A stretch of 64,000 bases of DNA from Acidimicrobiaceae bacterium (GCA_009837445.1 VXTM01000039.1:6408-70407); one strand, 5' to 3'. Shown: positions 1-64,000, counted from the first letter of the stretch. Numbers and translations are program-made. The notes: generated by a model from the sequence alone, not told the origin.

Positions 1-1290
1 GTCCCCTGCTTCTTGCAGCCGACGATCGAGTTCTGAAGCCTCGTCTTGATTGGTGTACCGGTCTCGCTTGAGGCGGTCAAGGTCGCTCCAGAGCATCCGT
101 AGACCGGTCTCACTCGAAGCTCGAGCGGCGTCCTCCAGGGCGTCCAGTCGTCGCTGGATGTCGCGCAACTGTCGTTCGACGTCCTCGATCCTGGCCGCTT
201 CGCCCGCAGCAGCCGCCTCCATCCGCGCGAGCACCTCGTCGCTTAGCGATTGGAAGCATGTCGGGCACTGGTCGGGGCCTACCCCTCTATCAGCCGAGGC
301 CCGTAGGACTTCGTGTCGCATCTTCTGAAGCTGCAAGCGTCGTTCCCGATCTCGCAGGCCTCCGGTGAGATCAGATGCACGAGTAGCGACGAGTGACTTC
401 CACGCCACTCGCATCTCGATGGCGATTTCGGCTTGACGAGTCTCGATCTGCTCATCGAGCGACTCGATGACGCCAACAAGCATGTCGCGCTTGTCCATCA
501 TCGCCGTGAGGCGCTCGTTGCGGCGGAGCTGCTCATCCAGATCTGCCTTGTCCTCACGCAACTGAGCGAGACTCGCCTCCATGTCGTCAAGTTCGTCCTG
601 AAGAACTTGGCGTTGGTCGAGCAGAACGTTCATCTGCGTTCCGAGTTCGCTCGTGATTGTGTTGGCCTGAGCGCTCCTTGCTTCCTTCTTGCCATAGTCG
701 TCGAGCAGCTTGGCAAGCGTCGCCCGTGAACGCGTGAGCACAGGAACTCCGAGGATCTGTTCGATTGCCTCGCTGATCTGGCGTCCCATGTCGCTCTCGT
801 TGCGCAAGAGATCTTCGTACTCCTGCAGGAGCTCTCCGTCGAACAGGAAGAACCGAGCGATCTTCTCCGGCATGATTCGCTCGATCTCAGCGGTGGCCTG
901 CCCGGGGCCGAGCACCTCCCCATCACGCTGAAGGAAATGCTCGACGTCGTAGTCGCTGTGCTGCTCAGGTACGACTCCGGAGCGCGGCCGGCAAGATCGC
1001 GTGAGTCTGTACTGGCTTCCGTCATCGTGAAACTGCAGGACCACCTCAAATCCGTACTGGCCCGCGGCGGCCTGCTCCCAGTTGCCGATGGTATGGAGCG
1101 AGCCCTCGCGGCGGGCTCGACCGAGCACCTTGCCGAAGAGCGCGAAGCGAATCGCGTTGAGCAGCACGGTCTTGCCCCGCATGTTCTCGCCGTAGACCAC
1201 GGCCACGCCTGGCGCCTCGGGCAAGTTGATCGCTTGGCGGCCCTTGAACGGGCCGAAGTCTTCGAGTTCGACTCGATCAATCCGAAGCAT
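1..1290 (-). CDS. DndD/Rad50(SbcC)-like SMC-type ATPase, N-terminal 430 codons only (gene continues past nt 1)
   Basis: This frame is not in the ORF track because it is open at the window edge. I translated it manually from ATG at 1290-1288: MLRIDRVELEDFGPFKGRQAINLPEAPGVAVVYGENMRGKTVLLNAIRFALFGK... It has Walker A GENMRGKT, the DndD-like FFLFDGE motif, then long heptad-like Glu/Leu/Arg/Gln-rich sequence with CPTC (codons 342-345, nt 267-256). No stop occurs down to nt 1. Confidence 0.8.
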   Translation of the reverse strand, partial: MLRIDRVELEDFGPFKGRQAINLPEAPGVAVVYGENMRGKTVLLNAIRFALFGKVLGRARREGSLHTIGNWEQAAAGQYGFEVVLQFHDDGSQYRLTRSCRPRSGVVPEQHSDYDVEHFLQRDGEVLGPGQATAEIERIMPEKIARFFLFDGELLQEYEDLLRNESDMGRQISEAIEQILGVPVLTRSRATLAKLLDDYGKKEARSAQANTITSELGTQMNVLLDQRQVLQDELDDMEASLAQLREDKADLDEQLRRNERLTAMMDKRDMLVGVIESLDEQIETRQAEIAIEMRVAWKSLVATRASDLTGGLRDRERRLQLQKMRHEVLRASADRGVGPDQCPTCFQSLSDEVLARMEAAAAGEAARIEDVERQLRDIQRRLDALEDAARASSETGLRMLWSDLDRLKRDRYTNQDEASELDRRLQEAGD

Positions 1291-1477
1291 CGGCCTCCCC
1301 CATCCTGTGCTCGATCGCTCGCTGAACTCGTTGATGGATCCTCGTGTTGTCGGGTTCCTCCACATGGGTGGAGACGATCTCGCGAAGAAGGGATTCCGGT
1401 ATGTCTTGATAAAGGGAGTCGCGAACTGACAGGAGGGTCTCCAGCAGCGACTCGAACTGCTCATTCGTCTTCGTCAA
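1277..1477 (-). CDS. Small acidic helical protein (66 aa), function unknown; candidate adaptor between the helicase and ATPase genes
   Basis: ORF-track entry MTKTNEQFESLLETLLSVRDSLYQDIPESLL... has non-artefactual composition. Its start overlaps the upstream gene's stop by 17 nt, and its stop overlaps the downstream gene's start by 14 nt, which indicates translational coupling. Confidence 0.6.
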   Translation of the reverse strand: MTKTNEQFESLLETLLSVRDSLYQDIPESLLREIVSTHVEEPDNTRIHQRVQRAIEHRMGEADASD

Positions 1478-3584
1478 TCTCGAATCCCTCCTCGACTAGA
1501 GCCCGCCAGTCAAGACCGTAGTCAACCGCGATCGTCTTCAATGCGACTACCCCGCCCGGGTTGACGGCGTGCTGACCGAACTCGATCGCTCGGGCCAGCT
1601 CACCCTTCACCATCGAACCTACTGGCACCTCTTGGCCGAGGCCTGAAGGGAGGACGATGGCGTCATGGATGTGCGCAATCGACTTCCCGGGCGCGGTCCG
1701 AAGAACGCGACCACGCCGTTGGATGAACTCCCTCGGGTTGCGCGAGGACGCCAGAATGAGGGCGTGGGACGTGGCCGGAATGTCCACACCCTCATCGAGG
1801 CAGCGAATAGCGATCACTACTCCGCCAGACTGCTCGAAGACGCGGAGCGTCGACTCCGGATCACCTTCCATCGCGGAGTGGTACTCGTAGACCTCCCGTA
1901 TCTCCGTCTGTTCGATAGCGCCCCGGACGGCTCGAAGCTGTTCTCGGTCCTCGCAATAGACAAGCCAGCGCTGTCCGTGCTCGAAGTGCCGCGATACGAC
2001 CTCCGCTGCGAGGGGGCTCTTGGCGGTGGCCTTCTTGGCGACGCGCGCACGCTGAATGAGTAGATGCCGGATCGCGTCATCGATCGGGGCTGGCTCCTCC
2101 TCGCCACGGATCGCGAGCTGCCTTCCGATCTCGGCGGTGAGTCGGTCCCACGCAGCCTGTTCGTCGTCGTCAAGCGACACCCGGTGGGGACGGTACGAAT
2201 AGGGCGTCAGACTGCCTGCCGCGATCGCATCCTGGAGTGTGAATGGAGGTGGCACGATCCCGTCGAAGTAGTCCATGAGCGCGGCCGTTCCGACCGGGTC
2301 GCCTGCCCGCCTGGGAGTCGCGCTGAGCCCCAGTCGTGGACCTGAAGAGAAGTGCAGCATTTGGCGGTGCGTCGGGCTTCCGGTTCGGTGCACCTCGTCG
2401 GCGACAACGAAGAGATGAGATCCGTCGCGAAGGAGCCGCCTGAACTTCTCTGAACTTGCGGTCTGCATGGTCGAAAGCACCGCCCGAGGCTCGGCCAGAC
2501 TGTCGTCGCGGGTCCAAAGGGAGAGCCGTCGCTGGTTCTCCCAGGCTCGGTTCCCCCCACCACACACCAGCAGCTGGAGCCCCCGAGACTCGAATGCTGT
2601 AGTGAGTTCGTCCTGCCACTGGACGAGTAGGAGTTCACTCGGAACGAGCACGAGCGGGACCTCGCCGAGTGCCAGGCTCTCGTGGATCGCGCACAGCGCC
2701 GTGAAGGTCTTGCCGCTGCCCGTGGCGTGCTCAAGGATGCCTCGCCGACCACGCTGCTCCCAGGCATCGAGTGCTGCAACTTGGTGTGGGCGGGGAGTCC
2801 GGGTGCCCAGCCTGTGATCTGCGGTGACACCGGCGTCCGTCTCCATTTCCTGACAGATCTCGTCGACATAGTCCTCCCAGCGCAACTCGTCGGCGATTTC
2901 AAGCAGCTCTTGCTGGACTACTTCTGGGAACGGCGTCACGGCGACACCTGGCTGCTGATCGTGCCAGAGGTTGTCGAAGTACTCGACTTCATCGGCTACG
3001 CGTCGCTCGTTCTCCTCGTTCCGCCAGGACGCGAAGACATCGATCGACTCAAGGTTGCCGTCGGCTGAGAGTCCTAGCCAGGTCTCGTTCATGGATCCCT
3101 TGAACACCACCTGCTGTTCGTCGACATCGGAGAAGATCCCGACCTTGTCGTGGAAGATCCTTCGGCTACGACCTGCGGTCTGCGGCTCAATCCAGGCAAT
3201 GCGGAGATCGATTACGCCACCAGCGACGAGGCTCGCGAGGACCTTCGTCGGCTTCTGAAGTACGGGCGAGGCCAGGAGTCGCTGCAGTTGCTCGCGAGCG
3301 TCAGTCGAGAACTGCTCGGCTCCAGAGGGGCTGTAGCCGACGTTCAACGCGTCGATGTCGTCACTTGAAAGAGCAGGCGAACAGACGAGCCTCATCCGAC
3401 CGCCGTAAGCGGCGAATTCCCGCAAGCTCGGCCACGCGAGCACGAACACGCTGCTGCTGAAGAACCCGACCGCTCGGTCGTAGCGGTGGGAGCGGCGCAT
3501 GCACGGCAGGTAGAAGTCGGCTGCGATGTCGTCCTCGCCCTTGTGGTACGAGAGCTTCAGCGTGACATCGCGCAGGCTGCTCAT
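1461..3584 (-). CDS. Phospholipase-D-like (single HKD) nuclease domain fused to a DEAD/DEAH-box SF2 helicase (type III restriction Res-like), 707 aa
   Basis: The N-terminal region has YDRAVGFFSSS, then FHDKVGIFSD...KGSMNET (HxK...GSxN, a PLD/Nuc-type signature, one copy only). Helicase motifs are I EHATGSGKT, II VVADEVH, III LGLSATP, and VI QRRGRVLR. Confidence 0.85.
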   Translation of the reverse strand: MSSLRDVTLKLSYHKGEDDIAADFYLPCMRRSHRYDRAVGFFSSSVFVLAWPSLREFAAYGGRMRLVCSPALSSDDIDALNVGYSPSGAEQFSTDAREQLQRLLASPVLQKPTKVLASLVAGGVIDLRIAWIEPQTAGRSRRIFHDKVGIFSDVDEQQVVFKGSMNETWLGLSADGNLESIDVFASWRNEENERRVADEVEYFDNLWHDQQPGVAVTPFPEVVQQELLEIADELRWEDYVDEICQEMETDAGVTADHRLGTRTPRPHQVAALDAWEQRGRRGILEHATGSGKTFTALCAIHESLALGEVPLVLVPSELLLVQWQDELTTAFESRGLQLLVCGGGNRAWENQRRLSLWTRDDSLAEPRAVLSTMQTASSEKFRRLLRDGSHLFVVADEVHRTGSPTHRQMLHFSSGPRLGLSATPRRAGDPVGTAALMDYFDGIVPPPFTLQDAIAAGSLTPYSYRPHRVSLDDDEQAAWDRLTAEIGRQLAIRGEEEPAPIDDAIRHLLIQRARVAKKATAKSPLAAEVVSRHFEHGQRWLVYCEDREQLRAVRGAIEQTEIREVYEYHSAMEGDPESTLRVFEQSGGVVIAIRCLDEGVDIPATSHALILASSRNPREFIQRRGRVLRTAPGKSIAHIHDAIVLPSGLGQEVPVGSMVKGELARAIEFGQHAVNPGGVVALKTIAVDYGLDWRALVEEGFEIDEDE

Positions 3585-3585
3585 G

Positions 3586-4671
3586 TCAGTTCAGTTCGCC
3601 CAGGAGACGCTTGCGGGACAGATCGACTCGCAGAGCGATCGCTTCCGCGAGGTGTTCTCCGGTCGCTGCCACGACTGTCTCGCGCACCATCTTCCCTCCC
3701 CCCGGTCGCAGCCTCCGCTCTTGCAGGCCGATCCCGCGGGCGTAGGCGGCCAGGATCGTCTCGGACTTGACCTGCACGTTCCGGGAATAGGCAAAGTCTC
3801 GGTAGGCACCGGCGTCCCAGAGGACAAACACGGCGTCGTCAGCTGCGTAGCCCACGAGGAGCACAATCCGGCCGTCCGCGAGGTCGAAGTTGCCTCGCTG
3901 TCCTCGCTCGTGATTCGGCACGATGAGCTGGATCTTGTACTCGCCAGCAGGACGCCCTCCTGGAGGACGCGTCGCGTTGTACATGTACACGCGAGCCCGC
4001 AAGGGGAGTGAACCCACCATCTTGAGTTCCAGCGGCTTGACCCCAAGGTCTGAAGACTCGACAACCAGGTCGCTGAGCGCAGCCAGGAACTCAGCGTGAA
4101 GCTCTGACGGCGTCATGCGATCGTTCGGTGTCATGGCCCCAGGACGACTCGGTGTGCCCGGATCTCGGCCCGTCGTCATCAGATCGCGGAGGCGTTGTGC
4201 TCCGTCGTCACACTTGACCGCGCAAATGGTTCGCAGCGAGCTCAGTGAGTTCCGGAGATCCTCATGGGCGGCCTCCCAGGGCACGTCGGTGCGCTTCCAG
4301 TCCACCGATACCACGTGACGCCTGCCCGGGTCCGGATCGTCCCGGTACCAGTACTCCCGGGTCACCAGGCCGATTGCAATCTGACGTGTCTTCTTGCGAG
4401 GCAGCACGATTAGGTCGCCGACGCTCACATGTGCTCGCAGCGCCCACAGCTGGCCTGAGTAGTTGGCCACGCTCATCTTGTTCCTGCCAGGGAGCAGCCG
4501 GCGAACCATGTCCTTCATCTCGCCACGGCTTGAGATGCTCGACAGATCCGGGAGGCGGTCGAAGCCGGTGCCCGCAACGCCGTGTTCAAGAACGAAGTCC
4601 TCGCGTTCACCACGTCTCCCGGCCCTAGTGAGCCAAGCCGTCGGCACCTCGGTGCGATTGGTGTCTGCCAT
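3586..4671 (-). CDS. Two-domain hypothetical protein (361 aa), first gene of the operon; possible DNA-sensing or nuclease partner
   Basis: Composition is clean. The stop at 3586-3588 lies 1 nt from the start of the PLD-helicase gene. The N-terminal ~170 aa (AWLTRAGRRGERE..., GQLWALRAHVSVGDLIVLP..., HVVSVDWKR) resembles a module I recall preceding Mrr-type catalytic domains in actinobacterial proteins annotated as restriction endonucleases. That is from memory only. I do not recognise the C-terminal ~170 aa (YMYNATRPPGGRPAGEYKIQLIVPNHERG...). Confidence 0.7.
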   Translation of the reverse strand: MADTNRTEVPTAWLTRAGRRGEREDFVLEHGVAGTGFDRLPDLSSISSRGEMKDMVRRLLPGRNKMSVANYSGQLWALRAHVSVGDLIVLPRKKTRQIAIGLVTREYWYRDDPDPGRRHVVSVDWKRTDVPWEAAHEDLRNSLSSLRTICAVKCDDGAQRLRDLMTTGRDPGTPSRPGAMTPNDRMTPSELHAEFLAALSDLVVESSDLGVKPLELKMVGSLPLRARVYMYNATRPPGGRPAGEYKIQLIVPNHERGQRGNFDLADGRIVLLVGYAADDAVFVLWDAGAYRDFAYSRNVQVKSETILAAYARGIGLQERRLRPGGGKMVRETVVAATGEHLAEAIALRVDLSRKRLLGELN

Positions 4672-4963
4672 CAGCTGTCCCTAAGTCACGAGCATCGTAC
4701 GAGCCTCGTGCGACACGACCGCTGAACGCGGTGGCAGTCGTTGCACGTTCCCGGCAGCGCGGTCAGTCTGATGGTCACCTTGCAGCGTTCGGCTGCGTCG
4801 CCCGGTGAATGATGTGACCCGACGATTCGGATTGGCCGCCGGAGAGGCCAATGAGGTGGGGTGTCCGAGGTTCGACCGAGGCGAGGGGTAGGTTCCTGTG
4901 GCAACGGAGGTTGAGGCGGAGCTTGTTGACCGCCGAGATCTTTGTCCCGAATAGGAGTCCCCT

Positions 4964-7780
4964 ATGCCTATCAGCGAGTCTCAGGAGACGGGCAGCATCG
5001 GTGAGAGCGAAGTTGAAGCCAAGTTCAAGCGCATTGGTTGGAACCCCGTGCGCAATTCGAGTCTCGAGTTGGGCACCGACTACCTGATAGAGGCCCGCGA
5101 TTTTCGTCGACGCCCTCGAGGTCTGATCGTGGGCGCACAGGTAAAGTCGGGGGCTAGCTACTTCGAGCGCCCGGTGCTGGAGGCGGATGGCACCGCGTCT
5201 GGCTGGTGGTACTACGAGTCCGACACCGATCACTTCGATGATTGGGCGACCCACGGCCTACCTCACCTGCTGGTTCTACACGATCTCGACACGAACACGT
5301 CCTATTGGGTACACGTGACAGCAAGCTCGGTCGAGTCCACCGGTCAAGGATGCAAGATTCTCGTGCCGGCAAGCCAGACCATCGATCCTGCGCACGCTGA
5401 CGACCTATTCGACGTCGCCTGCAAGCAGAATGCGGCTCCCTTGATCGAAGGCACAGCCTTCTTCGGTGCATCCGAGGGCATCTCGCCGGCCCGGCGGCTG
5501 CGCTATGCGCTGATCTCGCCCAGACTGGTGGCACCGCACCCCAATGCCGGGACAGACGAGCCAATCGACGCACTTCAAGCCGTCGCGTTGTTGGCTCAGG
5601 GGCGGTTGCGCGACCTCATTCGATTCGCCGAGAAGCACCCGAGCGTTCCTGATCCGCGGATCGGTCACGCCGAAAGTGACTGGACGTGGCGGTTCGTTGA
5701 GGCCATCTGGACCTGGGCCATGACGGACGCCGTCGAGCAGTTGGAGGGCGTGCTCGGGTCGGCGCACACCAAGGACGCCGCTGCTGCGAGCGGAGTGCTC
5801 CTGGCCTGTGCATTGCAACGACTTGAGCGCTATGAGGATGCCCTGGAGGTGCTGGATGGCCTGGCAAGCAGAAGCGACTTGCTGCCAGTGGACCACGGGT
5901 GGATTCTCGTTCAGCGAGGCCGGGTCCGTGCTGAGATTGGTGATGTTGCTGGGGCTCGCTCCGATGCGGCTGGAGCGCAAAGAAGCCTCGCTGGAGACGA
6001 GGACGACATCACTGCTTCAGCGCTTGCGGCGGCTGCGGCATGGTTGCTCTTCGCAACGACGCTCCTCGTTCCCCACAAAGTCGATGAATGGGCTCTCGGT
6101 CTGGCTGAGACGCTTACGGCGTCGGACACGGCAGTCTCATGGTGGCGTTCCCAGAGAGTCTCGTGGGGTCTGCAGGAGGTTGAGGGAGAGTGGTTCAAGT
6201 CGTGGGCTCAGGATCGGTCACGCACGGTCATTGAGGGGGGCGGCCCCAACGCTCTTGACCTGTTCGCGGCCGAGTTCAGCGCGGACATCACGGGTGAGCA
6301 CAGCAGCTGGCAGGCAATGTCGGCACTTGCGGCTCGTCAGCGGCTGATGGGAGCCGAGAGCACCAACGATCGAGTCTTCGAGATGGTAGAGGGTCTTGAC
6401 GCTCTGCGTCGGAGTGGAGACCATCGGTCGCTCAAGCTTGCCGTGGAGCGTCTCCATCGCGACGGTCCGCTGGAAGCGGTGTCCATATCCGTGAACAAGA
6501 TCCCGATAAGTGGGTGGACACACACGACAGCCCTTTCCAACCTTGAGGCGCTGGCACGCGCCGGAGACCTAGTCGTAGAAGAATCCGCGAGTGAGCTTTC
6601 TCTCCAATGCGCTCAGCTGACGAGCGGAGACACGACGGACTTCGAAGAGCGCACCCGACCGAGGTTCATTGTCTCGTGCTACGCCCTTTGGGCGGCCGTT
6701 GGCTTGAGCGCGGCAGCCAACGATGTGGCACATGACGAGATCGCTGCGCTGATTGCCGCCGAGCACGACAAGGGACGAGATTTCATCTATCAGGAATGCG
6801 CCAAGGCAGTCGGCCATATGGAGTTCGATCGGGTTACCGGCACGGCCAAGGAGGCGCTGTGGAACTGCGGTCAGCAGGACCAGGGCCAGCTCGGCGCCGC
6901 AGTCCTGGGCTGGCTCGCTGCCAACGGTCATACTGATGCGCGTACGGAGGTGATCAGCCGAGCTGTTGGCGGTGATCTCCATGCGCTTGATGCCATGGGC
7001 GACAGGAGTGCATTCGACAGCGCGGAGGCGGCCTCCCTTATCGTTCAGCTTGAGGGCATGGTGGAGCGAACAGTGGCCGAGGCACGTCAGGGCTCATTCT
7101 CGTTGGGTGGCCTCGACGCGGGTGTCCTGTTGACGCTGCTGAATCTGGAGTTTCCCCCAGAGGCTCGGTGGAGCGCCGTCGTGGAGCTGTTGTGTGAGCC
7201 TGCGGTAGCATCGCTCGACAAGCGCCCGTCGTGCCTGGCGATTTCCGAGCTCTCGACCCAGCTGCCCGCGGAAGTGCGTCAGACCCTCGCCGCGAACGTT
7301 GACTCCATTGGAGGCACAGGATCGGTTGCCTGGGGTGCATCCCACATCGGCGGTATCGGCACCCTTCTGGGGATCGCGCTGGGGGAGCTCGAAGGAGACG
7401 ACGCTGACGTAGCGGCCACGGCGCTCGCGTTCGGCGACACGCAACAGCGCCGAGACATCGCCAAACTGCTGGGCGCGGGTCGATGCCACGCACTTCAGCC
7501 GCTGCTCGCTGCCCTGGTTGGAGACCCAAACCCTGATGTTCGTTACGAGGCCGGCATCGCCGTCGGCAGAATCGTTGCCGCCACCCACACGAAGCCGATA
7601 CACACGCTGGCATGGGAACTAGCCAAGAGGGACGGGACCTGGCTGCCGTCAGCACTGCTCACCGGGCTGGCTTGCACCGATCCTCCGCTGGCGGGCACCG
7701 GAGAGAAAATAGCGAGTCACCTCCAGACGCACCCGTCGGCCCGGGTGAGTCGTTCGGCGAGTCGTCTTCTGCTCTCTTGA
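4964..7780 (+). CDS. DUF4365-type (PD-(D/E)xK-like) N-terminal nuclease domain fused to a ~770-aa helical-repeat (TPR/HEAT-like) region, 938 aa
   Basis: The N-terminus GSIGESEVEAKFKRIGWNPVRNSSLELGTDYLIEA...GAQVKSG matches the remembered DUF4365 pattern (G..GE..v...f...GW......D.G.D..IE......QVKs). The C-terminus carries a HEAT-like DPNPDVRYEAGIAVGRI. The middle is Ala/Leu-rich helical repeat. No Walker A motif was seen anywhere in the protein. Confidence 0.8.
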   Translation: MPISESQETGSIGESEVEAKFKRIGWNPVRNSSLELGTDYLIEARDFRRRPRGLIVGAQVKSGASYFERPVLEADGTASGWWYYESDTDHFDDWATHGLPHLLVLHDLDTNTSYWVHVTASSVESTGQGCKILVPASQTIDPAHADDLFDVACKQNAAPLIEGTAFFGASEGISPARRLRYALISPRLVAPHPNAGTDEPIDALQAVALLAQGRLRDLIRFAEKHPSVPDPRIGHAESDWTWRFVEAIWTWAMTDAVEQLEGVLGSAHTKDAAAASGVLLACALQRLERYEDALEVLDGLASRSDLLPVDHGWILVQRGRVRAEIGDVAGARSDAAGAQRSLAGDEDDITASALAAAAAWLLFATTLLVPHKVDEWALGLAETLTASDTAVSWWRSQRVSWGLQEVEGEWFKSWAQDRSRTVIEGGGPNALDLFAAEFSADITGEHSSWQAMSALAARQRLMGAESTNDRVFEMVEGLDALRRSGDHRSLKLAVERLHRDGPLEAVSISVNKIPISGWTHTTALSNLEALARAGDLVVEESASELSLQCAQLTSGDTTDFEERTRPRFIVSCYALWAAVGLSAAANDVAHDEIAALIAAEHDKGRDFIYQECAKAVGHMEFDRVTGTAKEALWNCGQQDQGQLGAAVLGWLAANGHTDARTEVISRAVGGDLHALDAMGDRSAFDSAEAASLIVQLEGMVERTVAEARQGSFSLGGLDAGVLLTLLNLEFPPEARWSAVVELLCEPAVASLDKRPSCLAISELSTQLPAEVRQTLAANVDSIGGTGSVAWGASHIGGIGTLLGIALGELEGDDADVAATALAFGDTQQRRDIAKLLGAGRCHALQPLLAALVGDPNPDVRYEAGIAVGRIVAATHTKPIHTLAWELAKRDGTWLPSALLTGLACTDPPLAGTGEKIASHLQTHPSARVSRSASRLLLS

Positions 7781-7971
7781 GCGGCTCGGCTGCGCGGCCA
7801 ACGGAGCGATCCGTGCTGCCCGCCCCCGAGATCAGCATGCTTCTTCGTTAGCGTCATCATCATGGGCTACTGGAAGCATCAATTGCACAAGCCTCGCGCT
7901 AGGAATGTGTGACTTGCCTTTAGGGTGAGCCCGTACCCCCTTGGCGTGTGCTGTAGGTCGGAGAAGATTAT

Positions 7972-8595
7972 ATGAAAATAGATGAAGCCCGTACGTTGGA
8001 TCGTGGATCGCCTGAACTATCTAAACTGATCTTCTTCGATACGAATGTTGTTCAGAACCTTCATTCCTGCGGCGAGTTCATCTATGACAGCTTTCTTGAT
8101 CCCGTGATGGATGCCCAAATGTCGGCCAGGGGCTCCCGGTTCAGGGATGACATGTTCGCACTCGCAGACTTCATGGCGTTGGGGCGTCGTAACGGTTGGC
8201 CAATCGCGGTCTCACCCGGGATACTTGAAGAGCTAGGAGCTATACGACAACCTGGCAAGCGCCTTGCGCTGACCGTCTGGGCCAACGAGCTTGCGCACTA
8301 TTGCGCCCAGCTCCGAGAATCACGCGATGCCGCTGAAGCGTCGTGCTACGGCGAAGTAGAGAGATTCACGGTAGCTCAGCGGTGTTGGCTGTCCGATCGG
8401 TTGGCGATCTTGCCGCAAGAGAGCGATCGACAGTTGGTCATCGACGCGCTGGAGCACGGTTGCGATGTATTCCTTACCATGGACTACAAGACAATCTGGC
8501 GCTACCGGGACGAGTTGGATCGATTCGGGTTACGAGTGATGCGGCCAGTTGAACTCCTTGAACACGTCGACCCCCAGGCAGGCCTCCTCCGGTAG
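7972..8595 (+). CDS. PIN-domain-like nuclease (207 aa), no adjacent antitoxin-sized ORF
   Basis: KLIFFDTNVVQNL (PIN beta1 Asp), ILEELG, and a C-terminal DALEHGCDVFLTMDYK acidic cluster. A GGAGAAG Shine-Dalgarno sits ~6 nt upstream of the ATG. The gene and its leader are markedly AT-richer than the surroundings. Confidence 0.65.
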   Translation: MKIDEARTLDRGSPELSKLIFFDTNVVQNLHSCGEFIYDSFLDPVMDAQMSARGSRFRDDMFALADFMALGRRNGWPIAVSPGILEELGAIRQPGKRLALTVWANELAHYCAQLRESRDAAEASCYGEVERFTVAQRCWLSDRLAILPQESDRQLVIDALEHGCDVFLTMDYKTIWRYRDELDRFGLRVMRPVELLEHVDPQAGLLR

Positions 8596-8848
8596 CCGAT
8601 GCCTTCTGCGAATCGGTCGGGTAGCCGCCGCTGCAACGCCCCGACCCGAGTGTCGGTCTCACGCTAGAGTCGCCGCATCAGGTCGACCGCATGCGGATCG
8701 AACGCTCAGTTCTCCGGGATCGCCAGGTCGTCCCTTCTCGGTCGCCGTAGGGCACCGCTGTCGCCCGAGGAGCCTCCCGCGATGTAGGCAGGTGCGAGGC
8801 CGTCGTCGGTTTCGTTCCCGATCAGCGGTAGCGGCCAGTCCAAGACGT

Positions 8849-8886
8849 GAACGCCTTCAGTCGTGCAGACCCGACTGAAGGCGTTC
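8849..8886. repeat. Perfect 15-bp inverted repeat with 8-nt loop (GAACGCCTTCAGTCG-tgcagacc-CGACTGAAGGCGTTC)
   Basis: Read directly in the sequence. It lies in the 526-bp non-coding stretch between the PIN gene and the integrase 3' end. It could be a bidirectional terminator or a recombination-related site. Confidence 0.7.
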
Positions 8887-9121
8887 AATATCGGCCCGTG
8901 CCGGGCCGTACGTTAGAAGATCCGTTAGAAGTTGGGCCTCTGGGCTCGGATTGGGAGTCTTGCCGAGGCCAAAGAAATGGGCCTTGAACAGGTATTTTGC
9001 GTGGAGCCCGAGACAGAATCGAAGCTGCGAACTGCTGTCTTGGAGACAGCAGGAGTCAGGCCAGTTGTCCAGCGCCACGATGGGGAGGCCGAGCCGCAGC
9101 CGCGCGGGTGCAGTTCCGTTG

Positions 9122-10273
9122 TCAGGTGCCCTTCATGGAGACGTATTGGCCCCATTGCTCCATGACCTCGGCGCGCGCGTCGAGCAGATCCGAGCGCTGG
9201 TAGGCGCCCTCGACGCCTCGCACTGTGTGGCCGAGGCTCATTTCGGCCACTTCTCGGGTGATGCCTTGTTCGGCGCACCAGCTGCGGAACGAGGATCGCA
9301 GGCCGTGCGGTGTCATGGCCAGGCCCTGATCGCGGCATAGCTTCGATAGTGCCTCTACCGTGGTCTGGTGGCCGCGCCGGTTTGGGAACACGTATCCGCT
9401 GTTGTCGCTGTGGGTGCGGGCCTGATCCAGCACCGCCAGCGCCGCGGATGATAGCGGCACTCGCTGGGGTTTGGCGGTCTTGGTTCTGTTTGCGGGGATG
9501 GTCCACACATCGCCGTGGATCTCGTCCCAGCGCATACCGCGTACTTCGCTGGAGCGGGTCGCGGTCAGAGCCAGCATCCTGATGGCGGCTTTGGTGGACC
9601 AGAACGCGGCGCTGGCGTCGATGGTGTCCAGCGCGGCCGGGACTTCGCTCGCGGGCAGCGAGTCGAAGTGGCCGCCGGTGCCGGCGTGGCGGGGCAGCAA
9701 GCCTGCGAGGGCTTCGCCTGCGGGGTTGGTGGAGATGTGGTTCGAGGCGACCGCCCATCTGAACGCCATGGCGAGCCGTTGACGCAGCTTGCGGCCCAGT
9801 TCGGGTTTCGTGGTCCATACCGGGTTGAGCACGGCCAGGATGTCGGCGGTGCTCACCTGGTCGACGCGGCGGTCGATGATGGCGGCGGCATGGTTGTGCA
9901 CCGAGGACCGCCAGGCCTTGGCGGTGCGCGGGTTGCGCCAGTGCTGCTCGCGGGTCGCGATCGCTTTCTCCAGTGCCTCGGCGACGGTCGGCATCTCCGG
10001 GGACCGCAGGTCGCGGCCGTGCTCGACGGTGCGGCGGTTCTCTACGCATTTGGCCCGTGCCTCCGCGAGGGTGACTATCGGGTAGCTGCCCAGGCCGACC
10101 ATCGCTGGTTTGCCGCCGATGTAGAGGCGTTGGCTCCAGGTCTTGGACAGTCGGCCGTTGCGGGTGGTGCGCACCAGTAGGCTGAGCCCATACCCGCCTC
10201 TTCCGTCTCCGTACCTTCCGGGCTTGTTTACGGTGCGCACGAAGGCAGCGGTGAGCGTTCTGGGTCGGTCCAT
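9122..10273 (-). CDS. int: Tyrosine recombinase / phage (P4-like) integrase with N-terminal arm-binding (DUF4102-like) domain
   Basis: The N-terminus GRYGDGRGGYGLSLLVRTTRNGRLSKTWSQRLYIGGK...LGSYPIVTLAEARAK is typical of P4-type integrases. Catalytic-region motifs are TATRSSEVRGMRWDEI, HGLRSSFRSW, and LGHTVRGVEGAYQRSD. Confidence 0.9.
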   Translation of the reverse strand: MDRPRTLTAAFVRTVNKPGRYGDGRGGYGLSLLVRTTRNGRLSKTWSQRLYIGGKPAMVGLGSYPIVTLAEARAKCVENRRTVEHGRDLRSPEMPTVAEALEKAIATREQHWRNPRTAKAWRSSVHNHAAAIIDRRVDQVSTADILAVLNPVWTTKPELGRKLRQRLAMAFRWAVASNHISTNPAGEALAGLLPRHAGTGGHFDSLPASEVPAALDTIDASAAFWSTKAAIRMLALTATRSSEVRGMRWDEIHGDVWTIPANRTKTAKPQRVPLSSAALAVLDQARTHSDNSGYVFPNRRGHQTTVEALSKLCRDQGLAMTPHGLRSSFRSWCAEQGITREVAEMSLGHTVRGVEGAYQRSDLLDARAEVMEQWGQYVSMKGT

Positions 10274-10479
10274 CAGTATCCTTTACATTATTACTTCTTG
10301 GGTGGCACTGCAGGGTACTGAACGGCACAGGGCGGCGCAACTTCTCCGACCAGTTGCCGCATAATACAGGTCTTGACCTGTTAGTTGTGATCCACCATGG
10401 CACACAGCGACACATGACAGCACAAGTGGCTTCAATACCCGTACGGGGTGCTGAGGAGACTCGCCCGCTGGCTGGTCGG

Positions 10480-10839
10480 TCAGGCTGGCTGGTTGAGCTC
10501 GATCATGTTGCCGGCCGGGTCGAAGAAGAAGGTCTGGCGGGCTGCTGTGCCCGGCAGTGGTATGGGATCGTCCACCTTCACGCCCCGGCCCCGCAGCTCG
10601 GCCACCGCGGCGTCGATGTCTTCCACCTTGAATGCCCAGTGCTGGCCGGCGGGGGGCACCCAGCCCTCGACCTCGATGAGGTGGACCTCGCCGCCGCCGG
10701 GGCTCTGCAGCCAGCGGCCGTTGAAACCGAAGTCCGGCCGCGCCAGCACGGCCATGCCCAGCACGTCGGTGTAGAACGGCGCGGCCGCCTCGACGTCGGG
10801 GACGTTGATCGACACGTGGTGTACAGGGCCTAGCTCCAT
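10480..10839 (-). CDS. VOC / glyoxalase-family protein (119 aa)
   Basis: The C-terminal part of ORF 10480-11319 is MELGPVHHVSINVPDVEAAAPFYTDVLGM...FFFDPAGNMIELNQ. The start was taken at the ATG at 10839; the upstream part of that ORF is Arg/Pro/Ala-rich artefact. Confidence 0.8.
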   Translation of the reverse strand: MELGPVHHVSINVPDVEAAAPFYTDVLGMAVLARPDFGFNGRWLQSPGGGEVHLIEVEGWVPPAGQHWAFKVEDIDAAVAELRGRGVKVDDPIPLPGTAARQTFFFDPAGNMIELNQPA

Positions 10840-10849
10840 ACCGGCCACG

Positions 10850-11665
10850 CTAGCGGCGCTGGCAGACGGGGCACCAAGTGGTGCCGCGGGCGTCGACCAC
10901 CTTGCGGCGCAGCTCCGTCCCGCAGCGCTCGCACGGTTCGCCGGCCCGTCCGTAGCAGCGCAGATGGTGCTGGTTGCTCCCCCGTGCGCCGTCCAGTGCG
11001 GCGTAGTCGCGCAGCGTGGTGCCGCCGTGGCGCAGCCCTGAGGCCAGCGCGGTCCGGATGGCGCCAGCCAGAAGGCCGGCCCGGGGCCTCGACAGGTGGC
11101 GGATGGAAGGGTTGACACCCGCCAGCCAGAGCGCCTCGTCGGCGTAGATGTTGCCCACCCCCGCAACCGGCCGCTGTGACAGGAGTTGGGTCTTGACGCA
11201 GCGCCGGCTGGCCCGCAGGGCCCGCCAGAGGCTCTCGCCGGTGAAATGGTCGCTGAACGGCTCGGGGCCGAGGCGGTGGAGGGTCGCGATGGTCTCGTGC
11301 CGGCCCGCGGGCACCACATGGACCCGGCCGAACCGGCGCACGTCGTGCAGCGTCAGCGCGTCGTCGTCATCGAGTCGCCACCAGGCCCGCAGGTGCGGAT
11401 GGGACAGATCGATAGCGGGCCCGACCGCCAGCCTGCCGGTCATGCCCAGATGGATGACCAGCTCGCATCCGGACTGGCTGGAGTCGTCCAGATCCACGAT
11501 CAGGTACTTGCCCCGGCGGCGGACCGCGGTCACGTCGCAGCCGACCGCCTCCACCGCAGGGGTGAACTTCGCCGACGGATGGGAGCCCGCGTCGGTGATC
11601 GAGCGGCCCTCCAGCCGCGGCTGCAGCTGGGCTCGGATGGTCTCCACCTCGGGAAGCTCGGGCAC
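10850..11665 (-). CDS. Formamidopyrimidine-DNA glycosylase / Nei-family DNA glycosylase
   Basis: PELPEVE N-terminus, H2TH region, and C-terminal zinc finger CERCGTEL...WCPVCQ. The start was moved to the GTG (Val in MRPV|PELPEVE) so that the catalytic Pro is residue 2, as the family requires. Confidence 0.85.
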   Translation of the reverse strand: MPELPEVETIRAQLQPRLEGRSITDAGSHPSAKFTPAVEAVGCDVTAVRRRGKYLIVDLDDSSQSGCELVIHLGMTGRLAVGPAIDLSHPHLRAWWRLDDDDALTLHDVRRFGRVHVVPAGRHETIATLHRLGPEPFSDHFTGESLWRALRASRRCVKTQLLSQRPVAGVGNIYADEALWLAGVNPSIRHLSRPRAGLLAGAIRTALASGLRHGGTTLRDYAALDGARGSNQHHLRCYGRAGEPCERCGTELRRKVVDARGTTWCPVCQRR

Positions 11666-11728
11666 CGGCCGCACCGTACCGGAGCCGGCCCGGTCGGCGG
11701 GGACGGCCTGCCGGCTAGCGCAGGAGGG

Positions 11729-12037
11729 TCAGGCTGCGGCGATGGATCCGGCCGCGCCCCGCACGATCGCGTCGATCAGGTCGATGAGCTCGGGCCGGCT
11801 CCTGAAGTACTCGGCCTGCTCGCCCGTCCACGGCTGGATGAGCTCATCGGGGTCGAACCCGGCCCGCTGCCACGTGGTGGCGATCACTCGCAGGGCCGAG
11901 TCCACCTCCGGAGAAGCGGCCGTGACCGCCGCTACCGCCATCGCATCGATATCGACGGTCTCGCTGGTCACCAGCGGGCGCCGGATCGTGGAGATCCGGA
12001 ACCTGATGGCCTCCGCGGCGATGCGAGTGTGGTTCAT
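11729..12037 (-). CDS. Hypothetical protein (102 aa)
   Basis: The ORF has ordinary composition (MNHTRIAAEAIRFRISTIRRPLV...EYFRSRPELIDLIDAIV) and an AT-richer upstream region. I recognise no family. Confidence 0.45.
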   Translation of the reverse strand: MNHTRIAAEAIRFRISTIRRPLVTSETVDIDAMAVAAVTAASPEVDSALRVIATTWQRAGFDPDELIQPWTGEQAEYFRSRPELIDLIDAIVRGAAGSIAAA

Positions 12038-12135
12038 GGGCTACGTCACTAGCTGCGGCAGTCGTAGTAGTTCGGTATACAAATTACTGTTTTCCACAAC
12101 GCAAATGGTGGACCCTCGTGCCGTGGCGACACCCT

Positions 12136-13152
12136 TCAACGCCGCAGCGGGCAGCAGCCTTTGGGGCAGCGGTCGGGGCCTGTTCCGAGACGGCCGAGCG
12201 AGCGACGGGGCTTGGCCGGATCGAGGCGCTCCTCTATCAGTTCCTGCCACATGGCTATGAAGCGATCGTCCGGCCCGGTGCCGGGGGTGGAGGCCCGCAC
12301 CAGCCGGAGGCCGAGGTCGGTCGCCGTGGCCGCTGCGACCACGTCCAAGTCCCACATCACCTCCATGTGGTCGGTGACGAAGCCGATGGGAGCGACAACT
12401 ACGGCGGCCGCTCCCCGGCCGGACAGTTCCTTCAGGCAGTCGTTCACGTCGGGCTCCAGCCATGGCACGGAGAGTGGCCCGCTGCGGCTCTGCCACGCCA
12501 TGGTCCAGCCGTCGAAGCCTGCACCGGCCGCCACCAGGCGGGCCGTCTCGCCCAACTGTCGCTCATAGTCGCAGCCCGCGGCCATGGACTCGGGGATGGA
12601 GTGGGCGGTGAACACCAGCCGCGCCCCGGAGCGCACTTCGGCGGGCAGACTCATGCGGGCATCAGCGACCGCGTCGACGAAGGGCGCAATGAAGCCCGGA
12701 TGGTCGTAATAGGCGCGGACCCTGTCGATAGCAGGTGCGGTCCCGCCCGCCGAGGCCCGAGCGGCCTCGATGTCGTCGAGGTACTGGCGGCAGCCCGAGT
12801 ACGACGAGTACGCGGAGGTGAAGACGGCCAGGGCACGTCGCTGCCCGTCCGCGGTCATCTCGGCCACGGCGTCGGCCAGGTAGGGCGTCCAGTTGCGGTT
12901 CCCCCAGTACACCGGCAGGTGGCGTCCTGAGGCTGCGAGCCTCGCGGCCAGCGCATCGCGCAGCCGGCGGCACTGCTCGTTGAGGGGGCTGATCCCGCCG
13001 AAGTGGTGGTACTGCCGGGCCACCGCCTCGAGCCGCTCGGCCGGGATCTGCCGCCCGGCGGTGACGTTGGCCAGGAAGGGCTCGACGTCGTCTGGCCCTT
13101 CGGGGCCCCCGAACGACACCAGCAGCACGGAGTCGTACACGGTTGCGGTCAT
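12136..13152 (-). CDS. Ferrochelatase (actinobacterial coproporphyrin-type) with Cys-containing C-terminal extension
   Basis: VLLVSFGGPEGPDDVEPFLANV... is a ferrochelatase signature. The C-terminal CPKGCC is consistent with the [2Fe-2S] extension known in actinobacterial enzymes. I preferred the ATG at 13152 (MTATVYDS) over the GTG at 13188, which sits inside a DnaA-box-like 9-mer. Confidence 0.85.
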   Translation of the reverse strand: MTATVYDSVLLVSFGGPEGPDDVEPFLANVTAGRQIPAERLEAVARQYHHFGGISPLNEQCRRLRDALAARLAASGRHLPVYWGNRNWTPYLADAVAEMTADGQRRALAVFTSAYSSYSGCRQYLDDIEAARASAGGTAPAIDRVRAYYDHPGFIAPFVDAVADARMSLPAEVRSGARLVFTAHSIPESMAAGCDYERQLGETARLVAAGAGFDGWTMAWQSRSGPLSVPWLEPDVNDCLKELSGRGAAAVVVAPIGFVTDHMEVMWDLDVVAAATATDLGLRLVRASTPGTGPDDRFIAMWQELIEERLDPAKPRRSLGRLGTGPDRCPKGCCPLRR

Positions 13153-13159
13153 CCCCAGT

Positions 13160-13200
13160 TGATCCACAGACTCATCTGAGTTATCCACAGATTGCCCACA
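13160..13200 (+). promoter_or_regulatory. Cluster of three same-orientation DnaA-box-like 9-mers (TGATCCACA, TTATCCACA, TTGCCCACA)
   Basis: Read directly: 13160-13168, 13181-13189 (an exact match to the classical TTATCCACA box) and 13192-13200. They lie immediately upstream of the preferred ferrochelatase start. A fourth box, TTTTCCACA, is at 12090-12098. Confidence 0.4.
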
Positions 13201-13223
13201 GGCAGGACCGGCGTGGAGGCAGG

Positions 13224-13925
13224 TCAGTCCAGCACGCCGAAGCTCTTAATGTCTTCGTCGAGGGTCGAGAGGATGCGGTCGATCGTCTCCTCGCGGGTGG
13301 TGCGGCGGGTCAGGCCGAACGCGGTCCGGCGGACATGGCCGGCCAGCGCGCCGGCCCGTTCCAGCGCGGCCTCATGCAGGTCCTCGGCGGCGACCACCTC
13401 GTCGAGGTAGCCGGCCTCGACCGCGCCGCGGGGCGAGAACACGGTGGCCAGCGACGTGGCTGCGGTGAAGTGCCGGGGACTGAGCCGGTCCCGGGCCAGC
13501 TCGATGGCGAAGATAGGCAGCGGCATGCCGATGGACACCTCGGTGAGCCCGATCTTGGCCTCTACGTCGGCGCCGATGCGCACATCGCTGGACAGCAGCA
13601 TGATCGCCCCGAACGCCAAGGCGTGGCCGGTGCACGCAGCTACCACCGGCACCTGCGCCCCGTAGATCCGCGCCGCGGTGCGGGCCCCCGCGGCCACCAG
13701 CGCCTGAGCGGCCTCGGGTCCCTCGCCGATGACGCTCAGGTCGAAGCCGGCGCTGAAGCGGCCCTCCCGGCCCGAGATCACGAGGGCTCCCGCGTCCTGC
13801 TCGGCGGTCTCGAGGGCGGCGTCGATGGCCTCGAGCGTGTCGTAGCCCACCGCGTTGGCCTTGCCGTCGTCGAGGAGCAGGACGGCCACTCCGTCGTCGA
13901 TCAAGAAGGAGGTCTTCGATGTCAT
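13224..13925 (-). CDS. Enoyl-CoA hydratase/isomerase (crotonase) family protein
   Basis: MTSKTSFLIDDGVAVLLLDDGKANAV...ISGREGRFSAGFDL...AACTGHALAFGA. The start was taken at the ATG at 13925; the longer ORF upstream is Ser/Arg-rich artefact. Confidence 0.85.
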   Translation of the reverse strand: MTSKTSFLIDDGVAVLLLDDGKANAVGYDTLEAIDAALETAEQDAGALVISGREGRFSAGFDLSVIGEGPEAAQALVAAGARTAARIYGAQVPVVAACTGHALAFGAIMLLSSDVRIGADVEAKIGLTEVSIGMPLPIFAIELARDRLSPRHFTAATSLATVFSPRGAVEAGYLDEVVAAEDLHEAALERAGALAGHVRRTAFGLTRRTTREETIDRILSTLDEDIKSFGVLD

Positions 13926-13995
13926 GCCCGCACCGTAGCGCGAGCGCACGAACCGCCCGCAGGAAGGTCCGTGAGCCCTCGGTAGGATCAGATCC

Positions 13996-14670
13996 GTGAC
14001 CGATACCGCCGCTCCGACGGAAGCGCCCGCCGCAGAACCCGCCGAGACCGCAGCCGCATCGGGCGAGGAGATCCTGATCGTCACCGACGCGGCCCGCACC
14101 GCGGTGCTGTCCATCCGCGACCGCGAGGACGACGGCGACACGCTGGGCCTGCGAGTCGAGGTGACCGGCACCGCCGGGATCGACTACACCTACGACCTGA
14201 CGCTCGACCCGGTGGCCGACGCTGCCCCCGACGACCACATTCACGACTCGGATGGTCTGACGGTGGTCGTGCCCGACGCCAGCGTTAGCCGGCTCCGGGG
14301 CTCAACCCTGGACGTGCCGTCGATTCCCGGTCAGGGCGGGCTGGTGATCCGAAACCCCAACCGCCCCAACCCGCTGGGCGACATGGGACGCCTGGACCTC
14401 ACCGGCAGCATCGCCGAGAAGGTGCAGCAACTGCTCGACATGAGCATCAACCCCGCACTGGCCTCGCACGGCGGGTACGCCAGCCTCGTTGACGTGAACG
14501 ACGACGACTCGGTGGTGGTGACCATGGGCGGCGGCTGCCAGGGCTGTGCCATGAGCCAGGCCACCCTGTCCGACGGGATCAAGCGGGCCATCATGGAGGC
14601 CATCGAAGAGGTGACCGACGTGATCGACGTCACCGACCACGAGGCCGGAGAGAACCCCTACTTCAGCTAG
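13996..14670 (+). CDS. NfuA-like Fe-S cluster carrier (degenerate IscA/HesB-like N-domain plus Nfu C-domain)
   Basis: The C-terminal domain has INPALASHGGYASLVDV...MGGGCQGCAMS (Nfu CxxC). The N-domain has ILIVTDAARTAVLSI...LGLRVEV. Confidence 0.8.
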   Translation: MTDTAAPTEAPAAEPAETAAASGEEILIVTDAARTAVLSIRDREDDGDTLGLRVEVTGTAGIDYTYDLTLDPVADAAPDDHIHDSDGLTVVVPDASVSRLRGSTLDVPSIPGQGGLVIRNPNRPNPLGDMGRLDLTGSIAEKVQQLLDMSINPALASHGGYASLVDVNDDDSVVVTMGGGCQGCAMSQATLSDGIKRAIMEAIEEVTDVIDVTDHEAGENPYFS

Positions 14671-14682
14671 AGGGAAGACTCC

Positions 14683-16524
14683 CTACAGCAGCTCCGACTT
14701 GACGGTGGCCGCGATGCCGGCCGCGTCCAGTCCCAGGTCGGCCAGGATCTGGTCGGGCTTGCCGTGGGGCAGGTAGTCGAGGGGCACCCCCAACACACGC
14801 ACCCTGGGGGCGGCCTGCCCGGCGGCCTCGGCCCGCTCCACCAGCGCGTCGCGGATGCCGGTACCCGCGCCGCCGGTGCGCAGCCCGTCCTCCACCGTCA
14901 CCACCAGATCGCACTCGACCGCGTCGGCCACCATCTTCGGGCACACCGGGGTCACCGCCCGGGGGTCCCACACGGTGGCGTCCACGCCCTCGTTCTCCAG
15001 CAGCTCGGCGGCCTGCTCGCAGGCCTCCAGCATCTTGCCCACGCCGATGAGGCACAGCCGGCCGTCGCCGGAGCGGGCCTTGCGGGCCTTCAGCCCCGAC
15101 CCGACCTGGTCCTGGCCCACGCTGCGGGCCGCGGTCTTGGGCCAGCGGATGGCGACCGGGCCGCCGGTCATGTCAACGGCGTCGAGCATCATCCGCTCTA
15201 GCTCCTCCAGCGACGACGGCGCCAGCACCACCATCCCCGGCACTTTGGTGAGCAGCACCATGTCGAGGATCCCGTGGTGCGACGGCCCGTCGTCGCCGGT
15301 GATCCCGGCCCGGTCGATGCAGAACACCACCGGGGCCCGGTGCAACCCGCAGTCCAGGTTGACCTGGTCGAAGGCCCGGCTCAGGAACGTGCTGTACACC
15401 GCGAAGAACGGCCGCAGCCCGCCCATGGCCATGCCCACGGCCGACGTCACCGCGTGCTGCTCGGCGATGCCGACGTCGATGCAGCGATCGCCGAAGTGCT
15501 CCCGGAACGGCAGCAGGCCGGTGGAGTCGGGCATGGCCGCGGTGATGGCCACCACCTCGGGGTGCAGCCCGCCGAGCTTGACCATCATGTCGGAGAACAT
15601 GCCGGTGTAGGTGCCCGGCTTGACCTTGCCGACGTCGTGCATGTGCTTGATCTGGTCCTGTTCGGCTGGCCCGTAGCCCCGTCCCTTCTGGGTGAGCACA
15701 TGGACCACCACGGGCTCGTCGAACTGGGCCGCGTTGGACAGCGCCTCCTCCAGGCCGGCGATGTCGTGGCCGTCGAAGGGCCCCAGGTAGCGCAGCCCCA
15801 GGTTCTCGAAGAAGCCGGCCGAGTCCCACAGCTCCCGGATGGCGGCCTTGGACATCCGCATGCCCCGCTGGAGGGTGTCGCCCACCCAGGGGATGCGCTC
15901 GGCCACCTCCTCGAGACGATCGGAGCGGCGCATGATCTTGGGGTTGGAGCGGAACCGCACCAGGCTCTCGGTGAGCCGGGAGACGGTCGGGGCGTAGCTA
16001 CGGCCGTTGTCGTTGAGCACCACCACCACCCGGCGCCCGCTGTGGCCGATGTTGTTGAGCCCCTCGAAGGCCATGCCGCCGGTCATGGCGCCGTCGCCCA
16101 CCACGGCTACCACCCGGCGGCGGTTGTCGGACGACTCGAAGGCGGTGGCCAGGCCGTGGGCGTAGGACAGCGCGGTCGAGGCGTGGCTGTTCTCGATCCA
16201 GTCGTGGGCCGACTCGGTCCGCGACGGGTAGCCCGCCAGCCCGCCCGCGGTGCGCAGGCTGTCGAAGTCGGCGGACCGCCCGGTGAGCATCTTGTGGACG
16301 TAGGCCTGGTGGCCGGTGTCCCACAGGATCACGTCGTGGGGCGAGCGGAACACCCGGTGCAGGGCGACGGTGAGCTCGACCGAGCCGAGGTTCGACCCCA
16401 GGTGCCCGCCCCGGGCCGAGACCGCCTCGATGATGCGGGCGCGGATCTGCTGGCAGAGGTCGTCGAGTTCGGCATGGGATCGCTCGCGCAGGTCGTCGGG
16501 ACCACCTATGGCTTCGAGTTGCAT
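14683..16524 (-). CDS. dxs: 1-deoxy-D-xylulose-5-phosphate synthase
   Basis: GHLGSNLGSVELTVALH, DTGHQAYVHKMLTGR, and GDGAMTGGMAFEGLN (ThDP motif). Length is 613 aa. Confidence 0.95.
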   Translation of the reverse strand: MQLEAIGGPDDLRERSHAELDDLCQQIRARIIEAVSARGGHLGSNLGSVELTVALHRVFRSPHDVILWDTGHQAYVHKMLTGRSADFDSLRTAGGLAGYPSRTESAHDWIENSHASTALSYAHGLATAFESSDNRRRVVAVVGDGAMTGGMAFEGLNNIGHSGRRVVVVLNDNGRSYAPTVSRLTESLVRFRSNPKIMRRSDRLEEVAERIPWVGDTLQRGMRMSKAAIRELWDSAGFFENLGLRYLGPFDGHDIAGLEEALSNAAQFDEPVVVHVLTQKGRGYGPAEQDQIKHMHDVGKVKPGTYTGMFSDMMVKLGGLHPEVVAITAAMPDSTGLLPFREHFGDRCIDVGIAEQHAVTSAVGMAMGGLRPFFAVYSTFLSRAFDQVNLDCGLHRAPVVFCIDRAGITGDDGPSHHGILDMVLLTKVPGMVVLAPSSLEELERMMLDAVDMTGGPVAIRWPKTAARSVGQDQVGSGLKARKARSGDGRLCLIGVGKMLEACEQAAELLENEGVDATVWDPRAVTPVCPKMVADAVECDLVVTVEDGLRTGGAGTGIRDALVERAEAAGQAAPRVRVLGVPLDYLPHGKPDQILADLGLDAAGIAATVKSELL

Positions 16525-16546
16525 CGGATTCCCTCCTGTCAGTGCT

Positions 16547-17416
16547 CTACGTGGGCGCTGTGATCGGGCGGGGCGCGAGCCAGGGCGGGAGCTTGCGGGC
16601 GAGCAGCACGCCCAGCGGATAGGCGATGACCACTGCCAGCAGGCCGCCCACGGCGTCTATCCAGTAGTGGTTGGCGGTGACCATCACCGCGAACAGTGTA
16701 AGCCATGGGTAGGCGAGCAGGGCTAGGCGCATCCACCGGCGCTTCAGCACGGGCACGGCGGCCACCGCGCACCAGATAGCCCACGCCATGTGCAGGCTGG
16801 GCATGGCCGCGTACTGGTTGGAGATGTCCATCATGGCGCTGGAGTTGAACGACCAGAAACCGCCCGGGTCGACCAGCGTGTCGACGTAGCTGTAGGTGAG
16901 GTCGCAGGCGCCGAAGGGGCCGCAGTCGTTGAGCAGGCGGGGCGGCATCAGCGGGTAGAAGGCGAACCCGATCAACGCGAGGCCGGTGGTGAACGCCAGC
17001 ACGGTGCGCTGGACGCCGTAACGCACCGGATGGCGGCGGTAGAGCAGGAGCATCACGCCGATGGTCACCGCGAAGTGGCAGAACCCGTAGAAGATGTTCC
17101 AGAACTGGATGAACAGGTCCCACTCGATGAAAAGGTCCTGGATGCCCTTCTCACCGAACAGGTGCACGGCCCGCTCCAGGGCGATCATGTCGTAGGCGTT
17201 GTCGATGGCCGCCTGCTTCACGGAGGAGCCCAGCTCTGACCCGAACTGGTTGCGGATCATCGTGTAGATGCCGTAGAACGCGCCGATGATGAGGATTTCG
17301 CTCCACCAGTGCAGCTGGCCGCTCAGCGCCCGCCGGCGACCCTCGGAAGCGGTCGGCGAGCCCTCTTGCGACTCCGTGTCGTCGAGGGCGTCGACGTCGG
17401 CGGCTCCCGAGGCCAT
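16547..17416 (-). CDS. PAP2_C / sphingomyelin-synthase-like (inositol phosphorylceramide synthase-like) integral membrane protein
   Basis: Multi-TM sequence with SLHMAWAIW...ANHYWIDAVGG (PAP2 C2/C3-like His/Asp motifs). The start is uncertain: MASGAADV at 17416 was preferred, and MSDY at 17437 would overlap the divergent tldD ATG. The upstream 140 codons of the ORF are low-complexity artefact. Confidence 0.7.
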   Translation of the reverse strand: MASGAADVDALDDTESQEGSPTASEGRRRALSGQLHWWSEILIIGAFYGIYTMIRNQFGSELGSSVKQAAIDNAYDMIALERAVHLFGEKGIQDLFIEWDLFIQFWNIFYGFCHFAVTIGVMLLLYRRHPVRYGVQRTVLAFTTGLALIGFAFYPLMPPRLLNDCGPFGACDLTYSYVDTLVDPGGFWSFNSSAMMDISNQYAAMPSLHMAWAIWCAVAAVPVLKRRWMRLALLAYPWLTLFAVMVTANHYWIDAVGGLLAVVIAYPLGVLLARKLPPWLAPRPITAPT

Positions 17417-17435
17417 CGCGTTACAGTAGTCGCTC

Positions 17436-18827
17436 ATGCTCGAAGCGGAACTCGTGAACCGGACGCTCTCCGTGGCCATGCGCACCGGAGCGGACTTCGC
17501 GGAGATCTTCGCGGAGGAAAGGCGCTCGTCGTCGGCGATCCTCGACGACGGCCGGGTCGAGGAGGTCGTCTCGGGCCGGGACCGCGGCGCCGGCATCCGT
17601 GTGGTCGTCGGCGAGACCACCGGGTTCGCCCACACCGCCGACCTGACCGAGACCGGCCTGGCCGCCGCGGCCGGCGCGGCCGCGGCCGCGGCCCGGCAAT
17701 CGGGCGGCGCCCGGCGGATCGTCGAGGTGTCGTCGCTGGACGTGCCCAGGCCGCTCACCGTCCGGGTGCCCCCCGAGGACGTGCCCAAGTCCACGAAGGT
17801 GGCGCTGCTGACCGCGGCCGACGCTGCCGCCCGGTCGACCGGCTCGGCCATCACCCAGGTGTCGGCCCGCTACGGCGACGGCCGCCGCCGCATTCTGGTA
17901 GCCGATAGCGACGGGCTGTTCACCAGCGACGACCAGGTGCGCACCCTGTTCTCGGTGTCGTGCGTGGCCACCGGCGACACCGGCATGCAGACCGGCCGCG
18001 AGTCGGCGGGCCGGACGGCCGGCTTCGAGTTGTTCGACCTCTACGACGTGGAGGAGATGGCCCGCCGGGCCGCGCAGCGGGCCCTCACCAAGCTCACGGC
18101 CCGGCCCGCGCCCAGTGGCGAGATGCCGGTGGTGGTGGGGCCGGGAGGCGGCGGGGTGCTGTTCCACGAGGCATGCGGGCACGGCCTGGAGGCCGACCTG
18201 GTGGCCAAGTCGGCCTCGGTGTTCGCGGGGCGTCTCGGTGAGAGGGTGGCCGCGCCCATGGTCACGCTGATCGACGACGGCACGATGGCGGGGGAGTGGG
18301 GCCACTACGGCATCGACGACGAGGGCAAGCCGGCAGCCCGCAACGTGCTCATCTCCGGCGGTGTGCTCACCGACTACATGTGGGACCGGCTGCGGGCCCG
18401 CAAGGAGGGTCGGGCCAGCTCGGGCAACGGCCGGCGCCAGAGCTACCAGCACCTGCCCATGGTGCGCATGACCAACACCTACATCACCAACGGCGACGCC
18501 GACCCCGACGACATCGTGGCCGACACGACCCACGGCGTGTACGTGGCCCAGCTAGGAGGCGGCCAGGTCAACACCGCCACCGGGGACTTCGTGTTCGGAA
18601 TGACCGAGGCCTACCTGATCGAGAACGGCGAGATCACCGCACCCATCCGGGAGGGCAACCTCATCGGCAACGGCCCCGAGGTGCTCACCCGGATCGACGC
18701 CCTCGGCAACGACTTCGCTATGGGATCGCCGGGTACCTGCGGCAAGGACGGCCAGGGCGTCCCCGTGGGCGACGGCACGCCGACGCTGCGGGTGACCGCG
18801 CTCACCGTCGGCGGCACCGCCGCGTGA
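17436..18827 (+). CDS. tldD: Metalloprotease TldD
   Basis: HEACGHGLEAD zinc motif, 463 aa, followed by pmbA. Confidence 0.9.
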   Translation: MLEAELVNRTLSVAMRTGADFAEIFAEERRSSSAILDDGRVEEVVSGRDRGAGIRVVVGETTGFAHTADLTETGLAAAAGAAAAAARQSGGARRIVEVSSLDVPRPLTVRVPPEDVPKSTKVALLTAADAAARSTGSAITQVSARYGDGRRRILVADSDGLFTSDDQVRTLFSVSCVATGDTGMQTGRESAGRTAGFELFDLYDVEEMARRAAQRALTKLTARPAPSGEMPVVVGPGGGGVLFHEACGHGLEADLVAKSASVFAGRLGERVAAPMVTLIDDGTMAGEWGHYGIDDEGKPAARNVLISGGVLTDYMWDRLRARKEGRASSGNGRRQSYQHLPMVRMTNTYITNGDADPDDIVADTTHGVYVAQLGGGQVNTATGDFVFGMTEAYLIENGEITAPIREGNLIGNGPEVLTRIDALGNDFAMGSPGTCGKDGQGVPVGDGTPTLRVTALTVGGTAA

Positions 18828-18841
18828 ACCACCCACCTCCG

Positions 18842-18890
18842 GGAATTGGCAGCGTTTTGCCCCCTATCGGGCGCGTTTGCTGCCAATTCC
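18842..18890. repeat. Palindromic intergenic element GGAATTGGCAGCG-N24-GCTGCCAATTCC (REP-like), copy 1 of 3
   Basis: Read directly. The 12-13-bp perfect inverted arms are identical to those of the 31425-31473 copy. It lies between the tldD stop and the pmbA start. Confidence 0.75.
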
Positions 18891-18909
18891 GGATGAGGAG
18901 GGGTAGGCG

Positions 18910-20256
18910 GTGAGTTCGAGCCTGCTGGAGATCGCGCAGCGGGTCGCCGGTTGGGCCGGCGACGGCTTCGACGTGGAAGCCTTCGTGGCTCACGAGCGCG
19001 AGACCGAGGTGCGGGCCTACGAGGGCGAGGTCGAGTCGCTCACCGCCGCCACCGCTCAGGGGATCGGCGTGAGGGTGGTGCACCAGGGGCGGCAGGGCTT
19101 CGCCTACGCCGCCACCCTCGACGACGAGACCGTGCGCGAGACCTTCGACGAGGCGCTCGACAACTCCCGCTTCGGCAGCATCGACGAGTTCGCGGGCGTG
19201 GCCGAGCCCGACGGCGTGGAGCCCGAGCCGCTGGACCTGTACCGCTCCGAGCTGGCCGAGTTCCCGACCGAGGACAAGGTGGCTCTCGCCCTGGAGTTGG
19301 AGCGGGTCACCCTGGCCGCCGATCCGAGGGTGACCGGCGTGGAGTCGGCCGAGTACGCCGACTCGGTCTTCGAGTCCGCGGTGGCCACCTCGCGGGGCGT
19401 GGCCGCAACCGCCCGGGAGACCGGCTGCTACCTGGCCGCCTTCAGCTTGGCAACCGAGCGCGACGACACGCAGACCGGTTTCGGCTTCTCGGTCGGGCGC
19501 CATCCCGGCGAGTTGTCGGCGGAGACGGCCGGAACCGACGCGGCCGAGCGGGCCACCCGGCTGCTCGGCGCGGCCAAGGCCCCCAGCCGCCGGCTGACCG
19601 TGGTCCTCGACCCGTACGTCACGGCCCGGCTCCTGGGCATCGTGGGCGCGACCCTCAGCGGGGAAGCGGTCTTGAAGGGCCGGTCGCTGTTCGCGGACCG
19701 CATGAATGAGGCGGTCGGGGCTCCGTCGCTGACGCTCGTCGACGACGCCACCGATCCCGACGCCTTCACCGCGTCGGCCATCGACGCCGAGGGCCTGGCC
19801 ACCCGCCGCATCCCGCTGATCACCGACGGGGTGCTGCAGTCGTTCCTCTACGACACCTACACGGCCCGGAGGGCTGGGGTTTCCTCCACAGGGTCGGCGG
19901 TCAGGGGAGGGTTCAAGGGCACCCCAGGTGTTGGTGCCCACGCTCTGAGCCTCACCCCCGGAACTCGCAGCCAGGACGAGATCGTGGCCGGCATCGACGA
20001 CGGCCTGCTGGTGCAGGGGGTCACCGGCCTCCACAGCGGCGTGAACGCGGTGTCGGGGGACTTCTCGGTGGGTGCGGAGGGCTTGCGTATCCGCGGCGGC
20101 GAGACGGCCGAGCCGGTACGGGAGGTGACCATCGCGAGCACCATCCAGCGCCTGCTGCTGGATGTAGCCGAGGTGGGCTCCGACCTGGAGTGGCTGCCGA
20201 TGAGTGCAGCCGGGGTGACCCTCGCCATAGCCGACGTGACCATGTCCGGCACCTAA
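18910..20256 (+). CDS. pmbA: Metalloprotease PmbA/TldE
   Basis: 448 aa, paired with tldD, GTG start, typical C-terminal GDFSVGAEGLRIRGGE region. Confidence 0.9.
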   Translation: MSSSLLEIAQRVAGWAGDGFDVEAFVAHERETEVRAYEGEVESLTAATAQGIGVRVVHQGRQGFAYAATLDDETVRETFDEALDNSRFGSIDEFAGVAEPDGVEPEPLDLYRSELAEFPTEDKVALALELERVTLAADPRVTGVESAEYADSVFESAVATSRGVAATARETGCYLAAFSLATERDDTQTGFGFSVGRHPGELSAETAGTDAAERATRLLGAAKAPSRRLTVVLDPYVTARLLGIVGATLSGEAVLKGRSLFADRMNEAVGAPSLTLVDDATDPDAFTASAIDAEGLATRRIPLITDGVLQSFLYDTYTARRAGVSSTGSAVRGGFKGTPGVGAHALSLTPGTRSQDEIVAGIDDGLLVQGVTGLHSGVNAVSGDFSVGAEGLRIRGGETAEPVREVTIASTIQRLLLDVAEVGSDLEWLPMSAAGVTLAIADVTMSGT

Positions 20257-20279
20257 GAGGCCGGCGGGCGGTCCCTGCG

Positions 20280-21092
20280 GTGCCGATCCTGCACGCCATC
20301 GTCCTGGGCATCGTGCAGGGCCTCTCGGAGTTCCTGCCGGTCTCCTCCAGCGGGCACTTGATCCTGGTCCGCTGGCTGTTCGGCTGGGACGAGTTGTCGG
20401 GCGACACCGCGACCGCCTTCGACGTGGCCGTGCACGTCGGCACCCTGATCGGTGCGGCCGCCTACCTCCGCCGCGACATCGCTATCTACGTCGGGGCGGC
20501 CGTGTCGCCGGTGCTGGGCCGCGGCCCGCTGGGATCCGACGGTCGCGTCGCCTGGAGCCTGGCGGCCTCTGCGGTGCCGGCGGGCGTGGTGGGCGTGTTC
20601 GCGGGCGATGCGCTGCGGGACTCGGACGCGGTGGTGCCGGTGGCGCTGGCGTTGATCGTCTTCGGACTGCTGCTGGGCGCCTCCGACCGGCTCGCGGAGC
20701 GGCGCAGCCAGCAGGACTTCGGTATCGGTCATGCGCTGGCCATGGGCGCCGGCCAGGCGCTCGCACTGCAGCCGGGTGTCTCGCGCTCGGGTGCGACCAT
20801 GACCGTGGCCCGGGCGCTCGGCTACAGCCGCGAGGCGGCCGTGCGCCTCGCCTTCCTGATGAGCCTGCCGGTGATTGCCGGTGCCGGCGTCTACGGCCTC
20901 ATCGAGCTGAGCGTCCCGGCGGCGCTGTGGCCCGCGCTGGCGTGGGGCATGGTGTCGTCGGGCATCACCGGGTGGGTGGCCGTCTGGGGCACCACCCGGA
21001 TCGTGTCCCGGGCGAGCCTCCAGCCCTTCGTCGTGTATCGCGTCCTAGCCGGAGCCGCCGTCCTCGTCCTGGCGGCCACCTCCTGGCGCTGA
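20280..21092 (+). CDS. uppP: Undecaprenyl-diphosphate phosphatase
   Basis: ILHAIVLGIVQGLSEFLPVSSSGHL signature. The start was set at the in-frame GTG at 20280 (VPILHAIV), downstream of the pmbA stop. Confidence 0.9.
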   Translation: MPILHAIVLGIVQGLSEFLPVSSSGHLILVRWLFGWDELSGDTATAFDVAVHVGTLIGAAAYLRRDIAIYVGAAVSPVLGRGPLGSDGRVAWSLAASAVPAGVVGVFAGDALRDSDAVVPVALALIVFGLLLGASDRLAERRSQQDFGIGHALAMGAGQALALQPGVSRSGATMTVARALGYSREAAVRLAFLMSLPVIAGAGVYGLIELSVPAALWPALAWGMVSSGITGWVAVWGTTRIVSRASLQPFVVYRVLAGAAVLVLAATSWR

Positions 21093-21099
21093 CCCAGCC

Positions 21100-21520
21100 T
21101 CATCCGGAGGGTGCGCCGGTAGGCGCAGCGGGGTCAGTTTGCGGTGGGGGTACGAGAACCAGCATCACGCCTCCCGTGGCCAGAGCGTCGACGGTGGCGT
21201 CCACCAGGTCCGACGGCACCGCCAGGATCACCTCGGCGGTGGCGGCCGAAACAACCGGCGCTCCCCGCACCACCGCGGCGCCGTCGAGCACCGCATGCAC
21301 ATCCACCTCGTCGCCCACGGCGAACACCGCGCTGTCGACCGGCACAGGCACGCCGCGGGTGTCGGGCGGGAGCCGGGTCGACGGCCCGAGAGGCGCGGCC
21401 TCAGCCGGTGCCAGCGGTGGGTCGGAGGAGTCGCCGCTGAGGGCGGCCAGGACGGCCAGCGCCGCTGCGGCAGCCGCGGCCCAGCGCAACCACCGATGGC
21501 GATAAAACATGATCCTGAGC
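21100..21520 (-). CDS. Hypothetical membrane-anchored/secreted protein (140 aa)
   Basis: MFYRHRWLRWAAAAAAALAVLAAL (signal/anchor) followed by a beta-rich region. The start was taken at the ATG at 21520. No family is assigned. Confidence 0.45.
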
Positions 21521-21762
21521 CGGCCGGCGGCGCCGCTGTGGCGCGCCGACGGCCGGGCTGGCGACGGTGAGCTACGGAACGGCCCGAAGCGCGGCTGCGT
21601 CTCCGGGAGGTCCTGCGCGGCTGGTGTGGCTGGGGACATCGAGCCTCCTCTGATGGACGGCGCGGCCCGGTGGACGGGCGCGGGTCCCTGCGCTCGAGAT
21701 ACCCCCAAACGCTGGGACGGTCGCCAGAGGCGACGAGCGGCCCGGAACGCGGGTCCGGGACG

Positions 21763-22161
21763 TTAGGAGGAGGACGACGAGGTGCTGGCGTCGGCCTTCG
21801 CCCGCCCCCCGTTCGAGCTGGAGCTCGAGGTCGAATCCTTGCTCGAGGATTCCTTGGAGGTCGAGTCCTTGCTCGACGACTCCTTGGACGTCGACGAGCC
21901 GGACGACTCCTTGGAGGAGTCCGACTCCCGCTCCTTGCGCCGGCCCTTGGCGTTGGCGCCGTGGTCGTTCTTGTAGAAGCCGTCGCCCTTGAAGGCGATG
22001 GCCACCCCGCTGAACACCTTCTTAACCGGCCCCTCGCCCGGCGCTTCGCACGAGACCGGCCCGCCCTCGGGCGGGCACACGGAGAGCGAATCATCGCTGA
22101 ACGACTGCCTCACCTCGAACTGCACTGAACAGCGTTCGCAGCGGTAGTCGTACATCGGCAC
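21763..22161 (-). CDS. FmdB-family zinc-ribbon protein (CxxC...CxxC-type) with Ser/Lys/Glu-rich repetitive C-terminal tail
   Basis: MPMYDYRCERCSVQFE... is the FmdB/TIGR02605-type N-terminus. The tail is SKESSGSSTSKESSSKDSTSKESSSKDSTSSSSS. Confidence 0.8.
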   Translation of the reverse strand: MPMYDYRCERCSVQFEVRQSFSDDSLSVCPPEGGPVSCEAPGEGPVKKVFSGVAIAFKGDGFYKNDHGANAKGRRKERESDSSKESSGSSTSKESSSKDSTSKESSSKDSTSSSSSNGGRAKADASTSSSSS

Positions 22162-22253
22162 GGCGGCGAAGGATAACCGGGCCTCGAAACGGCGACACCG
22201 CGCCGGCGCCGACCAGGTTCGCCCGCCTACCGCTCTGCCTCTACCATTCGGGC

Positions 22254-22841
22254 GTGACGGTGTGGATGGCTGTCGCTTTCGTCGCGGCCTACGGGGCCGG
22301 CATGTTCCCCACCGCGACGCTGGTGGGGAACAAGATCGGCCACGACCCCACCAGCGAGGGGTCGGGGAATCCGGGCGCCACCAACATCTACCGCCTGGGC
22401 GGCCGCCTCGCCGGGGTGGGGGTGGCTCTGGGCGACATGGCCAAGGGAGCGCTGCCCATCGGCGTCGCCCTGCTGCTGTGGGACCGGCCGGAGGCGATGG
22501 CGGCCTGGATCGGCGCGGTGGCGGGCCATGTGTGGCCGATCCTGCGGCGTTTCCGGGGCGGCAAGGGGATGGCGACCGCCGGCGGCGGCGGTCTGGTCCT
22601 CGACCCGATCATCGGCCTGATCTGCGTCGTAGTGTTCTTCGGCATGGTGCGCCTGACCAGGGTGGCCGCGCTCGGCTCCCTGAGCGTGGGCGTCGTGTAC
22701 CCGGTACTGGCCCTAGTGATGGGCTGGCCGGGGCCCGAGGTTGTTGTGGCGGCCGTGGTGATGGGCGTGATGGCGATGCGCCACCACGGCAATATCGTGC
22801 GGCTAGTGCGCGGCACCGAGCGGAAGCTGAGAGAGACTTGA
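22254..22841 (+). CDS. plsY: Glycerol-3-phosphate acyltransferase PlsY
   Basis: GSGNPGATN motif, multi-TM, 195 aa. Confidence 0.9.
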   Translation: MTVWMAVAFVAAYGAGMFPTATLVGNKIGHDPTSEGSGNPGATNIYRLGGRLAGVGVALGDMAKGALPIGVALLLWDRPEAMAAWIGAVAGHVWPILRRFRGGKGMATAGGGGLVLDPIIGLICVVVFFGMVRLTRVAALGSLSVGVVYPVLALVMGWPGPEVVVAAVVMGVMAMRHHGNIVRLVRGTERKLRET

Positions 22842-22845
22842 CCCC

Positions 22846-24054
22846 ATGATTCCCCTGGAGGAGGCCCGCGAGCACGTCCTCTCCCGGGTCGGGACCCTTC
22901 CGGCCCGCCAAGTCCCGCTGGATGAGGCACTCGGCCTGGTGCTGGCCGAGCCGGTCACGTCGTCGGAGCCCATCCCGGCTTTCGCCAACACCGCCATGGA
23001 CGGCTACGCCCTTCGAGCGGCCGACACCGTCGGAGCCCCGGTGGAACTCGAGGTGGTCGGAACGATCGGCGCCGGCGACGACGGCTCGCTGCACGTCGGG
23101 GAGGCTCAGGCGGCCCGCATCATGACGGGAGCGCCCATCCCGCCCGGCGCGGACGCGGTGGTGAAGGTGGAGCTGACCAGCCCGGCCGGCGGCCCCGGCG
23201 ACCGGGTGAGGGTCGAGGCGTCCGTCAAGGCCGGCAACCACATCCGCCACCCCGGCGAGGACGTGGCCGCCGGGGAGCAGGTGCTCGACGCGGGCACGGT
23301 GGTCACGCCTGGCCGGGTCGGCCTGCTGGCCGCGGTAGGCGCCTACGAGGTCGCCGCCCACGGCCGGCCCCGGGTGGGGGTGCTGTCGACCGGCGACGAG
23401 CTGGCGGACACGCCCGGACCGCTGCGGAGGGGCCAGATCCGCGACACCAACCGCCGCACGCTGCTCTCGATGGTGGCGGAGGCCGGCTTCGAGGGCGTGG
23501 ACCTGGGGATCGCACCCGACCGTCCCGACGACATCTCCAGGGCGTTCGAAGCCGGCGCGGCGGACTGCGATGCGGTGCTCTCGTCGGGGGGCGTGTCGAT
23601 GGGGGACTTCGACTACGTGAAGGTGGTGCTGGACCGGATCGGCGACATGCGCTGGATGCAGATCGCCATCAAGCCGGCCAAGCCGTTCGCCTTCGGCCTG
23701 GTCGACGGCACCCCGGTCTTCGGGCTTCCGGGCAACCCGGTGTCGTCGATGGTGAGCTTCGAGCTGCTGGCCAAGCCCGGCCTGAGGGCGATGGCGGGCC
23801 ACGGCGCCGACGATCTCGGCCCAGCCCTGGTGCGGGCGGTCTGCGGCGACGAGCTCGGTCACCGCAGCGACGGCAAGACCCACTTCGTGAGGGTGGCCGC
23901 CACCCGCGACGAGCGGGGCGTGCTGCGGGTGGTCCGGTCCGGCGGCCAGGGCTCCCACCAGCTGGCGGCCATGACCCGCGCCGACGCTCTGGCGGTGGTG
24001 CCCGACGGCGCCCGGCTAGGTGTGGGCGACCCGGTCGACGTGATCGTGCTCTGA
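22846..24054 (+). CDS. moeA: Molybdopterin molybdenumtransferase MoeA
   Basis: PAFANTAMDGYA, a central MoCF-biosynthesis domain (GVLSTGDEL, SSGGVSMGDFD), 402 aa. Confidence 0.9.
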   Translation: MIPLEEAREHVLSRVGTLPARQVPLDEALGLVLAEPVTSSEPIPAFANTAMDGYALRAADTVGAPVELEVVGTIGAGDDGSLHVGEAQAARIMTGAPIPPGADAVVKVELTSPAGGPGDRVRVEASVKAGNHIRHPGEDVAAGEQVLDAGTVVTPGRVGLLAAVGAYEVAAHGRPRVGVLSTGDELADTPGPLRRGQIRDTNRRTLLSMVAEAGFEGVDLGIAPDRPDDISRAFEAGAADCDAVLSSGGVSMGDFDYVKVVLDRIGDMRWMQIAIKPAKPFAFGLVDGTPVFGLPGNPVSSMVSFELLAKPGLRAMAGHGADDLGPALVRAVCGDELGHRSDGKTHFVRVAATRDERGVLRVVRSGGQGSHQLAAMTRADALAVVPDGARLGVGDPVDVIVL

Positions 24055-24076
24055 GTGAGCGGGTAGCCTGCGGACA

Positions 24077-25060
24077 ATGGCGGAGCAGCTCCTCGACGGC
24101 TTCGGGCGGGTCCACCGGGACCTGAGGATCTCGGTCACCGACCGGTGCAACTTCCGCTGCACCTACTGCATGCCCGCAGAGGGTCTCGAGTGGCTGCCCC
24201 GAGACGGGATCCTCACCTTCGAGGAGATCACCAGGCTGGCCCGGATCATGGTGGAGCGCTACGGCGTCAACGGCATCCGCCTTACCGGCGGCGAGCCCAC
24301 GGTGCGGGCCAACCTGCCCACGCTGGTCGGGATGCTGGCCGCGCTGGGCACGGACCTGGCCATGACCACTAACGGCGTGTCGCTGCCGTTGCTGGCCGCC
24401 GACCTGCGGGCCGCCGGCCTTCGCCGGGTGAACGTGTCGCTGGACTCGCTCCAGGCGTCCCGGTTCGCAGAGCTAACCCGCCGCGACGCCCTCGCCCGGG
24501 TGCTCGACGGCATCGAGGCCGCCCGCGACGCCGGCTTCGATCCGGTCAAGGTCAACTGCGTGGTGATGCGCGGCGTCAACGACGACGAGATCGCCGACTT
24601 CGTGGAGTTCGGACGGGCCAAGGGAGTCGAGGTCAGGTTCATCGAGTTCATGCCGCTCGACGCCGACGGCATCTGGACCAACGATCTGGTGGTTCCGGTC
24701 AACGAGATCCTGGCCCGGGTCAACGAGGCCAGCCCGGTGGAGCCGGTCGAGCGAACCTCAGCGCCGGCCAGCCGCTATCGCTTCGCCGACGGATCGGGCC
24801 ACGTCGGCATCGTCGCCTCGGTCAGCGACTCCTTCTGCTCGACCTGCGACCGGGTGCGTCTCACCGCCGACGGGCAGTTCCGCAACTGCCTCTTCGCGGT
24901 GACTGAGACGGATGTGCGGTCCCTGCTGCGGTCCGGCGCCGACGACGACGAGATCGCGGCCGCGCTGGAGGCGTCGGTGGCGTCGAAGTGGGCCGGTCAC
25001 CAGATCAACAGGGTGAACTTCATCAAGCCCCGCCGCTCCATGTCGCAGATCGGCGGCTGA
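24077..25060 (+). CDS. moaA: GTP 3',8-cyclase MoaA (radical SAM)
   Basis: RISVTDRCNFRCTYCMP (CxxxCxxC) and a C-terminal CSTCDRVRLTADG cluster. Confidence 0.95.
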   Translation: MAEQLLDGFGRVHRDLRISVTDRCNFRCTYCMPAEGLEWLPRDGILTFEEITRLARIMVERYGVNGIRLTGGEPTVRANLPTLVGMLAALGTDLAMTTNGVSLPLLAADLRAAGLRRVNVSLDSLQASRFAELTRRDALARVLDGIEAARDAGFDPVKVNCVVMRGVNDDEIADFVEFGRAKGVEVRFIEFMPLDADGIWTNDLVVPVNEILARVNEASPVEPVERTSAPASRYRFADGSGHVGIVASVSDSFCSTCDRVRLTADGQFRNCLFAVTETDVRSLLRSGADDDEIAAALEASVASKWAGHQINRVNFIKPRRSMSQIGG

Positions 25061-25071
25061 GAGGCCAAGGA

Positions 25072-25545
<474 letters not shown>

Positions 25546-25695
25546 TCGAGATCCACCACTTGGGTGTTGCTAGCTGCCATTCTTTTGGAGCCGTCGTCGC
25601 ATGTACGGGTCGTCGAAGCGGTGTGCGGTGCGTCTGGTGCGCACCCGCAAAGGCGTCGGCGTCTCGATCCGATCGAATGAGGAGGAAGCTGGCCT

Positions 25696-26178
25696 GTGAC
25701 TCTCATCGTGTTGGCGGTGTTGGCGACGGCGTGGCTGGGGTACTTCGTGCTGTGGTTCCGGGAGAGGCGGGCTTCTCAACCGGTTCGCAGCAACGGAGCC
25801 GTGAGCTTCAACCGTCCCTTCAAGTCGATGGACCGCAGCCATGGGTTCGCTGGCGGTCCCGGTAGTGGAGCCAGGCCCAGCGGCGAGTTGTTCGACGCGC
25901 CTAGGTCTGCCGGGCAGGCGCTGTCGCGTCGCCGTCAGGTGGTCGCGGTCCTCGGAGCGGTGGCCGTGGCCTCGCTGCTGGCTATTCCCGCTCTGGGAGG
26001 GGCTGCCCTGGCTGTCCACGTTCTGGCCGACGTGGCCCTCCTCCTGTTCACGTTCGGCGCCTCCCGCCGCCAGCAGGTCGCGGCTCCGGGCGTGGCCGAG
26101 GTGAGGCTTCTCTATCCGCAGCGGCCCTCGTCCAGCGAGGTTGTCGTAACGCCCTTGAGACGAGTCGTCAACGGCTGA
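25696..26178 (+). CDS. Hypothetical membrane protein (160 aa)
   Basis: GTG start preceded by GAGGAGGA. Has an N-terminal TM (LIVLAVLATAWLGYFVLWF) and a second TM pair. No family is recognised. Confidence 0.45.
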   Translation: MTLIVLAVLATAWLGYFVLWFRERRASQPVRSNGAVSFNRPFKSMDRSHGFAGGPGSGARPSGELFDAPRSAGQALSRRRQVVAVLGAVAVASLLAIPALGGAALAVHVLADVALLLFTFGASRRQQVAAPGVAEVRLLYPQRPSSSEVVVTPLRRVVNG

Positions 26179-26263
26179 AGCAGACCCGGCGATCCATCTC
26201 TTCATCGGGACCAGGGCGTAGTACATCAAGATGCGGACCCGCCGCTAAACTCGCCCCTTCCGC

Positions 26264-26338
26264 GGGGGTGTAGCTCAGTCTGGCTAGAGCGCCTCGGTCG
26301 CATCGAGGAGGCCAGGGGTTCGAATCCCCTCACCTCCA
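26264..26338 (+). tRNA. tRNA-Ala (anticodon CGC)
   Basis: I folded the cloverleaf by hand. The acceptor stem GGGGGTG/CACCTCC includes the G3:U70 Ala identity pair. The anticodon stem is CCTCG/CGAGG with loop gtCGCat. The T-loop is GGTTCGAATCC. CCA is not encoded. Confidence 0.9.
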
Positions 26339-26373
26339 CTCCGCCGGGAGGGTCCCGCTACGGGAGGGCCCTC

Positions 26374-27510
26374 TCAGTAGATGCCGGGGAAGATGCGGTA
26401 CTTGACCTTCGCCTGGTACTCGGCCCACTTCTCGGGGCCGTACTTCTGCTCGCACGCCCGCTCGTCGAAGCGCTGCCGGACGGTGAAGAAACTGATCACG
26501 AAGATGGAGTAGGTCCAGGCCCACAGGTTGCCGGGGTGGCCGAACACCAGGGCGAACGACACCGCCAGGATCCCCTCGCCCAGGTAGTTGAAGTGGCGGG
26601 CGGGGCGCCACCATCCGCTACACAGGATCTTGCGCTCGCCGGCCTCGATGTACTCCGGCTCGACCCAGAGGAACTTGCGGTCCGGCCACCGCTTGAACGT
26701 GTACTTCTGGAGGTTGGCGCCGCGCCCGATGGTCCACCCGCCCAGGAACAGCACGCACACTGCTATGAGCCAGAAGTAGGTGAGTCCGGTCGAGTAGCCG
26801 GGGTCGGGGTGGGCGGCCATGCCCCACAGCGGCAGGATGAACAGCCACCCGTAGGCCACCAGGCCGCCCCACCACAGCTTGAAGCCGATGTGCTCGTGGA
26901 TCAGGTCGTAGGTGTAGAGCTGGACCCGCTCCCAGATGAAGTAGTCGAAGGTGTAGAACGCCCAGAACGCGGCATACAGGTAGATACCCGGGTTGGCGTC
27001 GTCGCCGAAGCGGTTGTGGTGCCACACCGCCCCCGATAGGGCGTTGAGCGACAGCATCGTCCCGCCCACCACGTACCACCACATCTTGATGTCGATGCGG
27101 CCGCCGAACAGTTGCAGCTCCTGGGACCGGCCCTCCCACAGGGCCAGCCAGGGGTTGGTGATCTCGCCCTTGGGCTGGGTGAACACCGACCACACCGCGA
27201 AGATCGCGCAGAAGACCGTGCCCCCGACCACCGCCCACAACGACGACCGGTAGAACCAGTCGCGGGGCAGGTCGAAGAGCCCGAAGGCCCACACCAGATG
27301 CGCGATCGCGAACACCAGCAGCCCGTTGAGCCGGTAGTTGCGGGGCTCGCCGGTGTCGCGGTCCGTCACGTAGCCGGTGACCTTCCTCGCGGGCAGGATG
27401 ATCTGGAGCACGAAGAACACCGCGAAGATGATCAGCGGCGTGAAGAACGCCGCCACCGCCTCGCCGTTGGTCAGATCGGTCAGGTGCTCGATACCTAGCG
27501 CGTCAGCCAC
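26374..27510 (-). CDS. ERG4/ERG24 (sterol reductase)-family / DUF1295-like polytopic membrane protein
   Basis: Eight or more predicted TM segments. The C-terminal signature is WWRPARHFNYLGEGILAVSF...FTVRQRFDERACEQKYG (the family motif R-H-x-N-Y-x-G-E/D). Confidence 0.75.
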   Translation of the reverse strand: MADALGIEHLTDLTNGEAVAAFFTPLIIFAVFFVLQIILPARKVTGYVTDRDTGEPRNYRLNGLLVFAIAHLVWAFGLFDLPRDWFYRSSLWAVVGGTVFCAIFAVWSVFTQPKGEITNPWLALWEGRSQELQLFGGRIDIKMWWYVVGGTMLSLNALSGAVWHHNRFGDDANPGIYLYAAFWAFYTFDYFIWERVQLYTYDLIHEHIGFKLWWGGLVAYGWLFILPLWGMAAHPDPGYSTGLTYFWLIAVCVLFLGGWTIGRGANLQKYTFKRWPDRKFLWVEPEYIEAGERKILCSGWWRPARHFNYLGEGILAVSFALVFGHPGNLWAWTYSIFVISFFTVRQRFDERACEQKYGPEKWAEYQAKVKYRIFPGIY

Positions 27511-27552
27511 AGCGAAACGCCCCTTCCTTCAGTCAAGTTGTGGGTTGTGTCC

Positions 27553-28944
27553 TCAGTCGTCGAACTCCTCGGGCATGAGGACGAACTCGGGGTAGGTCTC
27601 GATGCCCAGTTCCGCCGTGTCCTGGCCGAGCCGCTCGGCTTCGGTGGACACCCGCAGCCCCATGGCCATGTCGAGGAGCTTCCACACGATCAGCGACGTG
27701 ACGAACACGAACGCGCCGATGGCCAGGATTCCGATGAGCTGGACATGGAACTTGGCGCCGCCCGCGATGCAGGCCGCCAGGGTTCCCCAGATGCCGCACA
27801 CGAGGTGGGCCGGGATGGCGCCGACCACGTCGTCGATCTTGATCTTCTCCAAGCCCTTGATGGCCAGGGTGCAGATGACGCCGCCGATGGCTCCGATGAT
27901 GACCGACCACCAATGATCGGTGAGGTCGGGAGCGGCCGTAATGGACACCAGCCCGGCGAGGGCTCCGTTGAGGCCCGCGAACAGGTCCATCCGGCCGAAG
28001 ATGGGACGGGACACGGCCAGTGCGGCTACCACCCCGGCCGCGGCGGCCAGGTTGGTGTTGACCAGGACGTTGCTCATGGCCACCGCGTCGGCGGCGCTTC
28101 CCAGAGCCAGCTGCGAGCCGCCGTTGAACCCGAACCACCCGAGCCACAGGATGAGTACGCCCAGCGTCACCAGCAGCACGTTGGACGGGGGCGTGGCCTT
28201 CACCGTCCCGTCCCTGCGGTACTTGCCGAGCCGGGGCCCGATGATGATCAGGCCGGCCAGCGCGGCCCAGCCGCCGGTGCTGTGAACGATGGTCGATCCG
28301 GCGAAGTCGACGAAGCCCTCCTCGGCCAGCCAGCCGCCGCCCCAGAACCAGGCGCCGACGATCGGGTAGATGAACGCGGTCAGGATCAGTGTGAAGGCGA
28401 AGAACGCCCACATCTTGATGCGCTCAGCGATAGCGCCGGAGACGATCGACGCCGCGGTGGCGACGAAGACCATCTGGAAGAACCAGTCCGACATGACCGC
28501 GTAGCCGTTGCCCACGACATCGGCGAGGTTCTCGACGGCGCCGTCGAGCAGGCCGATCTCGGCGTCGGAGGGGCCGTACAGGAACTGGAACGAGCCGATG
28601 ACGCTGCCCACGTCGACGTACATCAGGTTGTAGCCGATGAAGTAGTAGGCCAGGCCGGCGATCGAGTAGATGCCGATGTTCTTGAGGCAGATCATCGAGG
28701 CGTTCTTGGTGCGGACCGCTCCCGACTCCAGCATCGTGAAGCCGGCGCACATCCACATGACCAGCGCCCCCCAGATCAGGAACGCGAAGGTGTTGAGGAT
28801 GAATTGCAGCTCCTCGCGCGGCAGGCCTGCCGACCCGCCCGCTCCTGCGTCAGCCAGCGCGACCGCCGGCAGCGCTACCAGGAACGCAGCCGCCAGCAAC
28901 GCGATTCCGGCGACCTTCGTACCACGTTTCCGGATCGAAGTCAT
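27553..28944 (-). CDS. amt: Ammonium transporter (Amt family)
   Basis: FLIWGALVMWMCAGFTMLESGAVR, FAGSTIVHSTGGWAALAG, HLVCGIWGTL. The start was taken at MTSIRKRG (ATG at 28944), which is followed by a signal-like segment. Confidence 0.9.
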   Translation of the reverse strand: MTSIRKRGTKVAGIALLAAAFLVALPAVALADAGAGGSAGLPREELQFILNTFAFLIWGALVMWMCAGFTMLESGAVRTKNASMICLKNIGIYSIAGLAYYFIGYNLMYVDVGSVIGSFQFLYGPSDAEIGLLDGAVENLADVVGNGYAVMSDWFFQMVFVATAASIVSGAIAERIKMWAFFAFTLILTAFIYPIVGAWFWGGGWLAEEGFVDFAGSTIVHSTGGWAALAGLIIIGPRLGKYRRDGTVKATPPSNVLLVTLGVLILWLGWFGFNGGSQLALGSAADAVAMSNVLVNTNLAAAAGVVAALAVSRPIFGRMDLFAGLNGALAGLVSITAAPDLTDHWWSVIIGAIGGVICTLAIKGLEKIKIDDVVGAIPAHLVCGIWGTLAACIAGGAKFHVQLIGILAIGAFVFVTSLIVWKLLDMAMGLRVSTEAERLGQDTAELGIETYPEFVLMPEEFDD

Positions 28945-29017
28945 ACGCGCTACTCCTTTTGTCGAGGCACGGGCAAACCGGGCGCGACAGTAGCACCAAG
29001 AACTGATCTCAGTCCGT

Positions 29018-30127
29018 TCAGGTAACGGGATCGGCGATGGCGTCCGGGTGCAGGGGAGCGTAGAAGTCCCGGTTGGGCGCCAGCAGGTCGAACACCGTCT
29101 CATCGCAGGCCGGCAGCTCCACGTCGCAGCGGCCGAGCGGCTCCACCCGCTCGCCCCAGCGGGTCACTGTGGATCCCCAGGTCACGCCGCCGCCGAAGGC
29201 GGTCTGCACGACGATCGACCCCGGCCGGATCAGCCCCGCTTCTAGCGCGTCCACGAGCGCCATCGGAACCGACGCGGCCGCCGAGTTGCCGTGAGTGTCG
29301 ATGTTGAGCATCACCCGGTCGGTGTCGATGCCGAGCCGCCGGGCCGCCGCCGAGATGATCCGCTCATTGGCCTGGTGGGGGATCACCGCGTCGACGTCCG
29401 CGAGGTCAAGCCCCGCCTGGTCCAGCGCTCGCCGCGCCGACGCCGCGATGCCCTGGACGGCGATTTTGAACACGGCTTGGCCGTCGAAATGCAGCCGGTG
29501 CACGAATGGGTCGCGCACCGAACTCAACCGTCCCCTGGTGCCGAGGGTGGGGATCACCATGGTCCGTCCGGCCACGCCGTCGGCGCCGAGGTCGGCGGCG
29601 AGCACGCCCTCGCCGGTCTCCGACGGCTCGAGCACGGCCGCGCCCGCGCCGTCACCGAAGAGGATGCAGGTGGCCCGGTCCCAGTAGTCCATCACCCAGT
29701 GCAGCTTCTCGGCCCCCACCAGCAGGACGCGCTCGGCTACCCCGGCGGCGATCATTGACGATGCCGTGGCCGTGCCGTAGATCCACCCGCTGCACGCCGC
29801 GTTGAGGTCGAAGGCGGCCGCATTGACCGCGCCCAGGCGCTCCTGGAGGAAGCAGGCGTTGCTGGGGCAGGTGATCTCGGGCGTGACCGTCGCCAGGATG
29901 AGCATGTCGATGTCGGTGACCTCGAGGCCGGCGGCAGCCAGCGCTTTCAGGGCGGCCACCTCGGCCAGGTCGGTGGTCTCGACGTGGGAGATGCCCCGCT
30001 CGCGGATGCCGGTGCGCTCCACGATCCAGTCGTCGTCGGTGTCGACCAGTTGTTCGAGGTCGGCGTTGGTCAGCTTCACCGGGGGCACGCACTTGCCCCA
30101 CCCCGTGAAAGTCGCCCGCCTGGCCAT
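29018..30127 (-). CDS. Beta-ketoacyl-ACP synthase III (FabH-like) with ~45-aa C-terminal extension
   Basis: NAACSGWIYG (active-site Cys), IPHQANERI, THGNSAAASVP. Confidence 0.85.
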   Translation of the reverse strand: MARRATFTGWGKCVPPVKLTNADLEQLVDTDDDWIVERTGIRERGISHVETTDLAEVAALKALAAAGLEVTDIDMLILATVTPEITCPSNACFLQERLGAVNAAAFDLNAACSGWIYGTATASSMIAAGVAERVLLVGAEKLHWVMDYWDRATCILFGDGAGAAVLEPSETGEGVLAADLGADGVAGRTMVIPTLGTRGRLSSVRDPFVHRLHFDGQAVFKIAVQGIAASARRALDQAGLDLADVDAVIPHQANERIISAAARRLGIDTDRVMLNIDTHGNSAAASVPMALVDALEAGLIRPGSIVVQTAFGGGVTWGSTVTRWGERVEPLGRCDVELPACDETVFDLLAPNRDFYAPLHPDAIADPVT

Positions 30128-30135
30128 CGCAGCCG

Positions 30136-31395
30136 CTAGGACAGGTGGCCCCGGGCCAGCGCGAGCACCGTGTTCAACAGCACGTTGGCGCCGGCCACCA
30201 GATCGTCGGGCTCGGTGAACTCGGCCGGGTTGTGGCTGATGCCCTTGACGCTAGGCACGAACACCATGCCGGCAGGGCACACCTCGGCCAGTATCTGGGC
30301 GTCGTGGCCCGCCCCGGAGGGCATCCGGCGTACCGACAGTCCCAGCGCCGAGGCGGTGGACTCGACGAGTTCCACCACCCGGGGGTCGAAGACGACCGGT
30401 TCGAAGCGGGCCACCCACTTGGTGTCGATTTCGACCTCTTCCGACTCGGCTATCCGCTTGGTCTCCGCGAGCAGGCGCCGCTCAGCCGACTGCAGGTCGT
30501 CGTCGTCGGTGTTGCGAAGGTCGATGATGAGCTTGGCCCGGGCCGCCACCACGTTCACCAGGTCGGGGTGAAGCCTGAGGGCCCCCACCGTTCCCACCTG
30601 GGTGCCGCCCATCTCGTCAGCGATGCGCCGCACGGCCACGACCAGCTCACCCGCAGCCAAGCCCGCGTCGCGGCGCATGCTCATAGGGGTGGTTCCGGCG
30701 TGGTTCGACTGGCCCGTAATGCTGACCTCGGTCCAGGAGATGCCCTGGACGCCGGTCACCGCGCCGATACGCATGCCGTCGCGCTCCAGCACCGGACCCT
30801 GCTCGATATGGAGTTCGACGAATGCGTAGGGGGCCGGCCCCGGACACGGCATCGGGCCGCGGTAGCCGATGCGGTCCAACTCGTCGCCGACCGACTTCCC
30901 GTCGGCGTCGGTGGTCGACATGGCCTCCTCGACGGTCAGGCCGCCGGTGTAGCAGAGGCTGCCCATCATGTCGGGTGGGAAACGGGAGCCCTCCTCGTTG
31001 GTGAAGAAGGCCGCGGCCAGCGGGCGGTCGAGCTCGACGCCGCTCTCGATGGCCGTCTCGATCACCTCCAGCGCGGCCAGAACCCCCAGGTTGCCGTCGT
31101 ACTTGCCGCCGGTCGCCACCGTGTCGATGTGCGAGCCCATCATCACCGGCGGCCCCTCGCCTACGTCGGTCTGGACCGCGACGACATTGCCGATCGTGTC
31201 GATGCTCACGTCGAGGCCGAGGTCGCGCATCCAGGTGACCACCAGGTCACGGCCCTCCTTGTCGGCGTCGGTGAGAGCCAGGCGGTTGTTGCCCCCTCCC
31301 GCGATGGGGCCGATCTCGGCCAGGTCCCACAGCCTCCGCAGCAAGCGCTCGCCGTTGATTTCCAGGAGCTGTCGGTCGCCATCGAACCCGGCCAT
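30136..31395 (-). CDS. M20-family amidase (allantoate amidohydrolase / N-carbamoyl-L-amino-acid hydrolase type)
   Basis: MGSHIDTVATGGKYDGNLGV, EEGSRF, NHAGTTPM. The start was taken at MAGFDGD (ATG at 31395); the upstream 300 codons of the 722-aa ORF are antisense artefact over tlyA. Confidence 0.85.
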   Translation of the reverse strand: MAGFDGDRQLLEINGERLLRRLWDLAEIGPIAGGGNNRLALTDADKEGRDLVVTWMRDLGLDVSIDTIGNVVAVQTDVGEGPPVMMGSHIDTVATGGKYDGNLGVLAALEVIETAIESGVELDRPLAAAFFTNEEGSRFPPDMMGSLCYTGGLTVEEAMSTTDADGKSVGDELDRIGYRGPMPCPGPAPYAFVELHIEQGPVLERDGMRIGAVTGVQGISWTEVSITGQSNHAGTTPMSMRRDAGLAAGELVVAVRRIADEMGGTQVGTVGALRLHPDLVNVVAARAKLIIDLRNTDDDDLQSAERRLLAETKRIAESEEVEIDTKWVARFEPVVFDPRVVELVESTASALGLSVRRMPSGAGHDAQILAEVCPAGMVFVPSVKGISHNPAEFTEPDDLVAGANVLLNTVLALARGHLS

Positions 31396-31424
31396 CGGCG
31401 GCGAGGCTAGCCGAGGACCGCCGG

Positions 31425-31473
31425 GGAATTGGCAGCGAAATGCTCGCCATGCGTGCTCAACGCTGCCAATTCC
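31425..31473. repeat. Palindromic intergenic element GGAATTGGCAGCG-N23-CGCTGCCAATTCC, copy 2 of 3
   Basis: Read directly, with perfect 13-bp inverted arms. It lies in the divergent amidase/tlyA intergenic region. Confidence 0.75.
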
Positions 31474-31495
31474 GAGATCTGACGTGCCATCGGCA

Positions 31496-31544
31496 GGAAC
31501 TGGCAGCAAAATGCTCGCCATGCGTGCACAACGCTGCCAGTTCG
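31496..31544. repeat. Palindromic intergenic element, copy 3 of 3 (diverged arms GGAACTGGCAGCA...CGCTGCCAGTTCG; interior nearly identical to copy 2)
   Basis: Read directly. It is in tandem with copy 2, 22 nt downstream, and ends 7 nt before the tlyA ATG. Confidence 0.7.
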
Positions 31545-31551
31545 TGGGGAT

Positions 31552-32367
31552 ATGACGTCCAGGCGCCGCCGGCTCGACAGCGAGCTGGTGCGGCGGGGCA
31601 TGGCCGCCAGCCGCGGCGAGGCCGTCCGGCTCATTGAGGAGCGGCGGGTCACCGTCGGCGGGGCACCGGCCCACAAGCCGGCCCGGCTGGTGCATGCGGG
31701 CGACGCGGTGGAGGTGTCCGGCGATCCGCCCCGCTACGTGTCCCGTGGCGGGCAGAAGCTGGAGGCCGCCCTGGCTGGCTTCGGTATCGATCCCTCTGGG
31801 TGCCGGGCCATCGACATCGGCGCCTCCACCGGCGGGTTCACGGACTGCCTGCTCCAGCACGGCGCTACCGCGGTGGCCGCGGTCGATGTCGGTCGCAACC
31901 AGCTCCACGAGCGGCTGAGGGCCGACCCGAGGGTGGCGTCGCTGGAGCGCACCGACGTGCGGGGTCTGGAGGCCGCGGCTGCGGGAGGCCCGGCAGAGCT
32001 GGTGGTGGCCGATGTGTCGTTCATCTCGTTGAGGCTCATCGCGGCCGACCTGTGCCGGTTGGCCACCGCCGACATGGTCGTTCTGGTCAAGCCCCAGTTC
32101 GAGGCGGGCAAGGCCGAGGCCGACCGCGGCAGGGGCGTGATCCGCGACCCCGCGGTGTGGAGCCGGGCACTTGTCGAGGTCTGCCGCGCCGTTGTGGACG
32201 CCGGAGCGGCCATCATGGGGGTCATGGTCTCGCCTGTCACCGGCGCCGAGGGCAACGTGGAGTTCCTGCTGCACGCCCGCGTCGGCTCCGGCGCGGGCGT
32301 GCACGCCGATTTCGGTGAGGTCGTCGACGCCGCCGTGGCCCAGGCGATTGAGGTCGGGCGGGACTGA
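31552..32367 (+). CDS. tlyA: TlyA-family rRNA (cytidine-2'-O)-methyltransferase
   Basis: An S4-like N-terminus (RLDSELVRRGMAASRGEAVRLIEERRVTVGG) and the FtsJ-type motif DIGASTGGFTDCLLQHGA. Confidence 0.9.
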   Translation: MTSRRRRLDSELVRRGMAASRGEAVRLIEERRVTVGGAPAHKPARLVHAGDAVEVSGDPPRYVSRGGQKLEAALAGFGIDPSGCRAIDIGASTGGFTDCLLQHGATAVAAVDVGRNQLHERLRADPRVASLERTDVRGLEAAAAGGPAELVVADVSFISLRLIAADLCRLATADMVVLVKPQFEAGKAEADRGRGVIRDPAVWSRALVEVCRAVVDAGAAIMGVMVSPVTGAEGNVEFLLHARVGSGAGVHADFGEVVDAAVAQAIEVGRD

Positions 32368-33221
32368 TGGCGGTCATCGGCCTCATCGTCCACCAGGGCC
32401 GCCCCGAGGCGGCCGCCACGGCCCGGGACCTGTCGATGTGGCTGGTGGGGGAGGGCCACCGGGTCCGCATGCCGCCCGAAGAGGCCGCCGCGGTGTCGTG
32501 CCCGGACCTGGCGTGCAGCCCCGACCGATTCGCGCCGGGCCTGGACGCCGTCGTGACCCTGGGAGGCGACGGATCGATCCTTCGGGCGGTCGAGCTGGTC
32601 GGCGAGTCGGGAGTGCCCATCCTGGGCGTCAACTTCGGCCGCATGGCCTACCTCACCGAGGTCGCCCCGGAGGACGCCCGCTCGGCCATCGACCAGGTGC
32701 TGGCCGGCAACCACGACGTCGAGGAGCGGATGCTGCTCACCGTCGAGTTCGGCGAGCCGGGCCCCGGCCGCCAGCGCCATGTCGCTTTGAACGAGGCGGT
32801 GGTGGAGCGGCCCGCAGCCTCTTACGCGCTCCGGCTGGGTGTGGCGCTCAACGGCGAGCAGTTCACCACCTATGCGGCCGACGGCCTGATCGTGTCCACC
32901 CCGACCGGATCGACCGCCTACTCCCTGTCGGCCGGAGGGCCCGTGATCGACCCCACCCACCGGGCCCTGCTGCTGACGCCGGTCTCGCCGCACATGTTGT
33001 TCGACCGCTCCATGGTGGTGGCGGCCGACACCGAGTTGCGGCTCGAGGTCCTCACCGACCGGGGCGCGGTGCTGTCGGTGGACGGCCGCCGGCTGGCCGA
33101 GCTCGACCAGCACGACGCGGTGGTGTGCTCGGCGTCGCACCACCCGGCCCGGCTGGTCACCTTCGAGAGCCGCCGGTTCCACCAGGTGCTCAAGGCTAAG
33201 TTCGGAGTCAATGACCGCTGA
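32367..33221 (+). CDS. nadK: NAD kinase
   Basis: GGDGSILRA, NFGRMAYLTE, STPTGSTAYSLSAGGP. The ATG overlaps the tlyA stop. Confidence 0.9.
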   Translation: MAVIGLIVHQGRPEAAATARDLSMWLVGEGHRVRMPPEEAAAVSCPDLACSPDRFAPGLDAVVTLGGDGSILRAVELVGESGVPILGVNFGRMAYLTEVAPEDARSAIDQVLAGNHDVEERMLLTVEFGEPGPGRQRHVALNEAVVERPAASYALRLGVALNGEQFTTYAADGLIVSTPTGSTAYSLSAGGPVIDPTHRALLLTPVSPHMLFDRSMVVAADTELRLEVLTDRGAVLSVDGRRLAELDQHDAVVCSASHHPARLVTFESRRFHQVLKAKFGVNDR

Positions 33222-33332
33222 AGCCTGCCTGACTGTCAGAGGCCGAGCGAATTGGTGTGCGCGAAGGGCTTGCATGAGCGAGGCCGTGGCCCGAGCGGCC
33301 CGTGAGCTCAGCGAACAGGAGCGGGAATCCAA

Positions 33333-34919
33333 GTGCTGACCGAGCTCGCGGTCCGCAACCTCGGCGTCATCGAGGACATGGAGCTGGTCCTGGGGACTGG
33401 CATGACGGCGGTGACCGGAGAGACGGGCGCGGGCAAGACGCTGGTCGTCGGGGCCATCGACCTTCTGACCGGTGGCCGGGCCACTCCCGCGCTGGTGGGC
33501 CCCAGCGCGCCTGAGGCCGAGGTCGAGGGCCGGTTCGTCACCGGCGACCGCGAGACTGTGGTGCGCCGGGTCATCCCCGCCGACGGCCGGTCCCGGGCTT
33601 ACATCGACGGTCACCTGGCCACGGCGGCCGCGCTGGAGGAGCTGGGGCGCGACCTCGTCGACCTGCACGGCCAGCACACCCATCAGTCGCTGCTGAGAGG
33701 CCCCATCCAGCGGTCCGTCCTGGACAGCTTCGGCGCCGTCGACACCACGACGATGGCCGGCCTCGTCGATGAGTTGCGGTCCGTCGAGGCCGGCCTCGCC
33801 GCGCTCGGCGGCGACGCCCGGTCCCGGTTCCGCGAGATTGATCTTCTGCGCCACCAGCTCTCGGAGATCGACGGTGCCGCCATATCCGATCCCGGCGAGG
33901 ACGAGCGCCTCGACCGGGACGAGTCGGTGCTGGCCGATGCGGCCGCGCACCGCCAGGCTGCCGCCCATGCGGTGAGGCTGCTCAGCGCAGACGGCGAAGT
34001 GTCCGACGGGCTAGGTCGCGCCCAGGATGTCCTTGCCGGGCGGGAGCCCTTTGCCGGCCTTGTCTCCAGGATCGCGGATGCGTCGGCGGACATCGCCGAT
34101 ATCGCGGCGGAGGCAAGGGCCTGCCTGGACGCGATCACCGATGATCCAGCCGCCCTTGCCGCGCTGCGCGAGCGGCGGCAACTGCTGGCCGGTCTGCGGC
34201 GCAAGTACGGCTCCACTCTTCCAGAGGTGCTCGACTTCCGATCCGAGGCGGCACGACGGCTCGACGAGCTCGAGGGGTACGAGGCGAGAGCGGCCTCGCT
34301 GGAGGCGCGCCGGTCCGAGGTGACGGAGCGGCTCACCGCTGAACGGGCCCGTGTGCTGGTCGAGCGCTCCGAGGCCGCGCCCCGGCTAGCGGCAGTGGTC
34401 GAGTCGCGCCTGGCTGAGCTGGCCATGGGCGCCGCCTGCCTGAGCGTCGACGTCAGCGGCGATGCCGGCGAGCAGGTCTCGTTCCTGTTGGCGGCCAACC
34501 CTGGTCACGAGCCGCTGCCGCTGAGCCGGGTGGCCAGCGGGGGCGAGCTGGCCCGGACGATGCTGGCGCTGAGGCTGGTGCTGACCGCAGGACCGGAGAC
34601 CCTGATCTTCGATGAGGTCGACGCGGGCGTCGGCGGCACCGCGGCCCGAGCGGTGGGCCGCAGTCTGGCCGCGCTCAGCACCGACCACCAGGTGATCGTG
34701 GTGACCCATCTCCCGCAGGTGGCGGCCTACGCGGACCACCATGTGGCGCTGAAGAAGGCCGAGGTCGCAGGGTCGACTCGAGTGACGCTGCGCACCGTGG
34801 TCGGGGAGGACCGGCTGGTGGAGCTGTCGAGGATGCTCTCGGGGTCGCCCCAGTCCGCGTCGGCCCTGCAGCACGCCGAGGAACTGCTTGAATCCGCGGC
34901 CTCGCACCGGACGCTCTGA
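33333..34919 (+). CDS. recN: DNA repair protein RecN
   Basis: LAVRNLGVIEDMEL...VTGETGAGKT (Walker A), a long coiled-coil, and C-terminal SGGELARTMLAL...LIFDEVDAGVGG. Confidence 0.9.
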   Translation: MLTELAVRNLGVIEDMELVLGTGMTAVTGETGAGKTLVVGAIDLLTGGRATPALVGPSAPEAEVEGRFVTGDRETVVRRVIPADGRSRAYIDGHLATAAALEELGRDLVDLHGQHTHQSLLRGPIQRSVLDSFGAVDTTTMAGLVDELRSVEAGLAALGGDARSRFREIDLLRHQLSEIDGAAISDPGEDERLDRDESVLADAAAHRQAAAHAVRLLSADGEVSDGLGRAQDVLAGREPFAGLVSRIADASADIADIAAEARACLDAITDDPAALAALRERRQLLAGLRRKYGSTLPEVLDFRSEAARRLDELEGYEARAASLEARRSEVTERLTAERARVLVERSEAAPRLAAVVESRLAELAMGAACLSVDVSGDAGEQVSFLLAANPGHEPLPLSRVASGGELARTMLALRLVLTAGPETLIFDEVDAGVGGTAARAVGRSLAALSTDHQVIVVTHLPQVAAYADHHVALKKAEVAGSTRVTLRTVVGEDRLVELSRMLSGSPQSASALQHAEELLESAASHRTL

Positions 34920-34976
34920 GTTGACTCCCATCCGGTCCGCGGGGTGCCCGTGCTGGCGGGGTAGGGTGGGATCCCG

Positions 34977-36629
34977 ATGACAAAGCACGTCTTCGTCACC
35001 GGTGGTGTGGTCAGCGGACTGGGCAAGGGGCTGACCGGGGCCTCGCTGGGGCGCCTCCTCAAGGCGCGGGGCCTGCGGGTGACGATGCTCAAGCTCGACC
35101 CTTACCTCAACGTCGATCCGGGCACCATGAACCCGTTCGAGCACGGAGAGGTGTTCGTCACCGACGACGGCGGCGAGACCGACCTCGACCTCGGCCACTA
35201 CGAGCGCTTCATCGATGAGAGCCTCACATGCGAGTCCAACGGCACCACCGGGTCGATCTACTCGGAGGTCATCGCGTCGGAGCGCCGCGGCGACTACCTC
35301 GGCCGCACGGTGCAGGTCATTCCGCACGTGACCGACGAGATCAAGCGGCGCATCGCCCGGCTCGCCAGCGATGACGTCGATGTCGTCATCACCGAGTTGG
35401 GCGGCACTGTCGGCGACATCGAGATCCTCCCGTTCCTAGAGGCCATCCGGCAGTTCCGCCTCGACGTGGGCCGCGAGAACGTCTGTTTCGTTCACGTCAC
35501 CCTGGTTCCCTTCATCGGGCCCACCGGCGAGCAGAAGACCAAACCCACCCAGCACTCGGTGACCGAGCTCCGCTCGCGGGGCGTGCAGCCCGACGCCATC
35601 GTGTGCCGGTGCGAGACTCCCCTGACCAAGGAGCTAGAGCGCAAGATCTCCAACCTCTGTGACGTGTCCCCCGAGGCGGTGATCACCTGCGCCGACGCGG
35701 GCAGCCTGTACGAGATCCCGCTGATCCTGCACGGCGAGGGACTCGACAACGTGGTGTGCCGGCAGCTGGGCCTGGACCCCCACGACGTGGACCTGGCCGA
35801 GTGGGAGGCTCTGGTGGAGCGGATCCGGCTGGCCTCCGCGCCGGTGCGGATCGGCATGATCGGCAAGTACGTGAGTCTCCCGGACGCGTACCTGTCGGTC
35901 ATCGAGGCTCTCAACCACGCCGCGATCCACCACGGCGCCGACGTCGAGATCGAGTGGGTGCAGGCGGAGGAGGTAGAGGGGCTGCTCGTCGCCGGGCGCT
36001 TGCGCGACCTCGACGGGATCGTCATCCCGGGAGGCTTCGGCGAGCGGGGCATCGAGGGCAAGATCGCGGCTGCGGGCTATGCCCGCGAGAACCTGATCCC
36101 CTGCCTCGGCCTATGCCTGGGCATGCAGGTGATGACCATCGAGTACGCCCGCAATGCGCTCGGGCTGGCCGACGCCAACTCCACCGAGTTCGATGCCTTG
36201 ACCCCTCATCCGGTTATCGACCTGATGGACAGCCAGCGCGGCGTCACCGACTACGGCGGCACCATGCGACTCGGCGCGTACGTGGCCCAGCTGCTGCCCG
36301 GCTCGCAGGTCGCGGAGGCCTACGGCGAGGAGGTGGTGTCTGAGCGGCACCGCCACCGTTACGAGTTCAATCCCCGATACCGGACCCGCTTCGAAGCCTC
36401 CGACATGGTGCTCTGCGGCGAGTCGCCCGACGGGAGGCTGGTCGAGTTCGTCGAGCTAGAGGGCCACCCCTACTGGGTCGGCACCCAGGCCCACCCGGAG
36501 TTCAAGAGCCGCCCGAACCGGCCGGCGCCGCTGTTCAGCGGTCTGGTGGCCGCCGCCATGGTGAGGGCTGCGGGCCGCAATCCGCGGCTGCCGGAGATGA
36601 GCGACTACGAGCCTTCGGCTCCGGCGTGA
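34977..36629 (+). CDS. pyrG: CTP synthase
   Basis: [16 protein letters not shown] and the GATase domain GLCLGMQ...HRHRYEFN. Confidence 0.95.
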
Positions 36630-37225
36630 CGCCCTTGTCCGCGTCGCCTCGCGCCGCCGCGGACCGGTCCGGCACGGCGTCTGCAGCCGGCGCCTTCCGC
36701 AAGGTCACCGAGCGGGAGATACATGCCGGCCGGGTCGTGCGCCTCACCGAGAGCGTCTTCGCCACCCCCGACGGCGGGCGGATGACGCGGGACGTCGTGC
36801 ATCACCGCGGTGCCGTCGCGGTGGTGGCCGTCGACGGCGACGACGTCGTGCTCCTGCGGCAGTACCGCACGCCGGTGGAGGGTGAGCTGCTTGAGATCCC
36901 GGCTGGGACCCGCGACGTTGGCGGGGAGGATCCCGCCGGCACGGCCCGCCGGGAGCTGGCCGAGGAGGCCGGGCTGGCCTGCGAGTCGCTGGAGGAGTTG
37001 GGGACGTTCTTCAACTCGCCGGGCTTCTGCGACGAACTATCCCATGTCTTCCTGGCCACCGGGCTGTCCGAGGTGCCCCGCGAGCCCGACGGCGCCGAGG
37101 AGGAGTGGATGACGATCGAGCGGGTCGGCTTGGACGAGGCCATCGAGATGATCGATCAGGGCCAGATCCGTGACGCCAAGACCATCATCGGCCTGCTCCT
37201 GGCGCAACGCCGGCTGGAAGGGTGA
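36626..37225 (+). CDS. NUDIX hydrolase (ADP-ribose pyrophosphatase type)
   Basis: Nudix box [18 protein letters not shown]. The GTG start overlaps the pyrG stop. Confidence 0.85.
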
Positions 37226-38181
37226 GTCAGGTGGCCTCGTCGGCAGCCCCGCCGGTGGAGGCCGAGGCTGCCCTGGACGCTAGGGCCGAGGAGTTCCTGG
37301 CCTGGCTCGCAGTCGAGCGGGGCCGGTCGCCGCGGACTATCGAGGCCTACCGCCGTGACCTGCGCCGTTACAGCCAGCACCTCGTATCCGGCGGGCGCAG
37401 CCTCGACGAAGCGGGCCCGACCGACGTGGTGGCCTTCATCCGCTCGCTGCAAAGCGACGGCCTGGCTGCGGCCTCCGTCACCCGGATGCTCGTGTCGGTG
37501 CGCGGGCTCCACCGCTTCCTGGCCGCTGAGGGCCACCGGGCCGACGACCCGACGGCCGACGTGGAGATCCCGAGCCTTCCCCGGGGCCTTCCCAAGGCCC
37601 TGTCGGTCGCGCAGGTCGGCTCGCTGATGGACGTGGTCGTTGGCGACGACCCGGTGGCCCGCCGGGATCGGGCCGTGCTGGAGGTGCTCTACGGCACCGG
37701 CTGCCGGATCTCGGAGGCCGGTTCGCTGTCGCTGGCCGACGTGGACCTCCACGACGGTCTGGTGCGGGTCACCGGCAAGGGGGCGAGGGAGCGGATCGTC
37801 CCCCTCGGCCGGTGCGCGGCCACCGCGCTGGAGCGCTGGCTGACGCCGGAGGGCCGCGGCGCACTGGAGCCGGAACTCTGGGCCCGCCGGGGCGACGCCG
37901 AGGCGGTGTTCCTGAACCAGCGGGGCGGGCGTCTCAGCCGCCAGGGCCTGTGGCTGGTGGTGCACCGTCACGGCGACGCGGCCGGCATCGGCTCGCTGCT
38001 GACGCCGCATGTACTGCGCCACTCCTGTGCCACCCACATGCTCGACGGCGGGGCCGACATCCGCTTCGTGCAGGAGATGCTGGGCCACGCCTCCATCTCC
38101 ACCACCCAGATCTACACCCGCGTTTCGACCGAGCGCCTGCGGGCCGTCTACCGGGCCGCCCACCCCCGCGCCGTGGCCTGA
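37222..38181 (+). CDS. xerD: Site-specific tyrosine recombinase XerD
   Basis: LYGTGCRISEA and HVLRHSCATHMLDGGADIRFVQEMLGHASISTTQIYT. The nudix-xerD context is conserved. Confidence 0.9.
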   Translation: MSQVASSAAPPVEAEAALDARAEEFLAWLAVERGRSPRTIEAYRRDLRRYSQHLVSGGRSLDEAGPTDVVAFIRSLQSDGLAAASVTRMLVSVRGLHRFLAAEGHRADDPTADVEIPSLPRGLPKALSVAQVGSLMDVVVGDDPVARRDRAVLEVLYGTGCRISEAGSLSLADVDLHDGLVRVTGKGARERIVPLGRCAATALERWLTPEGRGALEPELWARRGDAEAVFLNQRGGRLSRQGLWLVVHRHGDAAGIGSLLTPHVLRHSCATHMLDGGADIRFVQEMLGHASISTTQIYTRVSTERLRAVYRAAHPRAVA

Positions 38182-38188
38182 AGCTCAG

Positions 38189-39172
38189 CTACGGCGCCAG
38201 CAGGCCGATGTTGGTGCGGGCCCTCTCCAGGGTGACCGCAGCGATGGCCTGGGCCTTGTCGGCGCCGATCTTCAGGAGCCGGGACGTCTCGGCAGGATCG
38301 GCCTCCAGCTCGGCGAAACGGGTCTGGATGGGGCGCAGCAGCTCCACCACCGCGTCGGCGGTCTCGGCCTTGAGGGGCCCGTACATCGAGTAGCCCTCGG
38401 CGGCCTCCTCGGGAGTCCGGCCGGTGGCCGCCCCCAGGATCGACAGAAGATTCGACACCCCGGGCTTGGCCTTGATGTCGTAGCGGACCTCTGACTCGCT
38501 GTCGGTGACCGCAGCCTTGATCTTGCGGACGATGTCGGCCGGATCGTCCAGCAGGTCCACCGTTCCCCGGGGCGAGTCCAGCGACTTCGACATCTTGTTG
38601 GTGGGGTGCTGCAGGTCCATCACCCGGGCTCCGGCTGCCGGGACGACCGCTTCGGGAGGTTTGAAGGTCGGCCCGTAGCGGGAGTTGAACCGGTCGGCGA
38701 TGTCGCGGGTGAGCTCGATGTGCTGGCGCTGGTCGTCCCCTACCGGCACCTCGTCAGCGTCGTAGAGCAGGATGTCGGCCGCCTGGAGCGCGGGATAGGT
38801 GAACAGCCCGGCCGAGATGAACTCCTGCTGATTCGACTTGTCCTTGAACTGGGTCATCCGGCTGAGCTCGCCGAACGACACCGTGCACTCCAGCAGCCAG
38901 GCGCACTCGGTGTGCTCCCGCACGTGGCTCTGGACGAAGATCGTGCAGACCTCGGGGTCGAGGCCGCCGGCCATCAGCATCTGCGACATGCGCAGGGTCG
39001 CCTTACCGAGCTCGCCGGGCTCCTGGGGCACCGTGACCGCGTGAAGGTCCACCACGGGGTGGAAGGCGTCGGCGGTGTGCTGGATCCGGGCCCAGTTGCG
39101 GATCGCCCCCAGGTAGTTGCCGAGGTGAAGGTCACCGCTGGGCTGGATGCCGGAGAGGACCCGGGTGGTCAT
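38189..39172 (-). CDS. trpS: Tryptophan--tRNA ligase
   Basis: SGIQPSGDLHLGNYLG (HIGH-type) and KMSKS. The start was taken at MTTRVLSG (ATG at 39172); the rest of the 873-aa ORF is antisense artefact over scpA/scpB. Confidence 0.9.
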   Translation of the reverse strand: MTTRVLSGIQPSGDLHLGNYLGAIRNWARIQHTADAFHPVVDLHAVTVPQEPGELGKATLRMSQMLMAGGLDPEVCTIFVQSHVREHTECAWLLECTVSFGELSRMTQFKDKSNQQEFISAGLFTYPALQAADILLYDADEVPVGDDQRQHIELTRDIADRFNSRYGPTFKPPEAVVPAAGARVMDLQHPTNKMSKSLDSPRGTVDLLDDPADIVRKIKAAVTDSESEVRYDIKAKPGVSNLLSILGAATGRTPEEAAEGYSMYGPLKAETADAVVELLRPIQTRFAELEADPAETSRLLKIGADKAQAIAAVTLERARTNIGLLAP

Positions 39173-39205
39173 GGAGCGCCAGCGTACGGCACTAATCTCG
39201 TCCTG

Positions 39206-39994
39206 ATGGCCTACGAGGTGTCCACCGCCGCGTACAGCGGGCCCTTCGACTTGCTCCTGCAGCTCATCCTGCGCGAGCAGGTGGAGATATACGACATCCC
39301 GATCGCCCGCATCACGGACGCCTTCCTGGCCGAGATCGACCGGATGCCGGAGTGCGACCTGGACGTGGCCACCGAGTTCCTGCTGATCGCGGCCACTCTC
39401 GTGGACATGAAGGTCAAGCGGATGCTGCCCACCGACACCGTCGTCGAGCTCGACGACGAGCTGGACGGGATCTCGGAGCGGGACCTGCTCCTGGCCCGGC
39501 TGTCGGAGTGCGCCATGTTCCGCCACGCATCGGAGAGGCTGCGCCACATGTTGGAGGTCGCGGCCCTCAGCCGGCCCCGCCGGGTGGGCGCCACCGAGGA
39601 ACGCTGGCTGCTGCTGGTCCCCTCCATCCTGGATGCGGTCTCGCCCACCGAGATACGGGCCGCCTGCCTGCGGGCCGCGGCGCCCACTCCCACCCCCCGG
39701 GTCGACATCGCCCACATCACGCCGATCTCTGTGACGGTGGGCGATGCCGTCGCCGAGCTGGTCGAGGAGCTGGCCCGGACCCAGCGGATCACCTTCCGCC
39801 GCCTCACCTCCGACATCGATGACCGCATCGGGCTGGTGGTGCGATTCCTCGCGCTCCTGGAGCTGGTCAAGCAGGGGCTGGCCGATGTCGAGCAGGCCAC
39901 CACGTTCGGCGACATCGTCGTGGTGTGGACCGGGGGCGACGACACCGAGGTCCGGCAGGCCGCCATCGCGGGCGCCGACGTCTACGAGGGCTGA
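39206..39994 (+). CDS. scpA: Segregation and condensation protein A
   Basis: YSGPFDLLLQLILREQVEIYDIPIARITDAFL is a typical ScpA N-terminus. The start was taken at the ATG at 39206. Confidence 0.85.
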   Translation: MAYEVSTAAYSGPFDLLLQLILREQVEIYDIPIARITDAFLAEIDRMPECDLDVATEFLLIAATLVDMKVKRMLPTDTVVELDDELDGISERDLLLARLSECAMFRHASERLRHMLEVAALSRPRRVGATEERWLLLVPSILDAVSPTEIRAACLRAAAPTPTPRVDIAHITPISVTVGDAVAELVEELARTQRITFRRLTSDIDDRIGLVVRFLALLELVKQGLADVEQATTFGDIVVVWTGGDDTEVRQAAIAGADVYEG

Positions 39995-40009
39995 GGGATC
40001 GAGTATCCG

Positions 40010-40648
40010 ATGAGCGGACCCGCCGGCGTCGACACCACTGGTGCCCCCGGGATTGGCGCAGCCCTCGAAGCGGTGCTGCTGCTGGCGGAGGAGCCGGTGC
40101 CGGCGTCCGTGCTGGCCGGCGTTCTGGAAACCTCGACCGAGCGGGTGCGGGCCGCCTGCGAGGAACTGGCCGAACAGTACGAGTCCCAGGGCCGGGGCTT
40201 CGTGCTGGCCAGGGTGGCCGGCGGCTACCGCTTCCAGACCGCTCCCGCCCAGGACGCCTACGTGGAGCGGTTCGTGCGCGAGGGCCACAGTGCCCGGCTC
40301 TCGGCTGCCGCGCTCGAGACGCTGGCCGTCGTCGCCTACAAGCAGCCGGTGTCGCGCCACCAGGTCGCCGAGATCAGGGGAGTGAACGTGGACGGCGTCA
40401 TGAGGACCCTCCGGCGCCGCGGCTACATCGACGAGATCGCCCGGGCCCCCGGCCCTGGTCAGGCGGTGCTCTACGGGACGACGCCCCAGTTCCTCGAGCA
40501 CCTTGGACTGGACTCCCTCCAAGACCTGCCGCCGCTGAGCGACTTCGTGCCGGACCCCGCAGAGGTGGAGGCCATGGAGAGCCGCCTCCGGCTGGTGCCC
40601 GATCCCAGCGGACCGGATCCGGGCGGGCCCGGCGACGGCCACCAGTGA
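40010..40648 (+). CDS. scpB: Segregation and condensation protein B
   Basis: LEAVLLLAEEPV...GRGFVLARVAGGYRFQT...LETLAVVAYKQPVSR, directly after scpA. Confidence 0.85.
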   Translation: MSGPAGVDTTGAPGIGAALEAVLLLAEEPVPASVLAGVLETSTERVRAACEELAEQYESQGRGFVLARVAGGYRFQTAPAQDAYVERFVREGHSARLSAAALETLAVVAYKQPVSRHQVAEIRGVNVDGVMRTLRRRGYIDEIARAPGPGQAVLYGTTPQFLEHLGLDSLQDLPPLSDFVPDPAEVEAMESRLRLVPDPSGPDPGGPGDGHQ

Positions 40649-40652
40649 ATCC

Positions 40653-41426
40653 GTGCCGGGTCGGTACACCCCGGTGAGCGCCGGCGAGGGCGAGCGGCTC
40701 CAGAAGGTCCTGGCCCGGTGCGGGATCGGCAGCCGCCGGGTCTGCGAGTCCCTCATCTCCGATGGGCGGGTGACCGTCGACGGTGACGTCGCCCGGCTCG
40801 GAGACCGCATCGATCCGGCCCGGTGCGTTGTGGAGGTGGACGGGACGGTCGTCGGCGTGCGGCCCGACCTGGTCCACTACCTGCTCAACAAGCCCCGCGG
40901 CGTGGTCACCACCGCGCACGACCCGCAGGGCAGGCCCACCGTCACGGGCCTCGTCCCCGCCGAGCCGCGTGTCTTCCCGGTCGGGCGTCTCGACCTGTTG
41001 ACCGAGGGCTTGCTGCTCCTCACCAACGACGGCGATCTGGCCCACCGGCTCACCCACCCGTCGTTCGGCATCGAGAAGGAGTACCTGGCTCACGTGTCCG
41101 GCTCGCCCCGGCCGGCCGCCGTGCGGGCCCTTCGCCAGGGCGTGGAACTCGACGACGGCCCCACCGCGCCGGCACGGGTCGCCCTGGTCGAGCCGGATGT
41201 GCTGCGCATCACCGTCCGCGAGGGCCGCAACCGGCTGGTACGCCGGATGTGCGAGGAGGTGGGGCACCCCGTCCGCCGCCTGGTCCGGACCAGGATCGGG
41301 CCGCTGGCCGATCGGCGCCTCCAGCCGGGAAGCTGGCGGTCGCTGACCCTCGCGGAGGCAAGGTCGCTCGAAAAGGCCGCCAACCCCGTTACAAACCCGT
41401 CCGAGGCTGGGCGGTCGCACCGGTAG
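40653..41426 (+). CDS. rluB: Pseudouridine synthase (RluB/RsuA family)
   Basis: An S4 domain (RLQKVLARCGIGSRRVCESLISDGRVTVDG) and the catalytic GRLDLLTEGLLLLTNDG. Confidence 0.9.
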   Translation: MPGRYTPVSAGEGERLQKVLARCGIGSRRVCESLISDGRVTVDGDVARLGDRIDPARCVVEVDGTVVGVRPDLVHYLLNKPRGVVTTAHDPQGRPTVTGLVPAEPRVFPVGRLDLLTEGLLLLTNDGDLAHRLTHPSFGIEKEYLAHVSGSPRPAAVRALRQGVELDDGPTAPARVALVEPDVLRITVREGRNRLVRRMCEEVGHPVRRLVRTRIGPLADRRLQPGSWRSLTLAEARSLEKAANPVTNPSEAGRSHR

Positions 41427-41437
41427 CATCGCCGTCC

Positions 41438-42502
41438 ATGGCCCCAACTCGAAGCGCCATCATCGCCGGCACGGGTCTGATCGGCGGGTCGGTGGGCATG
41501 GCCCTGCGCAAGGCGGGGTGGCATGTGACCGGCATCGAGCCCGACGCCGAGCGCGCCGAGGCCGCGGTGGCTGCCGGCGCGGTCGACGTGATCGGTGAGG
41601 CCGGGCCGTGCGACTTGGCGGTGGCCGCTACGCCGCCCTCGTCGCTGGCCGCGGTCGTCCAGCAGTTGCTCGACGCCGGAGCGGCCATCGTGACCGATGT
41701 CGGCAGCGTGAAGGCGCCCGTCGTCGCGGCAGTCAGCGATCCGAGGTTCGTCGGCGGCCATCCCATGGCGGGCAGCGAGCAGGACGGCCTGACCGGAGCC
41801 GATCCGGACCTGTTCCGCGACGCGGTCTGGGTTCTCACGCCCACAGGAACCACCGACGACGCGGCCCTTGCCCAGGTGCGCGAAGTGGTGTCCGGGCTTG
41901 GTGCCCAGGTGATCGCGCTGGCGCCCGAGCGCCATGACGCGCTGGTGGCCGTCGTCTCGCACGTACCCCACCTCACCGCGGCCGTGCTGATGCGCATCGC
42001 CGAGGAACGGTCGACCGAGCACCGGGCCCTGCTGCGGCTCGCGGCTGGCGGCTTCCGGGACATGACCAGGGTGGCCGCGGGCCATCCCGCCATCTGGCCC
42101 GAGATCTGTGCCGAGAACAGGACGGCGATCACCGACGTGCTCGACGAGTTGCTCGACGAGCTCGTCGAGATGCGCCTGATCGTGTCCGGGGGCGACCGCG
42201 ACGAGCTGCTGGCCCGGCTCGAGGCCGCCCGGGACAGCCGCCGGAGCCTGTCGGTGGGTGCCCCCGACCTCTCGCGGCTCACCGAGGTGCGGATCGCGAT
42301 ACGCGATCAGAAGGGCGAACTGGCCCGGATCACCACGCTGGCGGCCGACCTGGACGTGAACATCTACGACCTCGAGATCGCCCACTCCGCGGAAGGGCCA
42401 CGCGGCGTCGTACTGGCCGTGGTGGAGAGCGACGGGGCCGAGCAGTTCGCCCAGGGCCTGGTCGAGGCCGGGTACCGCCCCTCACTGAACCCGCTCGAAT
42501 GA
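41438..42502 (+). CDS. tyrA: Prephenate dehydrogenase with C-terminal ACT-like domain
   Basis: Rossmann IIAGTGLIGGS, GGHPMAGSE, and an ACT-like C-terminal region. The start was taken at the ATG at 41438 within the longer ORF. Confidence 0.85.
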   Translation: MAPTRSAIIAGTGLIGGSVGMALRKAGWHVTGIEPDAERAEAAVAAGAVDVIGEAGPCDLAVAATPPSSLAAVVQQLLDAGAAIVTDVGSVKAPVVAAVSDPRFVGGHPMAGSEQDGLTGADPDLFRDAVWVLTPTGTTDDAALAQVREVVSGLGAQVIALAPERHDALVAVVSHVPHLTAAVLMRIAEERSTEHRALLRLAAGGFRDMTRVAAGHPAIWPEICAENRTAITDVLDELLDELVEMRLIVSGGDRDELLARLEAARDSRRSLSVGAPDLSRLTEVRIAIRDQKGELARITTLAADLDVNIYDLEIAHSAEGPRGVVLAVVESDGAEQFAQGLVEAGYRPSLNPLE

Positions 42503-43821
42503 GAGACCGCTGGCCCCCGGCCCTGGCCATCGCTCCGCTGGAGGCCCCGCCGGATCTGGCGGTGAGGCTCCCGGGCTCCAAGAGCATTACGAACCGGGCC
42601 CTGGTGTGCGCCGCGCAGGCGCCCGGTGAGACCACGCTGGCGGGAGCGCTGTTCGCCGACGACACCGAGGCCATGGTCGAGGCGGTCAGGACGCTCGGCG
42701 CCGAGGTCGCATGCGATCCCGGCGCGGCCACTATGCGGGTCCGGGGCACGGGCGCAGTCGACACCGCCTCGGATGCGGTCATCAACGCCCGCATGTCGGG
42801 CACCACCGGCCGCTTCGTGGCGCCGCTGGCGGCCCTTTCGGAGCACGGTGTCACCCTCGACGGTCATCCCCAGTTGCGGACCCGGCCCTTCGGCGATCTA
42901 GCCGACGCGCTGCGCCACCTGGGGGTGAGCGTGGAGTTCCCCGGCGGTGGCGACGGCCTGCCCATGCGGATCCGGGGACCGATTCGCGCCCGCTCAGCCC
43001 CCGTCGCCGGCGACCGCTCCAGCCAGTTCCTGTCCGGGCTGATGATGGCCGCCCCGGCCGTGCCCGGGGGAATGAGGCTGCCCGTCGTTGGACCGGCTGT
43101 GAGCCAGTCGTACGTGGAGATGACGGCTGCGGTCATGAGGACCTTCGGCGCGTCCGTCAGGGTCGAGCCGGGACTCGTGCAGGTCGCGGGAGGCGGTTAC
43201 CGGCCGGTCGAGCGTTTCGCGGTGGAGCCCGACGCCTCGTCGGCCTCGTACTTCATGGCCGCGGCCGCAGTAACCCGGGGCACGGTGCGGATCGAGGGAC
43301 TGGGCGCAGGCTCGATCCAGGGCGACACCGGCTTCGCGGGAGTCTTGGAATCCATGGGGGCGTCAGTGGCCCAGGACGAGGCCAGCACCACGGTGACCGG
43401 CGGCCCACTGCGGGGTGTGGACATCGATCTGGCCGACATGTCCGACACCGCCCCCACGCTGGCCGCGGTGGCCGCCCTCGCGGATACGCCGACCAGAGTG
43501 CGGGGCATCGGGTTCGTGCGGGGCAAGGAGAGCGACCGGATCGCGGCCGTGGTCACGGAGCTGACCCGCTGCGGAGTCGAGGCCCGCGAACTCGAAGACG
43601 GGTTCGAGGTGGTGCCGGGCGCGGCGGTGACCGGTACCCGGGTCCGGACCTACGACGATCATCGCATCGCCATGGCCTTCGCGGTGCTGGGGCTGGTTGT
43701 GCCCGGCATGGAGATTGAGAACCCCGGCTGTGTCGCCAAGACGTTCCCGGGCTTCTACGAGGCGCTGGACGGGCTGCGCCCCGGCCAAGAGAGTCGGTCC
43801 CGCGGGAGTCGATCGGCGTGA
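42499..43821 (+). CDS. aroA: 3-phosphoshikimate 1-carboxyvinyltransferase (EPSP synthase)
   Basis: LPGSKSITNRAL, MSDTAPTLAAVAA, DHRIAMAF. Confidence 0.95.
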   Translation: MRDRWPPALAIAPLEAPPDLAVRLPGSKSITNRALVCAAQAPGETTLAGALFADDTEAMVEAVRTLGAEVACDPGAATMRVRGTGAVDTASDAVINARMSGTTGRFVAPLAALSEHGVTLDGHPQLRTRPFGDLADALRHLGVSVEFPGGGDGLPMRIRGPIRARSAPVAGDRSSQFLSGLMMAAPAVPGGMRLPVVGPAVSQSYVEMTAAVMRTFGASVRVEPGLVQVAGGGYRPVERFAVEPDASSASYFMAAAAVTRGTVRIEGLGAGSIQGDTGFAGVLESMGASVAQDEASTTVTGGPLRGVDIDLADMSDTAPTLAAVAALADTPTRVRGIGFVRGKESDRIAAVVTELTRCGVEARELEDGFEVVPGAAVTGTRVRTYDDHRIAMAFAVLGLVVPGMEIENPGCVAKTFPGFYEALDGLRPGQESRSRGSRSA

Positions 43822-44483
43822 GGGTCATCGCCATCGACGGCCCCGCCGGCTCCGGCAAGTCCACCCTGGCGCAGGCAGTGGCCGATCGGCTGGGCCTCGA
43901 ATGCCTCGACACCGGAGCCATGTACCGCGCCGTCGCCTTCGCGGTGCTGCGGGCCGGCGGCGATCCCTCCGATGACGATTTCGCGGCCGCAGTGGCCCGG
44001 ACGATCGACGTCACCGTCGACGCCGGGCAGGTTGTGGTCGACGGAGTCGATGCCACCGTCGAGATCAGGGGGTCGTCTGTCGACCGGGCCGTGAGCCTGG
44101 TGGCCGCCAATCCCGAGGTGCGCGCCGAGCTGGTGGTCCGCCAGCGAGAGTGGGTCCGGCGGCGGGGCGGGGGAGTGGTGGAGGGCCGAGACATCGGCAC
44201 CGTCGTGTTCCCCGATGCCGAGGTCAAGGTCCATCTCGTCGCGGATCCCGCAGTGAGGGCCCAGCGAAGGGTCGACCAGGGCGGCACGCCGGTGACGGGG
44301 GACGGCGCCGGACGCACCTACGACGAAGCCGTCGAATCCGTGGCCACCGACATCGCCCGAAGGGACCGGATCGACTCCACACGGCAGGCCTCCCCGCTGC
44401 TGAAGGCCCCCGGAGCGGTCGTCATCGACACCACCGGGCTGACCTTCGACGAGACCGTCGAGCAGGTCATGAGGCTGCTTTGA
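43818..44483 (+). CDS. cmk: Cytidylate kinase
   Basis: IAIDGPAGSGKST and LDTGAMYRAV. The GTG start overlaps the aroA stop. Confidence 0.9.
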   Translation: MRVIAIDGPAGSGKSTLAQAVADRLGLECLDTGAMYRAVAFAVLRAGGDPSDDDFAAAVARTIDVTVDAGQVVVDGVDATVEIRGSSVDRAVSLVAANPEVRAELVVRQREWVRRRGGGVVEGRDIGTVVFPDAEVKVHLVADPAVRAQRRVDQGGTPVTGDGAGRTYDEAVESVATDIARRDRIDSTRQASPLLKAPGAVVIDTTGLTFDETVEQVMRLL

Positions 44484-45217
44484 GCCGCAGCGTCTACGGG
44501 CGCCGGAGCGAGGGCGAGACCACGGGAGAGGGCTCCTCGCAACGGAGTCGCCAGCCCCTGTGGGGGCGGGTCCTCTACCGGGTGCTCTGGACGATTGTCT
44601 TCGCGCTCATCAAGGTGCTGTTCAGGCTCCGGGTGGAGGGAGGCGACAACCTTCCGGCCGGCCCGTTCATTCTCTCCCCCGTTCACCGGTCCTTCATCGA
44701 CACTCCGATAGCCGGGATGGCCACCAGCCGGCGACTGCGGTTCATGGGCAAGGAAAGCCTCTGGGAGATCCGGCTCCTGGGCGCCCTCCTGTCGGTGCTG
44801 GGCGGCTTCCCGGTGGAACGGGGCACAGCCGACCGCACCGCCCTGCGAGCCGCCACCGATGTCCTCTCCCTCGGCGAGCCGCTGGTGATGTTCCCCGAGG
44901 GGACGCGCCGCACCGGCGACCGGGTCCGGCGTGACGACATGCTCGACGGCCCGGCCTTCGTGGCGGCCCGCGCCGGGGTCCCGATCGTGCCGGTCGGGCT
45001 GGGAGGCACGGTCAGGGCGCTTCCGGTGGGTTCGGTGGTGCCTCGCCCCCGCCGGGTGGTGATTGTCGTCGGCGACCCGATCCCGCCGCCGGCCAAGGTC
45101 CAGGGGCGGGTGCCGCGCCGAGCCGTTCGAGAACTCACCGACCGCCTGTACCGGGAGCTGAGCGACCTCTACGTGGAGGCCCGGGTGCTGGCCGGCGAGG
45201 AACCGGCCCGGGCTTGA
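44480..45217 (+). CDS. plsC: 1-acyl-sn-glycerol-3-phosphate acyltransferase
   Basis: HRSFIDT (HX4D) and MFPEGTR. The start is uncertain: a TTG at 44480 overlapping the cmk stop was chosen. Confidence 0.8.
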   Translation: MSRSVYGRRSEGETTGEGSSQRSRQPLWGRVLYRVLWTIVFALIKVLFRLRVEGGDNLPAGPFILSPVHRSFIDTPIAGMATSRRLRFMGKESLWEIRLLGALLSVLGGFPVERGTADRTALRAATDVLSLGEPLVMFPEGTRRTGDRVRRDDMLDGPAFVAARAGVPIVPVGLGGTVRALPVGSVVPRPRRVVIVVGDPIPPPAKVQGRVPRRAVRELTDRLYRELSDLYVEARVLAGEEPARA

Positions 45218-45228
45218 AGGCCGGCCAC

Positions 45229-46308
45229 CTAGGCCTGAATTCCGCTCTTGTTCGCTTCGCTCACGGGCCGCTGGGCCCGGGGGCTGAAGCGGTCGAGCAG
45301 GTCGCTGGCGTCTATGGAGCGGTCGTTCAGCGCCTCCCGGCCGGCGGAACCGGAGCCCAGGGTGACCGCGGCGGCGGCCTCCACCGCGGCCAGCAAGTCG
45401 CGCAGGTTCCGGGGTGGAGGGAAGTACTCGTCCTCGTCGATGACCGTCACCTCCTGCGTGCCGTGGGCCGGTGCCAGCCGGTCGATCACCTCCCACACGA
45501 GATGCTCGGGGGCTGAGGCGCCCGCGGTCACGCCGATGGTGCCCGAAAGGTCGTCGGGCACCTCGCTGGCGTCATTGATGCGAAGCACCCGCCGGCAGCC
45601 CGCCTCCGCGGCCAACTCCACCAGGGACATGGTGTTCGACGAGTTGGCCGAGCCGATAACGAGCACCGCGTCGCATTCCGGTGCGATCTCCATCATCGCG
45701 GTCTGGCGGTTGGTGGTGGCGAAGCACAGGTCGCTGATGCTGGGCTGCCACAGGTCCGGGAAGCGACGCTTGGTGTGTTCGAGCACGCCCTCCCACTCGC
45801 GGTGCGAGAGCGTGGTCTGAGCCAGCACGGCGACCGGCTCCTTGAACTCGGGCAGCGCCGCGACCCCCCGGGCGTTGTCCACCCGGTGGATGGCTTTGGG
45901 GGCGACGGCCATGGTCCCCACGGCCTCCTCGTGGCCCTCATGGCCGACGTACACGATCTGGTAGCCCTTGGCCGCCCTGGTCTTGACCTCGTGGTGGACC
46001 TTGGTCACCAGCGGGCAGACCGCGTCCACGACGTAGCCGCCCCGATCGCGGGCCGTCTGGACGACCTCCGGGGCCGAACCGTGGGCCGACAGCATGATGG
46101 GCATCCCCGCGGGCACTTCGGCGATGTCGTCCACGAACACCACCCCGGCTTGCTCGAAGCGCTTCACCACCTGCCGGTTGTGGATTATCTCGTGATAGCA
46201 GTACACGGGCGGGTCGAAGGCCCGGATCATCCAGGTCAGCGCCTTGATTGCCATGTCCACACCGGCGCAGAATCCCCGGGGCGCGGCTAGCAGGACTCGG
46301 TCGATCAC
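45229..46308 (-). CDS. ispH: 4-hydroxy-3-methylbut-2-enyl diphosphate reductase, with C-terminal extension
   Basis: APRGFCAGVDMAI, LSAHGS, CPLVTKVH, ICFATTNRQ. Confidence 0.9.
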   Translation of the reverse strand: MIDRVLLAAPRGFCAGVDMAIKALTWMIRAFDPPVYCYHEIIHNRQVVKRFEQAGVVFVDDIAEVPAGMPIMLSAHGSAPEVVQTARDRGGYVVDAVCPLVTKVHHEVKTRAAKGYQIVYVGHEGHEEAVGTMAVAPKAIHRVDNARGVAALPEFKEPVAVLAQTTLSHREWEGVLEHTKRRFPDLWQPSISDLCFATTNRQTAMMEIAPECDAVLVIGSANSSNTMSLVELAAEAGCRRVLRINDASEVPDDLSGTIGVTAGASAPEHLVWEVIDRLAPAHGTQEVTVIDEDEYFPPPRNLRDLLAAVEAAAAVTLGSGSAGREALNDRSIDASDLLDRFSPRAQRPVSEANKSGIQA

Positions 46309-46481
46309 CGTCCCGAGGCTAGTCGCTGCCGGGAGTGATCACCGCTATTCGGGTGTGTATCCACCACGCGCCTCAGTAAATGCCATAGAGTCTCCTAGGT
46401 CTCTTCGCAGAGCGCTCTGTTCATGCAGCGGGCTACCCAGACATAAAACATCATTAAAATAATCGAAAGGCAATTCGAGCC

Positions 46482-46754
46482 ATGGTTGACGAAATACCCC
46501 CTGATCAAGCTCAGATCGAGTGGCTGGGCACGACCGCGGCAGCCAAGCGCCTCGGCATCACCACGCGGACCCTCTACCGCTTCATCGATGAGGGCTACAT
46601 CGCGGCCTACCGGATGGGCAGGGTCATCCGTGTCAAGGGCGAGGACGTCGACGCCTACATCGAGTCGTGCCGGATCGAGCCGGGAACGATCTCTCACCTG
46701 TACCCCGAGGTAGCCCCTCGAGGCGCGGACGCAGATTCCGGAGACGACGATTAA
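46482..46754 (+). CDS. Small excisionase/MerR-like (BldC-like) helix-turn-helix DNA-binding protein
   Basis: LGTTAAAKRLGITTRTLYRFIDEGYIAAYRMGRVIRVKGEDVDAYIES is the excisionase-family HTH pattern. It is preceded by an unusually AT-rich leader. Confidence 0.75.
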   Translation: MVDEIPPDQAQIEWLGTTAAAKRLGITTRTLYRFIDEGYIAAYRMGRVIRVKGEDVDAYIESCRIEPGTISHLYPEVAPRGADADSGDDD

Positions 46755-46781
46755 CCCGAGCGGTCCGATGGCCGAGCGGGG

Positions 46782-47852
46782 TCAGGGCCGGATCTCGTAG
46801 TACCAGTTCGTCTTGTCTAGTTCGACCTCGTGGCGGACGAAGCGGGTGAAGCCCCCGCTTCTCGCCATCTCCTCCAGCTTCTGCGGGTGAAGCCCCAGCG
46901 TCCCTAGCCCCTCGCCTCCGGGCTCGGACAGGGCGGAGGACATGCAGTAGAAGACCGACATCGCGTACATGTAGGGGAGCAGGGGGATCTTGCGGTTGGC
47001 CTCGAGGTCGCCGCGTCCCTTGATGTCGGCCACCAGCCACCAGCCGTCATCGGCCACGTTCCTGCGGGCGGCCTCGATCGCCTCCTGCGGCCTGGGCAGG
47101 TCGTGCAGCACGTCGAGGGTCACCAGCAGGTCTGCCGGACCGAATCGGTCCAGGTCGTCGAAGGTGCCCTGCTCGAAGCTCAGGTTGTCGAGGCCCGCCT
47201 CGGCCGCGCTGGAGCGGGCCACTGCGAGCGCCCTGGCGGACGGGTCGAGGCCGACCACGGCGGCCGCGGGGAAACTCGACGCCAGCACGCAGGCCGCCAC
47301 CCCGGCCCCGCAGCCCACGTCGACGATGCGGGCGTCCGGTGAGCGCAGCCGGTCGGTGGCCCCGTCGAACGCGGCCAGCACATCTGACACCAGGAAGCTC
47401 TCCTGGCGGGCCGCCGACATGGCGCACTGCATGTGGCAGGCGTGGTCGCCGTGCTCGGCCCAGGTCATTCCCAGACCGGACTGGAAAGCCTCCAGGGTGC
47501 GCTCAATCTCGCGGTGGCTCATGGGCGGCCCGAACACACCCGGCATGTAGGACCAATGGCCGCGGTCGGTGAGCGCCACCCTCGCCTCGGGCGTGAACGC
47601 GAAGCGACCGTCGTCGTGCTGAACGAGGTCGGTGGCGACCATGCCGTGCAGCCACTCGCGGAGCCATCGCTCCTGCAGTCCGGTCGCGGAGGCCAGCTCG
47701 GCGCTGGTGCACGGCTCCGACTCCCGCAGCGCTTCCCACAGACCTAGGCGGGTGCCCAGGTGCATCATCGCTGAGACCATCTCGCCCTGTTTGATCCGGA
47801 ACAGCTCCAGGAGCGTGAGAGGCAGCCGTTCGGGGTCGAGTTCGGTGCGCAT
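46782..47852 (-). CDS. Class I SAM-dependent methyltransferase with N-terminal winged-helix-like domain
   Basis: Motif I IVDVGCGAGVAACVLA, post-I GLDPS, 356 aa. Confidence 0.8.
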   Translation of the reverse strand: MRTELDPERLPLTLLELFRIKQGEMVSAMMHLGTRLGLWEALRESEPCTSAELASATGLQERWLREWLHGMVATDLVQHDDGRFAFTPEARVALTDRGHWSYMPGVFGPPMSHREIERTLEAFQSGLGMTWAEHGDHACHMQCAMSAARQESFLVSDVLAAFDGATDRLRSPDARIVDVGCGAGVAACVLASSFPAAAVVGLDPSARALAVARSSAAEAGLDNLSFEQGTFDDLDRFGPADLLVTLDVLHDLPRPQEAIEAARRNVADDGWWLVADIKGRGDLEANRKIPLLPYMYAMSVFYCMSSALSEPGGEGLGTLGLHPQKLEEMARSGGFTRFVRHEVELDKTNWYYEIRP

Positions 47853-47857
47853 GGCGA

Positions 47858-49162
47858 TCAGTCTGGCCGCGGCTCGGGTCGAGACATCGACTCGGAGCGG
47901 TGGGAGGCGTCAAGATAGAGACCTCGAGCCATGAGCGACAGCTCGCCGTCGCGCCGGATCCGGTACACCTCGGCTCGGGTGGCGTGGGCCTCGGCGTCGG
48001 ATGGGGCTGCCTGAACGGCCCACTCCGCCAGCTGGCAGGCCAGGCGCAGCTCGCCGGCCTCGCACAGTTCCGCCGCCCGGCGGGCCAGCCGGTCCGAGCC
48101 ACCGGCCAGGGCGGCCACCTCCGCGGCCACCGCGGCATCAGGCGCCGGCTTGAGCCGGGCCGGGTTGCCGTCGTGCCAACCGCCGTACAGGCGCCAGATG
48201 TTGCGCACCACGAACTCGGGCTCGTCGTAGGAAGGCCGCAGGTACGGCTTGTCCAGGAGATGCTGCGGCACCCGCACGGTGTGGACGATCTCGTCCAGCG
48301 GGGCGCCGGCGTTCATCATCTCAAGCGTGTCGCGCACCAGTCCCTCGAGCGCGCCGGCCGTGGCCTCGAGAACCCCGGCTATGCGCTCGGCGCCCGAGAT
48401 GGGCAGGCCGTGGGCCGGAAACAGGAACTCCGGACGCAGATCGATCATCCGTCGCAACGCTGCGGCCCATTCCGCGGGGTAGCGCTGGGCCTTCTGGGGG
48501 TTGCCCGCGTTCGGGAACGCCCAGATGACCAGATCGCCTGTGAACAGGGCCCGGATCTGCGGTACCCACGCGATGGTGTGATCGTCGGTCTCGCCCTTCT
48601 CGTGAATCAGCCGCACACCGTCGGTGCCCACCTCCAGGTCGAGGCCGTCGGTGTAGGTCACCTGAGGCCTCACCCAGTCGCCGTGGAACGACCCGAACTT
48701 GAAGTTGGAGCTGAACTGGCGGGCGTTGATGATCTCGTTGTACTCGCGGGTGAGGTCGTACCGGTCGAAGCGTCGCCCGACCGCGTCGTGAGCCACCACG
48801 GTGGGGGAGGGATGCCCCCGGTCGGCGGCGTCTTCGAGGAAGGCCCGCGCGCCGCTCACATGGTCGACATGTCCGTGGGTGTAGACGATGGTGTCGACCG
48901 GGACGGCCCGCCAGCGGCGCAGATGCTCCAGCGCCACGGTTGCGAAGCCCGGCAGGGACGTGTCGAGCACCACGAGCCCGCCGGCGCCGTCGAGCGTCCA
49001 GATGTGCGAGAACCCGCAAACCAGCGCCACACCCTCTGCCACCTCGTGGAACGAGCCGTCGACGGGGTTGATGGATCGGGGCCCCTCATAGGTGTCCCCG
49101 TCGATGTAGCGGGCCGAGCGTTCAAGCAGGGACTCGGTCAATTGGCGCGCACTTCCTCGCAC
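47858..49162 (-). CDS. Metallo-beta-lactamase-fold alkyl/aryl-sulfatase-like protein
   Basis: YTHGHVDHVSG (HxHxDH) and an alkyl-sulfatase-type dimerisation region (YLRPSYDEPEFVVRNIWRLYGGW). The ORF-track start at 49312 is impossible because it overlaps tRNA-Gly. A GTG at 49162 (alternatively TTG at 49141) is proposed, so the start is uncertain. Confidence 0.75.
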   Translation of the reverse strand: MRGSARQLTESLLERSARYIDGDTYEGPRSINPVDGSFHEVAEGVALVCGFSHIWTLDGAGGLVVLDTSLPGFATVALEHLRRWRAVPVDTIVYTHGHVDHVSGARAFLEDAADRGHPSPTVVAHDAVGRRFDRYDLTREYNEIINARQFSSNFKFGSFHGDWVRPQVTYTDGLDLEVGTDGVRLIHEKGETDDHTIAWVPQIRALFTGDLVIWAFPNAGNPQKAQRYPAEWAAALRRMIDLRPEFLFPAHGLPISGAERIAGVLEATAGALEGLVRDTLEMMNAGAPLDEIVHTVRVPQHLLDKPYLRPSYDEPEFVVRNIWRLYGGWHDGNPARLKPAPDAAVAAEVAALAGGSDRLARRAAELCEAGELRLACQLAEWAVQAAPSDAEAHATRAEVYRIRRDGELSLMARGLYLDASHRSESMSRPEPRPD

Positions 49163-49171
49163 TGGGGTCGG

Positions 49172-49243
49172 AGCGGGCGACCGGAATCGAACCGGCATCA
49201 TCAGCTTGGAAGGCTGAGGTTCTAGCCGTTGAACTACGCCCGC
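49172..49243 (-). tRNA. tRNA-Gly (anticodon UCC)
   Basis: The reverse complement GCGGGCGTAGTTCAACGGCTAGAACCTCAGCCTTCCAAGCTGATGATGCCGGTTCGATTCCGGTCGCCCGCT folds into a cloverleaf. The acceptor is GCGGGCG/CGCCCGC, the anticodon stem is TCAGC/GCTGA with loop cuUCCaa, and the T-loop is TTCGATT. Confidence 0.9.
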
Positions 49244-49320
49244 GGCGCCATCACGGTATCGGTCCTCCAACGCTGAGCGTCCCGGTAGTGCCGATCGAGC
49301 GCACCGGTACAATCCCTGCC

Positions 49321-50808
49321 GTGCAGAGCAGCTTCGAGACGCTCACCGACAACCGCGTCAAGCTGACGGTCGAGCTGGATGAGGCGGAGTTCGAGACCGA
49401 GATCGAGTCGGCCTTCAGGCGCATCGCCCGGGAGGTCAGGGTTCCTGGCTTCCGGCCCGGAAAGGCCCCTCGCCGCCTGCTTGAGGCCCAACTGGGCCAC
49501 CAGGCTGGGCGGGCCGAGGCACTGCGGTTCTCGCTTCCCGACTTCTACGCCCGCGCCGTCGTGGAGCACGACATCGACGTGATCGACGCTCCCAGCATCG
49601 AGATCACCGAGGGAGCGGAGTCGGGGCCGGTGTGCTTCGACGCCGTAGTCGATGTGCGTCCCGCCGTAGCAGTGTCGGGCTACGACCAGCTCAGCGTGCA
49701 GATTCCCAGCCCGGTGGTCGACGATGACGAGATCACCGGTGAGATCGACCGGTTCCGCCAGCAGTTCGCGGAGCTCTCCCCGGTGAGCCGGGCCGCGGCG
49801 GACGGGGACCATCTGACCATCGACATCACCGGCACGATGGCAGGCGAGACCATCGACGGCCTCACGACCTCCGACTACGACTACCTGCTCGGCACCGGTG
49901 CGGTCGTCCCCGAGATCGACGAGAACCTGCGCGGCGCGGTGCCCGGTGACATCCTCGAGTTCACGGCTGCCCATCCCGACCCCGACGAGGACAGCAGTCT
50001 CAGCTTCCGGGTGCTCGTCAAGGAGGTGCAGGAGACCGTCCTGCCCGCTCTCGACGACGAGTTCGTGTCGTCGAACACCGAGTACGACACCGTCGAGGAG
50101 TTCCGCTCGACTCTGGAGGCCGGGCAGTCCAGGGCCAAGACGATGTACGCCGCGTCGGCACGGATGGAGGCCATTGCCGATGCCGTCGCCGGCCTGGTCA
50201 CTGACGAGGTGCCCGAGGCCATGCTGGCCTCCGAGATCGAGAGCCGTGTCGCGAGTATCACCAGGGACCTGGCCCAGCGGGGCCATGAGCTCGACGACTA
50301 CCTGAGCACCATCGGTCAGCCCCGCGAGGAGTTCGAGGCCGGCTTGAAGATCAGCGCGGACCGCAGCGTCCGGCTGGACCTCGCCCTGAGGGCCGTCGCC
50401 GTCGCGGAGGGGCTCGAAGCGGATGACGACACCCTCGAGGCCGAGCTGCACCAGGTCGTGCTCGCGGCCGCCCGGCGTGCTCCCGCCGATGAAGGCTCTG
50501 CGTTGGACGCCACCGCCGAGGCGACCCGGCTGCGCGAGGCGCTGGCCTCTTCGGGTCAGCTGTCGCCGATGCGGTCCGAGATCTCCAAGCGGGCCGCCCT
50601 GGAGTGGATCACCGAGCGTGTCGAGCTCGTTGATCCCGACGGGGAGGTCATCGATCCGGAACTGCTGACGCTGCCCGAAGCCGGCGAGACCGGCACGTCC
50701 GGTGAGCTGCCCGAGGAAGTCACCGAGGAAGTCTCGGCCCCCGACGTTGGTGATGACGGCGGGAGCCCTCAGGATGTAATCGCCGACGAGTCACAGGAAG
50801 CCTCATGA
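49321..50808 (+). CDS. tig: Trigger factor
   Basis: [19 protein letters not shown]... and [11 protein letters not shown], with an acidic C-terminal tail. A GTG at 49321 was chosen as the start. Confidence 0.9.
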
Positions 50809-51446
50809 GTCAGATCAACCCGCGCAACTACCTGGTGCCGACCGTGGTGGAGCAGACCAACCGCGGCGAGCGCGCCTTCGACCTGTACAGCCGGCTGCTC
50901 AAGGAGAACATCATCTTCCTCGGGACGCCCATCGACGATGTGGTCGCCAACCTCGTCTGCGCGCAGCTCCTGCACCTCGAGTCGGAGGATCCCGACAAGG
51001 ACATCAACCTCTACATCAACAGTCCGGGCGGGGACATCAACTCGCTGTTCGCGATCTACGACACGATGCAGTACATCAAGCCCGACATCACCACCATCTG
51101 CTTCGGCCAGGCCGCCTCCGCGGCCGCGGTCCTGCTGGCCGCGGGAGCCAAGAGCAAGCGGCTGGCCCTCCCGCACGCCAAGATCCTCCTTCACCAGCCC
51201 TACGCCGGCGCGCACGGCGACGCCAGCGACATCGAGCGGATCGCCTCCGAGGTGGCCAGGCTCAAGGAGTCGCTGGAGCAGGTGCTCTCGGAGCACACCG
51301 GCCAGCCAATCGAGCGGATCGCCACGGACACCGACCGGGATTTTGTGATGACCGCCGAGCAGGCCAGGGACTATGGGATCATCGACGAAGTGATCCAAGC
51401 GCGTAATGTGGTCGACAACAGCAGCGCCATAAGAGCGATCGGCTGA
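50805..51446 (+). CDS. clpP: ATP-dependent Clp protease proteolytic subunit
   Basis: [19 protein letters not shown] and [14 protein letters not shown] (active-site Ser context), LHQP. There is a single clpP copy in this cluster. Confidence 0.95.
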
Positions 51447-51476
51447 CCCCAACAGCCAAGAAGAGGAGACGACCGC

Positions 51477-52745
51477 GTGGCCAAGCTCGGTGAGGGAGGT
51501 GAGCTTCTCAAGTGCTCGTTCTGCGGCAAGTCGCAGAAGCAGGTCAAGAAGCTCATCGCCGGCCCCGGCGTCTACATCTGCGACGAGTGCATCGACCTGT
51601 GCAACGAGATCATCGACGAGGAGCTGGCCGGCCCCTCCGACGATCCGGTCGGCGATCTGCCCGTCCCGCGTGAGATCTACACCTTCCTCGACGACTACAT
51701 CGTCGGCCAGGAGAGCGCCAAGCGGATCCTGTCGGTTGCGGTCTACAACCACTACAAGCGGGTGCAGCTCGGCGAGAGCCAGGACCCTGAGATCGAGCTC
51801 CAGAAGTCCAACATCCTGCTGATCGGGCCCACCGGCTGCGGCAAGACCCTCATGGCCCAGACGCTGGCCCGGATGCTCAACGTGCCCTTCGCCATCGCGG
51901 ACGCCACCGCCCTCACGGAGGCCGGCTACGTGGGCGAGGATGTGGAGAACATCCTCCTCAAGCTCATCCAGGCGGCCGACTACGACGTCAAGAAGGCTGA
52001 GAAGGGCATCATCTACATAGACGAGATCGACAAGATCGCCCGCAAGAGCGAGAACCCGTCGATAACCCGCGACGTGTCCGGCGAGGGCGTCCAGCAGGCG
52101 TTGCTCAAGATCCTGGAGGGCACGTCGGCGTCGGTGCCGCCCCAAGGAGGGCGCAAGCATCCCCACCAGGAGTTCATCCAGATCGACACCACCAACGTGC
52201 TGTTCATCTGCGGGGGTGCCTTCGCCGGCATCGAGAAGATCGTCGAGCGCCGGACCGGCGCCAAGGGAGTCGGCTTCGGAGCCGACATCCGCCGACCCGA
52301 GGACAAGGACTTGGGCGCGATCTTCGCGGAGGTGCTGCCCGAGGACCTCACGAAGTTCGGGCTCATCCCCGAGTTCATAGGGCGCCTGCCCGTGATGGGC
52401 GCAGTGCGCAGCCTCGAGCGTGAGGCCCTCATGCGGATTCTGGTGGAACCCCGCAACGCCCTCATAAAGCAGTACCAGAAGATGTTCCGCTTCGAGAACG
52501 TCGACCTCGTCTTCGACTCCGAGGCGCTGGAGGCCATCGCCGACGAGGCGATCAAGCGGGCCTCGGGGGCCCGGGGACTTCGGGCCGTGCTTGAGGAGGT
52601 CCTGCTCGACACCATGTACGACCTCCCCGGCCGCGAGGACATAGAGACGGTGGTGATCGGCCGCGAGGACGTGCTGCGCAACGTGAACCTCACGCTGGTG
52701 CCGCGCGCCGAGGGAGGCGACACGCGCTCCCGGCGCGCCAGCTGA
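51477..52745 (+). CDS. clpX: ATP-dependent Clp protease ATP-binding subunit ClpX
   Basis: Zinc finger CSFCGKSQ...CDEC, Walker A GPTGCGKT, and IYIDEIDK. Confidence 0.95.
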
Positions 52746-52764
52746 CAAGCGAGAGCGCCCGCCC

Positions 52765-54063
52765 GTGGACTACGGCGCGGCACTCGACCATCTCGACAAC
52801 CTCATCAACTACGAGTCGACCCCCCGGGCCGGCCGCATCCACGGACTGAGCCTCCAGTCGATGCAGGGCTTGGCGTCGGCCATGGGGGATCCGCAGCACC
52901 GCTACCGGGTCATCCACGTGACGGGCACCAACGGCAAGGGGTCCACCGTCCGGGTCACGGCCCGCCTGCTGCAGGAGATGGGCCTGCGCGTCGGCGCCTA
53001 CACGAGCCCGCATCTGGTGGCCCCCACCGAGCGCATATCGGTCGACTCCGAGCCCATGGACCCCGAGGCTTTCGGCGCCGCCATCGGAGATGTGGCCCGC
53101 TTCACCGATCACATGCAGATGCGGGCCACCTGGTTCGAGACCGTGACGGCAGCCGCAATGCAGCACTTCGCGGATGTGGCCGTGGATGTGGCCGTGATCG
53201 AGGTAGGCATGCTGGGGCGGTTCGATGCCACCAACGTGGTCGATGCCGAGGTGGCGGTGATCACCAACGTCGGCCGTGATCACACCGACGGCGTGGGCGA
53301 CTGGAGGTTGGCCGTAGCGCACGAGAAGGCGGGCATAGTCAAGCCCGGCTCAACGGTCGTCTGCGGCGAGACCGACCCCCGTCTGCGCGGCGTCTTCCGA
53401 GCCGAGCCTCATGCGGCCATGCTCGAGCGTGGCCCGGACTTCGGGACCGAACGGGAGCGCCTTGCGATAGGCGGGTGGGTGGCCGACTTCGTCACGCCGT
53501 ACGGGCGCCATTCCGACTCGCTGATGTCCCTGCACGGCCGCCACCAACTGGACAACGCCTCCTTGGCCGTGGCCACCGCCGAGGCCTTCTTCGAGGCGAG
53601 GCTGCCCGACGATGTGGTGGACGAAGCTCTGGCCGGCGTGAGGGTTCCGGGACGCTTCGAGATCGTGGGCCGCGAGCCCCTCGTCGTGCTCGACGGGGCC
53701 CACAACCCCGACGGGGCCCGCGCCGCCACAGCCACCCTCAACGACGACTTCGCGCCGTCCGGGCGCCGGTTCCTGGTGGTGGGAATGCAGTCCGGGCGCG
53801 ACATCTCTGGCGTGCTGCAGGGCCTTGAGGCCGACCGGACCGAGCGGGTGGTGTGCTGCACCGCGCCCACCGCTCGCGGCATACCGGCGACGGAGGTCGC
53901 GGCCGCGGCTGCCTCGCTCGGTGCGGCCTCCGAGGCGGTCGACGATGTGGGCGCGGCCCTCGACCGTGCTCTCGAGCTCGCCGGCCCGGCCGACGTCGTC
54001 ACCGTGACCGGCTCCTTCACCGTGATCGGTGCGGCCAAGACCGCGCTCGCGGAGCGCCGGTAA
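52765..54063 (+). CDS. folC: Folylpolyglutamate synthase / dihydrofolate synthase
   Basis: HVTGTNGKGS, and a Mur-ligase middle and C-terminal organisation. Confidence 0.9.
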   Translation: MDYGAALDHLDNLINYESTPRAGRIHGLSLQSMQGLASAMGDPQHRYRVIHVTGTNGKGSTVRVTARLLQEMGLRVGAYTSPHLVAPTERISVDSEPMDPEAFGAAIGDVARFTDHMQMRATWFETVTAAAMQHFADVAVDVAVIEVGMLGRFDATNVVDAEVAVITNVGRDHTDGVGDWRLAVAHEKAGIVKPGSTVVCGETDPRLRGVFRAEPHAAMLERGPDFGTERERLAIGGWVADFVTPYGRHSDSLMSLHGRHQLDNASLAVATAEAFFEARLPDDVVDEALAGVRVPGRFEIVGREPLVVLDGAHNPDGARAATATLNDDFAPSGRRFLVVGMQSGRDISGVLQGLEADRTERVVCCTAPTARGIPATEVAAAAASLGAASEAVDDVGAALDRALELAGPADVVTVTGSFTVIGAAKTALAERR

Positions 54064-54116
54064 CACTCACTTCCCGGCTCGCGGGGCGTGCCGGGAGTGC
54101 TTGTAGCATCGCCGCC

Positions 54117-54524
54117 GTGAATCGCACTCTGGTCATCTGCAAGCCGGACGCAGTCGAGCGGGGCTTGGTGGGCGAGATCCTGGGCCGTTTCGAGCGGAAG
54201 GGCCTGCGGGTTGTGGCCGCCGAGCTCCGGACTCTCGGCGCCGAGCTGCTCGCCCGGCACTACTCCGAGCATGTCGGCAAGGGCTTCTACGACGACCTGG
54301 TGACGTTCATGAGCAGGAGCCCCGCGCTGGTTGCCGTGGTGGAGGGTCCCGATGACACCTGGAGCGTGGTGCGCACCATGATGGGAGCCACCGACCCACT
54401 GAAGGCCGACCCGGGCACCATCCGGGGCGATTTCGGCACCGAGGTCACCGAGAACCTGGTCCACGGCAGCGATTCAGCCGAGTCCGCTCAGCGCGAGGTG
54501 AGCCTGTTCTTTCCCGACCTGTGA
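54117..54524 (+). CDS. ndk: Nucleoside-diphosphate kinase
   Basis: NRTLVICKPDAVERGLVGEILGRFERKG and NLVHGSDS (active-site His). The start is the GTG at 54117. Confidence 0.9.
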   Translation: MNRTLVICKPDAVERGLVGEILGRFERKGLRVVAAELRTLGAELLARHYSEHVGKGFYDDLVTFMSRSPALVAVVEGPDDTWSVVRTMMGATDPLKADPGTIRGDFGTEVTENLVHGSDSAESAQREVSLFFPDL

Positions 54525-54553
54525 TCCGTGTCCGGGCCGGGTCGCGCTGCCGG

Positions 54554-54592
54554 GTGAAGATTGCGTGTGAAGATTGCGAGTGAAGATTGGTG
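54554..54592. repeat. Three tandem 13-bp repeats (GTGAAGATTGCGT / GTGAAGATTGCGA / GTGAAGATTGGTG) upstream of mreB
   Basis: Read directly in the ndk-mreB intergenic region, ~105 nt upstream of the preferred mreB start. Confidence 0.8.
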
Positions 54593-54696
54593 GTTTCCGA
54601 TGCGCGCCAGCGCTCGCTATCGTCTAGCCTCCTTTCGGGCGTGCGGCCGGATCCATCGGCGCTGTGATAATCTCCGGAGCTGATCGAGGCGTGAGA

Positions 54697-55743
54697 ATGA
54701 GTACAGGGACCATGCAATCGGGGCTCGGGTGGGTCATCGGTCGCGACATGGCTCTGGACCTCGGCACCGCTAACACGGTCGTGTACGTGCGGGGCGAGGG
54801 GATCGTGCTCAACGAGCCCTCAGTGGTCGCCGTGAACACCCGCACCCGCAAGGTCCTTGCGGTGGGCTCCGAGGCCAAGAGCATGCTCGGGCGGACGCCG
54901 TCGCACATACAGGCCGTGCGGCCGCTCAAGGACGGTGTCATCGCCGACTTCGACATGTGCCAGGAGATGCTCCGCTTCTTCGTGGAGCGCGTCCATCAGC
55001 GGCGCTGGACCAAGCCGCGCATGGTCATCGCTGTTCCGTCGGGAATAACCGGCGTGGAGCAGCGAGCCGTGCAGGAGGCGGCCGAGTCGGCCGGCGCCCG
55101 CCGGCCGACCCACATCATCGAGGAGCCGATGGCGGCTGCGATCGGCACCGGCATGAAGGTGTGGGAGCCGACCGGGAACATGGTCGTGGACATCGGTGGC
55201 GGTACCACCGAGGTGGCCGTCATCTCGCTCGGCGGGATCGTGTCCAGCGAGTCCATCCGCGTGGGAGGCGACGAGTTCGACGACGCGATCGTTCAGTTCG
55301 TCAAGAAGGAGCACTCCCTGCTGATCGGGGAGCGAACCACCGAGGAGATAAAGATCGTGCTCGGCTCGGCCCATCCCCTGCCGCGTGAGGCTCGGGCCGA
55401 GATCCGGGGCCGGGATCTCGTGAGCGGCCTGCCCCGGGTGGTGTCGATCACCACCGAGGACATCCGTGAGGGCTTGGAGGAGTCGGTCGTCGCCATCTGC
55501 GACGCGGTGAGGGGCACGCTCGATCGCACCCCGCCGGAACTGGCCGCCGACATCATGGAGTCGGGCATCATGCTCGCGGGCGGGGGCGCCCTGCTGAGGA
55601 ATCTGGACCAGCGGATGGCCAACGAGACCGGCATGCCGATCACGGTCGCAGTCGATCCGCTCCACGCCGTGGTGAGGGGCTGTGGTCACGTGCTCGAGAA
55701 CCTGGACCAGCTGACGGGCGATACCACCGCGAGCGACCTGTAG
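54697..55743 (+). CDS. mreB: Rod shape-determining protein MreB
   Basis: DLGTANTVVYV, VVDIGGGTTEVAV, and the actin-fold phosphate and adenosine motifs. The start is uncertain (54664, 54697 or 54712). Confidence 0.9.
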   Translation: MSTGTMQSGLGWVIGRDMALDLGTANTVVYVRGEGIVLNEPSVVAVNTRTRKVLAVGSEAKSMLGRTPSHIQAVRPLKDGVIADFDMCQEMLRFFVERVHQRRWTKPRMVIAVPSGITGVEQRAVQEAAESAGARRPTHIIEEPMAAAIGTGMKVWEPTGNMVVDIGGGTTEVAVISLGGIVSSESIRVGGDEFDDAIVQFVKKEHSLLIGERTTEEIKIVLGSAHPLPREARAEIRGRDLVSGLPRVVSITTEDIREGLEESVVAICDAVRGTLDRTPPELAADIMESGIMLAGGGALLRNLDQRMANETGMPITVAVDPLHAVVRGCGHVLENLDQLTGDTTASDL

Positions 55744-55752
55744 CGCCGGGCC

Positions 55753-56649
55753 ATGGCTGTGGCCCAGCGAAGCGGGCGGTCCCGCTACCGCTTGATCCTG
55801 CTAATCCTCACGGCGGTCACGCTGCTGACCCTCGACTTCCGCGGCTATGGACCCTTGGAGACGGCGCAGAGCCGCGTGCGCGACATTCTTGAGCCGGTTG
55901 TCTCCGCTGTCGACGTCGTGCTCGGGCCCGTGGCGGAGGTGTGGACGGTCATGTTCTCATACAACGACCTCCGCTCCGAGAACGAGCAGCTCAGAGCCGA
56001 GATCGACAGTCTGCGCAGCGCCGACCTGCGAGCCGCGGCTCAGCAGGACACCCTCGACCGGCTCTTGGAGGCCACCGGGGTGACATACGTGGACGACATC
56101 GAGCAGATCACCGCGTCGGTCCTGCGCGACTCGGTGGGCAACTTCGATGACGACGTCGTGTCGATCGATGTGGGACATCGCGACGGTGTGGCTCCGGGCA
56201 TGGCGGTGGTCACCGCGGCCGGGCTCGTCGGAAGGGTCGAAACGGTCGACACCTCGCGCAGCACGGTAACCATGATCAGCAACCCGAACCTGGTGATCGG
56301 GGTGCGCCTGATCGAAACCGGTGACGTGGGCCTCGGTCACGGCATGGCCGGGGAGCCGACCAAGTTCGTGGTGGACACCGGGCTGCGCTGGCCCGAGACC
56401 GGGGACCTCTCGGAGCTTCCCGGGATCGGGAGCGCGGTGGTAACCGCGGCGGGCAGCCGCTACCCGGCCAACATTCCGGTGGGGCGGGTGGCGTCGGTCG
56501 AGCCGGCCGAAGCGGGCCTGGTGCAGTTGGTCACCGTCGATCTCGCCGCCGATGTCGATGATCTCGGCTATGTCACCGTGCTGTCGCAAGTCCCGGTCGA
56601 CGAGGCGCCGGTCGGACCGGACTCGCCATTCCCGGAGCAGTCGCCATGA
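55753..56649 (+). CDS. mreC: Rod shape-determining protein MreC
   Basis: N-terminal TM, a coiled-coil (NDLRSENEQLRAEIDSLR) and beta-barrel domains. Positioned after mreB. Confidence 0.85.
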   Translation: MAVAQRSGRSRYRLILLILTAVTLLTLDFRGYGPLETAQSRVRDILEPVVSAVDVVLGPVAEVWTVMFSYNDLRSENEQLRAEIDSLRSADLRAAAQQDTLDRLLEATGVTYVDDIEQITASVLRDSVGNFDDDVVSIDVGHRDGVAPGMAVVTAAGLVGRVETVDTSRSTVTMISNPNLVIGVRLIETGDVGLGHGMAGEPTKFVVDTGLRWPETGDLSELPGIGSAVVTAAGSRYPANIPVGRVASVEPAEAGLVQLVTVDLAADVDDLGYVTVLSQVPVDEAPVGPDSPFPEQSP

Positions 56650-57251
56650 CCGCGCCCCAGCTGGCCTCAACACCGGTGCGCCGGGGACTCTCGTCGCTGC
56701 GCTCCAGCGTGTTGATGGCCACCCTGCGGATCATCGTGGTGTACATGGCCGCACTGCTGTTGCAGTTGACGATCTTCGTGGACGTTCGAGTGGTCGGGGT
56801 GGCTCCCGAGCTGCCGGCCCTAATCGCCGTCCTGGCGGGGCTCTTGGTCGGCGCCCAGGCGGGCTCGTTCATTGCTTTCGGGGCCGGTCTGATGTGGGAC
56901 GTCTACCTGCCTACTCCTCTCGGGCTGGCCGCGGTGTCGTTCGCCCTGGTCGCCTTCGGGTTGGGCAGCATCACTGAAGAGCTGTTCCACGACACCCGCA
57001 TCCAGACGGGACTGCTCGTCTTCGCGGGCACGGCGGCCTCGGTGGCCGTCTACGCGGTGCTTGGCGAGGTGGTTGGCCAGCGCGGCCTGGTCGACGATGA
57101 TCTGCTCAAGATCGTGCTCGTATCGTCTGCGTTCAACGCGTTGCTGTCGCTGGTGGTGGCTCCGGCGATGCGTTGGGCTGCGTGGGGCGGCCGCTCCCGG
57201 GACCCGTCCGCCGACTCGCCGCGTGCCGAAGCCCGGATCGGACGCCGATGA
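56646..57251 (+). CDS. mreD: Rod shape-determining protein MreD
   Basis: Polytopic small membrane protein between mreC and pbp2, with start and stop overlaps on both sides. Confidence 0.75.
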   Translation: MTAPQLASTPVRRGLSSLRSSVLMATLRIIVVYMAALLLQLTIFVDVRVVGVAPELPALIAVLAGLLVGAQAGSFIAFGAGLMWDVYLPTPLGLAAVSFALVAFGLGSITEELFHDTRIQTGLLVFAGTAASVAVYAVLGEVVGQRGLVDDDLLKIVLVSSAFNALLSLVVAPAMRWAAWGGRSRDPSADSPRAEARIGRR

Positions 57252-59539
57252 CCGACAACGGCGCCGAGGTATTCGAGCGCCAGAGTTTCCGGCTGTACGT
57301 CGTCGGCATTGTGGCCGTCTGCTTGGTGGCTGCCCTGGTGGCGCGGCTGTGGTACCTGCAGGTGCTCGAGCACGAAGAGCTGCAGACGGCCGCCTCCGCC
57401 AACATCCTGAGAGTGGTGTACACCGAGGCGCCGCGGGGCCGGATCTTCGATGCCAAGGGACGGATCCTGGTGGACAACAAGGTGGTCCAGGTGGTGACCG
57501 TCGACCGCCTGGCGTTCAGGGCCGCGCTCGACGAGTCCGAGCAACGCGGCGTGCTCCTCGAATTGGCCCAGATCGTCAGCCGCTCCGGCCGCCTTACGAA
57601 GGTCCGCCACATCACCGAACGGCTCGCGAGCCGCGAATACGGGCCGTTCGACCGGGTTCCGGTGGCGGTCGACATCGACCCCGACCTGCTGCTGTACCTC
57701 GGCGAGCGTCCCGACCTGTTCCCGGGGGTGTCCGTCGAGGAGCGAACGGTTCGGAGCTATCCCTACGGCGAGCTGGCCGCGCACCTGCTCGGCTACGTCG
57801 GGCCGCTGACCGAGTCGGAGTACCGGTCGGTGAGCGCGCAGTACGACCCGACCGATCCGAGCGCGAAGACGTACCAACCCGGCGACGAGATCGGGAAGTC
57901 CGGTGTGGAGCGCATCTTCGAGAGCGAGCTGCGGGGAGTCCCCGGTGTGCGCGTCTTCGAGGTGAACCGGCTGGACGAGATCGTCAAGGTCCACCACGAC
58001 AAGGCCCGCCAACCGCTGCCGGGCAATGACGTGCACCTGACCGTCGACCTCGACGTCCAGAGCCTCGTCGAGCGCCAGCTGCGCCGGGGACTCGACGAGG
58101 CCCGGGACCAGCCCCGGCCCGAGGATCCCGACGCTCCCCGGTTCGTGGCTTCGGCCGGCGCGGCGGTGGCCCTCGACCCTCGTGACGGCTCGATCCTGGC
58201 CATGGCGTCGTTCCCCACCTACGACCCGAGGGAGTTCGTGGACGGGATTTCGCAGCGGCTGTTCAACGACCTGACCGCGGAGGAGAACTACTCGCCGATC
58301 CTCAACCGCGCCATCCAGGGCCTCTACGCGCCGGGCTCAACCTTCAAGGTGGTCACCGCCTACGCGGCTCTCACTCAGGGAGTGATAGCCGACAGCAGCA
58401 CCGCGCTCACCGGCGTCGACGAGTTCTACCGGGACACCGGCACCTACCGCTACCCGTTCTGCCTGGAGGAGTCCGACACGTGCCTGTTCGAGAGCCCCTA
58501 CTGCTGCGAGCGCGGCGTCGACCTGCGAGACGCCATCACCGTGTCGAGCGACACGTACTTCTACCGGGTCGGGGGTGAGGGCTTCTTCCAGCGGCGCTCG
58601 CCCCTCGACGAGGGCATTCAAGAGACCGCCGAGGCCTTCGGCCTCGGATCCCACACCGGCGTCCCGCTGCCCCACGAGCGGTCCGGGGTCGTTCCCGACC
58701 GGGAGTACTACGACTACCAGTTCGAGCAGGGCGTCTTCCTGCGCGGCGGTGACCAGTGGTTCGCGGGCGACACCATCAACCTGGCCATCGGCCAGGGCAA
58801 CCTGTTGGCCACGCCGCTGCAGATGGCCAACCTCTACGCAGTGATGGCCAGCGAGGGGAAGCTCCACCAGCCCAACATCGCCACCAGGATCACCGACCGC
58901 AACGGCAGCGTGCTGGAGGAGTTCGGTCCGCGGCTCGTCCGTGAGCTCGACTGGCATACCGCGCTGTCCGGGCCGCTGCTCGACGGGCTGAACGGCGTGA
59001 CCGCGCTCAACATCCCCAGCGCCACCGGCGGCGATGCGCTGCTGCGGGGGACCGCCTACGAGGCCTTCAACCTTCCCGCCGAGGGAGGCGTCGATTTCCC
59101 GCTGAGCGCGTGGCCGGTAGCGGGCAAGACCGGCACGGCTGAGAAGCAGGGCAAGGCCGACTTCGCCTGGTTCGCGGCGTTCGGACCGGCACCTTGGCCC
59201 GAGCGCGGCTTCGACTACAACCCCGAAGTGGTCGTCACGATGGTGTTGGAGGAGGCCGGCTTCGGCGGCGACGTGGCCGCTCCGGCGGTGGCTCGCATCC
59301 TCCTCCCGATCGCTACCGGCACGGTGGAGCGGGCCCGCACCGCCAAGGAAGTGGACGCCTGCTACGGCGAGGTCAAGCTGCTGGTGGCGTTCCTTGAGGG
59401 GATCCGCACCGGCGAGATCAAGGTCGACGCCGACGGCGTGCCCATCTCCGAGGAACGGCCCGTGCTGTCCCAGGAGTGCGCCGAGTTGGTGGGCGGCGAG
59501 ATTGCGGTGGAGCAGCGAGGACTGGACGCCCTGCTGTGA
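57248..59539 (+). CDS. mrdA: Penicillin-binding protein 2 (elongasome transpeptidase)
   Basis: N-terminal TM, GSTFK (SxxK), SSD, and KTGTAE. The start was taken at the ATG at 57248 (MTDNGAEV). Confidence 0.9.
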   Translation: MTDNGAEVFERQSFRLYVVGIVAVCLVAALVARLWYLQVLEHEELQTAASANILRVVYTEAPRGRIFDAKGRILVDNKVVQVVTVDRLAFRAALDESEQRGVLLELAQIVSRSGRLTKVRHITERLASREYGPFDRVPVAVDIDPDLLLYLGERPDLFPGVSVEERTVRSYPYGELAAHLLGYVGPLTESEYRSVSAQYDPTDPSAKTYQPGDEIGKSGVERIFESELRGVPGVRVFEVNRLDEIVKVHHDKARQPLPGNDVHLTVDLDVQSLVERQLRRGLDEARDQPRPEDPDAPRFVASAGAAVALDPRDGSILAMASFPTYDPREFVDGISQRLFNDLTAEENYSPILNRAIQGLYAPGSTFKVVTAYAALTQGVIADSSTALTGVDEFYRDTGTYRYPFCLEESDTCLFESPYCCERGVDLRDAITVSSDTYFYRVGGEGFFQRRSPLDEGIQETAEAFGLGSHTGVPLPHERSGVVPDREYYDYQFEQGVFLRGGDQWFAGDTINLAIGQGNLLATPLQMANLYAVMASEGKLHQPNIATRITDRNGSVLEEFGPRLVRELDWHTALSGPLLDGLNGVTALNIPSATGGDALLRGTAYEAFNLPAEGGVDFPLSAWPVAGKTGTAEKQGKADFAWFAAFGPAPWPERGFDYNPEVVVTMVLEEAGFGGDVAAPAVARILLPIATGTVERARTAKEVDACYGEVKLLVAFLEGIRTGEIKVDADGVPISEERPVLSQECAELVGGEIAVEQRGLDALL

Positions 59540-60726
59540 CCGTCCTCGCGCCCCCGCCCGAGACCGAGAACCTCGAGCGCGAGAAGGAGCCGTGGTGGCT
59601 GCTGGTCGACCCGTTCCTGATCCTCTCGGCGCTGGCCATCGCGGCGATGGGCTCGGTTCTCGTGTACTCGGCCACCAGAGGCGTGGTGGACGACTTCACC
59701 GAGCCCAACAATGCCTTCCTCAAGCGGCAGATCCTGTTCATCACCGTCGGAGTGGTGGTGGGCGCCATCGCGGCCTTCTTCCCTCCCAGGTACATGAGAA
59801 GGCTCTACCCGCTCGCCTTCGCGGCGATGATGGGCGCCCTGTGGCTGGTGCTGCAGATCGGCGTGGAAGTGAGCGGCACCCGGGGCTGGTTCTCCCTCGG
59901 GACGTTCAGGATGCAGCCGTCGGAGCCCGGGAAGCTGGTGGTGATAGTGGGGCTGGCGCTGCTGCTGTCGACGCGCGCCGCCGGTGGTGCCGGCCTGACC
60001 CGGTTGGGGCTCGCCCTGGTGCTCGCCGCCGCGCCGATCGGTCTGCTGATGCTCCAGCCCGACCTCGGAACCATGCTGGTCTATCTCGTCATCGCCCTCG
60101 TGACGGTGGTCGCGAGCGGAATCAAGCTCCGCTGGATCGCGTTGCTGGCGATCGTCGCCGCGGTGGGGGTCGTCGGCGTGCTGCGTTCCGACGCGCTGGC
60201 CGACTACCAGGAGGCCCGCCTGCGCGTGTACCTGTTCGCGCCGTCGGAGACGAACGATGAGGCGGCCACCTACGCCTTCAACGTCGAGCAGGCGCAGATA
60301 GCCATCGGCAACGGGGGACTGCGGGGGCAGGGACTGTTCGAGGGGACCCAGACCAGGTCCGACCTGGTGCCCGAGCAGCAGACCGACTTCATATTCACTG
60401 TGGCGGGCGAGGAGCTCGGCCTGCGGGGCGCCTCGCTGCTGCTCGGCCTGTACGCGGTCCTGCTGTTCCGCATCTGGAGGACGGCCCAGATCGCGGCCAC
60501 GCCGTTCGAGCGGCTCCTATGCACCGGAGTATTCACCATGTTCCTGTTCCAGATGTTCCAGTCGGTCGGCATGACCATGGGAATGATGCCGGTCACCGGC
60601 ATTCCCCTGCCGCTGGTGAGTTACGGCGGATCCTCGATGCTCACCTCGATGGCCGCGCTGGGGCTGGTCGCGGGCGTCTACCGCCGCCGCCTCGACATCG
60701 AAGGGATGCTCAACCAGCAGATGTAG
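59536..60726 (+). CDS. rodA: Rod shape-determining protein RodA (SEDS family)
   Basis: FtsW/RodA/SpoVE-type polytopic protein (QPSEPGKL, TDFIFTVAGEELG, PLPLVSYGGSSML). The GTG at 59536 overlaps the pbp2 stop. Confidence 0.9.
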   Translation: MTVLAPPPETENLEREKEPWWLLVDPFLILSALAIAAMGSVLVYSATRGVVDDFTEPNNAFLKRQILFITVGVVVGAIAAFFPPRYMRRLYPLAFAAMMGALWLVLQIGVEVSGTRGWFSLGTFRMQPSEPGKLVVIVGLALLLSTRAAGGAGLTRLGLALVLAAAPIGLLMLQPDLGTMLVYLVIALVTVVASGIKLRWIALLAIVAAVGVVGVLRSDALADYQEARLRVYLFAPSETNDEAATYAFNVEQAQIAIGNGGLRGQGLFEGTQTRSDLVPEQQTDFIFTVAGEELGLRGASLLLGLYAVLLFRIWRTAQIAATPFERLLCTGVFTMFLFQMFQSVGMTMGMMPVTGIPLPLVSYGGSSMLTSMAALGLVAGVYRRRLDIEGMLNQQM

Positions 60727-60735
60727 GCTGGCCTA

Positions 60736-62684
<1,949 letters not shown>

Positions 62685-62688
<4 letters not shown>

Positions 62689-63410
62689 CGTCTTCGAGGG
62701 TGAGGATCCGCTTCTCGAAGCATGGCAAGGTCCGCTTCACATCCCACAGGGACGTGGCCCGGATCTGGGAGCGGGCGCTGCGGCGCGCCAGCGTGGGTGT
62801 GGCCTACTCGGCCGGGTTCAATCCCCGGCCCAAGATCGCGTTCGGGCTGGCCCTGTCCACCGGATACTCCTCCGACGCCGAGTACCTCGACGTCGAGCTG
62901 GATCCGGACTCCGAAGCTGGCATCGACACCGAGAACCTCGTCGCAGCGCTGACCGCGTCGCTGCCGGCGGGAATGACAGCGCTGGCCGCGGCCGGCCTCG
63001 CCGGTGGCGAGCCGTCGCTCCAGCACGCGGTAACGAGCTGTACTTGGAGGATCGACGCGGCCGGCGCCGGCGCCATGGAGGCGTCGGAGGCGCTGGAGCG
63101 GGCCTTGGCCCGCAGCGAGCTGCTCGTGCAACGCGAGCGCAAGGGGCGGCTGGACACCGATGACATCCGGCCCGCCGTGCTGGCCGCCGAAGTGCAGGGG
63201 GATATCACAGACGGTGTGAGGCTCATCGCCGAGCTGGGCACGAAGCCGCGGGCGGTGCGCCCGCCGGAGCTGCTCGCGAGCCTCGACCCGCCGCTCAGCA
63301 TCTTGCGGGCCCACCGTCTTCACCAATGGATCGCAACCGACGGGCTCCAGCGCCGCGAACCGCTGGCAGTCGCCGAGCTGTCGGTCGCAGGAGCAGGAGT
63401 CGCGCCATGA
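62685..63410 (+). CDS. Radical-SAM-associated protein (TIGR03936/DUF2344-type)
   Basis: VRIRFSKHGKVRFTSHRDVARIWERALRRA...GFNPRPKIAFGLALSTG. The GTG at 62685 overlaps the upstream stop. Confidence 0.8.
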
Positions 63411-63440
63411 CGCGCCTGCTCACGTACTCGAAGGAACACA

Positions 63441-64000
63441 ATGAGCAACGAACGAAACTCGGCGGGCGCGCCCAGCGCCGCCGAGAAGGAAGCGCGGAAA
63501 CCTAAGCCGGAGGCGAGGAAGCAGTCCGCAAAGCAAGCCCAGGCCTCGAAGCCTCCCGCAGGCAGGCAGGCCGACCCGGCCCGAGATTCGAGCGGGCGAC
63601 CCAGCAACCAGCGCCGCCCGGATCAGCCGCCGGCACGAAAGCCCCAGATCGGTGACACCCGCCCTGCCCCAGCGCCGGTGGACGCCGGCGGGCGGCGAAG
63701 CGATGGACGGGCGGGTGAGGGAGGCTCCGCGACCGGCGGGCGTCGAAGGAGGCGCCGGCGCGGGGGCGGGAACCGGTCCGGTCAGAAGTCCCGCCAGCCC
63801 GCGGTGGTGGAGGCCGTCACCTACGACGAGCCGGTGGAGCTCGACGAGAAGAGCCTCAAGGGGCGCAGGGGCCGCACCCGCAAGGGCCAGGCTCTCGGCC
63901 GGTATCTGATGTGCGTCCACGTCAGCAAGCAGGCCACCCAGATCGCCGTGCTCGAAGGCAGGCGCCTCATCGAGTTCAGGGTCTCCCGCCCGGCCGACGA
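63441..64000 (+). CDS. rne: Ribonuclease E/G-family protein, 5' part only (runs off the window)
   Basis: I translated this manually from the ATG at 63441. An Arg/Pro/Lys-rich N-terminal extension is followed by GRYLMCVHVSKQATQIAVLEGRRLIEF (the start of the S1/RNase E catalytic core). The frame is open to nt 64000. Confidence 0.75.
   Translation, partial: MSNERNSAGAPSAAEKEARKPKPEARKQSAKQAQASKPPAGRQADPARDSSGRPSNQRRPDQPPARKPQIGDTRPAPAPVDAGGRRSDGRAGEGGSATGGRRRRRRRGGGNRSGQKSRQPAVVEAVTYDEPVELDEKSLKGRRGRTRKGQALGRYLMCVHVSKQATQIAVLEGRRLIEFRVSRPAD

What the first reader, a model, noticed from the sequence alone, without database searches (positions are those of the whole stretch)
1..4671. Tightly coupled four-gene operon (unknown two-domain protein / PLD-helicase fusion / 66-aa protein / DndD-Rad50-like ATPase): candidate undescribed defence system
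All four genes are on the minus strand and are packed for translational coupling. There is a 1-nt gap between the first and second genes, a 17-nt overlap between the second and third, and a 14-nt overlap between the third and fourth. They sit in a lower-GC island with an integrase. The domain set is an HKD nuclease plus SF2 helicase, and an SMC-like ATPase with Walker A GENMRGKT, the DndD-type FFLFDGE motif and a coiled-coil. That is a nucleic-acid surveillance and degradation toolkit. The order large effector - very small protein - SMC-like ATPase echoes Lamassu (LmuA-LmuC-LmuB / DdmABC). The ATPase head looks DndD-like, as in Dnd/Pbe modules. I do not recall a PLD-helicase fusion as the partner in either case. 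No dnd/ssp modification genes or methyltransferase are visible in the window. The operon is cut by the window edge, so further components may lie to the left. The divergently transcribed DUF4365 gene (4964-7780) may also belong to the system.
Basis: partly seen in the sequence, partly recalled or inferred. Interest (0 to 1): 0.85.

Follow-up and report, generated by a model that had tools for sequence, protein, structure and literature searches.

The report
Methylase-linked PbeABCD defence operon
The four tightly packed genes are real, but they are not an undescribed system: they are the window-truncated part of a PbeABCD (CxC-type ABC ATPase plus DndE) anti-virus operon of the already catalogued subtype that pairs with DNA methylases and MTaX1 proteins instead of phosphorothioate genes.

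Summary
All four minus-strand ORFs, their 1-nt gap and 17-nt and 14-nt overlaps, the quoted motifs and the low-GC integrase island are present.

The interpretation "undescribed system" does not hold.
- Gene 2 matches PADLOC PbeA over its full length (5.6e-208).
- Gene 4 matches PbeC (2.9e-135 truncated, 4.4e-220 complete).
- Gene 3 is a conserved 66-aa PbeB under purifying selection.

I recovered the missing left flank from contigs that encode the identical PbeA. It holds:
- the rest of PbeC;
- a 128-aa PbeD whose AlphaFold model matches only DndE crystal structures;
- then, convergently, a second MTaX1 protein with a PD-(D/E)xK-like tail and two paralogous N6_N4-family methyltransferases.

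No dnd genes are present.

Gene 1 has an N-terminal DUF8426 domain, which gives a weak EVE/YTH-like fold match, fused to MTaX1.

The eight-gene cassette travels as a unit in more than ten Acidimicrobiia MAGs at different chromosomal sites. At about 50–55% identity it recurs in Burkholderia and Steroidobacteraceae with domain swaps.

Xiong 2019 and Rakesh 2024 (which cites Krishnan 2020) already describe this methylase/MTaX1-coupled form. It has only been described by computation. The DUF4365 gene is independent of the cassette.

Verdict: new member of a known kind, low-to-moderate interest.

The parts
3586..4671 (-). g1: DUF8426 (putative PUA/EVE-like reader) + MTaX1 protein, 361 aa. Its stop lies 1 nt upstream of the PbeA start.
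   Evidence: Sequence matches:
- Pfam MTaX1, 2e-23, residues 226-345.
- PADLOC PDC-S02, 2.7e-47, residues 11-181.
- Precomputed PF28530 DUF8426.

In other proteins DUF8426 is fused to Mrr_cat.

The AlphaFold model has pLDDT 76 and two domains. The Foldseek top hits are the EVE proteins 1zce and 2gbs, YTHDF2 7yxe and the PD-(D/E)xK enzyme I-Ssp6803I. Probabilities are 0.94-1.0, but E-values are only 1e-3 to 2.5e-2.

An MTaX1 gene always sits directly upstream of PbeA in related cassettes. In L014 an IS element has displaced it.
1461..3584 (-). PbeA: single HKD (PLD-family) nuclease domain fused to an SF2 (ResIII/DEAD-type) helicase, 707 aa.
   Evidence: - PADLOC PbeA, 5.6e-208, residues 3-675 against profile positions 1-664 of 672.
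- NCBIfam TIGR04095 dnd_restrict_1, 4.7e-96, below its curated cutoff (322.5 vs 600 bits).
- Pfam ResIII, DEAD and Helicase_C.
- Motifs H145xK147, GSMN163, GSGKT289, DEVH396, SAT421 and QRRGR622.
1277..1477 (-). PbeB: 66-aa acidic small protein, TTG start, overlapping the PbeA end by 17 nt and the PbeC start by 14 nt.
   Evidence: - No profile hit, as expected for the rapidly evolving 'SP' of PMC10853773.
- Same size as H. jeotgali PbeB (66 aa, PMC6459918).
- ORF conserved, pN/pS about 0.38, and the alternative frame is broken by stop codons.
- Independent gene calls of 65-69 aa at the same position in L016, L017, L020 and L021.
1..1290 (-). PbeC: N-terminal 430 of 658 aa of the CxC-clade (DndD-sister) coiled-coil ABC ATPase with a CPTC zinc hook. 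It is cut by the window edge.
   Evidence: - PADLOC PbeC, 2.9e-135 for the fragment.
- 4.4e-220 for the full 658 aa from L002, residues 2-621 against profile positions 1-631 of 632.
- Best DndD score 6.9e-46 for the full protein; LmuB 1.1e-14 for the fragment.
- Walker A at 34-41 and CPTC at 342-345 in mid coiled-coil. C-terminal head has SAGAEH and IFIDSPFGRLD.

Best explanation
Window 1-4671 is the upstream two-thirds of a PbeABCD-type defence operon, also called the 'CxC ABC ATPase-DndE anchored system'. It belongs to the subtype that is linked to DNA methyltransferases and MTaX1 proteins rather than to dndCDEA phosphorothioation.

The full cassette has eight genes. Four are in the window and four lie just left of it:
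- [DUF8426-MTaX1] -> PbeA (HKD nuclease + SF2 helicase) -> PbeB (66 aa) -> PbeC (zinc-hook ABC ATPase) -> PbeD (DndE-like, two ribbon-helix-helix repeats).
- Convergent with these: [MTaX1 + PD-(D/E)xK-like domain] <- MTase 1 <- MTase 2.

Shown here: the identity of each part, the gene order, and the co-inheritance of the cassette.

Inferred mechanism, by analogy with the tested PT-coupled Pbe system and with ATP-dependent R-M systems:
1. The two paralogous methyltransferases mark host DNA.
2. The PbeC dimer with PbeD loads on and scans DNA. PbeD supplies site recognition.
3. The g1 protein, through its DNA or modified-base reading N-domain and MTaX1, reports whether sites carry the self mark.
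4. On unmarked (invader) DNA, PbeA is licensed to translocate and to block replication or cut.
5. PbeB acts as a small regulatory or inhibitory subunit.
For: Component identities:
- PbeA and PbeC: full-length PADLOC matches.
- PbeD: AF2 model with pLDDT 89 and an E-H-H/E-H-H-long-H-H topology. In the PDB, 15 of the 16 best Foldseek hits (ranks 1-13, 15 and 16) are DndE structures (4lrv, 5wtu, 7x4e), with probability up to 1.0 and TM 0.5-0.67.
- PbeB: conserved and under purifying selection.
- MTaX1: present in g1 and in the convergent 329-aa protein.
- Methyltransferases: two N6_N4_Mtase proteins with motif I (DPFCGSG) N-terminal to motif IV (TDPPF), which is circularly permuted relative to the Pfam model. 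Each matches one half of a 1344-aa fused PADLOC MTase_II.

No dnd or ssp genes:
- None in the 22-kb locus.
- None among the 20 largest likely genes of the rest of the window.

Co-inheritance:
- The same cassette occurs in L007-L011, L013 and L015-L017 at different chromosomal sites.
- It also occurs at 50-55% identity in Obscuribacterales, Burkholderia gladioli and Steroidobacteraceae. There it has HTH_17-MTaX1, MTaX1-HNH and a fused double methylase.

Literature:
- PbeABCD defined and shown to protect against virus SNJ1; 155 of 320 dnd-less PbeAC pairs lie next to MTases (PMC6459918).
- PbeA = HKD+SF2, PbeB = small protein, PbeC = CxC ABC ATPase, PbeD = DndE cognate. [quoted passage not shown]

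A decayed copy also fits R-M-like logic. In L014 an IS element replaces g1 and a PbeA-PbeC deletion fusion is present, while both methylases stay intact.
Against: - No experiment exists for any methylase-coupled Pbe system. The only tested system is PT-coupled and archaeal, and it did not visibly cut viral DNA (PMC6459918).
- PbeD and PbeB have no sequence-level match to any profile. PbeD membership rests on a predicted fold with modest Foldseek E-values (about 1e-2).
- The EVE/YTH-like assignment of DUF8426 is weak. E-values are 1e-3 to 2.5e-2, no sequence link was found, and I could not see which domain of the model each hit aligned to.
- The methylated base is unknown. The TDPPF motif is more typical of N6-adenine enzymes, whereas PMC10853773 speaks of cytosine methylases.
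- The second MTaX1 gene is missing in L011, L012 and L017, so it is not obligatory.
- The methylase module shows a different divergence from the Pbe module in L017 (96-97% vs 78%). The two modules therefore recombine independently.
Confidence: 0.8

Rival explanations
1. These are two independent neighbouring systems. One is a conventional R-M-like module: the MTaX1-PD-(D/E)xK nuclease with MT1 and MT2. The other is a 'solitary' g1-PbeABCD module that works without reading those methyl marks, for example by sensing invader DNA ends or replication intermediates.
For: - The two modules are convergently transcribed.
- The MTaX1 protein next to the methylases carries its own nuclease-like domain: a D..EVK motif here and HNH_2 in proteobacteria.
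- In L017 the methylases are 96-97% identical to the window's copies while PbeA is 78% identical, which points to independent exchange.
- Rakesh 2024 argues that Dnd-type modification and restriction modules are often functionally decoupled.
Against: - Methylases accompany the Pbe genes in every copy examined, across three phyla, whatever the flanks.
- Both modules carry paralogous MTaX1 domains at 42-47% identity.
- The nuclease-bearing MTaX1 gene is the dispensable one: it is absent in L011, L012 and L017. In those loci the methylases would have no restriction partner other than Pbe.
Confidence: 0.12
2. It is a phosphorothioate-dependent Pbe system like the archaeal prototype. The dndCDEA or ssp genes would be encoded elsewhere in the genome, and the methylases would be unrelated.
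For: - The only experimentally tested PbeABCD depends on PT (PMC6459918).
- NCBIfam TIGR04095 'DNA phosphorothioation system restriction enzyme' hits PbeA at 4.7e-96, below its curated cutoff (322.5 vs 600 bits).
- The whole genome could not be searched here.
Against: - No Dnd or Ssp hit in the 22-kb locus or in the 20 largest likely genes of the 64-kb window.
- 58% of PbeAC pairs lack nearby dnd genes, and about half of those sit by MTases.
- The methylases and MTaX1 genes co-travel with Pbe.
Confidence: 0.05
3. It is a modification-dependent (Type IV-like) system. The EVE-like domain of g1 recognises modified bases on invader DNA and directs PbeA to it. The resident methylases would serve another purpose or protect by a different mark.
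For: - DUF8426 is also found fused to Mrr_cat nucleases (PADLOC candidate PDC-S02), which is a typical Type IV architecture.
- The fold hits are to EVE and YTH modified-base readers.
Against: - In most homologous cassettes the equivalent protein carries a plain HTH_17 domain instead of DUF8426. The reader domain is therefore interchangeable with a generic DNA binder.
- Cognate methylases are always present.
- The fold evidence is weak.
Confidence: 0.05
4. It is a previously undescribed, Lamassu-like defence system.
For: The gene order of large effector, tiny protein and SMC-like ATPase superficially resembles LmuA-LmuC-LmuB. There is a weak LmuB hit at 1.1e-14.
Against: - The PbeA and PbeC profiles match over their full length at 1e-135 to 1e-220.
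- A DndE-fold PbeD follows PbeC.
- No LmuA or LmuC match was found.
- The architecture is published.
Confidence: 0.02

Closest known systems
PbeABCD of Haloterrigena jeotgali A29 (dndCDEA-pbeABCD; Xiong et al. 2019, PMC6459918)
   Same: - The same four-gene order A-B-C-D in one operon.
- PbeA is a PLD/HKD + DEAD-type helicase.
- PbeB is 66 aa in both.
- PbeC is a DndD-like coiled-coil ATPase.
- PbeD is small (128 aa here, 152 aa there).
- PADLOC PbeA and PbeC profiles match over their full length.
   Different: - No dndCDEA next to it; two DNA methyltransferases take that place.
- An extra MTaX1 gene is translationally coupled upstream of PbeA, and a second MTaX1-nuclease gene is present.
- The host is bacterial (Acidimicrobiia MAG) rather than haloarchaeal.
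- No functional data exist for this form.
CxC ABC ATPase-DndE anchored systems with methylases and MTaX1 (Krishnan et al. 2020 as cited in, and Rakesh et al. 2024, PMC10853773, Fig. 4A iv)
   Same: This is the component list described there:
- HKD+SF2 helicase;
- small rapidly evolving protein;
- Zn-hook CxC ABC ATPase;
- DndE cognate;
- circularly permuted methylase(s);
- MTaX1-domain gene.
That work also predicts methylation in place of PT as the self mark.
   Different: Local domain swaps relative to the proteobacterial cassettes fetched here (L020-L022):
- DUF8426 replaces HTH_17 on the upstream MTaX1 protein.
- A PD-(D/E)xK-like domain replaces HNH_2 on the second MTaX1 protein, and that gene sits on the other side of the operon.
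- The double methylase is split into two genes and lacks the N-terminal HTH.
- Motif IV is TDPPF, whereas the paper describes cytosine methylases.

I could not read the 2020 paper or the figure itself.
DndABCDE / DndD-DndE core
   Same: PbeC is the sister clade of DndD (DndD PADLOC hit 6.9e-46; FFLFDGE and IDSPFGRLD motifs). PbeD has the DndE two-RHH fold.
   Different: There is no DndA, DndB or DndC. PbeC carries the CPTC zinc hook that canonical DndD lacks. The PbeC profiles score far better than the DndD profiles.
Type I/III and Type ISP ATP-dependent restriction-modification enzymes
   Same: A translocating SF2 helicase is fused to a nuclease, and cognate methyltransferases supply the self mark. 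PDB sequence hits to the helicase of LlaGI and LlaBIII reach 2.5e-5.
   Different: The nuclease is HKD rather than PD-(D/E)xK. Target recognition is predicted to come from an ABC ATPase/DndE pair rather than from a TRD or HsdS. The methylases are separate and convergently encoded.
Lamassu (LmuACB / DdmABC)
   Same: An SMC/Rad50-like coiled-coil ATPase with a small partner and a nuclease effector.
   Different: It belongs to a different ABC clade (LmuB 1.1e-14 vs PbeC 1e-135). No LmuA or LmuC homologue is present, a DndE partner is present, and the cassette includes methylases.

Membership tests
PbeABCD / CxC ABC ATPase-DndE system | PbeA: HKD (PLD-superfamily) nuclease fused to an SF2 helicase | tested here: met
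   PADLOC PbeA 5.6e-208 over the full length. HxK at 145-147, GSMN at 163, and helicase motifs I, II, III and VI. Pfam ResIII, DEAD and Helicase_C.
PbeABCD / CxC ABC ATPase-DndE system | PbeB: small (~60-70 aa), rapidly evolving protein encoded between PbeA and PbeC | tested here: met
   A 66-aa ORF at 1277-1477, conserved in 8 loci with pN/pS about 0.38. ORFs of 65-69 aa were called at the same position in L016, L017, L020 and L021. Sequence similarity to the archaeal PbeB was not tested.
PbeABCD / CxC ABC ATPase-DndE system | PbeC: DndD-sister coiled-coil ABC ATPase with a Cys-based Zn hook at the coiled-coil apex | tested here: met
   PADLOC PbeC 4.4e-220 over the full length. CPTC at 342-345 of 658 aa, between the Walker A head (34-41) and the C-terminal signature/Walker B. 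Zinc binding itself is not testable here.
PbeABCD / CxC ABC ATPase-DndE system | PbeD: DndE cognate with two tandem ribbon-helix-helix units, encoded immediately after the ATPase | tested here: met
   The gene lies outside the window (L002 14264-14650) and overlaps the PbeC stop by 8 nt. The AF2 model has pLDDT 89 and topology E-H-H/E-H-H-H. The Foldseek top hits are all DndE structures. There is no sequence-level hit.
PbeABCD / CxC ABC ATPase-DndE system | Adjacent dndCDEA phosphorothioation module (the prototype only; 42% of PbeAC pairs) | tested here: not met
   No Dnd or Ssp match within the recovered 22-kb locus or the rest of the window. This is not a universal feature of the family (PMC6459918, PMC10853773).
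PbeABCD / CxC ABC ATPase-DndE system | Confers protection against viruses | not testable with these tools
   Shown only for H. jeotgali dndCDEA-pbeABCD (PMC6459918).
Methylase/MTaX1-coupled CxC-DndE subtype (PMC10853773 Fig. 4A iv) | DNA methylase gene(s), C5 and/or circularly permuted N4 type, in the same neighbourhood | tested here: met
   There are two N6_N4_Mtase proteins of 588 and 586 aa, with motif I placed before motif IV. They are present in every homologous cassette. The target base is not determinable; the motif is TDPPF.
Methylase/MTaX1-coupled CxC-DndE subtype (PMC10853773 Fig. 4A iv) | Gene encoding an MTaX1 domain | tested here: met
   Two are present: g1 (Pfam MTaX1 2e-23) and the 329-aa protein in L002 at 14683-15672 (1.8e-18).
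Lamassu | LmuB-type SMC ATPase with LmuA effector (and LmuC) | tested here: not met
   LmuB scores only 1.1e-14 against 2.9e-135 for PbeC. There is no LmuA or LmuC hit for any gene.
DndABCDE modification system | DndC PAPS-reductase-like ATPase and DndA/IscS desulfurase together with DndD-DndE | tested here: not met
   No DndA, DndB or DndC hits. The ATPase scores as PbeC rather than DndD.

The most novel reading that the evidence does not exclude
The cassette is a working restriction-modification machine of a kind never tested. A zinc-hook ABC ATPase/DndE clamp scans DNA. A PUA/EVE-like-MTaX1 adaptor, translationally coupled to PbeA, reads base methylation laid down by two paralogous methylases as the self mark. 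An HKD-helicase then executes restriction. MTaX1 would be the shared adaptor domain that couples interchangeable DNA readers (HTH_17 or DUF8426) and interchangeable nucleases (HNH or PD-(D/E)xK) to the Pbe core.
Probability: 0.4. Interest if true: 0.5.

Novelty: new member of a known kind. Interest (0 to 1): 0.25.

Why it matters
It removes a false 'new defence system' lead. It also shows what a window edge can hide, since the methylases and PbeD sit just beyond position 1.

The positive value is modest but real.
- It gives a complete, well-conserved eight-gene example of the methylase-coupled Pbe subtype. That subtype has been catalogued by comparative genomics but never tested experimentally.
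- Comparison with the proteobacterial cassettes exposes clean domain swaps around the MTaX1 domain: HTH_17 vs DUF8426, HNH vs PD-(D/E)xK-like, and fused vs split methylases. These swaps mark MTaX1 as the likely adaptor.
- A cassette of this type, for example the Burkholderia gladioli version, could show whether Pbe systems cut DNA, and whether methylation can replace phosphorothioation as their self mark. Both questions are open and disputed between the two published accounts.

Tried and rejected
- Sequence searches for PbeD found nothing: Pfam and PADLOC at E<=1, PDB phmmer, and a PDB profile of 22 homologues. Only the predicted fold linked it to DndE.
- Sequence searches for the DUF8426 domain found nothing: Pfam at E<=10, and a PDB profile search.
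- PbeB has no hit in any library.
- g1 has no PDB sequence relative.
- No tRNA gene lies in window 1-20000.
- No direct repeat of 12 nt or longer was found between the integrase-proximal junction and the distal 3 kb of the contig, so the island ends and att sites were not defined.
- Sigma-70 and terminator consensus scans of the divergent intergenic region (window 4500-5100) found nothing. In the convergent junction they found one terminator-like hairpin, on the minus strand inside the PbeD coding region (L002 14570-14599) and of doubtful relevance.
- Krishnan et al. 2020 (PMC7544218) is not held, so its description of MTaX1 is known only through PMC10853773.
- One context look-up failed: P0266 from Egibacter is not on record.
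- Rejected: Lamassu membership, DUF4365 as a system component, and the 716-aa PbeC gene model.


Full report
OBSERVATION

The four minus-strand ORFs exist exactly as described:
- g1: 3586-4671, 361 aa.
- g2: 1461-3584, 707 aa.
- g3: 1277-1477, 66 aa, TTG start nine bases after GAGGAGGG.
- g4: from 1290 to beyond position 1; 430 codons are inside the window.

The junctions are a 1-nt gap, a 17-nt overlap and a 14-nt overlap. GC content is 0.61-0.64 over the first 10 kb and about 0.70 afterwards. A tyrosine integrase lies at 9122-10273.

WHAT THE GENES ARE

- PADLOC profiles place g2 in PbeA over its full length (5.6e-208).
- They place g4 in PbeC (2.9e-135 for the fragment). The best DndD profile reaches only about 1e-24 and LmuB 1.1e-14.
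- NCBIfam gives TIGR04095 'DNA phosphorothioation system restriction enzyme' for g2 at 4.7e-96, below that model's curated cutoff (322.5 vs 600 bits).
- g3 has no profile hit.
- g1 carries Pfam MTaX1 at residues 226-345 (2e-23). Its N-terminal domain matches the first half of the PADLOC candidate PDC-S02 (2.7e-47).

RECOVERING THE LEFT FLANK

The exact PbeA protein is encoded on at least 15 public contigs. One is VXRU01000050.1 of GCA_009838345.1, an Acidimicrobiaceae MAG. Its first 13,584 bases differ from the reverse complement of the window at a single position.

In these contigs the operon continues with the rest of PbeC (658 aa; PADLOC PbeC 4.4e-220, profile positions 1-631 of 632). A 128-aa gene follows and overlaps the PbeC stop by 8 nt.

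Three genes then converge on the operon:
- a 329-aa MTaX1 protein;
- two paralogous N6_N4_Mtase methyltransferases of 588 and 586 aa, 37% identical to each other.

Each methyltransferase matches one half of a 1344-aa fused PADLOC MTase_II model. Each has motif I (DPFCGSG, about residue 65) ahead of motif IV (TDPPF, about residue 378), which is circularly permuted relative to the Pfam model.

No dnd or ssp gene is present in the 22-kb locus. None appears among the 20 largest likely genes of the remaining 54 kb of the window.

THE SMALL GENES

PbeB:
- The 66-aa ORF is intact in all seven close relatives.
- Mean pN/pS is 0.106/0.275 in its frame.
- The alternative frame, used by one annotation to extend PbeC to 716 aa, has pN>pS and stop codons in four of seven loci.
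- A 63-aa ORF with a similar DLPEALVEAIL core sits at the same place in a locus whose PbeA is 51% identical.
- Independent gene callers report 65-69-aa genes there in four further loci.

PbeD:
- The 128-aa protein has no sequence match to Pfam DndE, to PADLOC or to the PDB, even as a 22-sequence profile.
- Its AlphaFold model (pLDDT 89) has strand-helix-helix twice, then a long helix and a C-terminal helix.
- In a Foldseek search of the PDB, 15 of the 16 best hits (ranks 1-13, 15 and 16) are DndE structures (4lrv, 5wtu, 7x4e), with probability up to 1.0 and TM 0.5-0.67.
- This is the 'DndE cognate' that Rakesh et al. assign to PbeD.

GENE 1 AND THE SECOND MTaX1 PROTEIN

Homologues of g1 fall into three architectures:
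- DUF8426+MTaX1, about 40 clusters, from Acidimicrobiia-type metagenomes.
- DUF8426+Mrr_cat, which is PDC-S02.
- HTH_17+MTaX1, far more numerous, about 275 aa, often annotated 'excisionase family DNA binding protein'.

The g1 model has pLDDT 76 and two domains joined by a disordered linker. Its best PDB matches are the EVE proteins 1zce and 2gbs, the YTH domain of YTHDF2, and the PD-(D/E)xK enzyme I-Ssp6803I. Probabilities are 0.94-1.0 but E-values are only 1e-3 to 2.5e-2.

I take this as a moderate hint that DUF8426 is a PUA/EVE-like reader. The output does not show which domain each hit aligned to. No sequence-level link was found.

The convergent MTaX1 protein has a strongly conserved C-terminal block, DPLFDVGWI...AWIAEVKSLT...EERQLRLGLGQVLSY. 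This has the pattern of a PD-(D/E)xK nuclease. That reading is a motif-based inference only.

CO-OCCURRENCE

tblastn of all island proteins against related loci shows the whole cassette is syntenic in L007, L008, L009, L010, L013 and L015, with PbeA at 74-96% identity. The cassette is g1-PbeA-PbeB-PbeC-PbeD, converging with MTaX1b-MT1-MT2. L011 and L017 lack only MTaX1b.

The flanks differ between loci:
- L015/L016: DUF6361, a helicase and DUF6119.
- L017: a T2SSE-type ATPase gene (PF00437) among unannotated ORFs, and another integrase.

At 50-55% PbeA identity the same logic appears in three further lineages:
- an Obscuribacterales MAG (L012);
- Burkholderia gladioli CP068049.1 (L020);
- Steroidobacteraceae (L021, L022).

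The proteobacterial cassettes read: [MTaX1-HNH_2] divergent from [HTH_17-MTaX1]-PbeA-69 aa-PbeC-PbeD, converging on a single HTH-fused double methylase of about 1337 aa.

The window's cassette is therefore a domain-swapped version of a widespread architecture:
- DUF8426 stands in for HTH_17.
- A PD-(D/E)xK-like domain stands in for HNH.
- Split methylases stand in for the fused one.

In L017 the methylases are 96-97% identical to the window's copies while PbeA is 78% identical, so the modules recombine.

L014 is a decayed copy at the same chromosomal neighbourhood (glyoxalase and fpg). An IS-like gene replaces g1, and PbeA residues 1-372 are joined to PbeC residues 191-658. PbeD, MTaX1b and both methylases are intact. 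Losing restriction while keeping modification is what R-M logic predicts.

THE DUF4365 GENE

The 938-aa DUF4365+HEAT protein (4964-7780) and the 207-aa ORF after it are absent from every other copy of the cassette. The DUF4365 protein belongs to a large family of about 930-aa proteins. That family sits in unrelated defence islands:
- next to an AIPR gene in L018;
- next to a PLDc_2-helicase, a Type ISP-like methylase and a SIR2_2 gene in L019. L019 is 3.2 Mb away from the Pbe cassette in the same genome as L009.

It is an independent neighbour, not a component of the system.

LITERATURE

Xiong et al. 2019 (PMC6459918) defined pbeABCD:
- PbeB is 66 aa and PbeD 152 aa.
- All four genes are needed to protect against virus SNJ1.
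- Protection depends on PT modification.
- No viral DNA degradation was seen.
- 320 of 553 PbeAC pairs lack dnd genes, and 155 of those lie next to MTases.

Rakesh et al. 2024 (PMC10853773) equate PbeABCD with the CxC ABC ATPase-DndE system of Krishnan et al. 2020. They assign PbeA as HKD+SF2, PbeB as the small protein, PbeC as a Zn-hook ABC ATPase and PbeD as DndE. [quoted passage not shown] They argue that DNA cleavage by PbeA is likely.

A 2025 review calls the restriction event 'obscure' (PMC12707154). I found no experimental paper on a methylase-coupled Pbe system.

MECHANISM

Shown: the identities of the parts, their order and their co-inheritance.

Inferred:
1. MT1 and MT2 mark host DNA.
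2. The PbeC dimer with PbeD loads on DNA and scans it.
3. The upstream MTaX1 protein uses its DNA or modified-base reader domain to report whether sites carry the mark.
4. PbeA translocates and cuts or blocks unmarked DNA.
5. PbeB regulates.
6. The second MTaX1-nuclease is an optional extra effector.

Rivals, given with evidence in their own section:
- two independent neighbouring systems;
- PT dependence with dnd genes elsewhere in the genome;
- a Type IV-like modification-dependent reading;

VERDICT

This is a new member of a known, computationally catalogued kind. Interest is 0.25. The residual value is a clean, complete example of the untested methylase/MTaX1-coupled Pbe subtype, plus the domain-swap pattern around MTaX1.

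Noticed in passing
window 4964-7780 (+): This is a 938-aa protein with an N-terminal DUF4365 (restriction-endonuclease-like; weak PADLOC hit to pAgo-associated REase, 1.5e-16) and a long helical, HEAT-like C-terminal region. It belongs to a large family of about 930-aa proteins conserved over their full length (39-88% identity) in Acidimicrobiia, Egibacter and Dehalococcoidia. The family sits in varied defence islands, next to AIPR, a PLDc_2-helicase plus Type ISP methylase, and SIR2_2. It looks like an uncharacterised stand-alone defence candidate, unrelated to Pbe.
   Followed up: partly
window 7972-8595 (+): A 207-aa ORF with no hit in Pfam, NCBIfam or PADLOC. It has an N-terminal LIFFDTNVV and a C-terminal FLTMDYK, which look like PIN-domain acidic motifs. 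It lies co-directionally downstream of the DUF4365 gene but was not seen next to DUF4365 homologues in L018 or L019.
   Followed up: partly
L014 9904-12513 (JAJEDD010000007.1): A decayed copy of the cassette. An IS-like transposase gene lies where g1 should be. PbeA has a frameshift at residue 40. A deletion joins PbeA residue 372 to PbeC residue 191, so PbeB is lost. PbeD, MTaX1b and both methylases remain intact. The copy is at the same glyoxalase/fpg neighbourhood as the window, but the cassette is inverted relative to the integrase.
   Followed up: partly
L017 15911-19404 vs L002 15700-19199: The two methylases are 96-97% identical to the window's, while PbeA (78%), g1 (69%) and PbeC (70%) in the same locus are much more diverged. 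MTaX1b is missing there. This suggests recent exchange of the methylase module between cassettes.
   Followed up: no
L002 14683-15672 (-), just left of the window: The second MTaX1 protein has a C-terminal domain that no library recognises. It carries an invariant D..(A/V)EVK..Q pattern typical of PD-(D/E)xK nucleases. In proteobacterial cassettes the equivalent protein carries HNH_2 instead.
   Followed up: partly
L012 13446-14030 (-): In the Obscuribacterales cassette a 194-aa gene sits between PbeD and the fused methylase. Its N-terminus, EWSAVIEALGSGKQTILIRKR, resembles ASCH/PUA-like proteins. It may be a free-standing counterpart of the reader domain that is fused to MTaX1 in the window.
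   Followed up: no
window 33333-34919 (+): A 528-aa likely gene gives a lone PADLOC hit to mad3 of the MADS system (8.1e-31, profile positions 1-350 of 374). No other MADS components were found among the large ORFs scanned. It is probably a generic family match.
   Followed up: no
L002 12121-14271: The GenBank gene model for PbeC in GCA_009838345.1 (716 aa) starts 58 codons too early and swallows the PbeB region in another frame. Other assemblies aa. PbeB is left unannotated in most of these records.
   Followed up: yes
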